Source: Sedimentisphaerales bacterium (GTDB taxonomy: Bacteria > Planctomycetota > Phycisphaerae > Sedimentisphaerales > Anaerobacaceae). Taken from it: 64,000 nt of DNA. Below are positions 1-64,000 of this stretch, piece after piece. The DNA is taken from assembly GCA_963708075.1 (NCBI GenBank), contig OY970194.1:2144001-2208000 (forward strand). Reading direction: 5' to 3'. The notes under the pieces are model-generated. The model made no database searches. It saw only the letters and a program-made list of their open reading frames with translations, and had not been told where the DNA came from. A program made the translations under genes and the position numbers. How positions within the stretch are numbered: the stretch's first letter is position 1; each line of letters begins with the position of its first letter.

Positions 1-750
1 GTTCACCAACTGATACATCAACGTGACCGTCTTCACGCCATCCGGATCGGTCACCTTGGCGGTGATGGTCACGGCCTCCCCGGACCTCGGTTCCTTCGGC
101 GAGTGCTTCACCTGCCGGACCTGGGGCGGGATGTTCGCGGCGGGAGCCCCCTTATTCACCGCCGCGGGCGTCGGCAATCCCGACCGCCAACTGCCCCCGA
201 GATCATTATCGAACAAAGGATTGGTCAACTGCATGGAGCATCCCGCCCCCGGCTGATCCGCAGGCACCGGGTCGCCCACCGTGGGCCAGGGGAAGCCGAG
301 CTGGTACTCGACCTCATCTACCACCTGCCCCTGGGCGTCACACAGGACGACGCGGTCGCCTTCGTTGTCCAGCTTGCCCTCGTACGGGCCAAAGACGAGA
401 CTGGCCGGGATAGGGAACCGGCCCGCGCTCCACTTGGCGTGGATATGGCTCGGGTCCTGGGCCACGATCACGTACTCTCCTGCCGCTATTTTGGCTCCGG
501 CCGGGAACGTGTAGAGAATGCCCGACGTGAAGCGCCACCCGCTCAGGTCCAACTCGGAGGTCCCCGGGTTGTGCAGCTCAACGAACTCGACCAGCTCCGT
601 TTTCACATCCGGATCGACGTGCAGCTCGTTGATGACCACCTGGGGGAAATTCGAAATTCGAATATCGAAATCCGAAGGGACGGCTGCAACCAGACCCGTC
701 ATCGCCGAGAGAAACAAAACGACCGACGCAGACTTCTTTGGTGCTAACAC
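1..750 (-). CDS. Lamin-tail domain / CotH-family secreted protein, N-terminal part (runs off the left edge); paralogue of 8738..13456
   Basis: Not in the ORF track (no stop in window). Manual translation from GTG 750 gives VLAPKKSASVVL...QVVINELHVDPDVKTELVEFVELHNPG...ENIPPQVRQVKHSPKEP...VTDPDGVKTVTLMYQ, close to the N-terminus of the 8738 protein; GGAAGAGG RBS upstream. Confidence 0.9.
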   Translation of the reverse strand, partial: MLAPKKSASVVLFLSAMTGLVAAVPSDFDIRISNFPQVVINELHVDPDVKTELVEFVELHNPGTSELDLSGWRFTSGILYTFPAGAKIAAGEYVIVAQDPSHIHAKWSAGRFPIPASLVFGPYEGKLDNEGDRVVLCDAQGQVVDEVEYQLGFPWPTVGDPVPADQPGAGCSMQLTNPLFDNDLGGSWRSGLPTPAAVNKGAPAANIPPQVRQVKHSPKEPRSGEAVTITAKVTDPDGVKTVTLMYQLVN

Positions 751-770
751 GTTTCGTCCTCTTCCATATA

Positions 771-795
771 GTAGGGGCGGGTTTCAAACCCGCCC
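771..795. repeat. GTAG-type REP-like palindrome (GTAGGGGCGGGTTTCAAACCCGCCC); related copies at ~8363-8391 and ~8692-8715
   Basis: Hairpin GGGCGGGTTT-C-AAACCCGCCC preceded by GTAG. Confidence 0.75.
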
Positions 796-846
796 GGGCG
801 CGGGCCGCTCCACGCATGCCCGGCCATGCGCCCCCGCCACCCGTAT

Positions 847-876
847 ATTGTACCCGATTTCACATCCGCGAGTCAA
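847..876 (-). promoter_or_regulatory. Sigma70-like promoter TTGACT-18-TACAAT for the 1..750 gene
   Basis: Near-consensus boxes; homologous to TTGACG-18-TAAAAT at 8593..8622, sharing AAATCGGG before the -10. Confidence 0.6.
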
Positions 877-1046
877 GGCAGCGTCTGCCTTCCAAGTCCT
901 GGCTTTTCCGCGGAAGCCACGGTTTTCCTGGGGTACGGCGGCTCCGGTTGTCGCACTGTATAATGGGATCATGGCGTGGTCCATATTCCCTGTAAGGCAG
1001 GACCGCCGTAGAATAGCAATCGGTTGACTGTTTGTGGAGAGCGGAA

Positions 1047-2138
1047 ATGGCTGCAATGATTCATCTTGGTTTGCTGCTGCCGTTGGCGCTGGCCGGGGCA
1101 GGAAGTGGTCCGGGGGAGTTCATCACCATCGAGAGACTCTCGCCGCGCGTAATCCTGGCCTACTGGCCTGGGATTGACCGGCGATGCAATCTCACGGCCA
1201 TCCAGTCCGAGAAAGGCCTGGTGATCATCGATACGGAGGCATCGCCGCGGGTCATGGCCCCCATCAAGGCGAAGATCGAGCAGGCATTTCACCGCACCGA
1301 CTGGGCCTACGTCATCAATACGCACGCCCACGACAACCATTGCAGCGGCAACAGCCTCTTCAAGGGCGCGACGATCATTGGCCACGACAACCTTGCCGCC
1401 GACATGCAGTGGCTGATCGACCGGCAGGCCATGCCGGAACGGAAACGCCAGTCGATCGACCAGTTCACGACGATCATCCGCGACCTGCACGCCGCCCTGC
1501 CCCGATACGCCGCCAACCCCGGATACACGAGACTGATCCGCAGCGACCTCGTCTTCTACGGTCTGTTCGTGCAGGACCTGCAGGAGGGTTACGAGGTCGT
1601 CAAGCCGACGCTCACATTTCCCGATAAACACACGCTGGATTTGGGCGACCTGACCCTGGAGTTGACCTTCTTCGGCAAAGGCCACAGCAACTCCGACATC
1701 CTGATCTACGTTCCCCAGGAGCGGATCCTGGTCACCGGCGCCATCGCCTACCAGCAGTACCGCGTCCCTGAAATCGGCGAAGAGTCGCATCTTGAAGACG
1801 TCCACCGTTTCATCGCCGTCCTGGACGGTCTCCTCGCCGACAATGTGAAGATCGATCACGTGATCCCGGGACACAGCGTCCGGCTGACTCGCGCCGTCCT
1901 TCCACCGATCCGCGATTACTACCGGAGAATGCTCACGGAAGTCCAGGCCGCTCGCAAGCAGGGCCTGACCCTGGACGAGACGACCAGGCTTCTGACCCTC
2001 CGCGCCAAATTCCCCGCCTTCCGCGACCCGCCCTCCCGCACGTATGGCTACGACCACCAGGAGCGCAGCGTGAGGAACCTCTGGCGCATCCTGGACGAGG
2101 AGCAACCGCAGCCGAAAGCAGAGAAAGCACGGAATTGA
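1047..2138 (+). CDS. Secreted MBL-fold metallo-hydrolase
   Basis: Signal-peptide-like N-terminus; IIDT, THAHDNH (HxHxDH variant), GHS and PGH motifs. Confidence 0.85.
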   Translation: MAAMIHLGLLLPLALAGAGSGPGEFITIERLSPRVILAYWPGIDRRCNLTAIQSEKGLVIIDTEASPRVMAPIKAKIEQAFHRTDWAYVINTHAHDNHCSGNSLFKGATIIGHDNLAADMQWLIDRQAMPERKRQSIDQFTTIIRDLHAALPRYAANPGYTRLIRSDLVFYGLFVQDLQEGYEVVKPTLTFPDKHTLDLGDLTLELTFFGKGHSNSDILIYVPQERILVTGAIAYQQYRVPEIGEESHLEDVHRFIAVLDGLLADNVKIDHVIPGHSVRLTRAVLPPIRDYYRRMLTEVQAARKQGLTLDETTRLLTLRAKFPAFRDPPSRTYGYDHQERSVRNLWRILDEEQPQPKAEKARN

Positions 2139-2155
2139 GTGCGCCACAATGCTTC

Positions 2156-2184
2156 TTGACTCCGCGCCTCCAAATGGATAGGAT
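2156..2184 (+). promoter_or_regulatory. Sigma70-like promoter TTGACT-17-TAGGAT for the toxin-antitoxin pair
   Basis: Box sequences and spacing; GAGGTG RBS downstream. Confidence 0.5.
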
Positions 2185-2206
2185 GGAGTGAAGAATGAGG
2201 TGAAGC

Positions 2207-2422
2207 ATGAAGGACTACAGAGTAAAAACGAAAATTGAAAGAGACGGCTCACTGACGATCAAAGGTCTGCCCTTTCAGGCGGGAGAGCAAGTCGAGGTCG
2301 TTGTCCGAAGCCAAAAGGCGGGTGCCGGAAACGGTGATCGCTATCCGCTGCGAGGAAAGCCGATTCGATATACCGATCCCTTTGGCAGTGTGGCTGAAAA
2401 GGACTGGGAAGTCCTGAGATGA
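2207..2422 (+). CDS. Putative antitoxin (VapB-like, 71 aa)
   Basis: Small ORF (DGSLTIKGLPFQAGEQVEVVV...YPLRG...DPF...DWE) with an ATGA overlap to a PIN toxin remnant. Confidence 0.7.
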   Translation: MKDYRVKTKIERDGSLTIKGLPFQAGEQVEVVVRSQKAGAGNGDRYPLRGKPIRYTDPFGSVAEKDWEVLR

Positions 2423-2523
2423 TCGTTCTCGATACCCACATCTGGCTCTGGTGGGCACACTGTCCGCTCATCACATCTGACAGCAGAATTCTAACCTACC
2501 CCCACGTGAAGACGGTGGCATAG
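2419..2523 (+). pseudogene. VapC/PIN toxin remnant with in-frame internal deletion (34 aa)
   Basis: MIVLDTHIWLWWAH joined directly to CPLITSDSRILTYPHVKTVA*, the typical first and last segments of a ~130 aa PIN toxin. Confidence 0.8.
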
Positions 2524-2842
2524 GGACCAAGCCGGATGCCGTGAGGCGTTTTCGTGGCGAGGCCGTCCCGGTCTTGCGTCTCGCCGGCATCTTGCCGGTG
2601 CTCCCTTGGCCCATCTTGGCCGACGAACAGCCCGACCTCCGCGTTCTCCGCACGTCGAATAATGAATAATGGATTCCGCTGAAGAAGCCTCGCAAATGGC
2701 AAAACTACCCGCGTTTTCGGGCCCACAAATGAGGGTAAGGAGGCCAAAAACAGGGCTTTCTCAGCGGAATCAACAATGAAGACACGGCCCCCTGATTTGC
2801 TTGAGGAGAATGTCTCACGCACCCTGGCCCGTCGTCGGGCTA

Positions 2843-3475
2843 TCACACTTGCCGGCGTAGTCTCAAACCGGCAGCCCCCAGCCCGAGCAACCCCAACAGG
2901 ACGGCGCCCGGAAGAGGGACGACAGAGCCAAACTGGGCGTTGTCGATTCCGGTGTTCTGGGTTTGCCCGCCCACGGCCGTCCAGCGAATGGAATCGATGA
3001 AGCTGCTCGAAGTCACTCCGAAGAAACCGATCGTGGTGTAGTTGACATTACTTAGAGTCGTGGTGGTCCACCCGTCACTGTTGTGGATCTGGAGTGTGAC
3101 GGGCCCCCAGCTATTGAGATACGTATCGAACCCCACCGCTGTGATGGACAGGCCAAGGGGGATGCTCACCACGAAGTCCTCGTTCCCGGTGGCCGTCATG
3201 ACATTGGCGCCCGCCGGAACAAGGGGGACGCCGAAGTTGGTGTAGGCGTTGTCCGTGACCCAGATGTTGCCCGTGGCATACGGCGCATAGGTGATTCCCT
3301 GGTTGGTGAACGAAGCCAATGCCGAGTCCTTGGGAGTCGCCGAGCTGAAGTTTTCCATGAAACTGATGGTTGTGTTCGCGGCGAACGAAGCACCATCCGC
3401 ATAGAACGTAAGGCCCGCGTGGGCCATGGCGGCAAACAGCAACAGTGCCGCAGAAGCGAAAACGCATCTTCTCAT
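2843..3475 (-). CDS. PEP-CTERM-like (VPLPG variant) surface protein
   Basis: Signal peptide ending AHA; Thr/Ser/Asn-rich body; C-terminus VPLPG-AVLLGLLGLGAAGL-RLRRQV (motif, TM helix, basic tail). Confidence 0.85.
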   Translation of the reverse strand: MRRCVFASAALLLFAAMAHAGLTFYADGASFAANTTISFMENFSSATPKDSALASFTNQGITYAPYATGNIWVTDNAYTNFGVPLVPAGANVMTATGNEDFVVSIPLGLSITAVGFDTYLNSWGPVTLQIHNSDGWTTTTLSNVNYTTIGFFGVTSSSFIDSIRWTAVGGQTQNTGIDNAQFGSVVPLPGAVLLGLLGLGAAGLRLRRQV

Positions 3476-3801
3476 CACACTCATCCTCCACCCCCAGCGT
3501 TCAACTGATTGTCATACGGCTATCAGGAGAACTTGCACACTCTCCAACGGGCAGCGCCAAAAGGGCCGCGCTCTTATTAATTCTACGCGTCACAAGGGGG
3601 GAATGTCAAAGATTTTTTACGACGCGATTACACTTTTTTGGGTAATAACAGGCCCGGCCGCAAACGGCGGTTCCATAGCCGGTTGTTCGTGTCGGCAAAC
3701 CGCATTCCTGCCTCAAAAACGCGGATTTGGACGTCACCCGCAAAGGTCCATCATCTGCCTACGCATGTTATCGAGCCTCCTGCTACGGTCAAGCAGAGCG
3801 T

Positions 3802-3876
3802 GTAGGGTGGGTTCTCAACCCACGCGTCAAGAGACACTTCGCTCGAGTAACCACGTGGGTCAAGGACCCACCCTAC
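3802..3876. repeat. REP doublet (REPIN): GTAGGGTGGGTTCTCAACCCACGCG...CGTGGGTCAAGGACCCACCCTAC
   Basis: Two inverted GTAG-REP hairpins; near-identical copies at ~4990-5064 and ~5175-5249; single REPs at ~4246-4270, ~4854-4879, ~6952-6979, ~7051-7077. Confidence 0.9.
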
Positions 3877-3888
3877 GAGCTCATCCTC

Positions 3889-4023
3889 TCACGCCAGTTT
3901 GTACGCGATCTGTTCGTCGAGGATGTCTTTGACGGTCAGGGCGATGACGCTCTTGCCGGTCTTCTTGAAGAATGCTCCGATCTCGTGCAATGCATCCGTG
4001 CTGTAGTCGAACGCGACAAAGAA
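3889..4023 (-). pseudogene. 3'-end fragment of an MTase-Mrr homologue
   Basis: Matches 5262..5396 with 5 substitutions, all synonymous in the MTase frame. Confidence 0.85.
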
Positions 4024-4279
4024 TTGCGGCCGAAAGCAGAGAAAGCACGGGACTGAGCAAGCCACCGGTTTTCACGGCAGGCACATGGAATCATCAAGAC
4101 ACAGACGCTTACGCCCAGGCGATCCAAGCAAAACAATTATTTGACTAAAGATGCGACCTCACAGTCCCCACGTTCTCCACACCTCGAATAATGAATAATG
4201 AAGACACGGCCCCATCATTTCGCCCATCCCCGTGTCGATGGCATGTAGGGTGGGTTCTCAACCCACGCGTAGAGGTCCA

Positions 4280-4831
4280 TTATTCTCCAGCCCCGAGATC
4301 GTCAAATTCATCTCTTCTGCTGAGCAGGGTTTGCGGACCATAGTAGCCTTCCCGCAGGTACCGGTGGTAGGTTGACCAAGGCCAGTCGCCTGGGTCCGTG
4401 ACCAAGGCGTGTTTGACCGGGTTGAAATGAATGTAGTTGACGTGCCTGCTGAGGTCGAGCTCGTCACGGATTCGGTGCTCCCAGAATCGACGTTGCCAGA
4501 TGGCAGCCTCATTTCGGTGTACGTGGGATGGATTGCGAATGGCGTCACGACCTCCGGCGCGGAGGTACTCGCGTGTGAAGACGGCCTTGATGGCCGCCCA
4601 ACGGCTGGAGAAATCGGCATCGTCGGGCGGCAGCTTCCAGATACAGTGCAGGTGTTCCGGAAGAAGATACCGAGCGACGATCTCAAATGGCTTGCGTTCC
4701 TGCACCGTCTGCCACGCATGACGTAGACAGGCTCTCGCCGCCTCCTCGGAGAAGATCCGATGCCTGTCGTAGGTCACGACGGTAAAGAAATAACAGCCGC
4801 CTGGAGAGTCGGCGCGCCGGTAGTGAGACAT
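4280..4831 (-). mobile_element. rayT: REP-associated tyrosine transposase (RAYT, Y1 HUH family)
   Basis: GGCYFFTVVT, PEHLHCIW (HUH), WQRRFWEHRIRDE, YIHFNPVKH (catalytic Tyr); flanked on both sides by inverted REPs. Confidence 0.93.
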
Positions 4832-4868
4832 CTCGTGATCCTGCCGCAAAGTCACGCGTGGGTTGAGA

Positions 4869-5250
4869 ACCCACCCTACGAAGAACGCATGGGTGAAGAC
4901 TCATTCTGCACGCCTAATGACATCATCCGAAATGCTATCTATGTGAATGCAGGAACGCAAGCAATTCAGGTTGCGTGCCCCGCAGCCTTGTAGGGTGGGT
5001 TCTCAACCCACGCGTCAAGAGACACTTCGCTCGAGTAACCGCGTGGGTCAAGGACCCACCCTACGAAGAACGCATGGGTGAAGACTCATTCTGCACGCCT
5101 AATGACATCATCCGAAATGCTATCTATGTGAATGCAGGAACGCAAGCAATTCAGGTTGCGTGCCCCGCAGCCTTGTAGGGTGGGTTCTCAACCCACGCGT
5201 CAAGAGACACTTCGCTCGAGTAACCGCGTGGGTCAAGGACCCACCCTACG
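4869..5250. repeat. Exact 185-bp tandem duplication (spacer plus REPIN), BIME-like
   Basis: GAAGAACGCATGGG... starts at 4880 and 5065; the two units look identical by eye. Confidence 0.9.
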
Positions 5251-5261
5251 AGCTCATCCTC

Positions 5262-6773
5262 TCACGCCAGTTTGTACGCGATCTGTTCGTCAAGGATGTC
5301 TTTGACGGTCAGGGCGATGACGCTCTTGCCGGTCTTCTTGAAGAATGCTCCGATCTCGTGCAGAGCGTCCGTGCTATAGTCGAACGCGACAAAGAACCCC
5401 TTCGTGCGGTCCTCGCGCATCATCACCGCTTCGAAGGAGTCAATGTCGGGCCGGCCGACCTTGTCTTTCTGCTTGACCTGGATGGGGTACCAGACGTCCA
5501 TGAAGTCGAGTTGGCCCTCGCTCTTCTTCGGCGTCGCTGAGACCGGGTAGATTCGCCCGTCGATGCCCATGTCTCCGACCTGGGCCTTGTTGGGAATGCC
5601 GCCCAGCGCGATGACGGCCCAGTTCTCAAATTCAAACGGCGGAATCTTGCGCAACTGCTCTTCGCTCCACGGCAGGTCACGAACCACAAAGCCCCGCCCA
5701 AGCCGCCAGAGCTTCTCATCCTCTTTCACGCCACAGATGTCCCGCAGCCGCTTAGCCATTACCCGGCAGGCGGTTGGCGAGATGTCAATACCGATCCATT
5801 GACGCCCCAGGTTCTCTGACGCCACCAATGCGGTGCCACAGCCACAGAACGCATCCAAGAGGACATCGTTGGGTCTGGAACTCGTGTTGATGATGCGCTC
5901 AAGCAATTGGAGAGGCTTCTGTGTCGGATACCCAAGCGACTCCTTAGCCTGTGAGTTTATGGGGTTGATATCATCCCAGACACTTCCAACCGGAAGGCCC
6001 TTGGATTCATCGAGATATCGCTTATATCGGGGAGTTCTGCCACCTGGTGGAATCGCGACTCGTCCCTCCTTAATGAATTGCTCCATCTTCTCCTGACTGT
6101 ATCGCCAGTAGCCGTCAACTCCGAGAACTACGTAATGAGGATTGCCCTTGGAGGGCGCGGCACCACCGGGTGCGCGGAGGTCACCCCATTGAAAGCGTCG
6201 CCCATTTTCATCCGTCTGCGAGTAATGCGATTCGATGTAGGATGGGTCCAGCGGAGAGTATTGCTGGTTCCAGGTATAGTCGTCCGATTTGGTGTAAAGA
6301 AACAATGTGTCGTGAAGGCGACCGAAGTGTCGGCTTCCTTGCTTGGCGTCGTTGTGGGAGGTTTGTCGCTTCCAGACGACCTCGTTTATAAACGCGTTCT
6401 CTCCGAAGATCTGGTCGAGCATGACTTTGACGTAGTGGCTCGCGTGCCAGTCACAGTGGTAGTAGAAGGAGCCGGTCTTCTTGAGGACGCGGTGGAGCTC
6501 GACGCAGCGCGGACGCATGAAGTCGATGTAGGCGGCGGTGGAGGCGTGGCGGTCCTCGAAGGCGCGTTTCTCCTTCGTCTCGCCCCAGAAGACCTCGTAG
6601 TTGCGATTGGAGTTGAAGGGCGGGTCGATGTAGACCAGGTCCACGCATTCATCGGGCAGCTTGCTCAACTGGTCGAGATTGTCGCCGCAGTAGATGACTC
6701 GGGTATCGACCAGCGCCGAGGGCTTGCCGCCCGCCGGGACTTTTTCAGACTCTCGCGCATCTTTCTTTGTCAT
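5262..6773 (-). CDS. N6-adenine/N4-cytosine DNA methyltransferase (beta class) fused to a C-terminal Mrr-like endonuclease domain
   Basis: YIDPPFNS (motif IV), YPTQKP, LDAFCGCGT (motif I), then FEFE...DMGIDG...IQVKQ (Mrr-type D-QxK). Confidence 0.9.
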   Translation of the reverse strand: MTKKDARESEKVPAGGKPSALVDTRVIYCGDNLDQLSKLPDECVDLVYIDPPFNSNRNYEVFWGETKEKRAFEDRHASTAAYIDFMRPRCVELHRVLKKTGSFYYHCDWHASHYVKVMLDQIFGENAFINEVVWKRQTSHNDAKQGSRHFGRLHDTLFLYTKSDDYTWNQQYSPLDPSYIESHYSQTDENGRRFQWGDLRAPGGAAPSKGNPHYVVLGVDGYWRYSQEKMEQFIKEGRVAIPPGGRTPRYKRYLDESKGLPVGSVWDDINPINSQAKESLGYPTQKPLQLLERIINTSSRPNDVLLDAFCGCGTALVASENLGRQWIGIDISPTACRVMAKRLRDICGVKEDEKLWRLGRGFVVRDLPWSEEQLRKIPPFEFENWAVIALGGIPNKAQVGDMGIDGRIYPVSATPKKSEGQLDFMDVWYPIQVKQKDKVGRPDIDSFEAVMMREDRTKGFFVAFDYSTDALHEIGAFFKKTGKSVIALTVKDILDEQIAYKLA

Positions 6774-6852
6774 AGTGCACCAGTGTAAACCCGGGTGGGC
6801 GTTTTGCAAGCCCTATGCGGATTCCGGCGGCCCTCAGGCGCCATCAAATCAT

Positions 6853-7108
6853 CTCGCGCAGAGACGCAGAGACGCGGAGAACGGCAGGATGGAATCACGT
6901 TTCTTTACTCTGCGTCCCTGCGCCTCTGCGCGATACATAATTCTCCCCGGACTACGCGTGGGTTGAGAACCCACCCTACGGGGAGTCGGTGTGCGATGCA
7001 CACCCTACGTCCTCTCTGCGTCCCTGCGCGATCCATAATTCTTCCTGGGCTACGCGTGGGTTGAGAACCCACCCTACGGGGAGTCGGTGTGCGGTGCACA
7101 CCCTACGC
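6853..7108. repeat. Composite palindromic repeat: 9-nt CGCAGAGAC-type inverted element plus two imperfect ~100-bp tandem units carrying REPs
   Basis: CGCAGAGACGCAGAGACGCGGAG pairs with CTCTGCGTCCCTGCGCCTCTGCG; the unit ...ACGCGTGGGTTGAGAACCCACCCTACGGGAGTCGGTGTGCGATGCACACCCTAC occurs twice. Confidence 0.8.
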
Positions 7109-7551
7109 GGGTTCGGGCTTCCTTGGGACCGGCAATTGGGCGCCGGGAGCCCGGTCGGAGGGGTGTCTCACTTTCGGTCGAATTTCGCACGATTTGCGCG
7201 CCGGTTTAGTTGGGGAAATGGGTGCTGCGCGAGATTTTTTTTATTTCATTTGGGGCAAGGGGTTACGGGAATCCGGAGGAGGCGGGCGGATCACTTTTTT
7301 CGACCAAAGCGCACACTTTCGTCCCATTGTGGAGGGACGCATTTGTGCGCCGGCGTCCCTTCGAGCCCGGCCAGTTTGTAGTGTGCCCGTAAGGGCATTC
7401 GGTAGCGTGGGCATCTTGCCCGTGATCCTTGGTCATGGGCGCTCGCGCCCATGCTACTCAAACGCCTTACGGCGTCACTACGAACGGGCTTGGCATTGCC
7501 AACTGAGATGAAAACGGGTGAAGGTTGAGAAAGGCGAGAGGGAATGACGGT

Positions 7552-8391
7552 ATGAGACCAAGAAGCAGAGTGCAGCAAGGCGCCGCGCAGAATCCGGACA
7601 TCGCTGACCGGCAACCAACAACCAGGGACGAACAACCAGCAGCCGACCCGCCGGTGATGCCATGTTGCGGGAGTTGCGTTTATGCGGTGGCGTTGCAGGA
7701 TGCCGAGCGACAACTGCTGGTGTGCACGGATCGGCCGGGGGTGCCGGGACAATTGTCGATTGTCCAGCCGTGCGAGGTGTGCCGGAGGTTCAGAAAGAGG
7801 CGAGAGAAGATCGTTCGGCTGGAGCCGCCTGAGCCGCCGAGTGACGATGTCCGCTATATCCCGCTGACGCGGGGCAGGTTCGCCATTATCGATGCGGCCG
7901 ACTATGAGCGGGTCAGCCGGCACAAGTGGTGCGTGACAGGCTCCGGGCGACGGGTGTATGCGTGCCGCAGTGTCAACGGCAAGCAGGTCTCCATGCACCG
8001 GTTCCTCATGAATCCGCCGAAGGGGATGGTCGTGGACCACATCGACGGCGACCCCCTGAACAACCGCCGGAGCAATCTGCGCATTTGCACGGTGCAGCAG
8101 AATATCTGGAACAGCCAGCCCAAGGGCAAAAGCTCGCAGTACAAGGGCGTGTGCAGGGACAAGGACAAGAGGAAATGGGTGGTGCACGTTTGCCACAACG
8201 GGCACAACTGGTATATGGGCCGGTTCGAGCTGGAGATCGACGCCGCCCGGGCCTACGACCGCAAGGCCTTCGAGCTCTTCCGCGAGTACGCATGGCTGAA
8301 CTTCCCGGAGGAATATGGAATGTTTCCGCTTCGATCGCGTCTATGTAGGGGAACAGATGCCCGTAGGGGCGGGTTTGAAACCCGCCTGTAG
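7552..8391 (+). CDS. HNH endonuclease with AP2 DNA-binding domain and Cys-rich N-terminal extension
   Basis: IPLTRGRFAIID, MHRFLM, VDHIDGDPLNNRRSNLR (HNH), SSQYKGV...GRF..EIDAARAYD...LNFP (AP2); CCGSC...CEVC upstream. Start uncertain. Confidence 0.9.
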   Translation: MRPRSRVQQGAAQNPDIADRQPTTRDEQPAADPPVMPCCGSCVYAVALQDAERQLLVCTDRPGVPGQLSIVQPCEVCRRFRKRREKIVRLEPPEPPSDDVRYIPLTRGRFAIIDAADYERVSRHKWCVTGSGRRVYACRSVNGKQVSMHRFLMNPPKGMVVDHIDGDPLNNRRSNLRICTVQQNIWNSQPKGKSSQYKGVCRDKDKRKWVVHVCHNGHNWYMGRFELEIDAARAYDRKAFELFREYAWLNFPEEYGMFPLRSRLCRGTDARRGGFETRL

Positions 8392-8414
8392 GAAACGCAC
8401 AGGGTCGGCGATTG

Positions 8415-8494
8415 CAGATTTCAGATTTGAGATTTGAGATTTTAGATGTGAGATGTGAGACGTGAGACGTGAGATTTGAGATTTGAGATTTCAG
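8415..8494. repeat. Heptamer tandem array (GATTTGA/GATGTGA/GACGTGA, ~11 units)
   Basis: Direct reading of the sequence. Confidence 0.9.
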
Positions 8495-8592
8495 TTTTGG
8501 AGTTTTCGAGGGGGAGGGTGACTGGCATACGCAGTGCCGGATCCAAAGGGTGGGCCGAAGGTCCGAGAAGGCGTGACGAATTGGGTTTCACC

Positions 8593-8622
8593 TTGACGGG
8601 AGGGTGTCAAATCGGGTAAAAT
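8593..8622 (+). promoter_or_regulatory. Sigma70-like promoter TTGACG-18-TAAAAT
   Basis: Homologous to the promoter at 847..876 (minus). Confidence 0.6.
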
Positions 8623-8737
8623 GAGCGAAAAGCGGGTGCGGATGGGTCTGTCGGCCGCGTGGGACGGGCATGCATTGAGCAGCCCGCATACGGCGGGTTT
8701 CAAGCCCGCCTCTACTTCATATGGAAGAGGATGTAGC

Positions 8738-11700
8738 GTGGTGGCATCAAAGAGGTTTCCGTCGGTCGTCGTAACCATCGTGATATTCTGGCTTTGCGGA
8801 TGTCCCCTGGGACGCGTGGGGGATTGTACGGCGAGGGCGGCAGACTTGGCTGGGCCCATGGTCGTCATCAACGAGCTGCACGTCAATCCGGACGTCAAGA
8901 CCGAACTTGTGGAGTATGTCGAGTTGCATAACCCGGGGACGGCTAGTGTGGACCTGAGCGGATGGCGGCTGGATGGCGGGGTGTTCTACACGTTTGCGGC
9001 CGGGAAGGTACTGCCGGCGGGAGGCTACGTGATTGTGGCTGAGAATCCGACCCATATCCGCACCAAGTGGGGCGCGGGGCGGTTTCCCCTGTCATCGGGG
9101 CTCTTGTTCGGGCCGTACGGGGGCAAGCTGGGCAGCGATGGGGATCGGGTCGTGCTGTACGATGCGGCCGGGCAGGTCGTTGATGAGGTCGAGTACCAGC
9201 TCGGCTTCCCCTGGCCGACGGTGGGCGACCCGGTGCCCGAGACCAGCACGGGCACCGGATACTCGATGCAGTTGACGAATCCGCTGTTTGACAACAACCT
9301 CGGGGGCAGTTGGCGGTCCGCGCCGCCCACACCTGCGGCGGTCAATAGCCTGGTCTTTGCGGAGAACATTCCCCCGCAGATCCGGCAGGTGAGGCACTCG
9401 CCCAAGCAGCCGCAGGCCAACGAGGCTGTGACTGTCACGGCAAAAGTGACCGACCCGGATGGCGTCAAGACTGTCACGCTCATGTACCAGGTGGTGACGC
9501 CCGGCGCGTATATCAGCCGGCAGGACGCCCAGTACATCTCCAACTGGACCTCGATCAATATGCACGACGACGGGTTGGCCGGCGACATTGAGATGCTGGA
9601 TGGAATCTACACGGTCCAAGTGCCCGCGTCGGCCCAGAAACACCGGAACCTGGTCCGCTACAGGATTTCCGCGGCCGACAGCACCGGCAAGAGCGTGACC
9701 GTGCCATACGCCGACGACCCCCAGCCAAACTTTGCCTACTTCGTCTATGACGGCGTCCACGGCTGGAAAGGGGCCGCCAGACCGGGTGACACGGGGCAAC
9801 TCGGCCAGGTTGTGGAATACGGCCCGGAGGTGATGAACAGCCTGCCCATCTATCACCTCATCAGCAAGAAGTCGGACGTCGAGGCATGCATGTGGAAAGA
9901 GCAAATCCCGTACAACAGCCTGCAAGCGACCGTCTTCAAGTGGTACGGCACGCTCGTCTATGACGGCGAGGTCTACGACCACATCCGCTACCGCCTCCGC
10001 GGCGGCGTCTGGCGCTACGCCATGGGGAAGAACATGCTGAAGACGTCCCTGCAGAGGGGACATTATTTTCAGGCGAGGGATGATTACGGCAGGAAGTACG
10101 ATACAAAATGGGACACGATCAATTTCTCGGCGTGCATCCAGCAGGGCGACTATCAGCACCGGGGCGAACAGGGGATGTTCGAGGCTGCGGGGTTCAAGCT
10201 GTTCAACCTGATGGGCTGCCCCGCCGCCACGACGAACTGGGTGCACTTCCGCATCATCGACGAGGCCGCCGAGACCGGAGCGACCCAGTACGACGGCGAC
10301 TTCTGGGGCCTGTACATGACGATCGAGCAGATGGACGGCCGATTCCTGGACGAGCACAGCCTGCCCGACGGCAACCTGTACAAGATGGACAGCGGCGCTC
10401 CCGATGCCGGCCCCGGCGGCGGCTCGCTCAACAACCAGGGCCCCACCCAACCCAGCGACCACTCCGATCTCCTGGCGTTCGCCGGCGGCTACCGCAGCCG
10501 GCCGCAGGAGCCCTGGTGGCGGCAGAATGTCAGTCTCTCCCCTTACTACGGCTTCCGCTGCGTCGTCGAGGGCGTGCATCACGGCGACATGGAGAGCGGC
10601 AAAAACTGGTTCTTCTATCACGACCCCGTGACGAACCGCTGGACGATCATGCCCTGGGACCTCGACCTGACCTGGGCCAACAACATGTACGGCACCGGCG
10701 CGGATGAATTCACAAGGAGCAGCATCTTCTCCAACGCCAGTCTCCAGATCGAGTACCAGAACCGCCAGCGGGAGTTCATGGACCTGCTCTACAACAAGGA
10801 CCAGGGGTATCAGGTCCTCGACGATCTCGCGAGCATCATCGATCCCCCGACCGGCGGCCCGACCTTCGTCGGCGCCGATCGCGCCATGTGGGACTATAAC
10901 CCGATCATGAGGTCGAGCTACGTGGACCCGAGCAAGTCCGGACAGGGCCGCTTCTACCAGCGGGCCGCCACGAGGGACTTCCGCGGCATGGTGCAGATCA
11001 TGAAGGATTATATCACGTCGAGCAATCGCGAGTTCAACACGTACTCCGAGGACGCGCAGGCTCCGCAGACGCCCGTGGTCACGGCTACGGGCCCGGCGGG
11101 CTTCCCGCTGAATACCCTGGCATTCCGTGTAAACCCCTTCGCCGACCCGCAGGGAGCCGGCACATTCGCGGCCATGAAGTGGCGCATCGGCGAGGTGGCG
11201 GCCGGCTCGCAGGTCACAGCGCCCCCGCAGGGTTCCGGCGTCCTGCTCCTGCCCGACGGCGCCGCGTGGAAATACTTCAAAGGTCTGAGCGAGCCGTCTG
11301 CCACGCAGGGCGCATGGCGCGGCCTCAATTTCGACGACTCGCAATGGTTGACGGGCAAAACGGCTATCGGCTTCGGCACCAACGAGAACTTCATCGCGAC
11401 TACGCTCAGCGACATGCGAGGCAAATACAGCACAATCTACCTCAGAAATACCTTTGAGGTGGCCAGCCTCACCACCTTCGGCAACCTCATCCTTGAGGTC
11501 AGGCTCGACGACGGCGTCAACGTCTGGATCAATGGCAAGCTCGCTTACCAGGAGAACGTATCCTCGGCTGAAATACCTTACAACGGCCTTGCGACCGCCA
11601 ACATCGAGGAATGGACTTTTGGCCGACACGACCTCGGCGCACCCGCCACGTGGCTGGTGCGGGGCACGAACGTGATCGCCGTGCAGTTGCTCAACGGGTC

Positions 11701-13456
11701 GCTCAGTGGCAGCTCGGATTGCTTCGTCGATATCCGGCTGAGTGGGGAGAAGACTCAAAACGGTGGCACGGAGCAGCCGCCTGTGACGCAGGTGTACCAG
11801 CGCGAGGCGGGCAGGTATGAGATTGAGCCTCTCTGGGAGAGCGCGGAGTTGACGACGTTCAACGCGGATGCGAAGATTCCTGCCTCGGTGGTTCGCGAGG
11901 GGCGAACGTATCGGGTCCGCTGCCGGATGAAAGATACCTCCGGCCGCTGGAGCCACTGGTCGGCCCCGGTGCAGTTCGTGGCCGGTGAGCCCATTGCCGC
12001 AGGGATCCTGGCGGACCTGCGAGTGACGGAACTGATGTACAATCCCGCCGTTCTGGCGAGTGATGCGTTCGACAGCGAGGAATACGAGTACATCGAACTC
12101 AAGAACACAGGCGATGATACGCTCGATCTGGGCAGCGTCTCGCTTACGAATGGCGTTACTTTCGATTTCCAGGGCAGTGCCGTTACGAGTCTTGGCCCGG
12201 GCAAGTTCGTGCTGGTAGTCCGGAACAAAGCGGCGTTCACCTCCCGTTATGGCTCGGCATTGTCTTCGATCATCGCCGGCCAGTACCAGGGCAAGCTGGC
12301 GAATAATGGCGAGAAGGTCGCTCTCGTGGACTTCTGGAATGGCACGGTCGCCGAGTTCGAGTATGGCGACGGCCGAGGCTGGCCCCTGGCGGCCGATGGA
12401 GGCGGGCACTCCCTGGTGCCGCTGGAGACAGCGTTACTGGGCCAGCCACAGGGCTCGTTGAACTATCCCGGCAACTGGCGCGCGAGCACGAATATGGGCG
12501 GCTCGCCGGGCCAGGATGATCCGGCACTCCCGCAGACAGTGGTGATCAATGAGTTTGTAGCCAACGGCGCCACACCGACAGCCGATGACTGGGTGGAGTT
12601 GTACAACCCCACGGCAGCCAGTGTAAGTCTTGCGAATTGGTATCTCAGCGATGATGTGGCCGAGCCCGGCAAGTACAAACTTCCGGCGGTGTCGGTACCT
12701 TCTCTGGGATACGTCCGATTCGACAATCTCCAGGGCTTTGGCCTGGGCAGTGATGGCGAGGACCTGCTGCTGTCGTATCTGCCGGGCACAGCCCAGGACC
12801 GGATCGCCGATGCAGTCTCGTTCAAAGCCCAGGAGGCAGGCATCTCGCTCGGCCGCTATCCGGATGGCGGAGCCTACTGGTTCCGAATGACGCCCTCACA
12901 AGCCAAAGCCAACACAACGCCGCTGCTGTCGGTGGTCATTGATGAGATCATGTACAGTCCCATTGATCCGAATGAAGAATACATCGAGCTATACAATCCA
13001 ACATCACAAGCAGTCGCCTTGACCACGCAGACCATTCCTTGGCGTCTGGATGGCGCGGTGGACTACAACTTCCCCGCGAGTGCCTCGATTGCCGCCGGCG
13101 GCCGGATCGTGGTAGTCGGCTTCGACCCGCAGACGGAGCCCGCTCGCGTGACAGAGTTCGCCGCCGCCTACGGCGGACAACTCACAGCGAATGTGAATCT
13201 CTTCGGCCCCTGGCAGGGCAATCTGTCGAATGAGGGCGAGCGAGTGGCATTGGACAAGCCGCAGGTGGGTACCGATCCTGTTGACATCGGCTGGGTGGTC
13301 CTGGATGAAGTGATCTACAGTCCCGTCGCTCCCTGGCCCGCCGGCACAGACGCCACCGGCGACTGCCTCCAAAGGCAGCACGCGGACGAAACTCACAGCG
13401 GCAGCGACCCCGCCAACTGGCAAACCGCCGCCCCCACCCCCGGCAGAACGCCATAG
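8738..13456 (+). CDS. Large secreted lamin-tail domain + CotH kinase-family protein (~1570 aa)
   Basis: Four LTD-like modules (VINELH/VTELMY/VINEFV/VIDEIMY...EYIELxN); CotH motifs GLYMTIEQMD, KNWFFY, PWDLDLTW; beta-sandwich WKYFKG...DDG. GTG 8738 chosen from the RBS and alignment to the paralogue. Confidence 0.88.
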   Translation: MVASKRFPSVVVTIVIFWLCGCPLGRVGDCTARAADLAGPMVVINELHVNPDVKTELVEYVELHNPGTASVDLSGWRLDGGVFYTFAAGKVLPAGGYVIVAENPTHIRTKWGAGRFPLSSGLLFGPYGGKLGSDGDRVVLYDAAGQVVDEVEYQLGFPWPTVGDPVPETSTGTGYSMQLTNPLFDNNLGGSWRSAPPTPAAVNSLVFAENIPPQIRQVRHSPKQPQANEAVTVTAKVTDPDGVKTVTLMYQVVTPGAYISRQDAQYISNWTSINMHDDGLAGDIEMLDGIYTVQVPASAQKHRNLVRYRISAADSTGKSVTVPYADDPQPNFAYFVYDGVHGWKGAARPGDTGQLGQVVEYGPEVMNSLPIYHLISKKSDVEACMWKEQIPYNSLQATVFKWYGTLVYDGEVYDHIRYRLRGGVWRYAMGKNMLKTSLQRGHYFQARDDYGRKYDTKWDTINFSACIQQGDYQHRGEQGMFEAAGFKLFNLMGCPAATTNWVHFRIIDEAAETGATQYDGDFWGLYMTIEQMDGRFLDEHSLPDGNLYKMDSGAPDAGPGGGSLNNQGPTQPSDHSDLLAFAGGYRSRPQEPWWRQNVSLSPYYGFRCVVEGVHHGDMESGKNWFFYHDPVTNRWTIMPWDLDLTWANNMYGTGADEFTRSSIFSNASLQIEYQNRQREFMDLLYNKDQGYQVLDDLASIIDPPTGGPTFVGADRAMWDYNPIMRSSYVDPSKSGQGRFYQRAATRDFRGMVQIMKDYITSSNREFNTYSEDAQAPQTPVVTATGPAGFPLNTLAFRVNPFADPQGAGTFAAMKWRIGEVAAGSQVTAPPQGSGVLLLPDGAAWKYFKGLSEPSATQGAWRGLNFDDSQWLTGKTAIGFGTNENFIATTLSDMRGKYSTIYLRNTFEVASLTTFGNLILEVRLDDGVNVWINGKLAYQENVSSAEIPYNGLATANIEEWTFGRHDLGAPATWLVRGTNVIAVQLLNGSLSGSSDCFVDIRLSGEKTQNGGTEQPPVTQVYQREAGRYEIEPLWESAELTTFNADAKIPASVVREGRTYRVRCRMKDTSGRWSHWSAPVQFVAGEPIAAGILADLRVTELMYNPAVLASDAFDSEEYEYIELKNTGDDTLDLGSVSLTNGVTFDFQGSAVTSLGPGKFVLVVRNKAAFTSRYGSALSSIIAGQYQGKLANNGEKVALVDFWNGTVAEFEYGDGRGWPLAADGGGHSLVPLETALLGQPQGSLNYPGNWRASTNMGGSPGQDDPALPQTVVINEFVANGATPTADDWVELYNPTAASVSLANWYLSDDVAEPGKYKLPAVSVPSLGYVRFDNLQGFGLGSDGEDLLLSYLPGTAQDRIADAVSFKAQEAGISLGRYPDGGAYWFRMTPSQAKANTTPLLSVVIDEIMYSPIDPNEEYIELYNPTSQAVALTTQTIPWRLDGAVDYNFPASASIAAGGRIVVVGFDPQTEPARVTEFAAAYGGQLTANVNLFGPWQGNLSNEGERVALDKPQVGTDPVDIGWVVLDEVIYSPVAPWPAGTDATGDCLQRQHADETHSGSDPANWQTAAPTPGRTP

Positions 13457-13495
13457 GGAGGGATCAGGTTCTCAGGGATCAGTACGTCCTGAGGC

Positions 13496-13560
13496 CAAAT
13501 TCGAAATCCGAATATCGAAACCCGAAACAAGCACGAAGGACCGAAATCCCAAATTCAAAA
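13496..13560. repeat. Degenerate heptamer array (TCGAAAT/CCGAAAT)
   Basis: AAATTCGAAATCCGAATATCGAAACCCGAAAC; same family as 648-676. Confidence 0.7.
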
Positions 13561-13758
13561 CGGGGCGGGTGCCGGGTGCCATGCCTGCGCTCGCGCAGGC
13601 ATGTTCTATATGCACAAATCAAATCGCGAAGAGTCCGAAGAGTACGAGGAACGCCAAGGACGATAGAAACAGGAAATTATGGTCTGTGCATGTCCTGTAT
13701 AGCCAATGTGAAATGTGTAGGTGCGACCCCCGGCTCTGATGCCCCTTACTCCCAGCAA

Positions 13759-14559
13759 TCAGTTGGCGCGTTCCAGGGGCCGCACGCTGACCTCCTTGAA
13801 CCAAACCACATCGCCGGGATCGTGATTCTGGAGTCCGATGTAACCGTGCGTCGGGCGTTTCAATTCGCGGATCGGCTCCGTCCAGTTCTTGCGGGGCGGA
13901 TTGTCCGGTGCAGTTGGATCGAATGAACTGAGCCGTTTGGCGTCCACGTCCACGGTGATGCGTTCACCGTCGAGGGTGATTATCATCGTGCGCCAGTCTG
14001 ACAGCGGCTTCTCAGGAACCGGTGCGGCTTTGGCCAGAGAGTAGATCGCCCCGGTGCGATGCCATGCGTCGGTGTCATCGAGGATCTGCACTTCGTAGCC
14101 GTGATGGACCGGGTACCAGCCGCCGAGATGCTTCTCGGATGCTTCTTTCAGCTTCTCGATCATCTCCGGGGACAGCTTGCCCTTGGCATCGCGATGTACC
14201 TCGGGCGATTTCTCGCCGACCTTCGCGAGCACGCCATCGTCGATGCGCACGAAGACACCTGCATTAGACTTGAGCTTCTCACACCGATAGACGATGCGAA
14301 TCTGGCAATCGCCGAACTTCCGGGGTCTGTAGAGCAGCAAGCCCATGCCGCGATCATCGCATTCGGTGCATAGCGCCCCGCCGTCAATGACAAATCCACC
14401 CCAACCTACCTGCGCCCACGCCGCGTCGATCTTGCCATCGGTGATGAGCGGCAGGACACGCCATTGGCTATCAGCCGGAACCACGCGATCGCCGGCACAC
14501 ACGAAGGTCGCCGGAATGCACAATAGCGCCAAGATGACGCAGGAGAATCGCGATTTCAT
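13759..14559 (-). CDS. DUF1080 / 3-keto-disaccharide hydrolase family protein
   Basis: SNAGVFVR, GYEVQILDD, TGAIY, HGYIGLQNHD...VWFKEV; signal peptide. Alternative start at 14583. Confidence 0.88.
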   Translation of the reverse strand: MKSRFSCVILALLCIPATFVCAGDRVVPADSQWRVLPLITDGKIDAAWAQVGWGGFVIDGGALCTECDDRGMGLLLYRPRKFGDCQIRIVYRCEKLKSNAGVFVRIDDGVLAKVGEKSPEVHRDAKGKLSPEMIEKLKEASEKHLGGWYPVHHGYEVQILDDTDAWHRTGAIYSLAKAAPVPEKPLSDWRTMIITLDGERITVDVDAKRLSSFDPTAPDNPPRKNWTEPIRELKRPTHGYIGLQNHDPGDVVWFKEVSVRPLERAN

Positions 14560-15128
14560 CGACTCACAGAAGCTCTTATCCATACCGCACTCCACAATTA
14601 CCAAGTAGACAATCATCTCAGAAGCCAGTATTCCATTGTAGGGGCATGGCTATGCACGGGCAAATGGGAAACGGGTAAAACGGCCTCGTTCAAAAGCGGG
14701 TCACACTCTCGATGGTGCTGTCTTGATCGGGGCGGACCATCCGACACCCACGGGCAAGCGAGTTGGCTTCGTCCCATTCCCTTGAGATGAGTCCGATGCA
14801 GACTCCCCAGCCGGATGGCATCGGCAAAGCCGAAGGCTTTGCCGATGGCGAATGGGCAAACCATCGGCAAGCTCGCGCTTGCCGCTGCCACCCAGAACTC
14901 GAAAACCTGGGACGAACCCAACGAGTTTGCTCGTGTCACCCATCCTATGCCCGGGGGTGTTACCAAAGAACGAACGAAACTGAACCAAGCCAATTTGCAG
15001 AAAGTCAGAGGAACGTCAACTGCTGTTTGGAGGAGAGCTTATGAGAGAGACTGTGGGTTATGCATGTGCAAAAATAACCCATTCCCAGAATTTGGGTTGG
15101 GGCCGGATAATATGAGTCGCGTGGTGTC

Positions 15129-15156
15129 TTGACGGGGCGGTGCGGGGGTGTATACT
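15129..15156 (+). promoter_or_regulatory. Sigma70-like promoter TTGACG-16-TATACT for aroA-aroC
   Basis: Near-consensus boxes about 40 nt upstream of the aroA ATG. Confidence 0.6.
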
Positions 15157-15196
15157 GTCGGCACGATTGGTCTGGCAGTTTCAAAGAGAGGTCATA

Positions 15197-16475
15197 ATGC
15201 AGCTTATATCAAGGAAATCCCGGCTTAAAGGAACTGTAGCGATCCCCGCGTCGAAGTCGCATACGATTCGTGCGGTGGCGATTGCGTCGCTGGCAAGTGG
15301 GCAGAGTATCATCCGCGAGCCGCTGTGGTCGGGCGACACGGAGGCGGCGGTCCTGTGCTACGGCGCCTTCGGCGCCAGGATCGACCGGAGCAATCCCGCT
15401 GCCTGGAAGGTGAATGGCATCGGCGGGCGGGTCGTGCCGCCCCAGGAGACGATTGACGTGCTCAATTCGGGCACTACGCTCCGTGTGGCGATGGGATCAG
15501 CCGCCCTGGCTGAGCCGGGGCAGGTGACGAGCTTCACCGGCGACGAGCAGATCCAGAGCCGGCCGATCGCCCCGCTGATGCAGTCCCTGGAGGAACTCGG
15601 GGCCAAGTGCGTCAGCGTGAAGAACAACGGCAAGGCCCCGGTCAAGATCTGGGGCAGGCTCAAGGGTGGGCGGACCTCCATCGAGGCGTTCACGAGCCAG
15701 TACCTGTCCAGCCTCCTGCTGTGCACGCCGCTGGCGCTGGGCGACACCGATATCGACGTGACTCTGCTCAACGAGCCGGGCTATGTGCAGATGACCCTGG
15801 ACTGGCTGGACAAGCAAGGGATCAAGTATGAGCACGATGGTCTGCGCCGGTTCCACATGCGAGGCGGCCAGAGCTACAAGTCGTACGATCTGCCCGTGCC
15901 CGCCGATTTCTCCAGCGCTACGTTCTTCCTCTGCGCCGCAGCGATGTTCGGGGATGGGGTCACGCTGAAAGGCCTTGATTTCTCCGACAGCCAGCCGGAC
16001 AAGAAGGTGGTCGATTACCTCCGCGCCATGGGCGCCGACATCACGACTTCACCCGACAGCATCACGGTGAAAGCGTCGCATCTCAGGGGCGTGACCATCG
16101 ACATGAACGAGACTCCCGACGCCCTGCCGGCGATGGCCGTCACGGCCGCATTTGCGGAGGGCACGACCAGGCTCGTCAATGTCCCTCAGGCCCGATCCAA
16201 GGAGACCGACCGGATCAAGTGCATGGCGGAAGAGCTGACGAAGATGGGCGGGAAAGTGGAGGAGTTGGCCGACGGCCTCGTCGTGCATCACAGCAAGCTC
16301 AAGGCCGCCCACCTGGACGGGCGGGCCGATCATCGGATCGTGATGGCACTATCGCTGGCGGCCATGGGATTGAAGGAGCCGTGCACGATCGAGAACCGCC
16401 GAGGCGATCAAGGTCACGTTCCCCGAGTTCGTGACGCTCATGCAATTCCTCGGCGCCGATATGGAACTTCGATGA
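15197..16475 (+). CDS. aroA: 3-phosphoshikimate 1-carboxyvinyltransferase (one +1 frameshift at ~16394)
   Basis: PASKSHTIR, NSGTTLR, SQYLSSLL, KETDRI, DHRIVM; removing one A in GAGAACC restores ETAEAIKVTFPEF...* (425 aa). Confidence 0.95.
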
Positions 16476-16541
16476 AACCGACGATTCGCCGTTTAGATCG
16501 TAATTCGTAAATCATAAATCGTAAATTCAAGGGTACCTCAA

Positions 16542-17870
16542 ATGCTTGGATGTCATCTTGGGCGTTTGTTTCAGGTTACGATAGCGGGCGGGTCGTATCA
16601 GGAGGGGCTCACGAGCGTTCTGCAGGGCGTGCCGCCGGGAATCCTGCTGACGGAGCAGGAGATTTACGGCGATCTGCTGCTGAGGAAGCCGGGGGCGGAT
16701 GAGCTGTCGAGCCCTCGCAAGGAGCCCGATCTGCCGATCATCTACACAGGGATCAACGCGGCGGATACCATTGAGAACGCGGGGAACGTAAACCACACGA
16801 ACGGCACGCCGCTGACGATCCTCATCCCCAACCTGGACCGCCATTTCATCCATATCAAGCAGTACCAGGACACGAACCGCACACCCCGGCCGGGCCACGC
16901 GTCCTATGCTAGCTTCGTGAAGTACGGCCCGGACGACGACGCCATCGGCGCGGGTTTTTTCAGCGGCCGATACACATCCACCATCGTGGCCGCCGGCTGC
17001 GTGGCCAAGAAGGTGCTGCGCAAGTGCGGTATCGAGGTCTTCGCCTACGCCAAGGAGATCGCCGGCGTGCGATGTCCCGACCTGCCGCACGACAAGGCCC
17101 TGCAGCGCACCGACGCCTACAAGACGATGCGGCACGATCTCGACCCATTCTACCAGGAGCTGTACGTCAAGGGGCGCCTGCACATGGGCATGCGATTCCT
17201 GGAGAAGACCGCGGTAATGGCCCAGGTGGAAAAGGAGATTGACCAAATCCGCGACAAGGCGCCAAGAGTGGCGCCGGAGCAGGTCCGCGAGAAATACAAC
17301 GTCCATCCCGTGCTGAACTGCCCGGATATTGACGCGGCACAGGCGATGGTCGAGGCCTGCAACCGGATCTGTGCCACAGGCGATTCGGCCGGCGGGGTCG
17401 TCGAGGTCGTGGTGCTCGGAGTCCCGACGGGCTTGGGCGAACCCATGTTCTACAAGCTCGACGCCGAGCTGGGAAAGATGCTGGGCATCGGGGCCGTCAA
17501 GGGCGTCGAAGTCGGCGCGGGGTTCGCCGTCAAGGACATGACGGGCTACCAGAACAACGACCAGATGTACGCCAGGGACGGCAAGGTCGTGTTTCAGTCG
17601 AACAATGCCGGCGGGATCACAGGCGGCCTGGCAACCGGGCAGCCGATCATCGTCCGCCTGGCCGTCAAGCCCACGCCAACCATCGCCAGGCCTCAGCATA
17701 CGGTCGACAAGTACACGCTGGAGAACAGGGACCTGGCCGCCATCACGCGGCGCGACCCGACGATCGTCGCCCGGGTCTGGCCCGTCGCCGAGAACTACAC
17801 GGCGCTGGTGATCCTGGACCATTTGATGATGCACTACGGTTACCAGGCGATCAAAGACCGCATGGCGTAG
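16542..17870 (+). CDS. aroC: Chorismate synthase (long form)
   Basis: PRPGHA, SGRYT, GDSAGG, GLGEP, AVKGVEVGAGF, SNNAGGITGG, KPTPTI, RRDP. Confidence 0.92.
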   Translation: MLGCHLGRLFQVTIAGGSYQEGLTSVLQGVPPGILLTEQEIYGDLLLRKPGADELSSPRKEPDLPIIYTGINAADTIENAGNVNHTNGTPLTILIPNLDRHFIHIKQYQDTNRTPRPGHASYASFVKYGPDDDAIGAGFFSGRYTSTIVAAGCVAKKVLRKCGIEVFAYAKEIAGVRCPDLPHDKALQRTDAYKTMRHDLDPFYQELYVKGRLHMGMRFLEKTAVMAQVEKEIDQIRDKAPRVAPEQVREKYNVHPVLNCPDIDAAQAMVEACNRICATGDSAGGVVEVVVLGVPTGLGEPMFYKLDAELGKMLGIGAVKGVEVGAGFAVKDMTGYQNNDQMYARDGKVVFQSNNAGGITGGLATGQPIIVRLAVKPTPTIARPQHTVDKYTLENRDLAAITRRDPTIVARVWPVAENYTALVILDHLMMHYGYQAIKDRMA

Positions 17871-18042
17871 AATCGCAACTCATGCCAAGCCATCGGCAAG
17901 CTGCGTATAGTACCTGTTTGGCCTGAAAAGACCCAATCTTGGGTGGCACGGGCAGACTCGTTGGATGCGTCCCAAGTTGTTGAGATTGGACTGTCGGCAA
18001 TGAACGCCGCGAACGCAGGTTCTGACAGTCCCCCCGGGTGCG

Positions 18043-18246
18043 CTGCCCCCAGACCCCCGGCATTTTCCGCTTTGAGCCAGCAGCATGGAACGCAGAGCAA
18101 GCTTCTCCCACGGCCGGGGCTAAGCGATCCGGCTGTACGAAGACCCTGGATTCCTCAGCGCAATCGCCTCGGCGGAAGGCCTCTCGGCCCTACCATGCGA
18201 TTGGCCCAACGCGCCAAATGCCGGGGTTTCAGGGGCAGAACCCCTG
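18043..18246. repeat. Long imperfect inverted-repeat element
   Basis: CTGCCCCCAGACCCCCGGCATTT ... AAATGCCGGGGTTTCAGGGGCAG form complementary arms. Confidence 0.6.
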
Positions 18247-18529
18247 ACATCGTCAGACGAGGCCACACCATCAATGGACCTGCGACCATGAAGGCGTTCC
18301 TCCTGCGAGAGTCCAGATCTCAAGAAAATGGGACGTTGCCAACAAGTCTGGCGGTGCCACCCGGCGAGCAGGAAGCCTCAGGCTATACACGTACTACGCT
18401 TGCTGCTGCCACCCGTCGCCGGCAGGCTGTCCCCTGCCCTGCGGCGTCCTTCACTCGCGCAAGAACTTGGCCCCGGACGGGTCCGGGGCCAAGTCACAAT
18501 TCCCTATGTCAGGCTGCTGGCTGTGAGGC

Positions 18530-21500
18530 CTACGGGGCGATGACGCGAACGAAACCAGCACCCAGAGCCGGCTGAGTCGGCCGCTCCCGTTGCTGCTCCG
18601 GCAGGGACGGGACGGTCGTGTTGTTCGATGGGTCACGAGTCCTCACAGTCCACGTCCAACCACGGCCCTTGTTGGGCCCGATGTTTACCCGGTAGATCGG
18701 TTGATCGGTCCAGCCGCTGTTGTAGCGACTATCGGAGCACTCGAAGGAGTACTCCACGACGCCGCCGCTGTCATCCGTCGCCACCACGGCCGCCATTTCG
18801 ACCAAGTACTGGCCGATATCGAAACCGAAGTACTCCTTCGGCAGGCCATTCGGGTCCCACTGCGCCGGGTTCGGCAGCGGGGCATTCGCATCTGCTCCGG
18901 CGCCCGTTGTGCCGCACACCCAGTCGGACCAGACGGTTTCATTCAGCGAGGCCGACATATCCCTGGCCTTGACGCGGTAGCAGTACTGCGTGGTCGCAGC
19001 CAGGTTCACATCCGTGTAGACCGTCGTTCTGATCCAGCCGCTGTCGTGACCGTCGGGCGTATCCACCTCATTGACGTCGAAGTAGTACTCCACGCCATTC
19101 GGATCGAAGGACGGTTCGTCGAGTGTTACGATAAGCGCCCTGGGGTCATTCGGATCCGGAGCGACGCTCTCGATCTCCGGAGCCGGCACCGGCGGTGTCC
19201 CGTCCTGCTTGCCCGCGTAGCGGATATCGGACCACTCCGTCTCATTCTTTCGAGGCGACGTATCCCTGGCCTTCACACGATATCCGTACGCCATGCCGGG
19301 TTTCAGGCCGGTATCGATGTAGCTTGGCTTGCTCTGCCAACCGCTACTGTGGCAGTCACCGTGGACGCACTCGAAGGAGTACTCGACGGGCCAGCCCCAG
19401 CCGTCCACAACTTCCTCGACGCTCATGGTCGTCCCGAGGCCGCCGATGGTCAATCGCGGTACGAGATCCCACTCAGGCGGGTTCGGCATGGGCGCCGTGG
19501 TGTCCTGCACCAGCCAGCAGTCCGCGAAGATGGCCAGGTCGATGGCGTTCACCCTGGAATCGAACGTGAAGTCGGCGCCCTCGCACCAGCCATTGGCGTC
19601 CTTGCAGCCTTCGTGGAGCCATTGCTGCGCGAACTTCACGAAGTCGTTGAACTGGATGGCGCCGTCGCGCTCGAGGTCGCAGACTCTGCACGGCTCGAGC
19701 AATCGATAGTGGAAACCGATATCGACAGTGCCAAGGTCCGGCGCGTTGTCCGTCCGCGTCGTGTATTGCGACATGCCGATGCTGCCGGCCAAGGTACTGC
19801 CCGCGTCCACACACGGGCTCTGGCCCACCTGTCCGACGCCGGCAAACATCTGTTCCAGATAGTAGTCGCCCAGCGGTCCGCTGACAAACAGCGGGTCCTC
19901 GTGGATGACGCCCGTGCCGTATGCGAACTGGCAGCCGTCGCTGACCCAGACGTCGTTCGGCCCGGCCCAGATATTGCTGTACGAAACGTTGAGCTTGCCG
20001 CAGCGTCGATCCAGGCTGAAGCCGCTGGCCAGCGCCAGCTCGCTGCCCGCCCGGGCAAGGTTCCGCCACAGGATCGAGTCGATGATGGTGCATTCGCTCT
20101 CGTAGCTGCAGAAGACGGCGCCGCCGAGAACCGGTGATGTTGGGCTCGTTGGCCACGCCCGGTGACACGTTGCCGACAAGCGTGCAGTTCTGTACGGTCG
20201 GCTTGGCATACCACACGGTCGTCAGACCGCCGCCGTCGCGGTAAGCGACGTTATTGACAATCAGGCAGTTGTCGATCGTCATGGCATTTTCGCCGCGCAG
20301 GTAGATGCCGCCGCCCGAACCGAGGGAGGAGTTGCTCGCGACGTTGCAGTCGAGAATCTGGGCGTCCGAGGACAGGCAGAAGATACCGCCGCCCGCCGGT
20401 GTAACCGTGTTGTCGGTCGCATCGTTGGGGTCGTCCGCGGCATCGTTATCCCGGATGTCGCTGTGCTCGATCCGGATGGAGCCGCCGACGCCGGCGAAAC
20501 CGCCGCCCCGCAGCGCCCTATTGGATGTGACGTTGCAGTCCTCAACCGTGCTGGCCACGGCGTCAGCGATGTAGAGTCCGCCGCCGGTGTCCGCCAGGTT
20601 GTCCACGAAATTGCAGTCGAGGATCTGGACGAGCGCACTGCCTTCGGCGCAGACACCGCCGCCGTAACCGATATACGGGTCCAGGCGATGGTTCGGATCG
20701 GTGCCAGCGGTGGACACCGAGGTCATGTTGTCCTCGAACGTGCAGCCACGGAACCTCACCTGGGCATCCGCAGCGCAGTACACGCCGGCGCCAAAGCTGG
20801 GCAGCTCGAAGGGCACCAGGGGTTCCCAGGTCCTTCCGCCGGGCCCAATCGTACCGCCCTGTCCGCTCATGCCGCCGAAGACGCGGTTGCCGCGGATCTC
20901 GCAATGCTCGAAGACCACGTTGCTGTGGATATCGCAGAATGCGCCGCCGCCGTAACCCGAGTACCAGCGATAGTCGCCGATGTACGAGGTCTTGGAGATC
21001 GCCTCCTGGTAGGCATTCGGGTCCCTGATGATGAGATTCATCAGGGAAGACGTTACGGTTCCGCCCACGGTGATCCAGCCCTGGGACAGGTACGCCCAGT
21101 AGCTGGCATAGTCCCAGTCCCAGACCTCCCAGAGGTTCCCGGCCACAAGCTCCTGGGTGACGCCCGTGGAGCTGATGTTGTACGCGCCGGTGGTGCTCCA
21201 GTTGCCGCCGTAGTTGCCTGTGCCGCCGTTCGTGGCGTAGTTGCCGCCGGTGCCGCCGTTGCCGCCGCTGGCCCTGTTGTTCTCGATGCGGCAGTTGACA
21301 ATCCGGGGGGCACTGTAGGGGGCGCAGTACAGGCCGGCGCCATGCGCCCAGCCGCCCCAGCCGCCGCGGCCGCCGTTGTTGTTATCGTCGGCATTGACGC
21401 CGTTGCCGCCGTCGCCGGCCTCGACGATATTGTTCCTGATGAGGCAGTTCTTGATCGTCGGGCGTGCATCGGCCATCACGAGGATGCCGGCGCCTTCCAG

Positions 21501-24500
21501 CGGCACACCGTCCTCGCCATTGGGATGACCCTGGTCGCGATCTCCATCGTCCCCGTCGCCGCCCCGTCCGCCGCAATTCTGGATGGTGAAGCCATTGAAC
21601 ACGGTGCCGGCATCGGCGTTGGACGTGAAGACCACACCAAGGTTGGTGTACCCATTTGTCGTCAGGTAGCCATCGATGATGGTGGACTCGACAGTGCACG
21701 GGTCGTGCGGCGCCCTCGACGTGACGATGATCGATTTATCGATGACCAGCGCCTGAGCATTGTAGCCGCCGAAGTACCGGCCCGGATCTACGATGACCGT
21801 ATCGCCTTCACGAGCCGCATTCACCGCGTCCTGGATTGTCGAATACGCGCCCGGGCCCACGGCAAGCGTTCGGGCTATCTTCTTCTCGAAGGAGACGACC
21901 ACGACCTTGTCGGTACTCATACTGACGATGTTCTGCCTGGCCGTGCTGGCATCGGCGTCCGTGCCCACCCACTGGAACAGGCGGTAGCCCGGATCGGCCA
22001 TCGCATTGACATCGACGACTGTGCCGGGCGAGAGGAGATGCACTACCGTTTGGCCCGGCTCGACCGTGTAGATCCTCCTCGCATAGGCGTTGGGATCGTT
22101 CATGTCGATGACATCAGCGAAATCTGGATAGTAGGCGAACGTCGCCTTTCCATTGCCGACCACGCTCATCGTCAGCTTATAGCGGATGGCTTGACCGACA
22201 TAGAACGGATAGTGATAGCCCATGTCTGCAAAGCCGGTATCCGGCAGGCTCCGGATGTTCGTCGTGATCTGATTCACATCATACGTATCTTCCAGGTTCT
22301 GGAGCACGAACTGCTCGCCGGCGTTGATGCACGGGCTCTGTTGGGGCTGGCCGCCCCCGGCCTGGCTGAGGTAGAACTGGCCCATCGGGCCGCCGACCCA
22401 CAGCGGATCGCCGTTGATGTTGCTGTCGCCGTCGTCGCCATTCTCGATGTCCGAGAAGCTGGCGTCGCATCCGTAGAGGTCATCGCCCTGCCCGTTCAAA
22501 TCGCCCCACCGCCCGTAGAGAGGATCCATGGACAGCGAGCCGTTCCGGCCGATGATACAATCGGTGATCGTCGGGCTCGCATCGCGGCAGGCAACACCAC
22601 CCTTGGGCAGATTGTCGCCGGTGTCGCCGCCGGTCCCGCCATAGGATAGACCCCAGTTGTACGCGATCGTGCACAGGGTGATCGTGGCATCCGAATCGCG
22701 CAGGAAGATGGAGCCGCCGATGTCGCCCGACTGGTTCAGTGTGATCAGGCAGTTGATGATCGCGGCGGTCGCCCCGTTTTCGCCATAGAAACCGCCGCCG
22801 TAGCCGCCGGCGACGTTCCCGCTGATCCAGGTAGTCTTGATGATCGGCGAGCCGTTGGCGCACCAGATGCCGCCGCCGTTGCCGGAGGCGCGGCTGTTGA
22901 GAATCCTGCAGTTGTCAATCGTCGGCGAAGCCTCGTTGATGAGGATGGCGCCGCCGTTGTCCGCGCGGCCGTTGCGAATGGTCAGACCGCGGATGATATA
23001 GTTCGGGTCCTCGTTGCTGTCGAAGATGAAGCCGCGTCCGAGACCCATGACATCGATAATGCAGTCGTTTGGCCCATTCTCGCTGCGAATCGTCAGCCAC
23101 CGGACCTCATTGACGTCGAGGCCGGCGCGCAGATTCAGGTTGTAGTTGCCCGCGCCGGTGTAGATGCCATCGGACAGCACGATCAGGTTGTTGGGCCCGG
23201 CCGCATCGATCGCCGACTGGATCGTCAGGAACGGATTGCGAGGATGCGGGGTTCCAAACTCGTTGTAGAGACTGATCACGTTCTGGCCGATCCGCCCAAA
23301 CTCCACGGCGACCCGGACATCGTTGCCGTCGATCGTCACGGTGTTGTTCGGCTCGCGCGACAGGTCGTTATCGGTTCCGATCCACTGCCGCACACGGTAA
23401 TTCGGGTCGGGGATCGCCTTCAGTTGGATCTTCGTCCCGTCGTAGAACTGATCGCTGGCCGGTTCGAGCGTTCCGTGCGGCCCATCGCCCTTGTCAATCA
23501 CGATTCCCGTGTAGTTGAACAGTTGGGCCGGCCCAAACTCGACGATGACCTCGGTGTCCTTCTCGACGGTCACGTCGTTCTCCGACTTCGTGGAATTGTC
23601 ATCATCTGTGTTCGTCCACTGGCGCACCTTATATCCTTTGTCCGGCGTGGCGATCAGATGTACGACTTGACTGCCGAAGCCCGGATAGACGGTGGCCGTC
23701 ATCGGATCGACGGTGCCGTGAGTCAGACCCGTATTGGGATCAGGCTTGATTGTGACGGTCAGGCGGTACTGGACCAGGCCTTGTGCGTAATGATAGCCCA
23801 TGTCCACGATGTCGGCATCGCCTACTCCGTCGGTCCGCGTCGTGCGATCGGCCAGACCGATGGCACTGGCCGTATCGCTGCCGGCATCCACCGCCGGGCT
23901 TTGCTCGAGCTGCCCGGAGGCCGTCTGGCTCAGGTAGTGGCCCGCGATGAACAGCGGGTCCAAGCCAATGTTGTGGGTCTCCGGATCCCAGGTACGGGTC
24001 ACCGGATCCCAGCCGGGAATCTCGGACTGGCCTTCGATGTGGATCGAGGGAGCGATGCCGGAAATCAGGTTGATGCCGCTCATGATGGCGTCCACAACAC
24101 CATTGGCGTCCGCCACCTGCAGCATCGGCGCGCCTGTGCCGGCAGCCAGGTTCCGGAAGAACGCACTCGTCACAGGATCGCCGGCGATCTGCACCGGGAG
24201 GATCCGTTTCTCCGGGGTCTGGGACGCCGCCTGCACAATCTGCAGCAACGTGTAGTTCGTCTGCGGCTCGGGATCATGCGGCGGGGCATCGCCCATCAAC
24301 AGAATCAGGCGATCCACCTTGCCGGGGCGCCAACCGACGCCGTTGACATCCTCCAGGATACTGCCGTCGATGACTCGCATCAGGGCACTGTACACCGCCT
24401 CGGCGAAATTGAGGCCGCCGCCGACCTGAATCGCGTTGGCGGCCCCGGTCACGTCCCCGGGCACCTCGGTAAACGGCGTTCTGACGCGGAATACATAGTC

Positions 24501-27500
24501 CGTGGTCTCGCCGTTTGTGCCATCGTTGAAATCGCGGTAGTCCACGACGGCCACACGATAGTCCGGATGCGTCTGGGCAATCTGGGCCATGATGTCGTCG
24601 GCGGAAGCCCGGACGGCATTGATGTCGTCGAACATGCTGCCCGTGGAATCGATCAGGAACACGAGATCGAGCGGCCTGGAGACCTCGTTCGGGTCGCGAT
24701 CCGGCTGAATGTCGCTGTATGTGACACCGAGCCTGGAAGGCCTGGCCCCGTAGGGATTGCCACTGGCCAGAGCGATCTGGGAGCCATAGTAGTTGCTGGT
24801 ATTGCCCCAGAGAATGGAGTCGGTCATGACGGCGTTGGCGTCATAGGAGACGTAGAGACCGCCGCCGAGGGCAGACTCGAACGCGCCGGAGACGAAGTTG
24901 TCCACGATGGTGCAGTTGGAGATGGTCGGCTCATTGTACCAGTTGACGGACACGCCGCCGCCGTCGCGGCCCGCGTTGTTGCCGCGGATCAGACAGTTGA
25001 ACAGGATGGGGGCGACATTGACGTCCTGGTCGGAGCCTCCGAAGTACAGACCGCCACCGGAGGCCGCCGCGGTATTGCCGAGGAACTGACTGTCCCGAAT
25101 CGTCATCGGCGAAGCGATCCCGCAGAAGCCGCCGCCCCAGCTCATAAGGCCCGCCAGTCCGTTATTCGGGTCCAGGACGACGTTCGGGTCGATGTTGGAC
25201 ATCAAGGCGCGGTTCTTCGATACGACCGTCCCCTCGATAACGCCGGTGGACTCCACACTATACATGCCGCCGCCGTGATATGCGGTGTTCTGGGCGATGT
25301 TGCAGTCCGTGATCGTCGGGGAGGATCGCGACCACCACATACCGCCGCCGATGGCGGCGTTGCTGTCTTCAATGGTGCAGCGGATGAACTTCGGCGAGCA
25401 CTCGTTCTCGAAGGCGATGGACCCGCCGTAGCTGATGTACACGCTGTCCGGAATGGTGACCATGTTGATGTCGGCGGAGTTGTCACGGAAATTGCAGCTT
25501 TCGAATACCGGATCGCTGCCGCCGCCGATGTACACGGCGCCGCCGAAGTTCCTGATGTTCAACCGCCGGTCCGGAAGCGGATCCGGGCTGCCGCCTATGC
25601 CACACAGTCCGGCATAGGAGTGGTTGTCGATGAAATTGCAGTCGACGAATCGCGGGGAGCTGTAGTATTCGATGTATACGGCTCCGCCGTGGCCGCTGTA
25701 CTTCCAGAAATCGTCGAAGTAGCCAAAGACGCTGGAAGACGGACCACCGTAGTAGGATCGCAGGACGCCAGCGGCATCCCACGGGCCCCACTCCCAGCCG
25801 TCCCACCAGAGTCGAATCGTCTGCTCGATGGACTCCGACAGCATCCAGTTGCCGCCTCGTCCGCCGTTGGCGCCCTGGACACCGCCGCCGCCGTCGCCGC
25901 CGTTGCCGCCGTAGACGGCGCAGTTTCGGAACAGGCAGTTCTCAAAGGTCGGACTGCTGCGGAAACCGATGTACACAGCGCCGCCGTAAGCGTATCCGGC
26001 GTAGCCGCCGTCAAAGCCAACGGGGTGCACATCGTTCTGGCCGCCGTCGCCGTTGCCGCCGTTGCCGCCTCGTACGCTGCAGTCGACGAACTGGCAATTG
26101 CGGATCGTCGGCGAGGCGTCGTAAATCGTCATGGCTCCGCCCCACAGGGGTGAGCCGGGGTAGCCATCGTGATTGCCGCCGTCAATGTCGCTGCCGTCAT
26201 CACCATCCGCCCCGACCCAGTGGACATCCCCGATGCTGAGACCGTCGATGACAGTCTCGGGGCCGACCCCGCGAATTTCGAAGATGTAGCGATGCAGCCG
26301 GGTCGCCGCGACAGTACAAGGATCGTCCGGGTTACTGCCGGTCAACGTGATATTCTTGTCGTGGATTCTGATGTAGTTCCAAGGATACTCACTCGTCGCG
26401 ATGGCGGTATAGGTCCCCGTCGGAACGACGACCACGTCGCCGTCTTCGGCCGCGTCAATCCCGTGCTGAATCGAGATATAATCGCCGTTCGACCCGACAA
26501 AGATCGTCCTGGGCTGCTTGAACTCCACCGTGACGTGTCTGTCGGGACCGATGATGACGACACTGTCCGACTTGGTCGCTGTATCATCGGTGGTTCCGGA
26601 CCACTGGCCGACGCGCCATCCTTTCTCCGGGGACGCCTTGACCGCCACAGCCGTGCCTGCATAGTAGGTGCCGCTCAGCGGGCTGATCGTGCCGTGGCCC
26701 CCGATCACCTCGGTCGTCAGGGTGTACTTGGGCAGGTCCGTATGATTCGGGAAGTGATAGCCCAAATCCACCAGGCCCAAATCGCCGACGCCGTCGGTAC
26801 GCGTAGTCAGGCCTGCCAATGAGGAATCCGCCGCGAAAGTACTTCCGGCGTCCACGGCCGGGCTGTTGACGTCCTGGCCGGATCCCTCCTGACTCAGATA
26901 GAATTCGCCTAGCGGACCATCGACAAACAACGGATCTGCGTTGATGTTGGTGATATTCAGATCCGCGCCCGAAAGGGTTTCGATCTGCTGCCTCTCAGGG
27001 CTGACGTACCCGAAATCGCCATCCGGGTTCTCGTAGAACAGGCTGTGCGTGACGGAGGAGTTCGGGGGGCTGTCTTCGGCGATCGCATGTTTGGTGTTCT
27101 TGGTCAGGATGCAATCGCGAACCGTGACGTCCGAGTCCCAGTCGCAGTAGATGGCGCCGCCGAGCCTGTCGGCCATGTTCTCCGAGAACGTGCTGTTCGT
27201 GATGGTGGGCGTCGCAAAGAGCCCGGCCGCAATGGCGCCGCCGTTGCGCCGGGCGGAGTTGTTCATGAACAAGCAGTTCTTCACGCGATGGTCGACATAC
27301 CCGCCGTAGAAGCTGATGGCTCCGCCGGTGCCTTTGAGGCCGCCGGCTTTGTTGTAACCGAAGCTGCAATTTTCAATGTTGGCGTTGGTTCCCACGACGA
27401 CCATACCGCCGCCGACATCGACGCCCTTGCCCAGATACACAGTCCGCACGAAATCGCCACGATTCATGAGCCAGATATCGTAGATGAGACTGAGCCCGGC

Positions 27501-30500
27501 GTCGCCTAATATGCCAATATCGAGGACGTTCGTGCCCACGTCAGCCGGAGGCGCAATACCGCTCTCGCCCGTGGAACTGTTGTCGCTGATCGCGCCTCCT
27601 GTAAGTCTCACGGTTCCGGCGGTCAGGAACAATCCACCGCCGTTCTTGCCCTTGTTGCTCAGGAAATAGCAGTCCGTGAAGACCGCATTGAAGTCCTCGA
27701 AATGCACGCCGCCGCCCTGGCCATAGAAGCCGTCGGTGGCATCGTTGCCGCCGAAGATGCAGGACTTGAGGTTCAGGTCCAGGATGATCGGGGTGTTCGG
27801 ATCGCCGCTGTCATAGAAGGCATCGATTCCACCGCCGCTCTCACCCGTACGGTTGCCCGAGAAGGAGCAGCCTGTAATAGTGGCGTTGCTCTTGAGGCGC
27901 ATGGCTCCGCCGGAGCCGGTCGCGTCGTTGCTCTGGAAATCGCACTTATTGAGGTTCACCTCGGAGCAGAACGGACCGATGTACAACGCACCGCCCTCTT
28001 CCACAAAACTGTTGTCATAGTTGGGGATCGCTCTGGTGGTGGCTGCGTCGTCGGGAGCGGGCGCCTGGTTCCTGCTGAACAAGCACTCGTTGGCATCGAA
28101 GACACTCGATCCTTCCATGTGGACGGCGTCGCTCCTGTTGCGCGTCAGCGTGCAGCCCTGGAGGGATAGATCGCTGCCCTGCGTCGCGTAGATGGCGCCG
28201 CCGGGCGAGAACATGATGAGTTGATCTTCGAGGTTCATGGCCAGGCCGGTGATCAGCACGAATGTGAACGACACATAGGTGCTGTTCTCGTTAAAGGTGC
28301 AGTCGATGAACTTCAGGCTGGAGCCGTTCTGGTACACCGCACCGCCGGCGATCGTGCCGTATGTGGTCACGCTGCCGCTGGCGCCGGGACCGGCCGGGTT
28401 CGGATAAGGATCGGCCAATGCATTTCCAGGGCCATCCGCCCCGGGGGCGCCGACAATACCTGTCGTGGCCACGTTGTTGGCAAAGACGCAACGTTCGAAC
28501 ACAGCGTCACTGCCGGCTTCGCAGTACGCGGCGCCGCCATGGCCGTCGCCAATGGCGTTGCCGGCGTCGCCGCCCCAGCTCTCGCGCCCGTTGCCGTCGT
28601 TCGGATTGCTTCCGTTTCCACCGTCGCCGCCCATACCGCCCTGCGCCAGGCAGTTGCGGATGACGCAATCGACGAATCTCGGTTTGCTGGCGCTCAGACA
28701 GGCGATAGCTCCGCCGTAACTGTTCCCAGAGGCGTGACCGCCGTGGCCGCCCCAGTATCCATCGATATCTGAACCCTGGGGAATCATCGGGCCGTTCAAG
28801 CCGTTGCCGCCCTGGGCCGCGACGACCCTGCAGCTTTCAATCACGCATTTCGAGAAGGTCGGCGAGCTGCCATTCTCGCACAGGATGGCGCCGCCGTAAC
28901 CCGTGCCGGTTTCATCTGTACCACTCGGCATTCGCATGGGACGCGGGATGCTCGTATCCTCGCCGCCGTACTCATCCGGAATGATGAAATGCATCCCCCA
29001 GCCGCCGCCCGTGATGCCGACGGTGCCGATCCAGTAGCCGTTGCGAATCGTCAGACCTTCAATGAGGCAGTCGGATGTCTCTCCACGATAGAAGTGGAAT
29101 GCGCGCTTGCGGGTGAAGCGAGCGCCCTGGCAGTCGATGATCGTGTTGGCCACCGTATTCGGGTCATTCGGGTCCTTGGACATGATCCGGATATTCTTCT
29201 TCTGCAGATCGATGCCCGTCGGATCCGAGATATAGTGGACGCCTTCACTGATGATGATGTTCGTGTCGCCCGGGCTGGCGGCGGAAACCGCCTCTTCGAT
29301 CGTGCGGAACGCCTCCGGCACGTGCAGGTTCCGGGTCTTGTTCAGCTCGAACTCCACAGTGACGAACTTGAAGCTGCTGTCCATCGTCACGGAGTTCGTG
29401 TTGACGTTCCAGGCGGGATCGTTGTTGGTGCCGATCCATTGCCTGACACGGTAGTTGGGGTCGGGAATCGCCAGGAGCGGGATCACCTGGAATTCGTGGT
29501 AGTTGCCGCCCATCGGCTCGACCGAGCCGTGACCGCCGATCACCTGGATCACCAGTTGATACCGGCCCTCGCCCACATAGTGGAAGCCCATATCGACGGT
29601 GTCGGCATCGCCGACCTTATCCGTGCGGGTAGTGTGCTGATCCATCCCGCGGCTGGCGGCCGATGCGCTACCGGTATCCACAGCCGGGCTGGTCTCGGCC
29701 TGGCCGGCCGCCACCTGGCTGAGGTAGTAGGACTCCGTAAAGAGCGGATCTGCCGAGATGTTGCCCTGGAGCCAATTCAACGTGCGGCCCGCCTGGACGG
29801 AGATGCCGCTGCGGCCGCCCTGGATGTCACTGTATTTCACGGTCAGCGACGCCGGCCACTGCAGATGGATCGGATCGCTGGAACTGCCGACCGCCGCCTG
29901 CCTGCCCACCCGCGCGTTGTTACCCCAAAGAATGCTGTCCATCAGCGTGGTCTCACTGCTGTACGAGCAGAGCAGACCGCCGCCCTCGCCGCGACTGGAG
30001 TTGTTCGGATCGCTTGCCGTGTTCTCGACAATCGTGCAATTCGCGATCGTGGGCGCGGCAAACCAGTACGAGGTGACACCGCCGCCGCCGATCAGGGCCG
30101 AGTTGCTCTTGATCAGGCAGTTCTTGAGCATCGGGTTGCACGGATCGCCGCTGAAGTAGACGCCGCCGCCGGTGCCCCGCACGGTGTTCTCGCCGATGAT
30201 GCAGTTCTCGATCAGCGCCCCGGACGAGAAGGCAAATACGCCGCCGCCGGAACCCAGATCCAGATTCCTGGTCTGCGTCACCCGAGGGGGTACAAACCCA
30301 AAATTGGGATCCCACTGAGAGTTCGGATCGTTCGGATCGGGCCACAGGTAACTCGGGGCCCACGTGTTCGGGTCGAATGGAACCGGCGTGATACCGGGAA
30401 GGCTCACCGTCTCCGTCGGTCCGTTGGCCGCGTTGCCCCGGATGCTGCACTGGCGGATGGTGGGCGCACCGTTGCTCCAGTACATGCCGCCGCCGAACTG

Positions 30501-33500
30501 GGCCGTGTTGTTCTGAACCACGGTATTGAACACATCGACCGTGGCGCCTCGCCCGTACCAGTACAGGCCGCCGCCGAACGGCGCGTTGTTGTTCTCGAAG
30601 AAGCTGTTGCGCACGCACACCGTGCTGCCGTTGTACCAGTCGCCGATGACATCGTCGAGGATTCCACCGCCATAGAGACCGCCGCCGGCGCCGATCGTGC
30701 TGATCGCCCGGTTACTCACGAATGTAGTCTCGTTGATGTCGAGCCGGCAGTCGTGCCAGACATAGAGACCGCCGCCGTCGCCGACGTAGAGGGCATTGTT
30801 GGCATCGTATCCTGCGGTGTTGCCGAAATACGCGCCGCCGGTGATCTTGATGGTGCAGAAGGGGTCAAAAGCCTGACCGCCGCCGTGGGTTCCCGCCGAG
30901 TTGCCATTGATCGTGCAGGCAATGAGCTCGGTCTCGCAGCCCTGGGAATAGAACTCGCCGCCGCCGCTGTTGTCTGTGACCAGGTTGTTGCTGATCGTGC
31001 AGTTCGTCAGCTTGGCCTTGCAGTTCGGCATGTAGGCGATGGCGCCGCCGAAGTTCGTCGGAATGCTCCGAATCCCGGTTCCGGGGTCGCCCTGGCTGCC
31101 ACCCGAGCCACCCTGGCCGCCGGCGCCCAGGCTACCGCCTGAACCGCTCGGGCCGCCGTCGCCGCCCGTGCCGCCGCTGCCGCCGGCCCCGCCGTCATTA
31201 CCGCCTGCGCCGCCGCTGCCGCCGGCGCCGCCGGCATAAGAGGGCACAAGGTTCGCCCCGACGTCCTCAACGCGGGCGATACTTCCTGAGATCTCCGTAT
31301 CGGATATCTCGATCTGGCAGTCGTCGCCGAAGAAGATGGCGCCGCCCCAGGACCTGGCTCCGTTCTTGCCCATGTGGCCGCCGTCACCACCGCGGCCGCC
31401 GGGACCGCCGACGCCCGCAGCACCCTCCTGACCATCCGCGCCATCCTCCGCATCTCCGGGACCTTCACCGCCGGTGCCACCCGCACCGCCAGCGCCGGCG
31501 TCACCACCGGCCCCGCCCGCGCCGCCGGGACCGCCGTAGTTACCTGTCCCTTGCTGGATCCGGCTGTCTCTCACTATGCAGAACTTGATCACAGGACGGC
31601 AATTCGGTCCGAAATACATCGTGCCGCCCAGGGCTTCGCCGCCGTCGCCACCGTCGCCGCCGCGACCGCCGTCGCCGCCTATTCCGCCTGGTCCACCGGG
31701 ACCACCCGCGCCACCGGCGCCGCCGGCGCCGCCGGGCCCGTCATTGAAGCCCTCGCTGCCGGGTTGACCATCCTGACCCGCCTGACCGGTCCCGCCCGCC
31801 TGGCCTGCCTGACCATCCTGACCCTGACCGCCAAAACCACCGTCACCGCCGATAGCACGGTTATAGACAAACGTGCAATGCAGGATCAGCGGTGCACTAT
31901 TCGCGTCGAAATAGAAGGCGCCGCCATAGCCATGACCGCCGCGACCACCCTTGGCAGCGGGCGCACCCGGCGCCCGGGAGCACCATCGGCGCCCGGCTGA
32001 CCATCGAAGCCCGGTTGACCAGCTGTGCCGGGAATCGGCGCATTCGGGTCCACGGGCTGAGGCAGATTCGGATCGTTCGGGTCCGCGTCCGGTGGAGCAT
32101 CCAGAGGATCGTTCGGATCCGGAGGATCCGCAGGATCCGGCTGGGGCTGAGGGGCTTGCGGAGGAACATTGGCATCCGCACCTGTCTGGCCCTGGGCCAG
32201 GCAGTTCTCGATCACGAGGTTTGCCAACGTCGGACTGCTTCCCCTGAAGCAGGCAATCGCGCCGCCAAATGCATCCCGACCATCGGCGCCATTGTTCCCG
32301 GTAGCGCTGTTCGGATCCCCACCGCTGACCAAGCCGTTACGAATGGTGAATCCCTGTATCACGGCCTCCGGGCCTTCGCCGTTCTGGAAGACGAATGCGC
32401 GGCCTAGCCCGCTGCAGTCAATGATTGTGTGGGCCACCGTGTACGGATCGGTCGGGTTCTCGCTGGTTAGAACGATCGACTTGCCGCCGAAATCGAGGTC
32501 ATGAGTCTGGTACGTACCTCCCAAGACGATGATCTTGTCGCCGTGAGAGCGGGCGTGCTCAATGGCCTCGGCAATGGTCTTATACTGGCCGGGGACCGCC
32601 AGGCTCCTGCCTTGCATGAAGCTGACCGTGACCACTTTGTCGCCGGTCATCGTAACCGTGTTGTCGTTGGCCCAGGACTTGTCGTTGTCGGTCCCTTGCC
32701 ACTTGTCGACGATGTACGTGCTCTCGGGCTGCGCCGTCAGATCCACCACCGTGCCTTCGCGGTAGAGTCCCGCCACGCGATGGTAGTCCGGCAGCAGCGA
32801 CCCGTTCCTGCTCGACACCTTCGTCGTCAGGCGATACACCGGGATCTGCTCGAATTCGATCTTGATGTCCATCGGCCCCATCACCGTGATGAGGATGTTG
32901 GGGTCCCTGGTCGTGTCGTTGCCGATCCCGACCCAGCGTTTGATCCGGTAGCCGTCCTTCACGTGCGCGGTCAGCCGCACCACCTCGTACTGGCGGAAGG
33001 AGCCGCTGCTTGGCTCGACGGAGCCGCCGGCCTCATTCGCATCCACCGGTGCGTCGCTGGCATTGACCACCGTGACCGTCAGCGGGAAAGACTGCGCCGG
33101 ACCCGCCCCATAATGGGCGCCCATGTCGATGGCTGCGGTATCCTTGACGCCGTCCGTTCTCGTGGTCATCTCGTGCAGCTTCTGGGCCACGGGCGCAGCG
33201 GTTTCCGGATCACCCATGTCAATGCACGGGCTGCTGATCAACTGCCCGGCCTCCATCTGGCTGAGGTAGTATGCGCCCAGAGGTCCTTTGGTAAATTGCG
33301 GATCGGCGAAGATGTTGCCGGTGCCGAGATCGTCGATGTCTTCGATGCAGGAGTATGTCGCTGTGGCGCCGACGAGATCATCGCCATTGCCCCAGATGAT
33401 GCAGTTCGTAATGATTGGATTGGAGCCGTCGAAGGCCCAGATGCCGCCGTCGCGGGCCAGATTGTTCTTGTCCAGGACGATCGTGCAATTGGTGATCGTC

Positions 33501-35611
33501 GGCGAGGCGCGGACGAGGTCGAACTGACCGCTGCCATTGATCGCCGCGTTGTTGGTGACGAAACAATTGACGAACGTTGGCGAGGCATCGGTGCAACTGA
33601 CGCCGCCGCCCACGTTCATGCTGGTATTATTCCGGATGATGCAATCGCTGATGCTCGCTTCGCTCTGTTCGAAGTTCAAGCCGCCGCCGACGGCGAATTC
33701 GCCGAAGGCCGTGTTGTTGCTGATGACGCAATTGGTGATTTCCGGCGAGCCGGCGAAGCAATCGATGCCCGCGCCGTAGTCGCTCGCCTGGTTGTAACTG
33801 ATGATGCAGTGCGTGATGGTCGGAGAGGCGCCTTCGATGCGGATGCCGGCGCCGATGGCCGCTATGCCCCAACTGACAGTGAAGCCCTTGAGCACGCTGC
33901 CGCGTCCCTCGCCACTGGCGAATGTCACAACAGACCCTTCTGTGAACATGCCGAAGATGACGGTCGTGTCGGGATAAATGACCGGATCGGTCGGCGCCAG
34001 CGGGTTTCCGCTGCGCACGGTGATAGCCTTACCCTTGAAGTCGATGTGCTCGGGATAGATGGTGGTGCTGCCGGGCCTGCCCTCCGCAATGATCTCGTCT
34101 CCATCGACGGCCTCATCAATCGCCGTCTGGATCGAGAAGTAGAAATTGGAGGGATTCCGCGTGTTGATCACACGGGCAACTTGTCCCTGCGGCACGGCCT
34201 TGAGGGCCTTGGCCACGTTGAGACGTCCCTGCGACAGGCACAAGCCGGGCAGAACCGGGTCCACCGTCTGCATCAGCGCGTGCTTCACGCGATAGTGGGA
34301 CAGGTTGGGGGACTGCGACCAGAGCAGCGCGCATGCTGCTGAGACGTGCGGCGCCGCTACGGATGTGCCTGAGAGGGTCCCATACTTGGTCGTCACACCA
34401 TCCGCCTTCATGGCGGCCGTCTCTTCCGTCGGCGTCGTGCTCAAGACACCCTCGCCGGGCTCGCCAAGATCGACCGACCTCCGTCCATAGTTCGAGGTGG
34501 AAGCAAGCCGATCCTTGTTATTCGTGGCCAGGACCGAGATGATGTTGTACAACTCATAGCAGGCCGGATACACTGGAGAATTGTCGATGTTCCGCGAATC
34601 GTTGCCCGCGGCGGCCACGACCAGGACACCCTTCTTGCCGGCCTCCTCGATCGCGTTTCTCAGGCTCTCACTGTACTCCGTCGAGGCCCAGGAGGCGTTG
34701 ATGATCTTCGCCCCCGAGGCGACCGCGTACTCGATGGCGGCGACCGCGGCATTAAGGTTGACACCGTTGGCGTCGCCGACCTTCAGCGGCATCAGGCTGA
34801 CCTGCCAGCAGGTGCCGGCGATGCCCGTCGCGTTGTTCGCAGCGGCGCCGATAATGCCGGCCACGTAGGTGCCGTGGTATGCATCGTCCTTGAAGTCCAC
34901 CGTATCGGTCAGGAAGTTGTAACCATTGCGATCATCGATACGACCGTTGCCGTCATCATCCACGTCCGGCTTGCCCGTTTGCTCCTTGGCGTTCACCCAC
35001 AGGTTGGCCTTGAGGTCCGGATGCTCGGGGTCCATGCCGGTGTCGAGGATGGCGACGATAACGTTCCTCTTGCCGGTCTGGATGTCCCATGCCTCGGGCG
35101 CGTCGATATCCGCGTCCGCCAAACCGCCATCCTGGCCGGTGTTGTCCAAATTCCACTGAAGCTTGAAGTTCGGGTCGTTCGGCACACGCTGGAGCTGGTA
35201 GCGGTAGTTGGGCTCTGCGTACAGCACGTTTTCGCTGGCGGCAAATTGCAGCATTGCATCCGCGGCGGAGACGCCGGGCGGCAGTTTCACCAGGGTCAGT
35301 CCGGGCACGATCTCGTCGTACTGGCCCGCTACAGATGTCCCCTCCATGATCTCATTGGAGATCGTCTCGCGCACGGCGCGCGCAGTCCGAGGACCATACA
35401 GGTCCGAACGAGCAGACGTTAGATTATCCCCCGTGGCGAAGCGAACGAGCAATTCGCTCTGCCCATCCGAAGTGACGCCGCCATAGCCGATGGCGTCCCA
35501 CAAGGAAAGCGACAAATCATCCGCTGTCAAGGCCGTCCGAGCGCAAAAAACCAGCACCGAGCATACCAGTAACCGCCAGGTGCCGGAACGCCCCTGAGTT
35601 CGCTGTTTCAT
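18530..35611 (-). CDS. Giant secreted multidomain protein (~5690 aa): S8 subtilisin, repeated beta-helix/InlB-B-like modules, Gly-rich tracts, vWA, dockerin-like, 3x FN3-like; frameshifts at ~31975 and ~20129
   Basis: ORFs 31886..35629, 19473..31619 and 18530..20209 join into one frame by adding one G at ~31975 and removing one base at 20126-20132. Triad VAILDTG / YHGTYVAG / GTSVAAPHV; many GGAI/GGG...FxxN repeats; LDLVFLIDSTGSM (vWA); CDLERDGAIQFNDF...ADFTFDSRVNAIDL (dockerin-like); YRVKARD (FN3-like). Confidence 0.88.
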
Positions 35612-35712
35612 ATCTCCACTTCCGTTCAATTGTGCCTGCGTCTGTACAGCGTCTGTACTAAGGAACCCTCACATGCAGACTATCTCTATCTGCCAATGGA
35701 AGCCCATCCGCG

Positions 35713-38700
35713 TTAAAGTCCGCTCCCGGCCCCCGGACTCTCCTCCAATGCCGCGATCGCCTCTTGGTCCATCTCATCCTGCAGAATGATCGTCGGTTTG
35801 ACCAGGATCAGCAGGACTTTCTGATCGCGGACCGTGCTGCGGTTGGAGAAGAGCAAATTCACAATGGGGATTTTGCTGAGTATCGGCACTCCCGACTCCT
35901 TATCCACTGCCACCGTGATCTTGTGGCCGCCCAGCAGCAAGGTTCCCCGGTCGGGAACGCTCACACGAGTCATCACGTTGGCGGTCTCCGTCTCGGGAAC
36001 CTCCACCGGATACGTGAGGACCGTCGCGGCCGTGTTGGTGGTGGTGCCATTGGTCGTCGTTCCGCCGGCGTTTCCCGGAATAGGCGCCGAGACGATGTGC
36101 TGTTTGAAGCGAAGCAGGTCCGTCTGGGTCGTGATGATGTTCAGCAACACGTGTTTCCTGTCTTTGGTGATCGTCGGGGTGATCGTCAGGTTGCTGCCTA
36201 CCGGCTGGTACCCGATACTCTGAGGCGTGTAGATGCCCTGCGTCGAGAGGCCGCCGCTCAACGTGCCCTGCGTGCCCTGCGTCACCGTCGGGGGTAAGGC
36301 ATAGGAAATATAATCCTGGAGATAGAAGAACGCCGACTCCCCGCTCAACACCGTCACTTTCGGCGCCGAGAGCGACTCCGAGTCGGTCCGCGCCTGCGTA
36401 GCCCGAAGCAACAGGCTCGCCTGCAGATTGTCCAGAACCGAGCCGTAGCCGGCCTGCAGTCCCAGCGCCGGCGTGGAGCTGAGAACCCGGAATACTGCCC
36501 GACACATTCGTCTGCGTGGGCCGAACGTTCAGGAACGAATCCTGCTCCACTGTCACGACGCCCCAGTTGCCGCCGAAGTTGTACGAGAAGTCCAGATCCA
36601 GCCCGATGTCCTCCAGGAAGTTCTCCGTAACGGCGAGGAACCTCGCTTCGATGGAGACCTCGTTACCCAGGGACTTGCGAAGCTGATCGAGCATGTCCCG
36701 GATCTGCTGATGCACCTCGGGGGTCTGGTAGACCACCAGTTTCTTCGGCTGCTGATCCGGGTAGGGTGTGATCGTTCCCTCGCCGGTTTCACTGAGGTCA
36801 AACCAGGTATCCGGCTCGATTGTCTGCTCGATCAGATATCGGAGGCTCTGGGCCATGATACCGCTCATATAGCCGGTCATGCCCATGCCGCCGCCCATCA
36901 TCCCGCCGCCCATGCCGCCGCCCATCATGCCGCCGCCCATGCCACCCATCATCCCGCCGCCCATGCCGCCCATGCCGCCGCCGTAGCCGCCCATGCCGCC
37001 ACCCATGCCGCCACCCATGCCGCCCATGCCACCCATCATCCCGCCGCCCATGCCGCCCATGCCGCCGCCGTAGCCGCCCATGCCGCCACCCATCATCCCG
37101 CCGCCCATGCCGCCCATGCCGCCGCCCATGCCACCCATACCGCCGCCATAGCCGCCCATGCCGCCACCCATGCCACCCATCATCCCGCCGCCCATGCCTC
37201 CCATGCCACCCATCATCCCGCCGCCCATGCCGCCCATCATCCCGCCGCCCATCATCCCCATCATGCCCATCTGGCTTCCAATTTGAGCATAATTAGCGGG
37301 CTCGCCGACAAGATCGCTGATGTCGTAGACACGCGTTTCCATCTTCTTTGCAGGCAGCGAGTAGTTGGTGCCGACGGTGATCACGCCTCTGTTCACGATG
37401 TAGTCGAGCTGAATGTCCGCCTGTGGGTTGGACATCGCGTTGAGCAAGTTCTCCAGGGCAGTGCCCACCTTGACGCTCGGCAGGCCGTCCATACTGATCG
37501 GCGTGCTCGGCTCGATCAGGGCGTTCTCCGACAGATCGCGCCACAGGACAACGATGTTCAGCGGCGGCTCCACCGATTTCCTGACGATTTCAATAGCCTC
37601 GCTCAACGGCATCTCCGGCGTAAGCGCCGACAGATCGACAACCTTCTCGAGTTGGTCGTAAATGAGTATATTCGCCGGATCCAGTTGGATCGGCTCCTCG
37701 GGCTCGCGCGTCGGTTTCTCGATGATTTCACGCCATTCCTTGGGGTACGTCATTTCCTTGTGGTACGGAATCTTGGCCTCGTCAGCCTCGAGCAGGATGT
37801 TCGCCCGTTCCCTGGCGCCCAACCGGCGCATCTCGAGCTGCTTGCGCAGATAGATCGTATCTTCGGTCGCCTGCTTCATCCGCAGCGCCTCGTCGTGAAG
37901 AGGATCGATGGCGAGAATCATTTCAAGCTGACCGAGGGCCGCCTCATATCGCTGCTGCTGCTGATACGCCTTGGCGCGCTCCATCAGTTCATCGATTCTC
38001 TGCTTGCGATCGATCTCCGCCTGCTTGCGGAGGTCCTGCTGCGTCTGAGCTGCTTCCAGGCGTCTCTGCTCAACGAGTTGCTTGTCCCTGATCGCCTGTG
38101 CTTCGGCGATGCTCGCGTTGGCTTCCTCGCACTGCACGGTATACTGGCGATACAGTTCCTCGCCCAACTGGCCCTGATATTCATTCACGCGGCGCTGGGC
38201 ATCGAAGACGACCTCCCGGGCCTTGTCAAACTCGCCCTGGGCGAGACTTCTCTGGCACTGATTGACGGCGTTAGTGACAACCGCCTGGGTATGGCTGCGA
38301 ATGATGCTCCTTCGGCGATTGATTTCTCCAACGAAACCACCGGCGTCCGGCTCCGCCGGTACTGCTGCGGCCGGTTCACCTGCAGCCAGCGATGTCTGCG
38401 GCGCTGCGGGCGTCTGTGACATTGCGGATGTAGCCAGCAGCCGGTCAATAGCCTCGATGTAGTCCTCCGGGCGCTTGCCCTCGGCGGCTGTGAACTGTCC
38501 GCTGCGGGCCACTTCAACGAATCCCCGCCGAGCTCCCTCCAAATCACCGGCGGAATAGAGTTCCAGACTGCGGTTGTACAAGGCCTGAATGCGTCCGGCC
38601 TCGCCCTGTGCCGGACCGGCAGGCTCCGTGGCGGCGCGATACGGCATCGCCGTAGGTATCGGCGACGCAACGGGCAGCATCGAAGGCGCCGTTGGGGCCG

Positions 38701-39481
38701 TCACTCTCGTCTCCGGCTGCGGAGCGGCGATCGCTGTCTCTGCGTTGTCGATCTCCGCCAGGTACCCTCGGATTGTCGTAGCAACAGACGCCGGCAACCC
38801 CTCGCTCTTGAGCAGCTCGGTGAACCCCTGCCGGGCCTTCTTGAGATCGCGGGAATGGTAAGCGAGCATACTCTGGTAATACAACTCGCCGATCCGGTCC
38901 GTTTCCTGGGTCGTGACGCCACTCGGCGCAAGAGCGTTCTGAGTGTTCGCGCCGCTGTCCGGGGACGTGCCGGCCTGCGGGCTGACGCTGTCACTGGCCG
39001 TGCCGGTGATTCTCGACTGCCCCGACGTGCGCAGCAACTGCGCCACTTCGAGACGCTCATTCTCGCTCAGGAACGTGCTGCTCTGGATGCTCTCCAAACG
39101 AGCACGCCCGCGCGCGGTATCACCCTTGCGAAGCAAGTCCTGCCCGGCCTGCTTGGCTTCCAGTGCCTTCTTACGCTCCGCCGCTGCCCGGCTCGCTTTC
39201 TCCGCCAGAGACTGCAGCTTGCGCTGATCCAGAGGATCCAGACGATCCGCAAATTTCTGAGCTCCCTGGAACATCTTCTCCGCATCTGCATAGTTGCCGC
39301 GGTCGTACTGATATGTCCCCATTTGCATGTAACGTTGAGCGAAGTCACGCTCAGACGCATCATCATTGTTCTGCGATGGGCCCGCCTGGACAAAGGCTGT
39401 CGCGACAAGAAAGACCGATGCCAGGATGGTGGATGCGGACCCTCTCCGCAGAAACTTCGCGAATACTGTTGGCCTGTCCAA
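35713..39481 (-). CDS. Atypical secretin (GspD/PilQ superfamily, ~1255 aa) with TPR-like/coiled-coil N-terminus and GGM insertion; frameshift at ~36484
   Basis: TTG start with GGAGG RBS; signal peptide; RVYDISDLV, LVVYQTPEVHQQI, VSIEARFLAV, LSAPKVT, VSVPDRGTLLLGG, SGVPILSKIP, LLILVKPTII. Removing one base in GAGAACC joins the two ORFs. Confidence 0.9.
36866..37270 (-). repeat. Coding low-complexity Gly/Met (GGMGGGMM, GGY) repeat, ~135 aa
   Basis: CCGCCCATG-type tandem repeats on the + strand, in frame in the secretin. Confidence 0.95.
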
Positions 39482-39784
39482 AACCTAACCTCCTGCCAAT
39501 AAAATCATCACCCTTTTTACGGAAAGACCTTGCACAACCGTTACTTATTAAGTACCTCCAAGCGAAGGTCGTAGGCCCCAGTCATGCCTGTAATTTATTA
39601 AAATAGCGAATTTTTTGCAAGAGAAAAATTGCACCGCAGCTTGTTTGGCCGATAAAATCTAACATTTCCAGTACCAAACGCAAAGTCCCCCGATGCTTAG
39701 GGTGAAATTGGGGCCATGTAAAAGAGCGGATTATAGGCGCCCTGGGCAATAGGATGTGACAGAGACATATTGGAGCAGGCAATC

Positions 39785-40570
39785 ATGGAAGAGCCGCTTA
39801 TTCTGGCAGTGGAGACATCCAGCCGGGTCGGGTCCGTTGCCCTCGCCCAGGGACCGGCGTTGTTGGCACAGAGCACGTTCTCCGGACCCCTGCAACATAG
39901 TGCCGAAATCTTTCCTGCCATCAGTCAACTCCTGAACCGCTTTCATTTCGTGCCAGGCGACATTGCCCAAGTACATGTCGCTATCGGCCCCGGCAGTTTC
40001 ACAGGCCTGCGCATCGCAGTCACGATGGCCAAGGCCGCGCATCTGGCCAACGCGACGGCCATCGTGACGGTGGACTCGCTGGACGTCATTGCCGCCAACA
40101 TAGGGGACGTATCATCGGCCCCGGCGTTACAGGATTCCGGCGGCGTCCTGCTCGATCGTGTTGCGACGGTGCTGGACGCCAAGCGAGGGGAGTTCTATGC
40201 CGCCGTGTATCAGCGGGTCAGGCGAACGGACCAGACGGTCCCGGCGGGCGATGCAGGTTACCTGATCCCCGCGCCGCAGCAGCACGTTTGGCAAAAAATT
40301 GTGCCCGACTGCCTGATTACCGCCGAGGAGCTGGTTGAGAGATTCGGCGAGGATGGGCCACTTGGCGTGCTGGGCGATGGCCTGCTATACCACCGCGACC
40401 GGTTCATCTCCCATAATACCCGCATTTTTGACGAGCAGTACTGGAGCCCGCAGGCATCCAATGTGCATCACCTCGGCTATCAGAAGGCCCGGGCCGGCTT
40501 GTTTGCCGATCCGCTGACGCTGACCCCCTTCTACCTGCGAGGCCCCCTCGTAACACTCAAAAAATCGTGA
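39785..40570 (+). CDS. tsaB: tRNA threonylcarbamoyladenosine biosynthesis protein TsaB
   Basis: ILAVETS, HSAEI, GPGSFTGLRI, DAKRGEFY, PFYLR. Confidence 0.93.
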   Translation: MEEPLILAVETSSRVGSVALAQGPALLAQSTFSGPLQHSAEIFPAISQLLNRFHFVPGDIAQVHVAIGPGSFTGLRIAVTMAKAAHLANATAIVTVDSLDVIAANIGDVSSAPALQDSGGVLLDRVATVLDAKRGEFYAAVYQRVRRTDQTVPAGDAGYLIPAPQQHVWQKIVPDCLITAEELVERFGEDGPLGVLGDGLLYHRDRFISHNTRIFDEQYWSPQASNVHHLGYQKARAGLFADPLTLTPFYLRGPLVTLKKS

Positions 40571-40736
40571 ATCCCCTACTAGATATTTGTTCACTTGCCG
40601 CCGTCGCTGTGGTATAGATGAGGCGTTGACGGGCATTCGCATGAGAACTGTCTTCTTATGACACCGACTGAAGAGAACCCGGTGTGAACGGGAATGCCCC
40701 CCTAGAAATCTCGGATCTTTGCAAGGGGAATGCGAG

Positions 40737-41147
40737 ATGAACATCTATGTTGGGAACCTCTCCACTGACACCAGTGAGGATGAATTGCGACAGGCGTTCG
40801 AAGCCTTCGGCGAAGTCGCAAGCGTCCGAATCGTAAGGGACGGAGCCACCGGCGAGTCCAGAGGCTTTGGATTCGTCGAGATGCCCGCTGAGGAGCAGGC
40901 CAAGACCGCCATCCAGGAGATGAATGGCAAAGAACTCAAAGGCAGCGCACTGACGGTCGAACAGGGTCGCGCCCGACCGGCGGCCGGCGGCGGTGGTGGA
41001 AGACCTCCTCGCGGTCAAGGTCCTCGTCGCGGTCCCGGCGGCGGCGGCGGCAGGCCCGGTGGTCGTCCCGGTGGCGGCGGCGGACGCGGTGGTCCTTCTC
41101 GAGGCCCCAGCCGAGGACCGGACCGAGGCGGCAGACCTCGCTATTGA
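40737..41147 (+). CDS. RRM RNA-binding protein with Gly/Arg-rich tail
   Basis: NIYVGNLS (RNP2), RGFGFVEM (RNP1), RGG-like C-terminus. Confidence 0.95.
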   Translation: MNIYVGNLSTDTSEDELRQAFEAFGEVASVRIVRDGATGESRGFGFVEMPAEEQAKTAIQEMNGKELKGSALTVEQGRARPAAGGGGGRPPRGQGPRRGPGGGGGRPGGRPGGGGGRGGPSRGPSRGPDRGGRPRY

Positions 41148-41325
41148 TCGCTCGTACTGACGGGCAGCGGGTACCAACGCTCATTATTACGGTCATCAGG
41201 GCATGGAAGCCGGAGATTCGAGTTGGCATTTCTTGCCTGGGTAAATAGGAGTCACGCGAACCGAATGATCTCGTGATGCGGGGTCATTCGCCCGAGACAA
41301 CAGGTGGCGCAAGGAGTCTGTCGAC

Positions 41326-41793
41326 GTGGCGAGACAGAGCGCCGGGATACTGATGTACCGCAGGCGGGCCGGCCGGATGGAGGTGTTTCTCATCCATCCG
41401 GGCGGGCCATTCTGGTCCAGAAAGGACGATGGGGCGTGGTCTATCCCGAAGGGCGAGTTCACGTCCGAGGAGTTGCCGCTGGATGCTGCAAAGCGGGAAT
41501 TCCAGGAAGAGACAGGCTTCACGGTCTCCGGTGATCTTATTGCCCTCGAGCCCATCAAGCAGGCCGGCGGGAAGATCGTGCACGCCTGGATGGTCGAGGG
41601 CGACTGCGACGCCGCCGCTGTCAAGAGCAACGCATTCTCCATGGAATGGCCCCTTCACTCCGGCCAGTGGAAGACCTTCCCGGAGGTGGACTGCGCGGGT
41701 TGGTTCACACTCGAGCAAGCCGAGATGAAGATACTGAAAAGCCAGCGTCCCCTGCTCGATCAGTTCCGCCGACTGATCAAGGAGCAGGAATGA
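41326..41793 (+). CDS. NUDIX hydrolase
   Basis: HPGGPFW, WSIPKGE...AAKREFQEETG (Nudix box), FPEVD. Confidence 0.92.
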   Translation: MARQSAGILMYRRRAGRMEVFLIHPGGPFWSRKDDGAWSIPKGEFTSEELPLDAAKREFQEETGFTVSGDLIALEPIKQAGGKIVHAWMVEGDCDAAAVKSNAFSMEWPLHSGQWKTFPEVDCAGWFTLEQAEMKILKSQRPLLDQFRRLIKEQE

Positions 41794-42146
41794 GTCTCAC
41801 GGGAAGAAGCCGTATCGCCATTGGTCTGACTGCCTGCACACTGGTTGGCATCCTGATTGCCGCTATTCTACTGCTCCTTCACGGAACGTGGAGGTCAGGA
41901 ACTGCCGTGACCAACGTAATCGTGCAGATGCACAACGGCCGTCAGTCTGTAACCTGGACGCTCATCACTCACAATCTGGTCGGCATTCGGGTGACAGCAT
42001 CCGACCCTTCTTACTCCGGCACATGGGCTGACCAGGATATGTGGTCGCGGGGCAGTCACTGGGATGAAATCACAGTGACTGAGGAACTCCTGTATCCACT
42101 CAAGCGTTCAGACACGACTGAAGGGCGTAAGGAGAAAGCCGATTAG
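41790..42146 (+). CDS. Hypothetical protein with N-terminal membrane anchor
   Basis: ATGA overlap with the NUDIX gene; hydrophobic segment IAIGLTACTLVGILIAAILLLL. Confidence 0.5.
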   Translation: MSLTGRSRIAIGLTACTLVGILIAAILLLLHGTWRSGTAVTNVIVQMHNGRQSVTWTLITHNLVGIRVTASDPSYSGTWADQDMWSRGSHWDEITVTEELLYPLKRSDTTEGRKEKAD

Positions 42147-42202
42147 CGTGTCACCACCCCGAGGACCCTGACCACCACCGTTCCGCGGTTTCGCGGCACA
42201 GG

Positions 42203-44983
42203 TCACTTCTTGACGGCTTTGACGGCGGCTTCGGCGTCGATCCGGCCGTAGCCGTAGTAATCATTTCGACCGGAGACGTAAGCCGTCTCTCCGATCTTCC
42301 GGCACGTCTGTCGCATGATCGTGCGGACCTCCTCGGCCGTCAGATTCGAGTTCTTCGACAGCATGAGGGCCGCTACGGCCGATGCCAGCGGCGTCGCGGA
42401 GGATGTGCCGCCAAATGTAAACGAGTAGTTGCCGGGCTCCTCCCCCGGCTCCCCCATGAGGTCGGTCGTCGTAATGCCTTTCTCGCCGCCATTGCTCGGC
42501 GCCACGAAGTCCAGCTTGGGGCCATACTGGCTATAGTAGGAACGGACGGCAGCGTCGGTGCAGGCGCCCACCGCGATCGCATACGGACTGTTGGCCGGGT
42601 AGGAGACCTCCAGGCTCTCCCTTCGAATTCCTGAGAATTTGCGAGCCAGGATCCAGTCCACAAAGAACCGCACCTCATCGCCTGAGCCGAGCCACATCAA
42701 TGGCACGGACTGCGTCACTTCGGCATTGCCCTGAGAGCCGGACCAATCCGTGGGCTGGCTGCTGCCGGAAGTCTCCTCGCCGATGATGGCCCTCGTCTGG
42801 TCCGCCATCCAGAGCATACACAGGCCGCCATAGTCCGTGCCCGATGCGCTGATGGAGATGTCCACCGCAAGGTTATACGCCGGGTCGTACATGAACTCCT
42901 GCGTGAAGTCAAACCGCACGAGGTTCACCATCGTGGCGTAGTCCAGCTCGAAGGCCGTCCCGACGTTCAGAGGTACATTCTTCGCCTGAAGCACAGTGGT
43001 CCAGCCGGTGTTATCCCAAGTGGGTTGGTAATAGGCGTTGCGGCCGTTCGGGATTTGTTTCAGACGAATCGTCAGAGCGGCCAGCCGCTGCCGGGGCGGA
43101 TCGACAAGGTAGAACTCGGCGAATCGCAAAGGCCGGGCAGGCATGGGCTCATATTCATCCCAGCCGAGTTCCTCGCGCAGGCAGATGAACTGCATCCGGC
43201 GATATTTCGCTCCCAGGGGGCTGAACGGCCACTCTGACTGGCCAAAACCCCAATCGACCAGGTCGTACTGTCCCACCTGACAAGAGTAGGATTCCTCCGA
43301 CGAGGGCCACAGCCAGAACTCCATGTCACCTTCGGTCAACGTCTGGGTCGTTGCGAGGAAACTATGGCCGCGATCACGAATCGGCCCCGCGCGCACCGAC
43401 CGCACGTCCTCCTTGTCCCTTCCAATCAGGGCGTGGTTACCATCGACCTCGTCCTGTACACTGATCCACGGAGCGTCGCCGCCGGTGCTCCAGCCGGCGG
43501 GAAGCGTCTGTCCTTTGAATCGCTCTATGCTGCCGTCGGGCCAGATGACCGCGTCCAGCCAGACGGTGTCCTGTCCCGCGGACCCGGTTGCACTCTTGAT
43601 GTATTCCCACCGGAAATCGTACGTGCCCTTCTCGAGCTGGCTCACATCAACCGCGTACCAGCCCATGGCATCGTTTCCCGCGGCGCAGAGCACCGGACAG
43701 CCCTTCCCCCCGCGTCCCTTCCGGGCGGCGTAGGCCAGGGCCGAGTTGGTGATATTCGTCTCGGAGAAGCCCAGAGACATGGAAATCACATCGGCCCCGC
43801 GCCAGGTGCCCGTGCCGTTGGCGGTTCGCCCTGCGGCGTAGTAGATCGCCTCCGCCACGGCCGGATAGAGGATATCCGTTGCCATCAGCTCCACACCGGT
43901 CTTGAGCACTTTCAAAGGCATCAGCCGGCAGCCGAATGCGCCCCCGACCACTCCCTTGCCGTTATTGCCGCTCGCCAGGGCGACCCCGGCCACCTGCGTC
44001 CCATGGGTCTCATCTGCATCGGACGGGCTCGGATTGTTATCGTTGTCGTAGAAGTCCCAGCCGTTGCAGTCGTCCTGCCAGCCATTCAGATCGTTGTCCT
44101 TCGCGTCACCGCTGATTTCGCGGGTATTGCACGGCAGGGCATCCTTCAAATCCTCATGATCGGTTTCCACGCCGTCATCGATGATAGCGATAATGACCTG
44201 GTCGCTGCCCCTGACGATGTCCCAGGCCTGTGGCGCGTTGATGTCTTTGAGATGCCACTGATTGGGATCGAAAAGTGGGTCATTCGGCGTGAATGCCTGC
44301 CTGGCTACCTCCCCCGTGAACTCCGGTTCCACCCATTCGACGGCAGGGTCCGCCGCGAGCGTCGCACAGACGGCGAACAATTCCTCGGCCGTCGAGTGCA
44401 CGGCGGAAAGGACATACTGGTCATCGGTGCCGCGGATTCGCCGCTCCAGCCGGGTCCCCAACCGCTGATTCATGGCCGCGACCTCGGGCTCGAAATAGCC
44501 TGTCGCCAGCTTCACGATGACGTTTCCCGTGGGGATCATCTCCAGCCCGCTGATGCCGTGGACATACACGGGGACCACATCACCGAGGTCGGCCTGTTCC
44601 TGAAGCCGCCGCAGCGATTCGGTCTGCTCCTCCAGCGACTGGAATTTCCTGGTCGTCAGAATCGTCGCTTTCGCCTTGCTGATCCGTCGCTCGATGCGGT
44701 AGGACCGATCGCCTGCCCGGATCACATCCGGGATCGCCGCCGCCGCGATCTCACGACTATCACCGTGCAGGACAGCCACCTTCTCGCGAGACCGAAACAG
44801 AGGAATCTCCCGCTGTCCAACGCGGAGTGACTCGCCCGCATAATACGCTCCCTCGGGCCTGCCCCCGGCGTGCCCGGCGGAGCTTGCAGCCACGGATACG
44901 TCCTGCGTCACCGCGCAGAAAACCAGCCCGATACACATTGCAGCAGAGAACAAGCCCAGACGACCGGGAACTGATGCTTTCAT
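42203..44983 (-). CDS. Secreted S8 subtilisin-like protease with ~350 aa insertion in the catalytic domain
   Basis: IAIIDDG, THGTQVAG, AAGND, then the insert, then YPANSPYAIAVGA and FGGTSSATP; signal peptide. Confidence 0.92.
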   Translation of the reverse strand: MKASVPGRLGLFSAAMCIGLVFCAVTQDVSVAASSAGHAGGRPEGAYYAGESLRVGQREIPLFRSREKVAVLHGDSREIAAAAIPDVIRAGDRSYRIERRISKAKATILTTRKFQSLEEQTESLRRLQEQADLGDVVPVYVHGISGLEMIPTGNVIVKLATGYFEPEVAAMNQRLGTRLERRIRGTDDQYVLSAVHSTAEELFAVCATLAADPAVEWVEPEFTGEVARQAFTPNDPLFDPNQWHLKDINAPQAWDIVRGSDQVIIAIIDDGVETDHEDLKDALPCNTREISGDAKDNDLNGWQDDCNGWDFYDNDNNPSPSDADETHGTQVAGVALASGNNGKGVVGGAFGCRLMPLKVLKTGVELMATDILYPAVAEAIYYAAGRTANGTGTWRGADVISMSLGFSETNITNSALAYAARKGRGGKGCPVLCAAGNDAMGWYAVDVSQLEKGTYDFRWEYIKSATGSAGQDTVWLDAVIWPDGSIERFKGQTLPAGWSTGGDAPWISVQDEVDGNHALIGRDKEDVRSVRAGPIRDRGHSFLATTQTLTEGDMEFWLWPSSEESYSCQVGQYDLVDWGFGQSEWPFSPLGAKYRRMQFICLREELGWDEYEPMPARPLRFAEFYLVDPPRQRLAALTIRLKQIPNGRNAYYQPTWDNTGWTTVLQAKNVPLNVGTAFELDYATMVNLVRFDFTQEFMYDPAYNLAVDISISASGTDYGGLCMLWMADQTRAIIGEETSGSSQPTDWSGSQGNAEVTQSVPLMWLGSGDEVRFFVDWILARKFSGIRRESLEVSYPANSPYAIAVGACTDAAVRSYYSQYGPKLDFVAPSNGGEKGITTTDLMGEPGEEPGNYSFTFGGTSSATPLASAVAALMLSKNSNLTAEEVRTIMRQTCRKIGETAYVSGRNDYYGYGRIDAEAAVKAVKK

Positions 44984-45200
44984 CGTATGTCCCCCCAATT
45001 CGATACGGACAAACCGCTCCTCAATCGCCACCTCGCTCAGTCTCGTCCTCCTCATGCAGAGATCACGAGAACAAAACGGACCCACTCAGCATCGTTCTTG
45101 GATACCTATTATATACAGCGGAAGATCGGGAATCAACCTGGATCTGTCCGCGCGGCGGCCCAGGGTGCGACTATGTTTCGTGGGCGAACAGCCCTCTGTC

Positions 45201-45296
45201 TGCCATGCTGAGCGAAGCGAAGCATCTGGCCCACGAACGGAACCAACGCTTGTTACCACGCTCAGCCCAGATCCTTCGCTGTCGCTCAGGATGACA
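45201..45296. repeat. Palindromic repeat element
   Basis: TGCCATGCTGAGCGAAGCGAAGCATCTGG ... CCAGATCCTTCGCTGTCGCTCAGGATGACA, inverted arms. Confidence 0.75.
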
Positions 45297-45341
45297 GGGT
45301 GGACGCTTGGCCCCCCCACGAAAATTAGTCGCACCCGCGGC

Positions 45342-46151
45342 TCATCGCCCTGGGGCGGCTTGCTGGTTCGGATCGGCTGGACTGAAGGACGCGGCGGCTT
45401 TGACGTGGCCGTGCCGATCCGGCAGGAAGGTCAGGATAGTATCCACCAAATCCCGGGCGGCCAGTCTCGCCGATTGCTCGGATCCTGAGCTGATCTGGAC
45501 CTGCGCGACGTAGCGAGCCAAGTCTCCGGAGATGTTGGGGGTCCGGTCAAAGACGCCGGAGAAATCCCGCTCCCGGAGAGTGATCTGCCCGTTCAGGACG
45601 TAGAAACTAAGTATGAACACCTGTCCGTATGCCGGGGCGGGTTTGTGGAACTGATGGCTCAGGCACTTGATCACCTGCCCGGAACAAGTGGTGACTTCCG
45701 TCGGGGTGGTATGATCACGGATCCACCCATGAGCGGGAAAACAGACATCCGGCCGATGCCCCAGTAGTCCGCTGGGATATGAGGAGCAGTAGACCACGTA
45801 GACGTCGGCCCAGGCCCCTTCCGCTATGTTCGTGTATCGACGACTGACGTAATCGTCGGCAAAATTGGCCCTCATGTACTCCTCGGTCGTCGACGGAAGA
45901 GCCACTTCCCGGCCGATCCATGGGTCAATCCGCATCGGAATAGTACTCAGGGGCATCGGCAGCACCACCGGATTATCACGGATTTTCTGCAATCCGGACG
46001 CTGCCACCCGATAAGCAACGCCTGCACCGATCAACAGCACAAAGGCCACCACGCCGGCTAGCCAAATCGACGCGCCGGACGTGTGCACACCCTTCACCGG
46101 CGCCTCCCATGCAGGCCCGCCTGCGGACCGGTCGGTATTGGAGTACGTCAT
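45342..46151 (-). CDS. Exosortase-associated EpsI-family protein
   Basis: N-terminal TM; PLSTIPMRIDPWIG, DDYVSRRY, HRPDVCFPAHGW, SFYVLNG, YVAQVQIS. Confidence 0.75.
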   Translation of the reverse strand: MTYSNTDRSAGGPAWEAPVKGVHTSGASIWLAGVVAFVLLIGAGVAYRVAASGLQKIRDNPVVLPMPLSTIPMRIDPWIGREVALPSTTEEYMRANFADDYVSRRYTNIAEGAWADVYVVYCSSYPSGLLGHRPDVCFPAHGWIRDHTTPTEVTTCSGQVIKCLSHQFHKPAPAYGQVFILSFYVLNGQITLRERDFSGVFDRTPNISGDLARYVAQVQISSGSEQSARLAARDLVDTILTFLPDRHGHVKAAASFSPADPNQQAAPGR

Positions 46152-46380
46152 AATGAGCATCCTCAATGTCAGCTCTGAGTCTTGGACTCTTGTCTTATGT
46201 GTACATCTATCGCTCTCATCGACCGTTTGTCAACTGGGCATTCGACGCAGGCGGCAGGTCCGCGACAGGCTCGAACCTCAGGATCGCTCCGGTTTGCGTC
46301 GTTTTCCTCCGCTTTGTAGGGTTTACGTAGGTTTGAATCGACGCATCCTCGTTTCCTGGGGGGTCAGGATAGGAGAACGA

Positions 46381-47160
46381 ATGTCAACGATCAGTGGACC
46401 ACAGGCAAGACTGCACGCGCCGGGCAGGTCCCATAAGCATAGCGGCTCCGAAAGCCTCGTTGAATGGGCATCCCATCTCGAGGCCGTGCAGCCGGCCTGC
46501 GCTTCGGGCGTGAGACATTCCGCGTCACTGGCCGTCGAGACGGGGGTGGTGGCCGTCGGCACCATGGCCGCCATTCGATTTCTGAACGTGCCGCCTGCTC
46601 TGGAGCTCAAATGGCTCCTGATCCCGTGCCTGCTGGTCATCGCCGCCCTGCTGCCGACGTGGCTCAGAGGGCGTCAGTTCCCTTCCATGGGCCTTGACCG
46701 CGAACACGCAGGGGCTTCGCTGACTTTGGTGTGCCTGACGTGCCTCTGTGCCATTCCGGCCGTCTTTCTCGGCCTCTGGCTGATGGTCCGAATGCAACTG
46801 CCAATCCCTCTAAGACCGGTGGTTGCGGGGCCCGATGGCTGGTTTACGTGGCTGATTTACCAGTTCTTGTACGTGGCCGTGGCGGAGGAGGTGTTCTTCC
46901 GAGGCTATCTCCAGGCGAATGTCATGAAATGGCTCGGGGATACGCGCCCGGCTGCGCGATACGCCGCAGTCGTCGTCTCCGCCGGCTGTTTCGCGTTGGC
47001 ACATGTCGTCGTTCAAGGTCAGATAACCTCTCTGTGCACCTTTCTGCCGGGTCTCATCCTCGCCTGGTTATTCCTCCGGACACGTTCCCTGCTGGCGCCC
47101 ATCCTGTTCCACGGGCTGGCTAACGTCTCCTATGGCATCATTGCCTTGATTGTAATGTAG
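46381..47160 (+). CDS. CPBP/Abi (CAAX-type) intramembrane glutamic protease
   Basis: AEEVFFRGYLQ, FALAH, PILFHGLAN; several TM segments; GGAG RBS before ATG 46381. Confidence 0.9.
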   Translation: MSTISGPQARLHAPGRSHKHSGSESLVEWASHLEAVQPACASGVRHSASLAVETGVVAVGTMAAIRFLNVPPALELKWLLIPCLLVIAALLPTWLRGRQFPSMGLDREHAGASLTLVCLTCLCAIPAVFLGLWLMVRMQLPIPLRPVVAGPDGWFTWLIYQFLYVAVAEEVFFRGYLQANVMKWLGDTRPAARYAAVVVSAGCFALAHVVVQGQITSLCTFLPGLILAWLFLRTRSLLAPILFHGLANVSYGIIALIVM

Positions 47161-47339
47161 ACTTTCGATGGATGAGCCCGTGGTCGGGGCCCAATCCGGA
47201 TGGCTGATACGGCCCGATAAGGTACGGCTGTTCATACTGCCATCCCCTCCGGGGGCACAGACATCCCGGCTTTGGCCTCTTCTAATTAAGTGGGGACTTC
47301 TCTGAGACGATACAGTCCACTGGACAAACTCAGAAATGA

Positions 47340-48241
47340 ATGAGAACGATCATGAACGAGAAACATGCGTCAAGGCTCTTCTGGGCGATCAAGGCCCTGC
47401 TGGCCGGGATTCTGCTGTATGTCGCCGTGGCGGTGATCGTGACGCCATTGTACCTGGGCAGAGCGCTCAATCCGTTGCCTGCGGATGGCGATGAGCGCAA
47501 TCTGGAGCCGACCTCCACAGAGCCACGGAGCCGGCCCCCCGCCGACCTCTCCGCCATTCTCCAAAACGATCTCTTCGCAGGGGCAAACTCCCCGGTGCTT
47601 CAGACGGACACCCGCTCACTGACTTCTCCCAACGTCGCCTCGGTGGAGGACGAGTTGGGCCTGAAGCTCATCGGAGCCATCGCGGGTGATTCCGACACCT
47701 CTCGCGCTGTCATCCAGAACAAGGCAACGGGCCTCGCACTGCCCTACAAGATCGGCGACATGGTGGCGGGCGGAGAGATCGAATCGATCGAGTGTGACCG
47801 GGTGGTGATACGCTATGCGGGCCGACGAAAAGTACTGCCTCTGCAGAGCGGGGCTATCAGCCCGGCGAAGGGACGTTCCAGTGAGAGCAAGCCGCAAAGC
47901 GCCGAATCCGGAGGAAAGCGCGCATCGGCCGAGCAGCAGCCGCCTCAGAATCGGCCCCGCCTGGGCTATGTGCAGGAGGTGTTTCACAAGGCGAAGATCG
48001 AGCCATACGTGCGAAACGGCCGGACCGAAGGGCTGAAAATCACCGGTTCTCGAGGAGACGCCTCTGACCGGACTATTCGGTTCTCAAGAACGGCGATGTC
48101 GTCCAGACGCTCAATGGGCAAGCTCTCACCAGCAAACAGAAGGCGTTTCAAGTCCTCCAGAAGGCAAAGATGCAATCGAAGTTACAAATCGAACTGCTTC
48201 GCGATGGGAAAGCCAAAGAGCTATCATTCGATCTGCAATGA
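47340..48241 (+). CDS. gspC: T2SS protein GspC (TM, HR, PDZ); two +1 frameshifts at ~48047 and ~48081
   Basis: LGLKLIGAIAG...SRAVI...YKIGD...RVVIRYAG; after removing one T from each GGTTCTC the frame reads GLKNGDVVQTLNG...IELLRDG...* (299 aa). Confidence 0.85.
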
Positions 48242-48254
48242 ATCGGAGAACACC

Positions 48255-50567
48255 TTGAATACTTCACGTCGTCATCCTGGAACGCTCGTGCAAGACACGA
48301 GCAAAGTGTTTTTGTGGAGCATCGCGCGGCCTGTGGGCCTGCTGATGCTTGCATCATGCCTCCTGGTCTGCACTAGCTGCGGCGTTCGACCCAAGCCGGT
48401 CGACGGCACCGAGGTCTCGCCCATTCAGTTGGGAACTCCTTCGGAGCAGCCGCCGGCCGAAGCCGGTGCGACAACCGTCGAGCCAGTCCCCGTCCAGCCT
48501 GCAAAGGAGTCGTCCCCTCCGCCCGGCATCACGCCTGTGGGCAGGAGCCAGCCGCGGGAGGAGCTGCTGCAGATGACCGCCATGGATCTGTCGCAGCGAC
48601 AAGTGCAGCGGGTAGAGCCGGCCAAGCCGATGCAGGGGATTGTGCCGGTCAAGCCGGCCCAGCCTCCCCTGAAGCAGGATGCCGCACCGCCGGCAGTCGA
48701 GCTGGCGAAACCTCCGGAAACGCTGCCGCTGCAGGTGCAGACGTGTGACGTCGAGATGCCCCTGCTCAAGAAGCCCGGGATGGCGGATCAACTGGTCTCC
48801 GTCAATTTCGACAACGTGGACATCCGAACCGTCCTGAAGACCGTCGGCGAGATCACCGGGATCAACTTCATCCCGCATCAGAGCGTAACGGGCACGGTGA
48901 CGGTCATGTCGCCCACGCCCATCCGCCTCGGCGATATCTACGCGTTCCTGCAGTCCATCCTGGATGTCTACGGGTACGCCGCCGTGGAGACGGACAACGC
49001 CGTCAAGATCATCCCGAAGGCGGACGCCGCCAAGAACTCCGTGCAGGTCCGTATCGGCGCCGACCCCGAGTACATTCCGAGGAATGACGCCATTGTCACG
49101 CAGATCATCCCGCTGAAGTACGCGGATGCGACGGAAGTGAGCCAGCTCATTCAGCCTGTCCTTGCCACCGGGGCCCAGATGGCCGTCTATACGAGGACGA
49201 ATTCCATCATGGTCACGGACACCTCGGCGAACATCCATCACGTCGCCCAGGTCATTGGCCGGCTCGACGTCGTCGGTTCCAAAGAAAAGGCAGTCCTGCT
49301 GCCTCTGACGCACGCCTCGGCCAGAGTCGTCAGCGAGCAGATTACGCAGATTCTGGAAAGGACGAGAGGTGGAGCCGCACAGGCCGCACGTCCGCGTCCC
49401 GCCCCGACACCGGGCCAGGAGGCCAACATCCTTCCGGATGACCGCACCAACTCACTCGTCATCGTCGCGGGCGAGCAGGACATCGAGATGATCACGCAGC
49501 TTGCCAAGCAGCTTGACATCGAGCGGCCGAACGGAACGAACAATGTGCGCGTGGTCTATCTCAAGAACGCCGACGCCAATGAGGTGGCGCGGTCCCTTGA
49601 AGCGACTCTGGTGAGCATGAAGCTGACCACCGCCGAGGCTGCCACGCAACAGATTCAGATCACCGCGGATAAGAGCACGAACTCGCTCATCGTCCTGGCG
49701 CCGCCTCAGGATTTCGAGGTGATCTCCGAGATCATCGACAAGCTTGACACAGTTCGCGAGCAGGTGTTCGTCGAGACACAGTTCTTGGAAGTGACAGAGG
49801 AGGCGTTGCAGGAGATCGGTGTGGATTGGGCCACTCTCGATGAGGCGGTCGCCGACAGCATACGCGGCTTCGGATTGACGAACCTCGGGCCGCGGGCCGC
49901 CTTCATCAATGGCACTGCCGAGGGGCTCTCCGTCGGCGCATGGAAAGGGACGGCGGGCAACGTGCGCATCGGGGCCATTCTGCAGGCGCTGAAGAAGGAG
50001 TCCGGTGTCAACATCCTTTCGACCCCGCAGATCCTGACCTCCAACCACCGCAAGGCGATCATCATCGTCGGAGAGAACCGTCCGTTCGTCACCCAGTCGA
50101 GGATCACCGAGAACACGGACCCCGCCACGCCCACGGTCATCCAGGGCTTCGAATACAAGGACGTCGGTATCACCCTTGAAGTCACGCCGCACGTCAGCCA
50201 GGGCGGGTTGATTCGCCTGGAGGTCAACAGCGAGTTCACGAAGCTGATTGAGGACGTGGCTACGCAATCGCTGAACACGCCGGTGACCGCCAAGCGAACG
50301 GCCAAGACGGCCGTGACCATGAGCAGCGGCGCAACCGTTGTGATCGGCGGACTCATCCGCGACGACAAGATCCGCACTACCAAGAAGATCCCCCTGCTTG
50401 GCGATCTGCCCCTAATCGGGGTGGCATTCCAGTCCCAGAGGGACCGTACGCAGAAGACCAACCTGCTCATCTTCATCACCCCGCACGTCATGACGAGCCA
50501 GGAGGAATTGGAGCAGATCACCAATACCAAGCGGGAGATGATGCCGGAGTTCGAGGCAACCGAGTGA
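48255..50567 (+). CDS. gspD: T2SS secretin GspD, probable lipoprotein
   Basis: VNFDNVDIRTV, IIPLKYADA, DDRTNSL, YLKNADA, NILSTPQI, YKDVGITL, KIPLLGDLPLIG; lipobox-like LLVCTSC. Start uncertain (TTG 48255 after GGAG). Confidence 0.92.
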   Translation: MNTSRRHPGTLVQDTSKVFLWSIARPVGLLMLASCLLVCTSCGVRPKPVDGTEVSPIQLGTPSEQPPAEAGATTVEPVPVQPAKESSPPPGITPVGRSQPREELLQMTAMDLSQRQVQRVEPAKPMQGIVPVKPAQPPLKQDAAPPAVELAKPPETLPLQVQTCDVEMPLLKKPGMADQLVSVNFDNVDIRTVLKTVGEITGINFIPHQSVTGTVTVMSPTPIRLGDIYAFLQSILDVYGYAAVETDNAVKIIPKADAAKNSVQVRIGADPEYIPRNDAIVTQIIPLKYADATEVSQLIQPVLATGAQMAVYTRTNSIMVTDTSANIHHVAQVIGRLDVVGSKEKAVLLPLTHASARVVSEQITQILERTRGGAAQAARPRPAPTPGQEANILPDDRTNSLVIVAGEQDIEMITQLAKQLDIERPNGTNNVRVVYLKNADANEVARSLEATLVSMKLTTAEAATQQIQITADKSTNSLIVLAPPQDFEVISEIIDKLDTVREQVFVETQFLEVTEEALQEIGVDWATLDEAVADSIRGFGLTNLGPRAAFINGTAEGLSVGAWKGTAGNVRIGAILQALKKESGVNILSTPQILTSNHRKAIIIVGENRPFVTQSRITENTDPATPTVIQGFEYKDVGITLEVTPHVSQGGLIRLEVNSEFTKLIEDVATQSLNTPVTAKRTAKTAVTMSSGATVVIGGLIRDDKIRTTKKIPLLGDLPLIGVAFQSQRDRTQKTNLLIFITPHVMTSQEELEQITNTKREMMPEFEATE

Positions 50568-50670
50568 GGAATATTCAAGAGGTACCAACGATAGGCTATA
50601 CCGTCGAGCGGCAGGCATCGCGTGGATTCGATTCCCGGTGCGTGCCCTCGCGTTTGTGAAGAGGGTGTAA

Positions 50671-52275
50671 GTGAGTCCCCAACTGGCTGAGCGAAAGAAG
50701 CTGCGAGAGCTGCAGAAGATCTCTGCGGAGCAGTTGAACCCGAACGTGGTGAAACGGCTGCCGTGGGAGTTTCTCAAGAAGCAGTGCGCCATCCCGATCC
50801 AGTTGGAAGGCGGCGAGATGGCTGTCGCTCTGGCGGACCCTCTGAACGTCGAAGCCTATGATGCCATCGTGGGCATCCTGGGCCGGCCGTGTCCCCGCGT
50901 CCTGTGCCCGGCCCCGGAGATCGAGCAGGCGATCAGCCGGTGCTACTACTACGCGATCAACACGGAGGAGAAATACTACAGCCCGGATGCGCCGGAATCC
51001 GCCACAGGCGGCGCAGAAACCAGCATCAGCACGGTCCAGACACATGCCGAGGACCTGCTCAGCATCGCCCAGAAGGCCCCGCCGGTTCAACTGGTCAACA
51101 AGATCCTGTTCCAGGCGATGCAAAGCCGCGCCAGCGATATTCACGTCGAGCCCTACGAAAACGAGGTGAAGATCCGGTTCCGCGTCGACGGCGTCCTGCA
51201 CAACGTGCTGACGCTGCCGAAGAGCCAGGTGGGTCCGCTCTCCTCGCGCGTAAAGATCATGGCGAACCTGAACATTGCAGAGCAGCGTCTGCCGCAGGAC
51301 GGCCAGAGCCGTGCGAAAATCGGCGAGGAACTCATGGACATCCGCGTCTCCGTGATTCCCACCGCCGGCGGCGAGCGCATCGTGCTCAGGCTGCTCGACA
51401 GGGGCCGGGGCAATCTCGGCCTGGAGGACGTAGGATTCGGACCTGAGCCCCTGCAGATTTTCCGGCGGCTCATCACGGTGCCGCACGGTATCCTCCTGAT
51501 CACGGGCCCGACCGGCAGCGGCAAGACAACCACGTTATACGCGGCCCTTCACGAGCTCAACGACCAGGAACGAAACATCCTGACGGTGGAGGACCCGGTC
51601 GAATACCAGTTGCCCGGCATCGGGCAGATGCAGGTCCGGCCGAAGATCAACCTGACATTCGCCAATTGCCTGCGACACATCCTCCGCCAGGACCCGGATA
51701 TTATCATGATCGGTGAGATTCGCGATCGCGAGACCGCGGAAATCGCCATCCAGGCCTCTCTTACGGGCCACCTGGTCCTGAGCACGCTGCACACGAACGA
51801 TGCCGCGTCCGCCGTCACCCGGCTGATCGACATGAATATCGAGCCGTACCTGATCTCATCCACTATTGCCGGCGTCATGGCGCAGCGCCTGCTGCGGGTC
51901 ATCTGTCCCGACTGCAAGAAGGCTTATCGCCTGCAGGAGGGCGCCGCCGTAACGGAGGAGCTGCGACGGCTGGGAGCTGAGAACCCTGAGTTGTATCGAG
52001 GCGAGGGTTGCGACAAGTGCCTGCAGACCGGATACCTCGGACGCACCGGCATTTTCGAGCTCATGCTCGTGGACGATGAGATCAAAGAGATGGTCACCCA
52101 GCAGCGCGGCTCGCACATCATCAAACAGGCGGCGATCCGAAAAGGCATGACGACGCTGCGGGAGGACGGTATGCGAAAGGTCCTGGCGGGGATTACCACG
52201 CTGGAGGAAGTCTACCGCGTCACGCAGGATGCTGTGCGGGCGAAGGATGAGGTGAAGCCGAATGCCTGCCGCTGA
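50671..52275 (+). CDS. gspE: T2SS ATPase GspE
   Basis: ASDIHVEP, RLPQDG, GPTGSGKTTT, TVEDPVE, LRQDPD, STLHTND, CPDC...CDKC. Confidence 0.96.
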   Translation: MSPQLAERKKLRELQKISAEQLNPNVVKRLPWEFLKKQCAIPIQLEGGEMAVALADPLNVEAYDAIVGILGRPCPRVLCPAPEIEQAISRCYYYAINTEEKYYSPDAPESATGGAETSISTVQTHAEDLLSIAQKAPPVQLVNKILFQAMQSRASDIHVEPYENEVKIRFRVDGVLHNVLTLPKSQVGPLSSRVKIMANLNIAEQRLPQDGQSRAKIGEELMDIRVSVIPTAGGERIVLRLLDRGRGNLGLEDVGFGPEPLQIFRRLITVPHGILLITGPTGSGKTTTLYAALHELNDQERNILTVEDPVEYQLPGIGQMQVRPKINLTFANCLRHILRQDPDIIMIGEIRDRETAEIAIQASLTGHLVLSTLHTNDAASAVTRLIDMNIEPYLISSTIAGVMAQRLLRVICPDCKKAYRLQEGAAVTEELRRLGAENPELYRGEGCDKCLQTGYLGRTGIFELMLVDDEIKEMVTQQRGSHIIKQAAIRKGMTTLREDGMRKVLAGITTLEEVYRVTQDAVRAKDEVKPNACR

Positions 52276-53446
52276 GCCACAGGTACTGATCGATCAGGAG
52301 CTGGAGCGAACGCTCATGCCGCCGCCGATCGAGCCCCCGGCGCAGCCTCGGGCACAGCGAGCCGAGAACGTCCGCGGAATCGGCACGAAGGCCTTGTGTC
52401 GTTTCGTGCGCCAGTTGTCCACACTTCTTCACGCCGGCATGCCGCTCGTGCCTGCCCTTTCGGCCCTCGTGGAGCAAATGCAGTGCCCCGCCAATCCCAG
52501 GGGCAGGCGATGGAGGACGGCTCCAGACCCGCTGGCACAAATCGTCGAGCGGGTTCGGGACAGCGTCAACGAAGGCCACAGCCTGGCGGAATCTCTGAGC
52601 CGGTATCCCGGCCTGTTCTCACCGCTGTTCGTCAACATGGTGTCGGCGGGAGAGAGAAGCGGCGCCATGGAAGAGGTGCTGTCGCGCCTGGCGGATATCC
52701 TGGAAAGACGAGTGCAGTTGCTCGGCAAGATCAAATCGGCCATTGCCTACCCGGCCATGATGGCTCTGGTCGCGGTGGGCGTCGTCGTCTTCCTGCTATC
52801 ATACGTGGTGCCGAACATCACCCGGCTGTTCACCGAGATGAATCAGCAACTGCCCCTGCCGACGCGGCTGCTCATGGGAGCCAGCAGCGCCGTGCAGACC
52901 TATTTCGTCCTGGTGCTTGCCCTGCCCTGCCTTGCCGCCGCCGGTGTGTATGCAATCGGCAGGACCCGCGAGGGAAAACAGCGGATGGATCACATCAAGC
53001 TCGCCCTGCCGTTATTTGGGCCGCTGCTGCTGAAGCTGGAAGTGGCGCGATTGACGAGAACCCTGGGCACCTGCATGAAGAGCGGCATCCCGGTGACCAC
53101 CGCCATGGACATTGCCCGGCGCGTCGTCCAGAACCAGGTCATCGCCGGCGCCGTCGCCAGGATCGAGGACCAGATTCAGAGGGGCGACACAATCGCCAAT
53201 GCCCTGCGATCGACGGGCATGTTCCCGCCGGTCGTCTTTCATCTGCTCGCCACCGGCCAGATGACCGGCAGCATTGAAAATGCCATGACGGATATCGCTG
53301 AAATGTATGAAATCGAGGTCGAGAATTCCGTCAGAACGCTCACGACGCTTCTCGAACCTCTGATCCTGCTCGTGATGGGCGCCGTCGTCGGCTTCATCGT
53401 CCTGTCGGTCCTGCTGCCCATCTACCAGATCAACCAGGCCCTGTAA
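52262..53446 (+). CDS. gspF: T2SS inner-membrane platform protein GspF
   Basis: RQLSTLLHAGMPL, AGERSG, AIAYP, LPLPTRLL, LLEP. Confidence 0.95.
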   Translation: MPAAEPQVLIDQELERTLMPPPIEPPAQPRAQRAENVRGIGTKALCRFVRQLSTLLHAGMPLVPALSALVEQMQCPANPRGRRWRTAPDPLAQIVERVRDSVNEGHSLAESLSRYPGLFSPLFVNMVSAGERSGAMEEVLSRLADILERRVQLLGKIKSAIAYPAMMALVAVGVVVFLLSYVVPNITRLFTEMNQQLPLPTRLLMGASSAVQTYFVLVLALPCLAAAGVYAIGRTREGKQRMDHIKLALPLFGPLLLKLEVARLTRTLGTCMKSGIPVTTAMDIARRVVQNQVIAGAVARIEDQIQRGDTIANALRSTGMFPPVVFHLLATGQMTGSIENAMTDIAEMYEIEVENSVRTLTTLLEPLILLVMGAVVGFIVLSVLLPIYQINQAL

Positions 53447-53447
53447 C

Positions 53448-53535
53448 TATTGATTATTGATTATGGATCATTGATTATTGGATAGGACTACCAGCCATGA
53501 ACAAATCATCAATCATCAATCATCAATCATCAATC
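53448..53535. repeat. Inverted heptamer arrays (GATTATT-type vs 4x AATCATC) around the gspG RBS and start
   Basis: AATCATC x4 at 53504-53531 inside the gspG leader; imperfect complementary array at 53448-53480. Confidence 0.9.
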
Positions 53536-53946
53536 GCGAAGGGTTTCACACTGATCGAGCTGATGATCGTGGTCGTGATCCTGGGTCTGCTGGCGACGAT
53601 TGTCATGCCGAAGATTCTGAACCGGCCGGAGCAGGCCCGCCGCGTCAAGGCAAAGGTCGATATCCGCAATATCCAGTCGGCCTTGGCATACTTCAAAACG
53701 GATGTCGGACGCTTCCCGACCACCTCCGAAGGACTCGAGGCGCTCGTGAACAACCCGGGCCTGCGGGGCTACGACAACGACGGTTATCTCGAACGCGTCC
53801 CGCTGGACCCGTGGAGCCACAAGTACGTCTATATCAGCCCGGGAATCAAGAGCAAAGAGTACGATCTCAAGTCGTTTGGGAAAGACGGTGAGGAGGGCGG
53901 TGCAGGTGACGACAGCGACGTGGAAAGCTGGAATATCGAGAGCTGA
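53497..53946 (+). CDS. gspG: Major pseudopilin GspG
   Basis: KG|FTLIELMIVVVILGLLA, FPTTSEGLEALV, PLDPW, SFGKDG..GG.G.D.D. Confidence 0.96.
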   Translation: MNKSSIINHQSSIAKGFTLIELMIVVVILGLLATIVMPKILNRPEQARRVKAKVDIRNIQSALAYFKTDVGRFPTTSEGLEALVNNPGLRGYDNDGYLERVPLDPWSHKYVYISPGIKSKEYDLKSFGKDGEEGGAGDDSDVESWNIES

Positions 53947-54349
53947 GGATCGCCCCCGCGCATCCAGGGCGTTCACGTTGATCGAGGTGATTGCCGCATT
54001 GGCGATCGTCTCGATCGCGCTGTTGGGCCTGCTCCAGTTTCATTTGATGAACGTCAGAATTACGGACACGGCCAGAACGACGGCGTTGGCGGTCCTTGTG
54101 GCCCAGGAAAGGGCGGCCGAGGCAGCCAGTGGCGGATGGCCGGCAGTCGGCGCGAAATCGGGCACGACAGAAATGGATGGCTCGCAGTTCAACTGGCGGG
54201 CGGAGGTGACCAACTTCGATACGCTTGCGTCCTGCGGCATTGGGCACAACGCCTTGCGGCAACTGTCTGTCAGCGTTACGTGGCACGATGGTCCGGGCTC
54301 AAGAACCGTCCAAACGACAACCTATCTCGCGGATCATAGAATCCCATGA
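53906..54349 (+). CDS. gspI: Minor pseudopilin GspI
   Basis: RA|FTLIEVIAALAI; position between gspG and gspJ; GTG start after AGGAGG inferred. Confidence 0.8.
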   Translation: MTTATWKAGISRAEDRPRASRAFTLIEVIAALAIVSIALLGLLQFHLMNVRITDTARTTALAVLVAQERAAEAASGGWPAVGAKSGTTEMDGSQFNWRAEVTNFDTLASCGIGHNALRQLSVSVTWHDGPGSRTVQTTTYLADHRIP

Positions 54350-55068
54350 GCCGTAGGAACAATGCGGGTTTCACATTGCTGGAGATGCTCATCGCATTGA
54401 CGATCATCGCGACGATTCTGGCCATGGTGTACGGCAGTTTCGCGGCGACGACACGCTCCATCGATGCCTCCGGGGCTAGCCTGGCGCGCGTCGAGCGAGC
54501 TTGCTTCGCTCTGCGTCTGATGAGCCGGCAGGTCCGCTGCGCCTACGCCCCACACTCGCACGAGACGAGGATGGCAGGTGATTCCGGGTCGATGTTTGAA
54601 GCCGCCGAGACTTCTCTGCGTGCACCGTCCATATTGTTTCGAGGCGGTTCTCGCGACCCGCGTGGCGAGGTCCTGTCGTTCGTCACCGGCAGCGGACTCG
54701 GTACAAGCCCGGATGCCCCCCGCGGGCTTTTCCGCGTAACCTATTGCTATGATCGGGCGGCCTCCACACTCGCCATCCGCAGGCAGGGGCAGGCGGACTC
54801 ATCTGCAAGTCAGCCGAATTCGAGACATTCAGACTTGCTGTTGAGCAACGTCACGAACGTGGAGTTGGAATTTCATGACGGGCGGCAGTGGCAGCAGACG
54901 TGGGACGCCGTTCAGAAACACGAGCTGCCGCGGGCAGTCAAGGTGGAGATTACGGTCACTGATGAAGCGGGCCGCCCGCATTCGCTCGGGACCGCCATCC
55001 CCATAACCCAAGAGACGTATCCTGAATCCAGGAACACCAAACGAGCTGTGGCGGCCGGGCAACCATGA
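54346..55068 (+). CDS. gspJ: Minor pseudopilin GspJ
   Basis: AG|FTLLEMLIAL; WQQTW...LPRAVKVEI. Confidence 0.85.
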   Translation: MSRRNNAGFTLLEMLIALTIIATILAMVYGSFAATTRSIDASGASLARVERACFALRLMSRQVRCAYAPHSHETRMAGDSGSMFEAAETSLRAPSILFRGGSRDPRGEVLSFVTGSGLGTSPDAPRGLFRVTYCYDRAASTLAIRRQGQADSSASQPNSRHSDLLLSNVTNVELEFHDGRQWQQTWDAVQKHELPRAVKVEITVTDEAGRPHSLGTAIPITQETYPESRNTKRAVAAGQP

Positions 55069-56054
55069 AATCGAATATGCCGGAAACTAATCGCAACGGA
55101 TTCATCCTTATTGTGGTGCTCGGCGCCATTGTGGCGCTTTCGGCCCTGCTATTTGGCTTCCACCGCACCGTCCGGGCGAAGCTGGGCACGGTGCACAGTT
55201 TCTATCTGGCGGAACAGGCGGGCAACTGCGCGCGTGCCGGCCTGAACGTCGCGGTGGCCGCGGTCAGAGCCTCGCAGGACCTTTGTTACGACAGCCGGTT
55301 CTCGAAGCTGGTCACAGGCGAGACCTTGATCCCCATTGCCGGGGGGACCTGCTCCGTGACGGTCGTCGAGGAGAGCGGCTTGCTGAACATCAATTGCCTG
55401 AAACGTCCGACCGGCGAGCTTGACCGCACGCGGATCGACCAACTCCTGCGGCTGATCGACCTGTTGAACCACCAGGAGTCCGATGCACCACAGATCGAGT
55501 ACGGGATCGTACCGGCCATCATTGACTGGACTGACCGCGATAACGACCTGACGCACCTGCCATTCGTACAGCGCGACAATCTCGGCGCAGAGGAGGATCA
55601 TTACAGGACGGTGAATCCGCCCCGCCGGTGCAGGAACGGGCCCGTGGATGTCATTGACGAGTTGCTGCCGGTCAAGGGTATGACGCCGGATGCGCTGGCA
55701 CGACTGCGGGACCTGCTGACAACCTTCGGCGATGGCAAGGTCAACATCAACGCGGCGCCGAAGCTGGTGCTGGAGTCCTTGAACGAGCAGATGAATCCGG
55801 CCGTGGTCCAGATGATCCTGAACCGACGCCGGCTCAAGCCATTTGCCAACATCGCGGAACTGAGAGAGATGCCCGGCATGACCGATAATCTCTACCGGGC
55901 GATAAAAGATACGATCACCACCGGGCAGGAGGAACGGTATTACCGCGTGCTTTCCGGAGGAACTGTCGAGGATCTGAGCATCACCGTCGAAGCCGTATTA
56001 CGAAGAAATACAAAGGCCGGAAATGTCGATATTGTCCAGTATAGAGAACTTTAG
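55065..56054 (+). CDS. gspK: Minor pseudopilin GspK
   Basis: NG|FILIVVL (no Glu5), EESGLLNIN, IIDWTDRD, ELLPVKG, KVNINAA. Confidence 0.9.
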   Translation: MKSNMPETNRNGFILIVVLGAIVALSALLFGFHRTVRAKLGTVHSFYLAEQAGNCARAGLNVAVAAVRASQDLCYDSRFSKLVTGETLIPIAGGTCSVTVVEESGLLNINCLKRPTGELDRTRIDQLLRLIDLLNHQESDAPQIEYGIVPAIIDWTDRDNDLTHLPFVQRDNLGAEEDHYRTVNPPRRCRNGPVDVIDELLPVKGMTPDALARLRDLLTTFGDGKVNINAAPKLVLESLNEQMNPAVVQMILNRRRLKPFANIAELREMPGMTDNLYRAIKDTITTGQEERYYRVLSGGTVEDLSITVEAVLRRNTKAGNVDIVQYREL

Positions 56055-56082
56055 AAACAGCCGGTCACGGCTGAGGCGCGTC

Positions 56083-57555
56083 ATGATCAAGAGGTGTATT
56101 GGCATAGACGTCGGTCGCACTTACGTGCGTGCCGTGCAGATGGCTCGAACGCCGGAGGGGCTTGTCCTCGAGAAGGCGTTCGGCATGCAGACACGCCGCA
56201 GCACTGACTCCATGCCCAAAATCCTCCAGTCCCTTACGACGGAGCACGGCTTCGATCAGCACGCAGACGTGGCGGTCTCCATGCCCTCTCAGGCTGTATC
56301 CTTCGTGGAGATACAGACCGATGCGCCGGGACTGCAGGCGATGAAGGCGGGGCAGACGCTCGGCCTGCGAAACGACCTGCCCATTCCCGTCGAGGATGCT
56401 ATTATCCACCTATGCTCCGTGCGAACGCTGCCGAAGGATGCGTACAGCGTCCTGGTGGCTGTCACATCGACCGAGTCGATCCGGGAGCAACTGCAATCGC
56501 TCAGCGAGGCGAACATCCGGCCCGTGACCGTCGATTCCTCCATCATGGCAATGCTTGCCGCCCTGGCGGTGAATCATCCTGAGGTGATGATTGGAACAGC
56601 ACTGATCCTCTGCGTCGATGAATCGGTCCTTACCCTGGCGGTGATTCAGGAAGGGAGCATCCTGATCGTCAGGAACATCCCCGTCTATTGTGAAGAAGGC
56701 GCACAACTCTCCGCAGGGCAGACAGCCGAGATCGTCGAGCGCAAGGTCGGGATCACATGGCAGAGACTGTTCGGCGCCGACCCGGACGGCAGTCTGTATG
56801 TCGCCCTGGTTTCCGCGCCCAAGGCAGCCGAGCAACTCGTGCCGGCGCTGCGGGAGAAGATCGAATGCCGGATTCTCGTTGCAGACCCGTATGCCAAAGT
56901 CAAACGATCCGGCGACAAAGCGGACGCGGATTTCCCGCTGTGCACCGCGGAGGGGCTTGCCCTGCGGGCACTGGCCCCGGATTCAGAAGATCGCTGTGAT
57001 TTTCTCGCCGCTTATGACAGGCGGATGCACCCCGGCTGCCGCATCAGGAAGGAGTTGATCGCGTGCGCCGCGATGGTAGTGGTGACGGCGGCCATCTGGT
57101 TCCTGGGACTCTTCGTTCGCCTTTCCGCTCTCGAGTCTGAATACGGCCAACTGAAGAACCGAATTCAAACCGTATTCTACCAGGCCCTGCCACAGGAGAA
57201 GAACATCGTGGATCCCCTAGCCCAGATCCAGCAGAAGCTTGACGCCTTCCGCAAGGAGTATGAGGTATTCTCCTCCTTCCGGCCCGGGCGGTTCTCCCCC
57301 CTGGAGATCATGTACGCGCTGACCATCCAGACTCCCAAGGAGGGAAACCTGAAGTTCCACGACCTGCTCATCACGACAGATTCCGTGCAGGCCATGGGGA
57401 CCTGTGATTCGTTCGCCGTGGTCTCCGACTGGGAACGACGGCTGCAACAGGTTCCCGGGTTCGACGTTGTCGATATTCAGGACCAGAAAAAGGACGCCAG
57501 GACCGGGCAGGTCCAGTTCACCCTGTCCGTCGCGTCCTCGCGGATGGAGCAATAG
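56083..57555 (+). CDS. gspL: GspL / PilM-PilN-like assembly protein
   Basis: IGIDVG actin-like N-terminus, AEGLALR, single TM, periplasmic ferredoxin-like tail; operon position. Confidence 0.78.
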   Translation: MIKRCIGIDVGRTYVRAVQMARTPEGLVLEKAFGMQTRRSTDSMPKILQSLTTEHGFDQHADVAVSMPSQAVSFVEIQTDAPGLQAMKAGQTLGLRNDLPIPVEDAIIHLCSVRTLPKDAYSVLVAVTSTESIREQLQSLSEANIRPVTVDSSIMAMLAALAVNHPEVMIGTALILCVDESVLTLAVIQEGSILIVRNIPVYCEEGAQLSAGQTAEIVERKVGITWQRLFGADPDGSLYVALVSAPKAAEQLVPALREKIECRILVADPYAKVKRSGDKADADFPLCTAEGLALRALAPDSEDRCDFLAAYDRRMHPGCRIRKELIACAAMVVVTAAIWFLGLFVRLSALESEYGQLKNRIQTVFYQALPQEKNIVDPLAQIQQKLDAFRKEYEVFSSFRPGRFSPLEIMYALTIQTPKEGNLKFHDLLITTDSVQAMGTCDSFAVVSDWERRLQQVPGFDVVDIQDQKKDARTGQVQFTLSVASSRMEQ

Positions 57556-58115
57556 ATGATAGTTCTGACGAAACGAGAACGATTGCTTGCCCTCGGCCTG
57601 ACGGCCGGCATCAGCGTATTATCCCTGTATGCCATGGTGATCCGGCCCACCTATCACCGGATCCGGACGCTCGAACGCATCATCCCCGAGAAGCAGAGGG
57701 AACTGCACGCGCTGGAGGCCAAGAGCGTCGAATACATCACAATATGTAAGGGCTTTGAAGACTTTCGGGCCAAGGCGGCCGCCCAGGACCCAAACTTCCA
57801 GCTCCTGCCCTACCTGGAAACGCTCCTTGGGAAGCACGGACTCGACAAGAACGTCGTGAACATGGCGCCGGACAGCCTCCAACTGCAGCCTGGCTACGCG
57901 GAAACCGTCGTGAAAATCGAGCTTGACGGCGTCTCCCTGAAACAACTCGTCGGCTTTCTCAAAGAGATCGAGACCTCCAAGGTCTGGCGCAGATCGGAAG
58001 CCTGCACATCCGCAAGAACCCCACCAGCGACGCCCTGCTCGATTCCACCGTCGAAATCCACGGCCCGCAACCTGCCCAGAGCCCCGTGGTCCTTGATTTC
58101 AAAAGGCGTCCCTGA
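57556..58115 (+). CDS. gspM: T2SS protein GspM (one missing base at ~57984)
   Basis: LTKRER plus TM; VKIELDGVSLKQLVGFL; adding one C (GTCTGG to GTCCTGG) gives VLAQIGSLHIRK...LDSTVEI...* (186 aa). Confidence 0.82.
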
Positions 58116-58380
58116 GCCATCACCTGCATTGTATCCGCTCTATGGAACGACAACCCGGAATCCTGCTGTGGAATCGCACCTTTTCATCCCAGCGGGCGCC
58201 TTGTGCCGGTGCGTTTTCCGCCCACTCCGAGCCGAGAAAAATCTCCAAAATTTTTTGCACATAAAGTATTGCTTTTCGTACGGGTGCGCATACGATGGTT
58301 CCGGCGTTGGCAGGCTGGCTCGCGTGGAGTCCGCCTGTCGAGAGAACAGTTCAGAAACCTGTTTTAGAGGTGGTAATCGA

Positions 58381-58635
58381 ATGTGTGATGCATGCGGATG
58401 CACCCCCTGTACTGAGTGCGGCGCTCCCGTAGAAGACGGCGTTTGCTCCGGCTGCGGCGAGAAGCCAGGCAACTGCACCTGCGAGCCGCTCGAAGAAGAG
58501 CTCGCTTTCGAAGAGGAGGACTACGAGGACGAGGACGAAGATCTCGAGGATGAAGACGAGGAGGAAGAAGAAGAAGAAGAAGAAGAGGACGAGGACGAGG
58601 AAGAGGAAGAAGAGGAGGACGAAAAGGATTGGTAG
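58381..58635 (+). CDS. Small Cys-rich protein with long Asp/Glu tail (84 aa)
   Basis: GAGGTGG RBS, ATG 58381; 9 Cys in the first 34 aa, then an almost pure D/E tract. Confidence 0.8.
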   Translation: MCDACGCTPCTECGAPVEDGVCSGCGEKPGNCTCEPLEEELAFEEEDYEDEDEDLEDEDEEEEEEEEEEDEDEEEEEEEDEKDW

Positions 58636-58879
58636 TGCGTAGTCTTACCAGCCTCTCCGGCTTTGCAGGAACCTGGCACGCCTCGACAACAGAAGTGTGC
58701 GTGGAGCGATTGCTTCGGACGGTCATCGCCGGATGACCTGCCTTGCTGTGCGAGGGGATCAGGATGGCCGTGATCCTCACGTCACAAGGGGATTATGCAC
58801 ACCATTACGGCCTGCATGGCGTCTGCCGGTAAAGGAAACGCAGAGGCGGTCGCACGAAGTGATTGGGTGATCGAATGTC

Positions 58880-58910
58880 AAGGGCCCCGTCGCAGAACGG
58901 GGCCCTTCTT
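58880..58910. terminator. Intrinsic terminator-like hairpin between convergent genes
   Basis: AAGGGCCCCGT-CGCAGA-ACGGGGCCCTT, just downstream of the cold-shock gene. Confidence 0.7.
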
Positions 58911-58932
58911 ATTGGCATTTTTCAACCAGCGG

Positions 58933-59136
58933 TCAGCAAGGCCGAACGTCCGTTGCCTCTTGACCTTTTCGACCCGGCGCCGGAGTGTATTCCACAGCCT
59001 GACCTTCCTGGAGCGACTTGAACCCGTCTCCAGAGATCTTCGAATGATGGACAAACAGATCCTCACCGCCGTCATCCGGAGTGATGAAGCCAAAACCCTT
59101 CTTTTCGTTGAACCACTTGACTGTTCCTCTTGCCAC
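58933..59136 (-). CDS. cspA: Cold-shock protein (CspA family)
   Basis: [38 protein letters not shown]. Confidence 0.97.
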
Positions 59137-59241
59137 CTGTTCTTCTCCTTAGACCCACAGGGTCTATACAGCTCTTTCCCTCAGATCGTGACCAGGGGTA
59201 TCCTTCGAGGGAGGTAAGTATACTCCTTGACATAGGCCCGC

Positions 59242-59270
59242 ATTATACCCGCCGCCGGGGCTGGAGTCAA
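59242..59270 (-). promoter_or_regulatory. Sigma70 promoter TTGACT-17-TATAAT with ~100 nt 5' UTR for csp
   Basis: Near-perfect consensus; a long UTR is typical of csp genes. Confidence 0.75.
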
Positions 59271-59574
59271 ACAATAACTGTCACGGCCTGGTTTGGGCAA
59301 CCCGCCCCGACACACGCCGCTCAGCGCAAGACATTGTGGCTACTCAGGTTACGGGGACAACAGGCGAGCGTACGACAGGCAGACAATTTCTTCACGCAAC
59401 GATTGACGGGGACATTGTCACGGGGCCAGCGAGGTGCGGTACCCGGGTGAACCGGCAATCTCAAGAGTCTCGAGCAGGCCGACCCCCGCGCATACTCATC
59501 GTGCCCCTGCTGTACCTCATGATTCCCAGGAGAGATCGCGACGCCTGCTCCGCGTCAGCCTGGACAGGATCGTC

Positions 59575-59793
59575 TTATGCCTTGGTCTTGAAGCAGTCGC
59601 CCCGCCAGCAACATTGCGTCCACGGGCAACTGCCGTTGGACCGGCCGTAACAGGGCGTGCACCCTTCCGCCTTCTGGATAGCATGGACCAGCTCAGTCTT
59701 CTTCATCTTGCTGCCATCAATCCCGAGTGCTTTCGCCTTGATCTTGATGTCCGACATGGTCATCGGTTTCGGTGCTACGTTTATCATAGTCAT
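59575..59793 (-). CDS. Small Rho_N/SAP-like domain protein with Cys-rich C-terminus
   Basis: IKIKAKALGI...MKKTELVHAIQKAEGCTPCYG...C...CCWRGDC; AAGGAG RBS. Confidence 0.8.
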   Translation of the reverse strand: MTMINVAPKPMTMSDIKIKAKALGIDGSKMKKTELVHAIQKAEGCTPCYGRSNGSCPWTQCCWRGDCFKTKA

Positions 59794-60150
59794 CCTTGTT
59801 CTCCTTCTACTACAACTCCGATCAACGCCCGGGATCTTTTCCCGGGGCGTGTGTGATTCGCTGTGTTCACAAACGGCACTCGGCAAATCAGTTGTGCTTC
59901 GCGATCTCTTGCCATTGTGCCGGTATAACCCACAATATTTTTCGGCCAATTACGGCTCAATTCACCAGTCGCTTTCCGGAAAAAGCCCGTGTTTTGGCCG
60001 CTTTCGCCCGGCAACCGCATTTCTCCAATTCCTTGCGTTTTTTTCTCGGGCCTACAGCAGACTCTCGGTGCTCCCGCGAGGCTCTTTTTCTGTTGATGGG
60101 AAGACGGCCTTGTGGTAGTAGCATCGGCAAAGACTTTGTCGGAGATGGTT

Positions 60151-62772
60151 ATGAAATCACAGGCCAATCGAGAAGCCGCAATTCCGCGGTACAGACTTCT
60201 ATTGAGTATCTTTGCTGCCTTCTCCATGCTACGCAGTCTTGCCTGCGCTGCCTGGGGGCAGGACTTCGTGCCTTTCGTTATTCCCGCAAAAGTGAATCCG
60301 GAACAGGCAATCTGGGTCACAGACCATAGACCGATCAAGACGGACTCGGAGCGGCTGGCTGCGACTGAGCATTTCTACGACAGGGATGGGGCAGTGCGGA
60401 TCTGGGGTGTGAACCTGTGCTTCGGAGCGAACTTCCCCACGCATGAAGACGCCCCGTATGTGGCCGAGCGATTGGCGGCGGCAGGCGTCAATTCCGTGCG
60501 ATGTCACCACCTCGACACCTCCCGCTGGCCCAGCGGCATCTGGAACGCCGCCGATGGCAAAACGATCGAGCCGCAAGCTCTGGAGCGGCTCGACTATTTC
60601 ATCAATGAGCTTGCGAAGCGTGGCATCCGGGTGAACCTGAATCTGCACGTCGGACGGGCTCACAGCAAGTACCTGGGTCTGCCTGCGACGAACACCGACT
60701 ACGACAAGATCGTCGGCATCTTTACGCCGGCCCTGATCAACGCACAGAAGCAGTACGCCCGCGACCTGCTGACCCACGTCAATCCATATCGCGGGGTGCG
60801 ATACGCCGACGACCCCGCCGTCGCTTTCGTCGAGATCACCAACGAGGACAGCTTCTTCATGTGGGGCGCCGATGAGACTTTGCGGACACTCCCCCCCTAC
60901 TATGGCCAGATCCTCCGGGACAAGTTCAACGACTGGCTGAAGTCTCGCTACCGCTCCGACGAGGCAATGCGGGCCGCGTGGGCCGCTGGGACACAGCCGC
61001 TGGGGGCTGGACTGCTCCAGAATGGCACGTTCACGCAGTGGGATAACGGCCGGCCGAGGTACTGGAACCTGGAGCAACATGAGGGCTGCCAGGCCTCTCT
61101 TTCACAGCCGCGGACCCTGCGCAGCGACGCGGTACAGGTGAAGATCGGCAAGGCGGACAGTACCGAGTGGCATTTGCAGTTTAACCAGGGTGGTTTGACG
61201 GTAACGGAGGGGCAATACTACACGTTGTCCTTCGAGGCGTCGAGCGAGCAGCCGCGCAAGATTACGGCCTATGTGAGCCAGGCCCACGATCCATGGGGCA
61301 ACCTGGGCCTGAGCCGGCAGGCGGACCTCGGCACCGACTGGAAGAAGTTCAGCTTCGGATTCGTGGCGACCGCCAGCGACATCAACACGAGGGTTAGCTT
61401 CTCGTTCGGCGGTGACGCAACGACGTTCAATCTCGCCCGTGTGGAACTTCGGCCCGGCGGACAGACCGTTCTGGCAGAGGGTGAGTCTCTCGCCCTGGGC
61501 AATGTTGGCCTATTCCAGGAAAGCGAAAGCCGGCCGCGTACTCTCGACCGCATGATCTTCCTCGCCGAGACGGAGAAAGCCTACTTCGACGGCATGCGGT
61601 CTTACATCAGGAACGATCTCGGCTGCCGCGCTCTCGTCACCGGCACGATCGTCTTCGGGCCGCTCGGCTTGTACGCCCAGAGCGACATGGACTACATTGA
61701 CAGCCACGCCTACTGGCAGCATCCGAGTTTTCCCGGCCGGCCATGGGACTCGGCCAATTGGCTCATCGAGCAGAAGCCCATGACGGACTATCCGGATCAG
61801 GCGACGCTGTTCCGAATCGCCGCGGAAAGGCTGCTGGGCAAGCCCTTCACGCTCAGCGAATACAACCACCCTGCCCCGCTCGATGCACAGGCGGAATGCG
61901 TGCCGATGATCGCTTCATTCGCCGCCGCACAGGACTGGGACGGCGTCTGGCTCTTTGACTATTCAGGCTCAGCAAACGCCTGGAGCCGGCAAACCATGAG
62001 CGGCTTCTTTGACATCGACACCAACCCCGCCAAGTGGGGCTTCATGCGAGCCGGCGCCGCCATCTTCCGTGAACGGCGGGCACCACCACTGGCAACATCC
62101 CGAGGCGTGCGAATAACGCCCGGCGGCCTAACCGATGTGGCCACCCTTAGCTTGCAGTACGGCCAGGACCTCCTGCGAATTCTCAAGGCACGGGCAGGAA
62201 ATGCCACCAACGACGATATGTTGCAGTGCATTCTCATACCGTCATATGCATACAAGCCCTCGATAACAGGGTCGTTTGCACATAATCAGACAACGCTTGA
62301 CTGGTCTGTTGATGGGAATGGTCATGGCTTGTATCAGATGAAAGCCTCCTTGGTGGGAGTCTACATAGGACACGCCGGACGGTTTGACGAGGCAACCAAA
62401 GGCATTGTGCGAATTACAGGGCCGGAATTCCTGGCGATGACCATCACAGCTTTAGATCAGCGTCAGCAGATATCCATGAAGGACTGTGAGAGAATCCTTG
62501 TGACTGCCTGCGGGCGGTGTGAGAACGTCGGGATGCAGTTCTCGCCGGACCGGCGGACGGTCGGCCGCAACTGGGGAACAGCCCCGGCACAGATCGAGGC
62601 GGTTCGCGGCAGCATGGTCCTGCCGCAAGGTCAATGGACATGTCACGCGTTGGCTCCGGATGGCTCGCCGAAAGCGCTCGTGCCCATCACGTACGCAGAC
62701 GGCCAGGGCACGTTGATGCTTTCCCCCGAATACGGAACGATGTGGTACCTGCTCGAACAGAATAGGAGATAG
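60151..62772 (+). CDS. Clan GH-A glycoside hydrolase (GH5/GH42-like) with inserted CBM4/9-like module
   Basis: WGVNL, VRCHHLD, EITNED (acid/base), SEYNH (nucleophile); LLQNGTF...WHLQFNQ...YTLSFEA...DWKKFSF insert. Confidence 0.8.
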   Translation: MKSQANREAAIPRYRLLLSIFAAFSMLRSLACAAWGQDFVPFVIPAKVNPEQAIWVTDHRPIKTDSERLAATEHFYDRDGAVRIWGVNLCFGANFPTHEDAPYVAERLAAAGVNSVRCHHLDTSRWPSGIWNAADGKTIEPQALERLDYFINELAKRGIRVNLNLHVGRAHSKYLGLPATNTDYDKIVGIFTPALINAQKQYARDLLTHVNPYRGVRYADDPAVAFVEITNEDSFFMWGADETLRTLPPYYGQILRDKFNDWLKSRYRSDEAMRAAWAAGTQPLGAGLLQNGTFTQWDNGRPRYWNLEQHEGCQASLSQPRTLRSDAVQVKIGKADSTEWHLQFNQGGLTVTEGQYYTLSFEASSEQPRKITAYVSQAHDPWGNLGLSRQADLGTDWKKFSFGFVATASDINTRVSFSFGGDATTFNLARVELRPGGQTVLAEGESLALGNVGLFQESESRPRTLDRMIFLAETEKAYFDGMRSYIRNDLGCRALVTGTIVFGPLGLYAQSDMDYIDSHAYWQHPSFPGRPWDSANWLIEQKPMTDYPDQATLFRIAAERLLGKPFTLSEYNHPAPLDAQAECVPMIASFAAAQDWDGVWLFDYSGSANAWSRQTMSGFFDIDTNPAKWGFMRAGAAIFRERRAPPLATSRGVRITPGGLTDVATLSLQYGQDLLRILKARAGNATNDDMLQCILIPSYAYKPSITGSFAHNQTTLDWSVDGNGHGLYQMKASLVGVYIGHAGRFDEATKGIVRITGPEFLAMTITALDQRQQISMKDCERILVTACGRCENVGMQFSPDRRTVGRNWGTAPAQIEAVRGSMVLPQGQWTCHALAPDGSPKALVPITYADGQGTLMLSPEYGTMWYLLEQNRR

Positions 62773-62776
62773 TCTG

Positions 62777-64000
62777 ATGAGAGACGATCCTTGGAAGACC
62801 CTCGGCGTCATGATTCTGATTCTTGTCACAGGAGCATATGTGACCTCTGCCCAGAACGACGCTGCGTCACAGATCCTCTTCGACTTCGGGCCCGGTTTCA
62901 ACATGAGCGCCGTTGAGACCAGCGATGCAAAGGCCACGATCACGGAGGCAGGGACACTGCGCATTGAAACGGGGCGGCAAGCGCAGTGGCCTGGGGTCAC
63001 ACTCAAGGCGCCGCAGGGCAAGTGGGACCTGTCGGCGTGCGAGTATATCTCGCTGGATGTCATGAATCGCGGCGGGAGCAAGGTGACCGTCCAGTGCCGT
63101 GTCGACAATCCGGGGGCCGACGGGACGAAGAATTGCGTGACGGACCAGGTTTCCGTGGACCCGGGGGCCTCGCAGACGCTGAGAGTTCGGGTCCTTCCCG
63201 TCCCCTGGAAGCTCGAGAAGCCCGTGGAACTCGTGGGTATGCGGGCGAACCCCGTCCATGCGGGCAAGATCGATACCGCCAATGTCACTCAACTGCTCGT
63301 CTTCGTGAGTCAATCGAAAGAGAACCACGTCTTTGAGATCGACAACGTGCGTGCGGGAGGCCGGGTGCAGGTCCTGGAGGCGGCGGCATTCCTGCCGTTC
63401 ATCGATGAGTTCGGGCAGTACGTACACAAGGACTGGCCGGGCAAGACGCACTCCCTGGAGGAACTGGTCGCGCACGGGCGGACGGAGGAAACGGACCTGC
63501 GGGCCAACGCACGGCCGCAGAGCTGGGATAAGTACGGCGGCTGGACCGGTGGGCCAGACTCCGGGGCTCGGGATTTTTCCGGGTCGAGAAGTACCGGGAC
63601 AAGTGGTGGCTCGTCGACCCGACGGGCCGGTTGTTCTGGTCGCACGGGATCGACTGCGTCCGCGGCGGCAACTCGACGCCGATCACCGGCCGCGAACAAT
63701 ATTTCCGCAGCCTGCCTGGCCAGGATTCGCCGTTCGCCAAGTTCTATGGCACAGCCAATTGGGCGCCTGTCGGCTACTACAAGGATCACTTGCCGTACAA
63801 GACCTACGACATCGGCCGGGCCAATCTCCTGCGCAAGTACGGCGAGGATTTCGACCAGGCGTTTGCGGATATCACGCACCGTCGGTTCGAGAGCTGGGGC
63901 GTCAACACGATCGCCAACTGGTCGGATGAGCAGGTCTACCTGATGCGCCGCACGCCCTACGTCGGGACGATCAGCTTCGAGGCGAAGAAACTCGAAGGGT
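62777..64000 (+). CDS. GH50/beta-agarase-like glycoside hydrolase, partial; frameshift at ~63555
   Basis: FIDEFGQY..KDWPGK, WDKYGGW; after adding one C: GFFRVEKYRDKWWLVDPTGRLFWSHGIDCV...SWGVNTIANWSD. Confidence 0.8.

What the first reader, a model, noticed from the sequence alone, without database searches (positions are those of the whole stretch)
18530..39481. Secretin plus 17-kb giant protease/adhesin two-gene unit: candidate dedicated export system for a ~600 kDa surface protein
Seen: once frameshifts are repaired, a stand-alone secretin gene sits ~100 nt upstream of one co-oriented ~5690 aa ORF. That ORF has a signal peptide, an intact subtilisin triad, about seven beta-helix modules closed by a conserved DPLF..GPLG.YYLSQ...SP.VDAG...TTRTD...VDMGYHY cap, InlB-B-like spacers, collagen/PGRS-like Gly tracts, vWA, a dockerin-like pair and three FN3-like repeats. 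It has no autotransporter barrel, RTX repeats or CTERM anchor. Known: secretins normally lie in T2SS/T4P/T3SS operons; beta-helix giants normally use type V secretion. Inference: this secretin may be a cargo-specific pore or anchor, possibly powered by the T2SS machinery 8 kb away, and the protease may process the polyprotein into modules. This is my best candidate for an undescribed system.
Basis: partly seen in the sequence, partly recalled or inferred. Interest (0 to 1): 0.85.

Follow-up and report, generated by a model that had tools for sequence, protein, structure and literature searches.

The report
Giant surface protein beside displaced secretin
A 600 kDa rod-like surface protein found in most members of one order of sediment planctomycetes sits next to an outer-membrane pore gene, but that pore appears to be the lineage's ordinary pilus-type pore separated from its usual partner genes, not a private export channel for the giant.

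Summary
In detail: a TPR-secretin gene lies 101 nt upstream of a co-oriented 5,693-aa (597 kDa) ORF. Two of the three frameshifts are corrected by independent contigs. The giant has six, not seven, capped beta-helix modules. Adjacency is real in relatives: 36 of 37 informative genomes of the same family, and 7 of 7 in a second family. The dedicated-pore reading is not supported. The secretin belongs to one phylum-wide clade (100/100). In other classes it is the fourth gene of a long-PilM (Amuc_1101-like) operon. That operon lacks its secretin in this genome and in 20 of 20 relatives read. Most planctomycetes with this secretin show no giant, two families keep both genes unlinked, and tsaB is a more constant neighbour (35 of 40) than the giant (9 of 40). 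The nearby T2SS has its own secretin and is unlinked in relatives. The protease is optional. Best reading: a displaced PVC-type PilQ-like secretin next to an undescribed, order-wide family of length-variable surface rods. That the giant is a client of this pilus system stays open (about 25%).

The parts
35713..39481 (-). PVC-type TPR secretin gene (about 1,250 aa once one frameshift near 36452-36486 is bridged): TPR region, N0/STN-like domain, N3 with Gly/Met-rich loop, secretin barrel
   Evidence: model of the orthologue; tree
35785..36399 (-). Secretin domain PF00263
   Evidence: 85.6 bits, over cut-off
35612..35712 (-). 101-nt spacer; no terminator-like or sigma-70-like site found in it
18530..35611 (-). 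Giant gene, 5,693 aa / 597 kDa after two read-supported indel corrections (window 31972 and 20129)
35519..35611 (-). Sec-type signal peptide (approximate, read by eye)
34187..35494 (-). S8 subtilase prodomain and catalytic domain, triad D190/H246/S417
33107..33313 (-). beta-helix cap 1 of 6
31071..32029 (-). Main Gly-X-X tract cluster (aa 1195-1514), spanning the frameshift at 31972
29574..29759 (-). cap 2
26751..26945 (-). cap 3
24063..24680 (-). vWA-like insert (DxTxS-type motif; VWA_4 below cut-off), boundaries approximate
23784..23969 (-). cap 4
22209..22418 (-). cap 5
19703..19906 (-). cap 6
19487..19690 (-). dockerin-like EF-hand pair
18602..19486 (-). three FN3-like repeats (conserved tail of the family)
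18465..18494 (-). perfect 14-bp inverted repeat after the giant's stop, probable terminator
   Evidence: read by eye
39770..40570 (+). tsaB-like gene (TsaD fold), divergent from the secretin; its most constant neighbour
15140..17870 (+). aroA-aroC, convergent on the giant; part of the conserved block
47340..58635 (+). Canonical T2SS cluster with its own GspD; not part of the unit

Best explanation
The secretin is the single-copy, vertically inherited outer-membrane pore of the PVC-type pilus-like system (Akkermansia Amuc_1098-1102 kind). In this class it has left its long-PilM operon and settled beside tsaB (shown by genomics). It most likely works with the long-PilM alignment operon (G000 C1:6466667-6472596) and a secretin-less pilB-pilT-pilB-pilC-pilin motor locus (C1:about 168,700-179,000) (inferred). 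The giant is a separate, order-core gene. It is exported by Sec, folds in the periplasm into a rod of 1-10 capped right-handed beta-helix modules joined by InlB-B domains, and carries swappable payloads (S8, an HExxH domain, vWA, NIDO). Its constant dockerin/FN3 tail probably tethers it to the envelope, and it probably acts as a long-reach adhesin or glycan-binding scaffold (fold shown by model; function inferred). It most likely crosses the outer membrane through a shared secretin-based machine. Its place behind this secretin is old gene order, with at most loose co-regulation.
For: Tree: the window secretin, 18 order-level and 23 class/phylum-level homologues form one side of a 100/100 branch, apart from 12 other secretins of this genome and E. 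coli HofQ and GspD. In 6 of 20 class/phylum loci read, the homologue ends a long-PilM operon. This genome's long PilM matches those (E 1e-34 to 1e-67) and scores best on Amuc_1101_fam. 20 of 20 such operons read in the order lack a secretin, and a profile of their third gene hits the gene just before the secretin in the three f36 operons (E 4e-7, 6e-7, 6e-3). Long PilM is in 146 of 151 order genomes; orthologue-level secretin hits (E<=1e-24) are in 142 of 151. Secretin-like hits occur in 184 of 201 phylum genomes, the giant's cap in 12 of 201. Neighbour control over 40 loci: tsaB upstream 35, aroC/aroA directly downstream 17, giant adjacent 9, giant within about 5 kb 5. Where unlinked, the giant sits directly divergent from aroA in 6 of 7 f7/f4 loci read. 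Module model: pLDDT 85.6, beta-helix; nearest folds are AlgE epimerase A-modules and PL6 lyases, at low TM-scores. Motor locus.
Against: Adjacency is near-invariant where it occurs: f1 36 of 37 informative, f8 7 of 7, with co-orientation, short spacers (44-330 nt in the 23 of 26 cases where the start was called sensibly) and no terminator in this spacer. It appears in three separate parts of the secretin tree, so it has lasted long or recurred. The loci were picked to cover families, and only 3 of 40 are f1, so that tally understates adjacency. Neither the secretin nor the long PilM reaches the Amuc family cut-offs, and no Akkermansia sequence was in the tree. No evidence of expression or location was obtained.
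Confidence: 0.6

Rival explanations
1. The giant is a true client or pilus-associated adhesin of the PVC long-PilM/secretin system (a role like PilY1's). Secretin and giant are co-expressed under selection, and the machine still serves pili too.
For: Long-lasting co-oriented adjacency in three lineages. About one copy of each gene per genome outside f2. Signal peptide with no type I, V, IX or CTERM signature. vWA inserts, as in pilus adhesins (recalled).
Against: No adjacency in f5 (0 of 8 loci read; 23 of 23 pairs on different contigs) or f7 (0 of 11 read). tsaB and aroC are equally or more constant neighbours. A shared promoter-like spacer motif in 7 loci of two f1 genera suggests that the giant has its own promoter (inference). 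No PilY1 propeller hit in Pfam.
Confidence: 0.25
2. One reading: a dedicated two-gene export unit, driven by the T2SS 8 kb away, with the S8 cutting the giant into modules.
For: Adjacency conserved in f1 and f8; intact triad in this copy.
Against: The secretin clade is phylum-wide and mostly without giants. It is tied to long-PilM operons in other classes. The T2SS has its own GspD and is on another contig in 5 of 5 relatives. S8 is intact in 14 of 26 closed ORFs, internally deleted in 3, replaced by an HExxH domain in 2 and absent in 7. G097 keeps the secretin with no giant found.
Confidence: 0.05
3. The giant never crosses the outer membrane. It is a periplasmic or envelope scaffold in the enlarged planctomycete periplasm, and the secretin is unrelated to it.
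For: No known outer-membrane export signal. Core-gene-like retention in small (1.7-2 Mb) genomes. An enlarged periplasm is described for the phylum (PMC11131199, passages).
Against: Strong length and payload variation (closed ORFs of about 1,100 to 10,565 aa) and adhesin-type inserts fit an exposed protein (inference). The same capped modules occur in proteins with CTERM-like hydrophobic tails (read by eye).
Confidence: 0.1

Closest known systems
Akkermansia muciniphila Amuc_1098 (PilQ) and the Amuc_1098-1102 cluster (PMC4960237, PMC5332112; passages read)
   Same: TPR-bearing N-terminus plus a C-terminal secretin domain; homologues end an operon that starts with a long FtsA/PilM-like gene whose best NCBIfam match is Amuc_1101_fam.
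   Different: Scores are far below the family cut-offs (49-98 of 750; 158-268 of 650). Here the secretin is detached from the operon and about 350 aa longer. No giant neighbour is mentioned in the passages read.
Canonical T4aP PilQ and T2SS GspD, including 'loner' secretins (PMC6668835, passages read)
   Same: Secretin fold. T4aP genes are usually spread over several loci and gspD is modelled as a loner, so a stand-alone secretin is not unusual in itself.
   Different: Below the TIGR02515 and TIGR02517 cut-offs; no AMIN or Secretin_N Pfam hits; separate branch from HofQ, GspD and this genome's canonical secretins.
Omnitrophota giant proteins beside T2SS-like loci (bioRxiv 10.1101/2023.11.21.568195, abstract and passages read)
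   Same: PVC-related giants with N-terminal S8 and dockerin-type repeats, near secretion genes; self-cleavage was proposed there too.
   Different: Those are over 30,000 aa, with many transmembrane regions and SecA domains, beside a cluster of more than 10 secretion genes. This one is 5,693 aa with no hydrophobic segment above 1.6 on a 19-residue window, beside a single secretin.
Beta-helix autotransporter and two-partner-secretion passengers (recalled)
   Same: Long right-handed beta-helix rods, some with a subtilase head; Chlam_PMP repeats in two orthologues.
   Different: No barrel, no TpsB partner. The helix is split into capped modules with InlB-B spacers and ends in dockerin/FN3 domains.
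Annotated but uncharacterised family members, e.g. P0102 (AQT70244.1, named 'Serine protease AprX' from Anaerohalosphaera lusitana)
   Same: Capped modules and the same type of tail.
   Different: Named after one domain only; no study of the family was found in the searches run.

Membership tests
Amuc_1098 family secretin (NF042912) | Score above the curated cut-off of 750 bits | tested here: not met
   49 bits for the C-terminal piece; 50-98 bits for seven intact homologues
Amuc_1098 family secretin (NF042912) | TPR N-terminus plus C-terminal secretin domain | tested here: met
   architecture of Amuc_1098 from PMC4960237 passages
Amuc_1098-1102-type pilus system | Secretin in one operon with a long Amuc_1101-like PilM | tested here: not met
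   Not in this genome or in 20 of 20 order operons read; met in 6 of 20 class/phylum loci for the same clade
Amuc_1098-1102-type pilus system | One clade with Akkermansia Amuc_1098 itself | not tested
   No Verrucomicrobiota sequence was fetched
T4aP PilQ (TIGR02515) | Cut-off 284 bits, AMIN domains, pilMNOPQ operon | tested here: not met
   51.5 bits for the piece, 60-112 for intact homologues; no AMIN hit
T2SS GspD (TIGR02517) | Cut-off 351 bits, N0-N1-N2-N3 domains, gsp operon | tested here: not met
   55.7 bits; no Secretin_N hit; the window's real GspD scores 463.6
Type Va/Vb secretion | C-terminal beta-barrel, or a TPS domain with a TpsB partner | tested here: not met
   No such Pfam or NCBIfam hit; the tail is dockerin/FN3
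T1SS RTX adhesin | RTX nonamers, no signal peptide, ABC/MFP neighbours | tested here: not met
   0 strict nonamers; signal peptide present; neighbours
CTERM/sortase-anchored surface protein | C-terminal hydrophobic segment with a basic tail | tested here: not met
   Highest 19-residue hydropathy near the C-terminus is -0.1
S8 subtilase | Asp-His-Ser triad in an S8 domain | tested here: met
   PF00082 E 8e-56; D190/H246/S417
Cellulosome-type dockerin | Duplicated Ca-binding repeat and a cohesin partner | tested here: inconclusive
   Dockerin hits; PF00963 cohesin not found in G000, found in 2 of 5 genomes searched
PilY1 tip adhesin | vWA domain plus C-terminal beta-propeller | tested here: not met
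   Weak vWA only; no propeller hit
Dedicated two-gene export unit | Co-transcription, and export of the giant that depends on this secretin | not testable with these tools
   Needs RNA data or mutants

The most novel reading that the evidence does not exclude
The giant family is the main cargo, or filament-associated adhesin, of the PVC-type long-PilM/TPR-secretin machine in this order. A pilus-type secretin would then export or hold folded 100-1,000 kDa multi-module beta-helix rods with swappable enzyme heads, a route not described for such proteins in the searches run. It would give the uncharacterised planctomycete counterpart of the Amuc_1098-1102 system its first substrate.
Probability: 0.25. 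Interest if true: 0.8.

Novelty: new variant of a known kind. Interest (0 to 1): 0.47.

Why it matters
The giant is a near-core gene of a widespread anaerobic sediment order: the cap is found in 116 of 125 genomes outside family f2. It varies about tenfold in length and swaps its catalytic head, and it is annotated only by single domains. It is a good candidate for the main long-reach surface structure of these polysaccharide degraders. The work also reassembles on paper a scattered PVC pilus-like system (secretin, long-PilM operon, motor locus) that appears to span Planctomycetota. A named cultured strain encodes a family member, so location and export route can be tested directly.

Tried and rejected
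Complex prediction of the secretin's periplasmic domains with the giant's tail gave no answer (score 0.00); it is evidence neither way. No RNA holder was listed. The secretin frameshift could not be checked with reads (low depth). A phylum search with one atypical short module missed known positives and was replaced by a cap profile. A BLAST tally of S8 status missed distant S8 domains and used offset positions, so the count combines. The start-codon call failed for 3 of 26 loci (L077, L086, L089), which are left out of the spacer range. One search used only giant hits that include the cap among the rows listed, and only the secretin rows listed; G008 was mis-binned there and is adjacent. The third gene of the long-PilM operon matched no informative NCBIfam, Pfam or named Atlas family. 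PDB sequence search gave only generic TPR and secretin hits. The scan's earlier findings returned nothing in four look-ups. Nine literature searches found no paper on this giant family or this gene pair; subscription journals are mostly outside the library, and no supplements were read. A second-look structure comparison of the secretin model was not obtained. Rejected: link to the T2SS at 47-58 kb; obligatory self-processing by S8; the idea that the cap is unique to this system (68 of the 150 best hits carry full caps, several with other tails).
Full report
1. Observation. The minus strand carries a secretin gene (39481-35713) in two frames and, 101 nt further on, a giant ORF (35611-18530) in three frames. 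Contigs of public runs show an extra base at 20129 (3 of 4 runs, 2 studies) and a missing base at 31972 (1 of 4 runs, one contig of depth 4.8). With both applied the ORF is 5,693 aa, 597 kDa and acidic, with 112 Cys. The secretin break (about 36452-36486) had too little cover, but close relatives have one ORF of 1,164-1,249 aa. The frameshifts are most likely assembly errors. Pfam gives TPR_2 and Secretin for the first gene, and S8, Beta_helix, Flg_new_2 and a sub-threshold VWA_4 for the giant. The tail matches dockerins and FN3 domains. The triad is D190/H246/S417. There are six caps, and they are the only strong cap hits in the genome. No barrel, strict RTX nonamer or hydrophobic anchor was found. 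The lineage is inferred to be Planctomycetota, class Phycisphaerae, from the names of family members.

2. Is adjacency conserved? Yes, in part. In the genome's own family f1 (43 sampled), 37 genomes were informative and 36 have the giant directly behind the secretin: 30 by coordinates, G049 across an N gap, four across contig breaks by their N-termini, and G081. G097 has aroC there and no cap was found in it. Six were uninformative (contig end, or secretin orthologue not found). Family f8 is adjacent in 7 of 7, G036 by N-terminal likeness only. In f3 one of three is adjacent and two have aroC and aroA between. In f7 none of 11 loci read is adjacent; by coordinates 11 of 29 lie within 10 kb downstream, 16 are on other contigs and 2 are placed otherwise. 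In f5 none of 8 loci read is adjacent although 26 of 26 genomes have caps. In f2 caps occur in 4 of 25 genomes and no giant follows the secretin in 9 of 9 loci read. On a fast secretin tree, direct adjacency falls in three separate places, with at least two changes forced by well-supported branches; it is either ancestral and lost several times, or recurrent.

3. Control for synteny. The pair lies in a block tsaB <- secretin -> [giant] <- aroC <- aroA. Over 40 loci chosen to cover all families (only 3 from f1), tsaB is upstream in 35, aroC or aroA directly downstream in 17, the giant adjacent in 9 and nearby in 5. Where the giant has left the secretin it sits directly divergent from aroA in 6 of 7 f7/f4 loci read, and in 6 f5 loci beside other housekeeping genes (those labels by eye). 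Gene order here is sticky for genes with no plausible link to secretion, so adjacency alone is weak evidence. A divergent position also shows that the giant can have its own promoter, and 7 loci of two f1 genera share a promoter-like motif in the spacer (inference). In favour of coupling, the genes are co-oriented, spacers are short, and no terminator-like site was found in this spacer.

4. What the secretin is. The genome has 13 secretin matches over the Pfam cut-off with nearly full coverage, and two partial ones. Orthologue-level hits to this one occur in 142 of 151 order genomes, with a second such copy listed only for G099, and hits at E<=1e-10 in 184 of 201 phylum genomes (not all checked for clade membership). 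In a careful tree, the window protein, 18 order-level and 23 class/phylum-level homologues are one side of a 100/100 branch that broadly follows taxonomy. In 6 of the 20 class/phylum loci read (families f36, f34, f18, f25) the homologue ends an operon that starts with a long PilM. This genome has the matching long PilM at C1:6466667, followed by two genes and no secretin. The same three-gene, secretin-less operon was seen in 20 of 20 order genomes read, and its third gene is related to the gene just before the secretin in the f36 operons. Traces of the old link remain: operon genes lie 5-8 kb from the secretin in two f11 genomes, and PilM 2 kb from it in G090. The long PilM scores best on Amuc_1101_fam, below cut-off. 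[quoted passage not shown] A secretin-less pilB-pilT-pilB/gspE-pilC-pilin locus at C1:about 168,700-179,000 could supply the motor. Scattered T4aP loci and loner secretins are normal (PMC6668835, passages). A model of an orthologue shows two periplasmic domains and a secretin barrel (pLDDT 75). The cap of the giant occurs in only 12 of 201 phylum genomes, so the secretin is far older and wider than its proposed cargo.

5. The nearby T2SS. It has its own GspD above cut-off. Its orthologue is on a different contig from the secretin-giant pair in 5 of 5 relatives, and no close GspD match lies in the 14-20 kb read upstream in three of them. Its closeness here looks incidental.

6. What the giant is. 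Caps are found in 121 of 151 order genomes, 116 of 125 outside f2. The tail-plus-cap query mostly gives one strong locus per genome. Open frames at the 95 tail hits used have a median of 3,735 aa and reach 10,565 aa; some are cut by contig ends. The unit is InlB-B domain(s), a right-handed beta-helix, then the cap. The model is confident (pLDDT 85.6, pTM 0.82) and resembles AlgE A-modules and PL6 lyases only at fold level. Some Gly-rich stretches are modelled with high confidence but without regular secondary structure, which would fit polyglycine-II bundles (inference). Heads and inserts vary: of 26 closed ORFs, 14 have S8 with His and Ser motifs or aligned residues, 3 close relatives have an S8 lacking the segment with the catalytic Asp and His, 2 have an HExxH domain and 7 have no protease; vWA and NIDO inserts come and go, and S8 can be internal. 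Self-cleavage cannot be essential to the family, though this copy may mature itself as subtilases do (established knowledge). The dockerin/FN3 tail is the constant part, and 15 ORFs of this genome share a similar dockerin-like domain. No cohesin was found in G000. The module is not private to this family: 68 of the 150 best library hits have full caps, several with CTERM-like or dockerin tails.

7. Mechanism. Shown by sequence and comparison: gene identities, the clade of the secretin, the split operon, the modular rod, the optional protease. Inferred: the secretin serves the PVC pilus-like machine; the giant is exported by Sec, folds with calcium and disulfides in the periplasm, crosses the outer membrane through a shared secretin-based system, and works as a tethered long-reach adhesin or glycan-binding scaffold with an exchangeable enzyme head. 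Odds: shared secretin with inherited adjacency 0.60; giant a selected client of this system 0.25; periplasmic scaffold 0.10; dedicated two-gene pore 0.05.

8. Novelty. The secretin works like Amuc_1098/PilQ but fails the family cut-offs. No description of the giant family or of the pair was found in nine searches; the closest idea in print is the Omnitrophota giants beside T2SS-like loci (bioRxiv 10.1101/2023.11.21.568195, abstract and passages). PMC11131199 was read as passages for background; other papers were seen only as search listings. Verdict: a real, partly conserved pair and an undescribed order-wide giant protein family, but not a new kind of secretion system on present evidence. New variant of a known kind; interest 0.47.

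Noticed in passing
L138 (G158), L141 (G165), L137 (G277), L140 (G201): In other planctomycete classes the same secretin clade lies with TPR genes and ExbB/ExbD genes. L138 and L141 run long PilM ... secretin, TPR genes, ExbB, ExbD, ExbD; in L137, and by ORF layout L140, two copies of the secretin flank such a cluster. A secretin coupled to a proton-driven motor would be unusual and may deserve its own look.
   Followed up: partly
window 47340-50567 (+): GspC and GspD are read as one 1,075-aa ORF. The linker looks non-coding and contains a second lipoprotein-type signal, and relatives have 767-833-aa frames, so this is probably a sequence error, not a true fusion.
   Followed up: partly
window 42203-45085 (-) and 45342-47160: A second S8 protein with two S8 stretches, next to an EpsI/DUF3485-like gene and a CPBP (myxosortase-like, below cut-offs) intramembrane protease.
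   Followed up: no
L081, L082, L085 (G132, G089, G025), N-terminal part of the giant: Close relatives carry an in-frame deletion of about 130 aa in S8 that removes the catalytic Asp and His, while the rest of the giant is intact.
   Followed up: partly
L078, L079, L080, L088, L090, L091, L096, secretin-giant spacer: A conserved promoter-like motif is shared by two f1 genera and not seen in the window's spacer.
   Followed up: partly
G073:C19 and G104:C135: Family members with open frames of 10,565 and 9,915 aa. G030 has two giants on the secretin's contig and G150 two on different contigs.
   Followed up: no
L110:10360-12597 (G000 C1:6470359-6472596): Third gene of the long-PilM operon: a conserved Planctomycetota protein of about 570-760 aa with no informative Pfam or NCBIfam match; candidate partner of the secretin.
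   Followed up: partly
G000 C1, 13 loci listed: This 7.5-Mb genome has 13 near-complete secretin domains, 9 PilM-like genes and 61 ORFs with a pilin-like N-terminal pattern, a large type IV filament repertoire.
   Followed up: no
window 8621-13456 (+) and 5262-8391: A 1,611-aa lamin-tail/CotH protein, and a DNA methylase/Mrr gene near an HNH-AP2 endonuclease gene.
   Followed up: no
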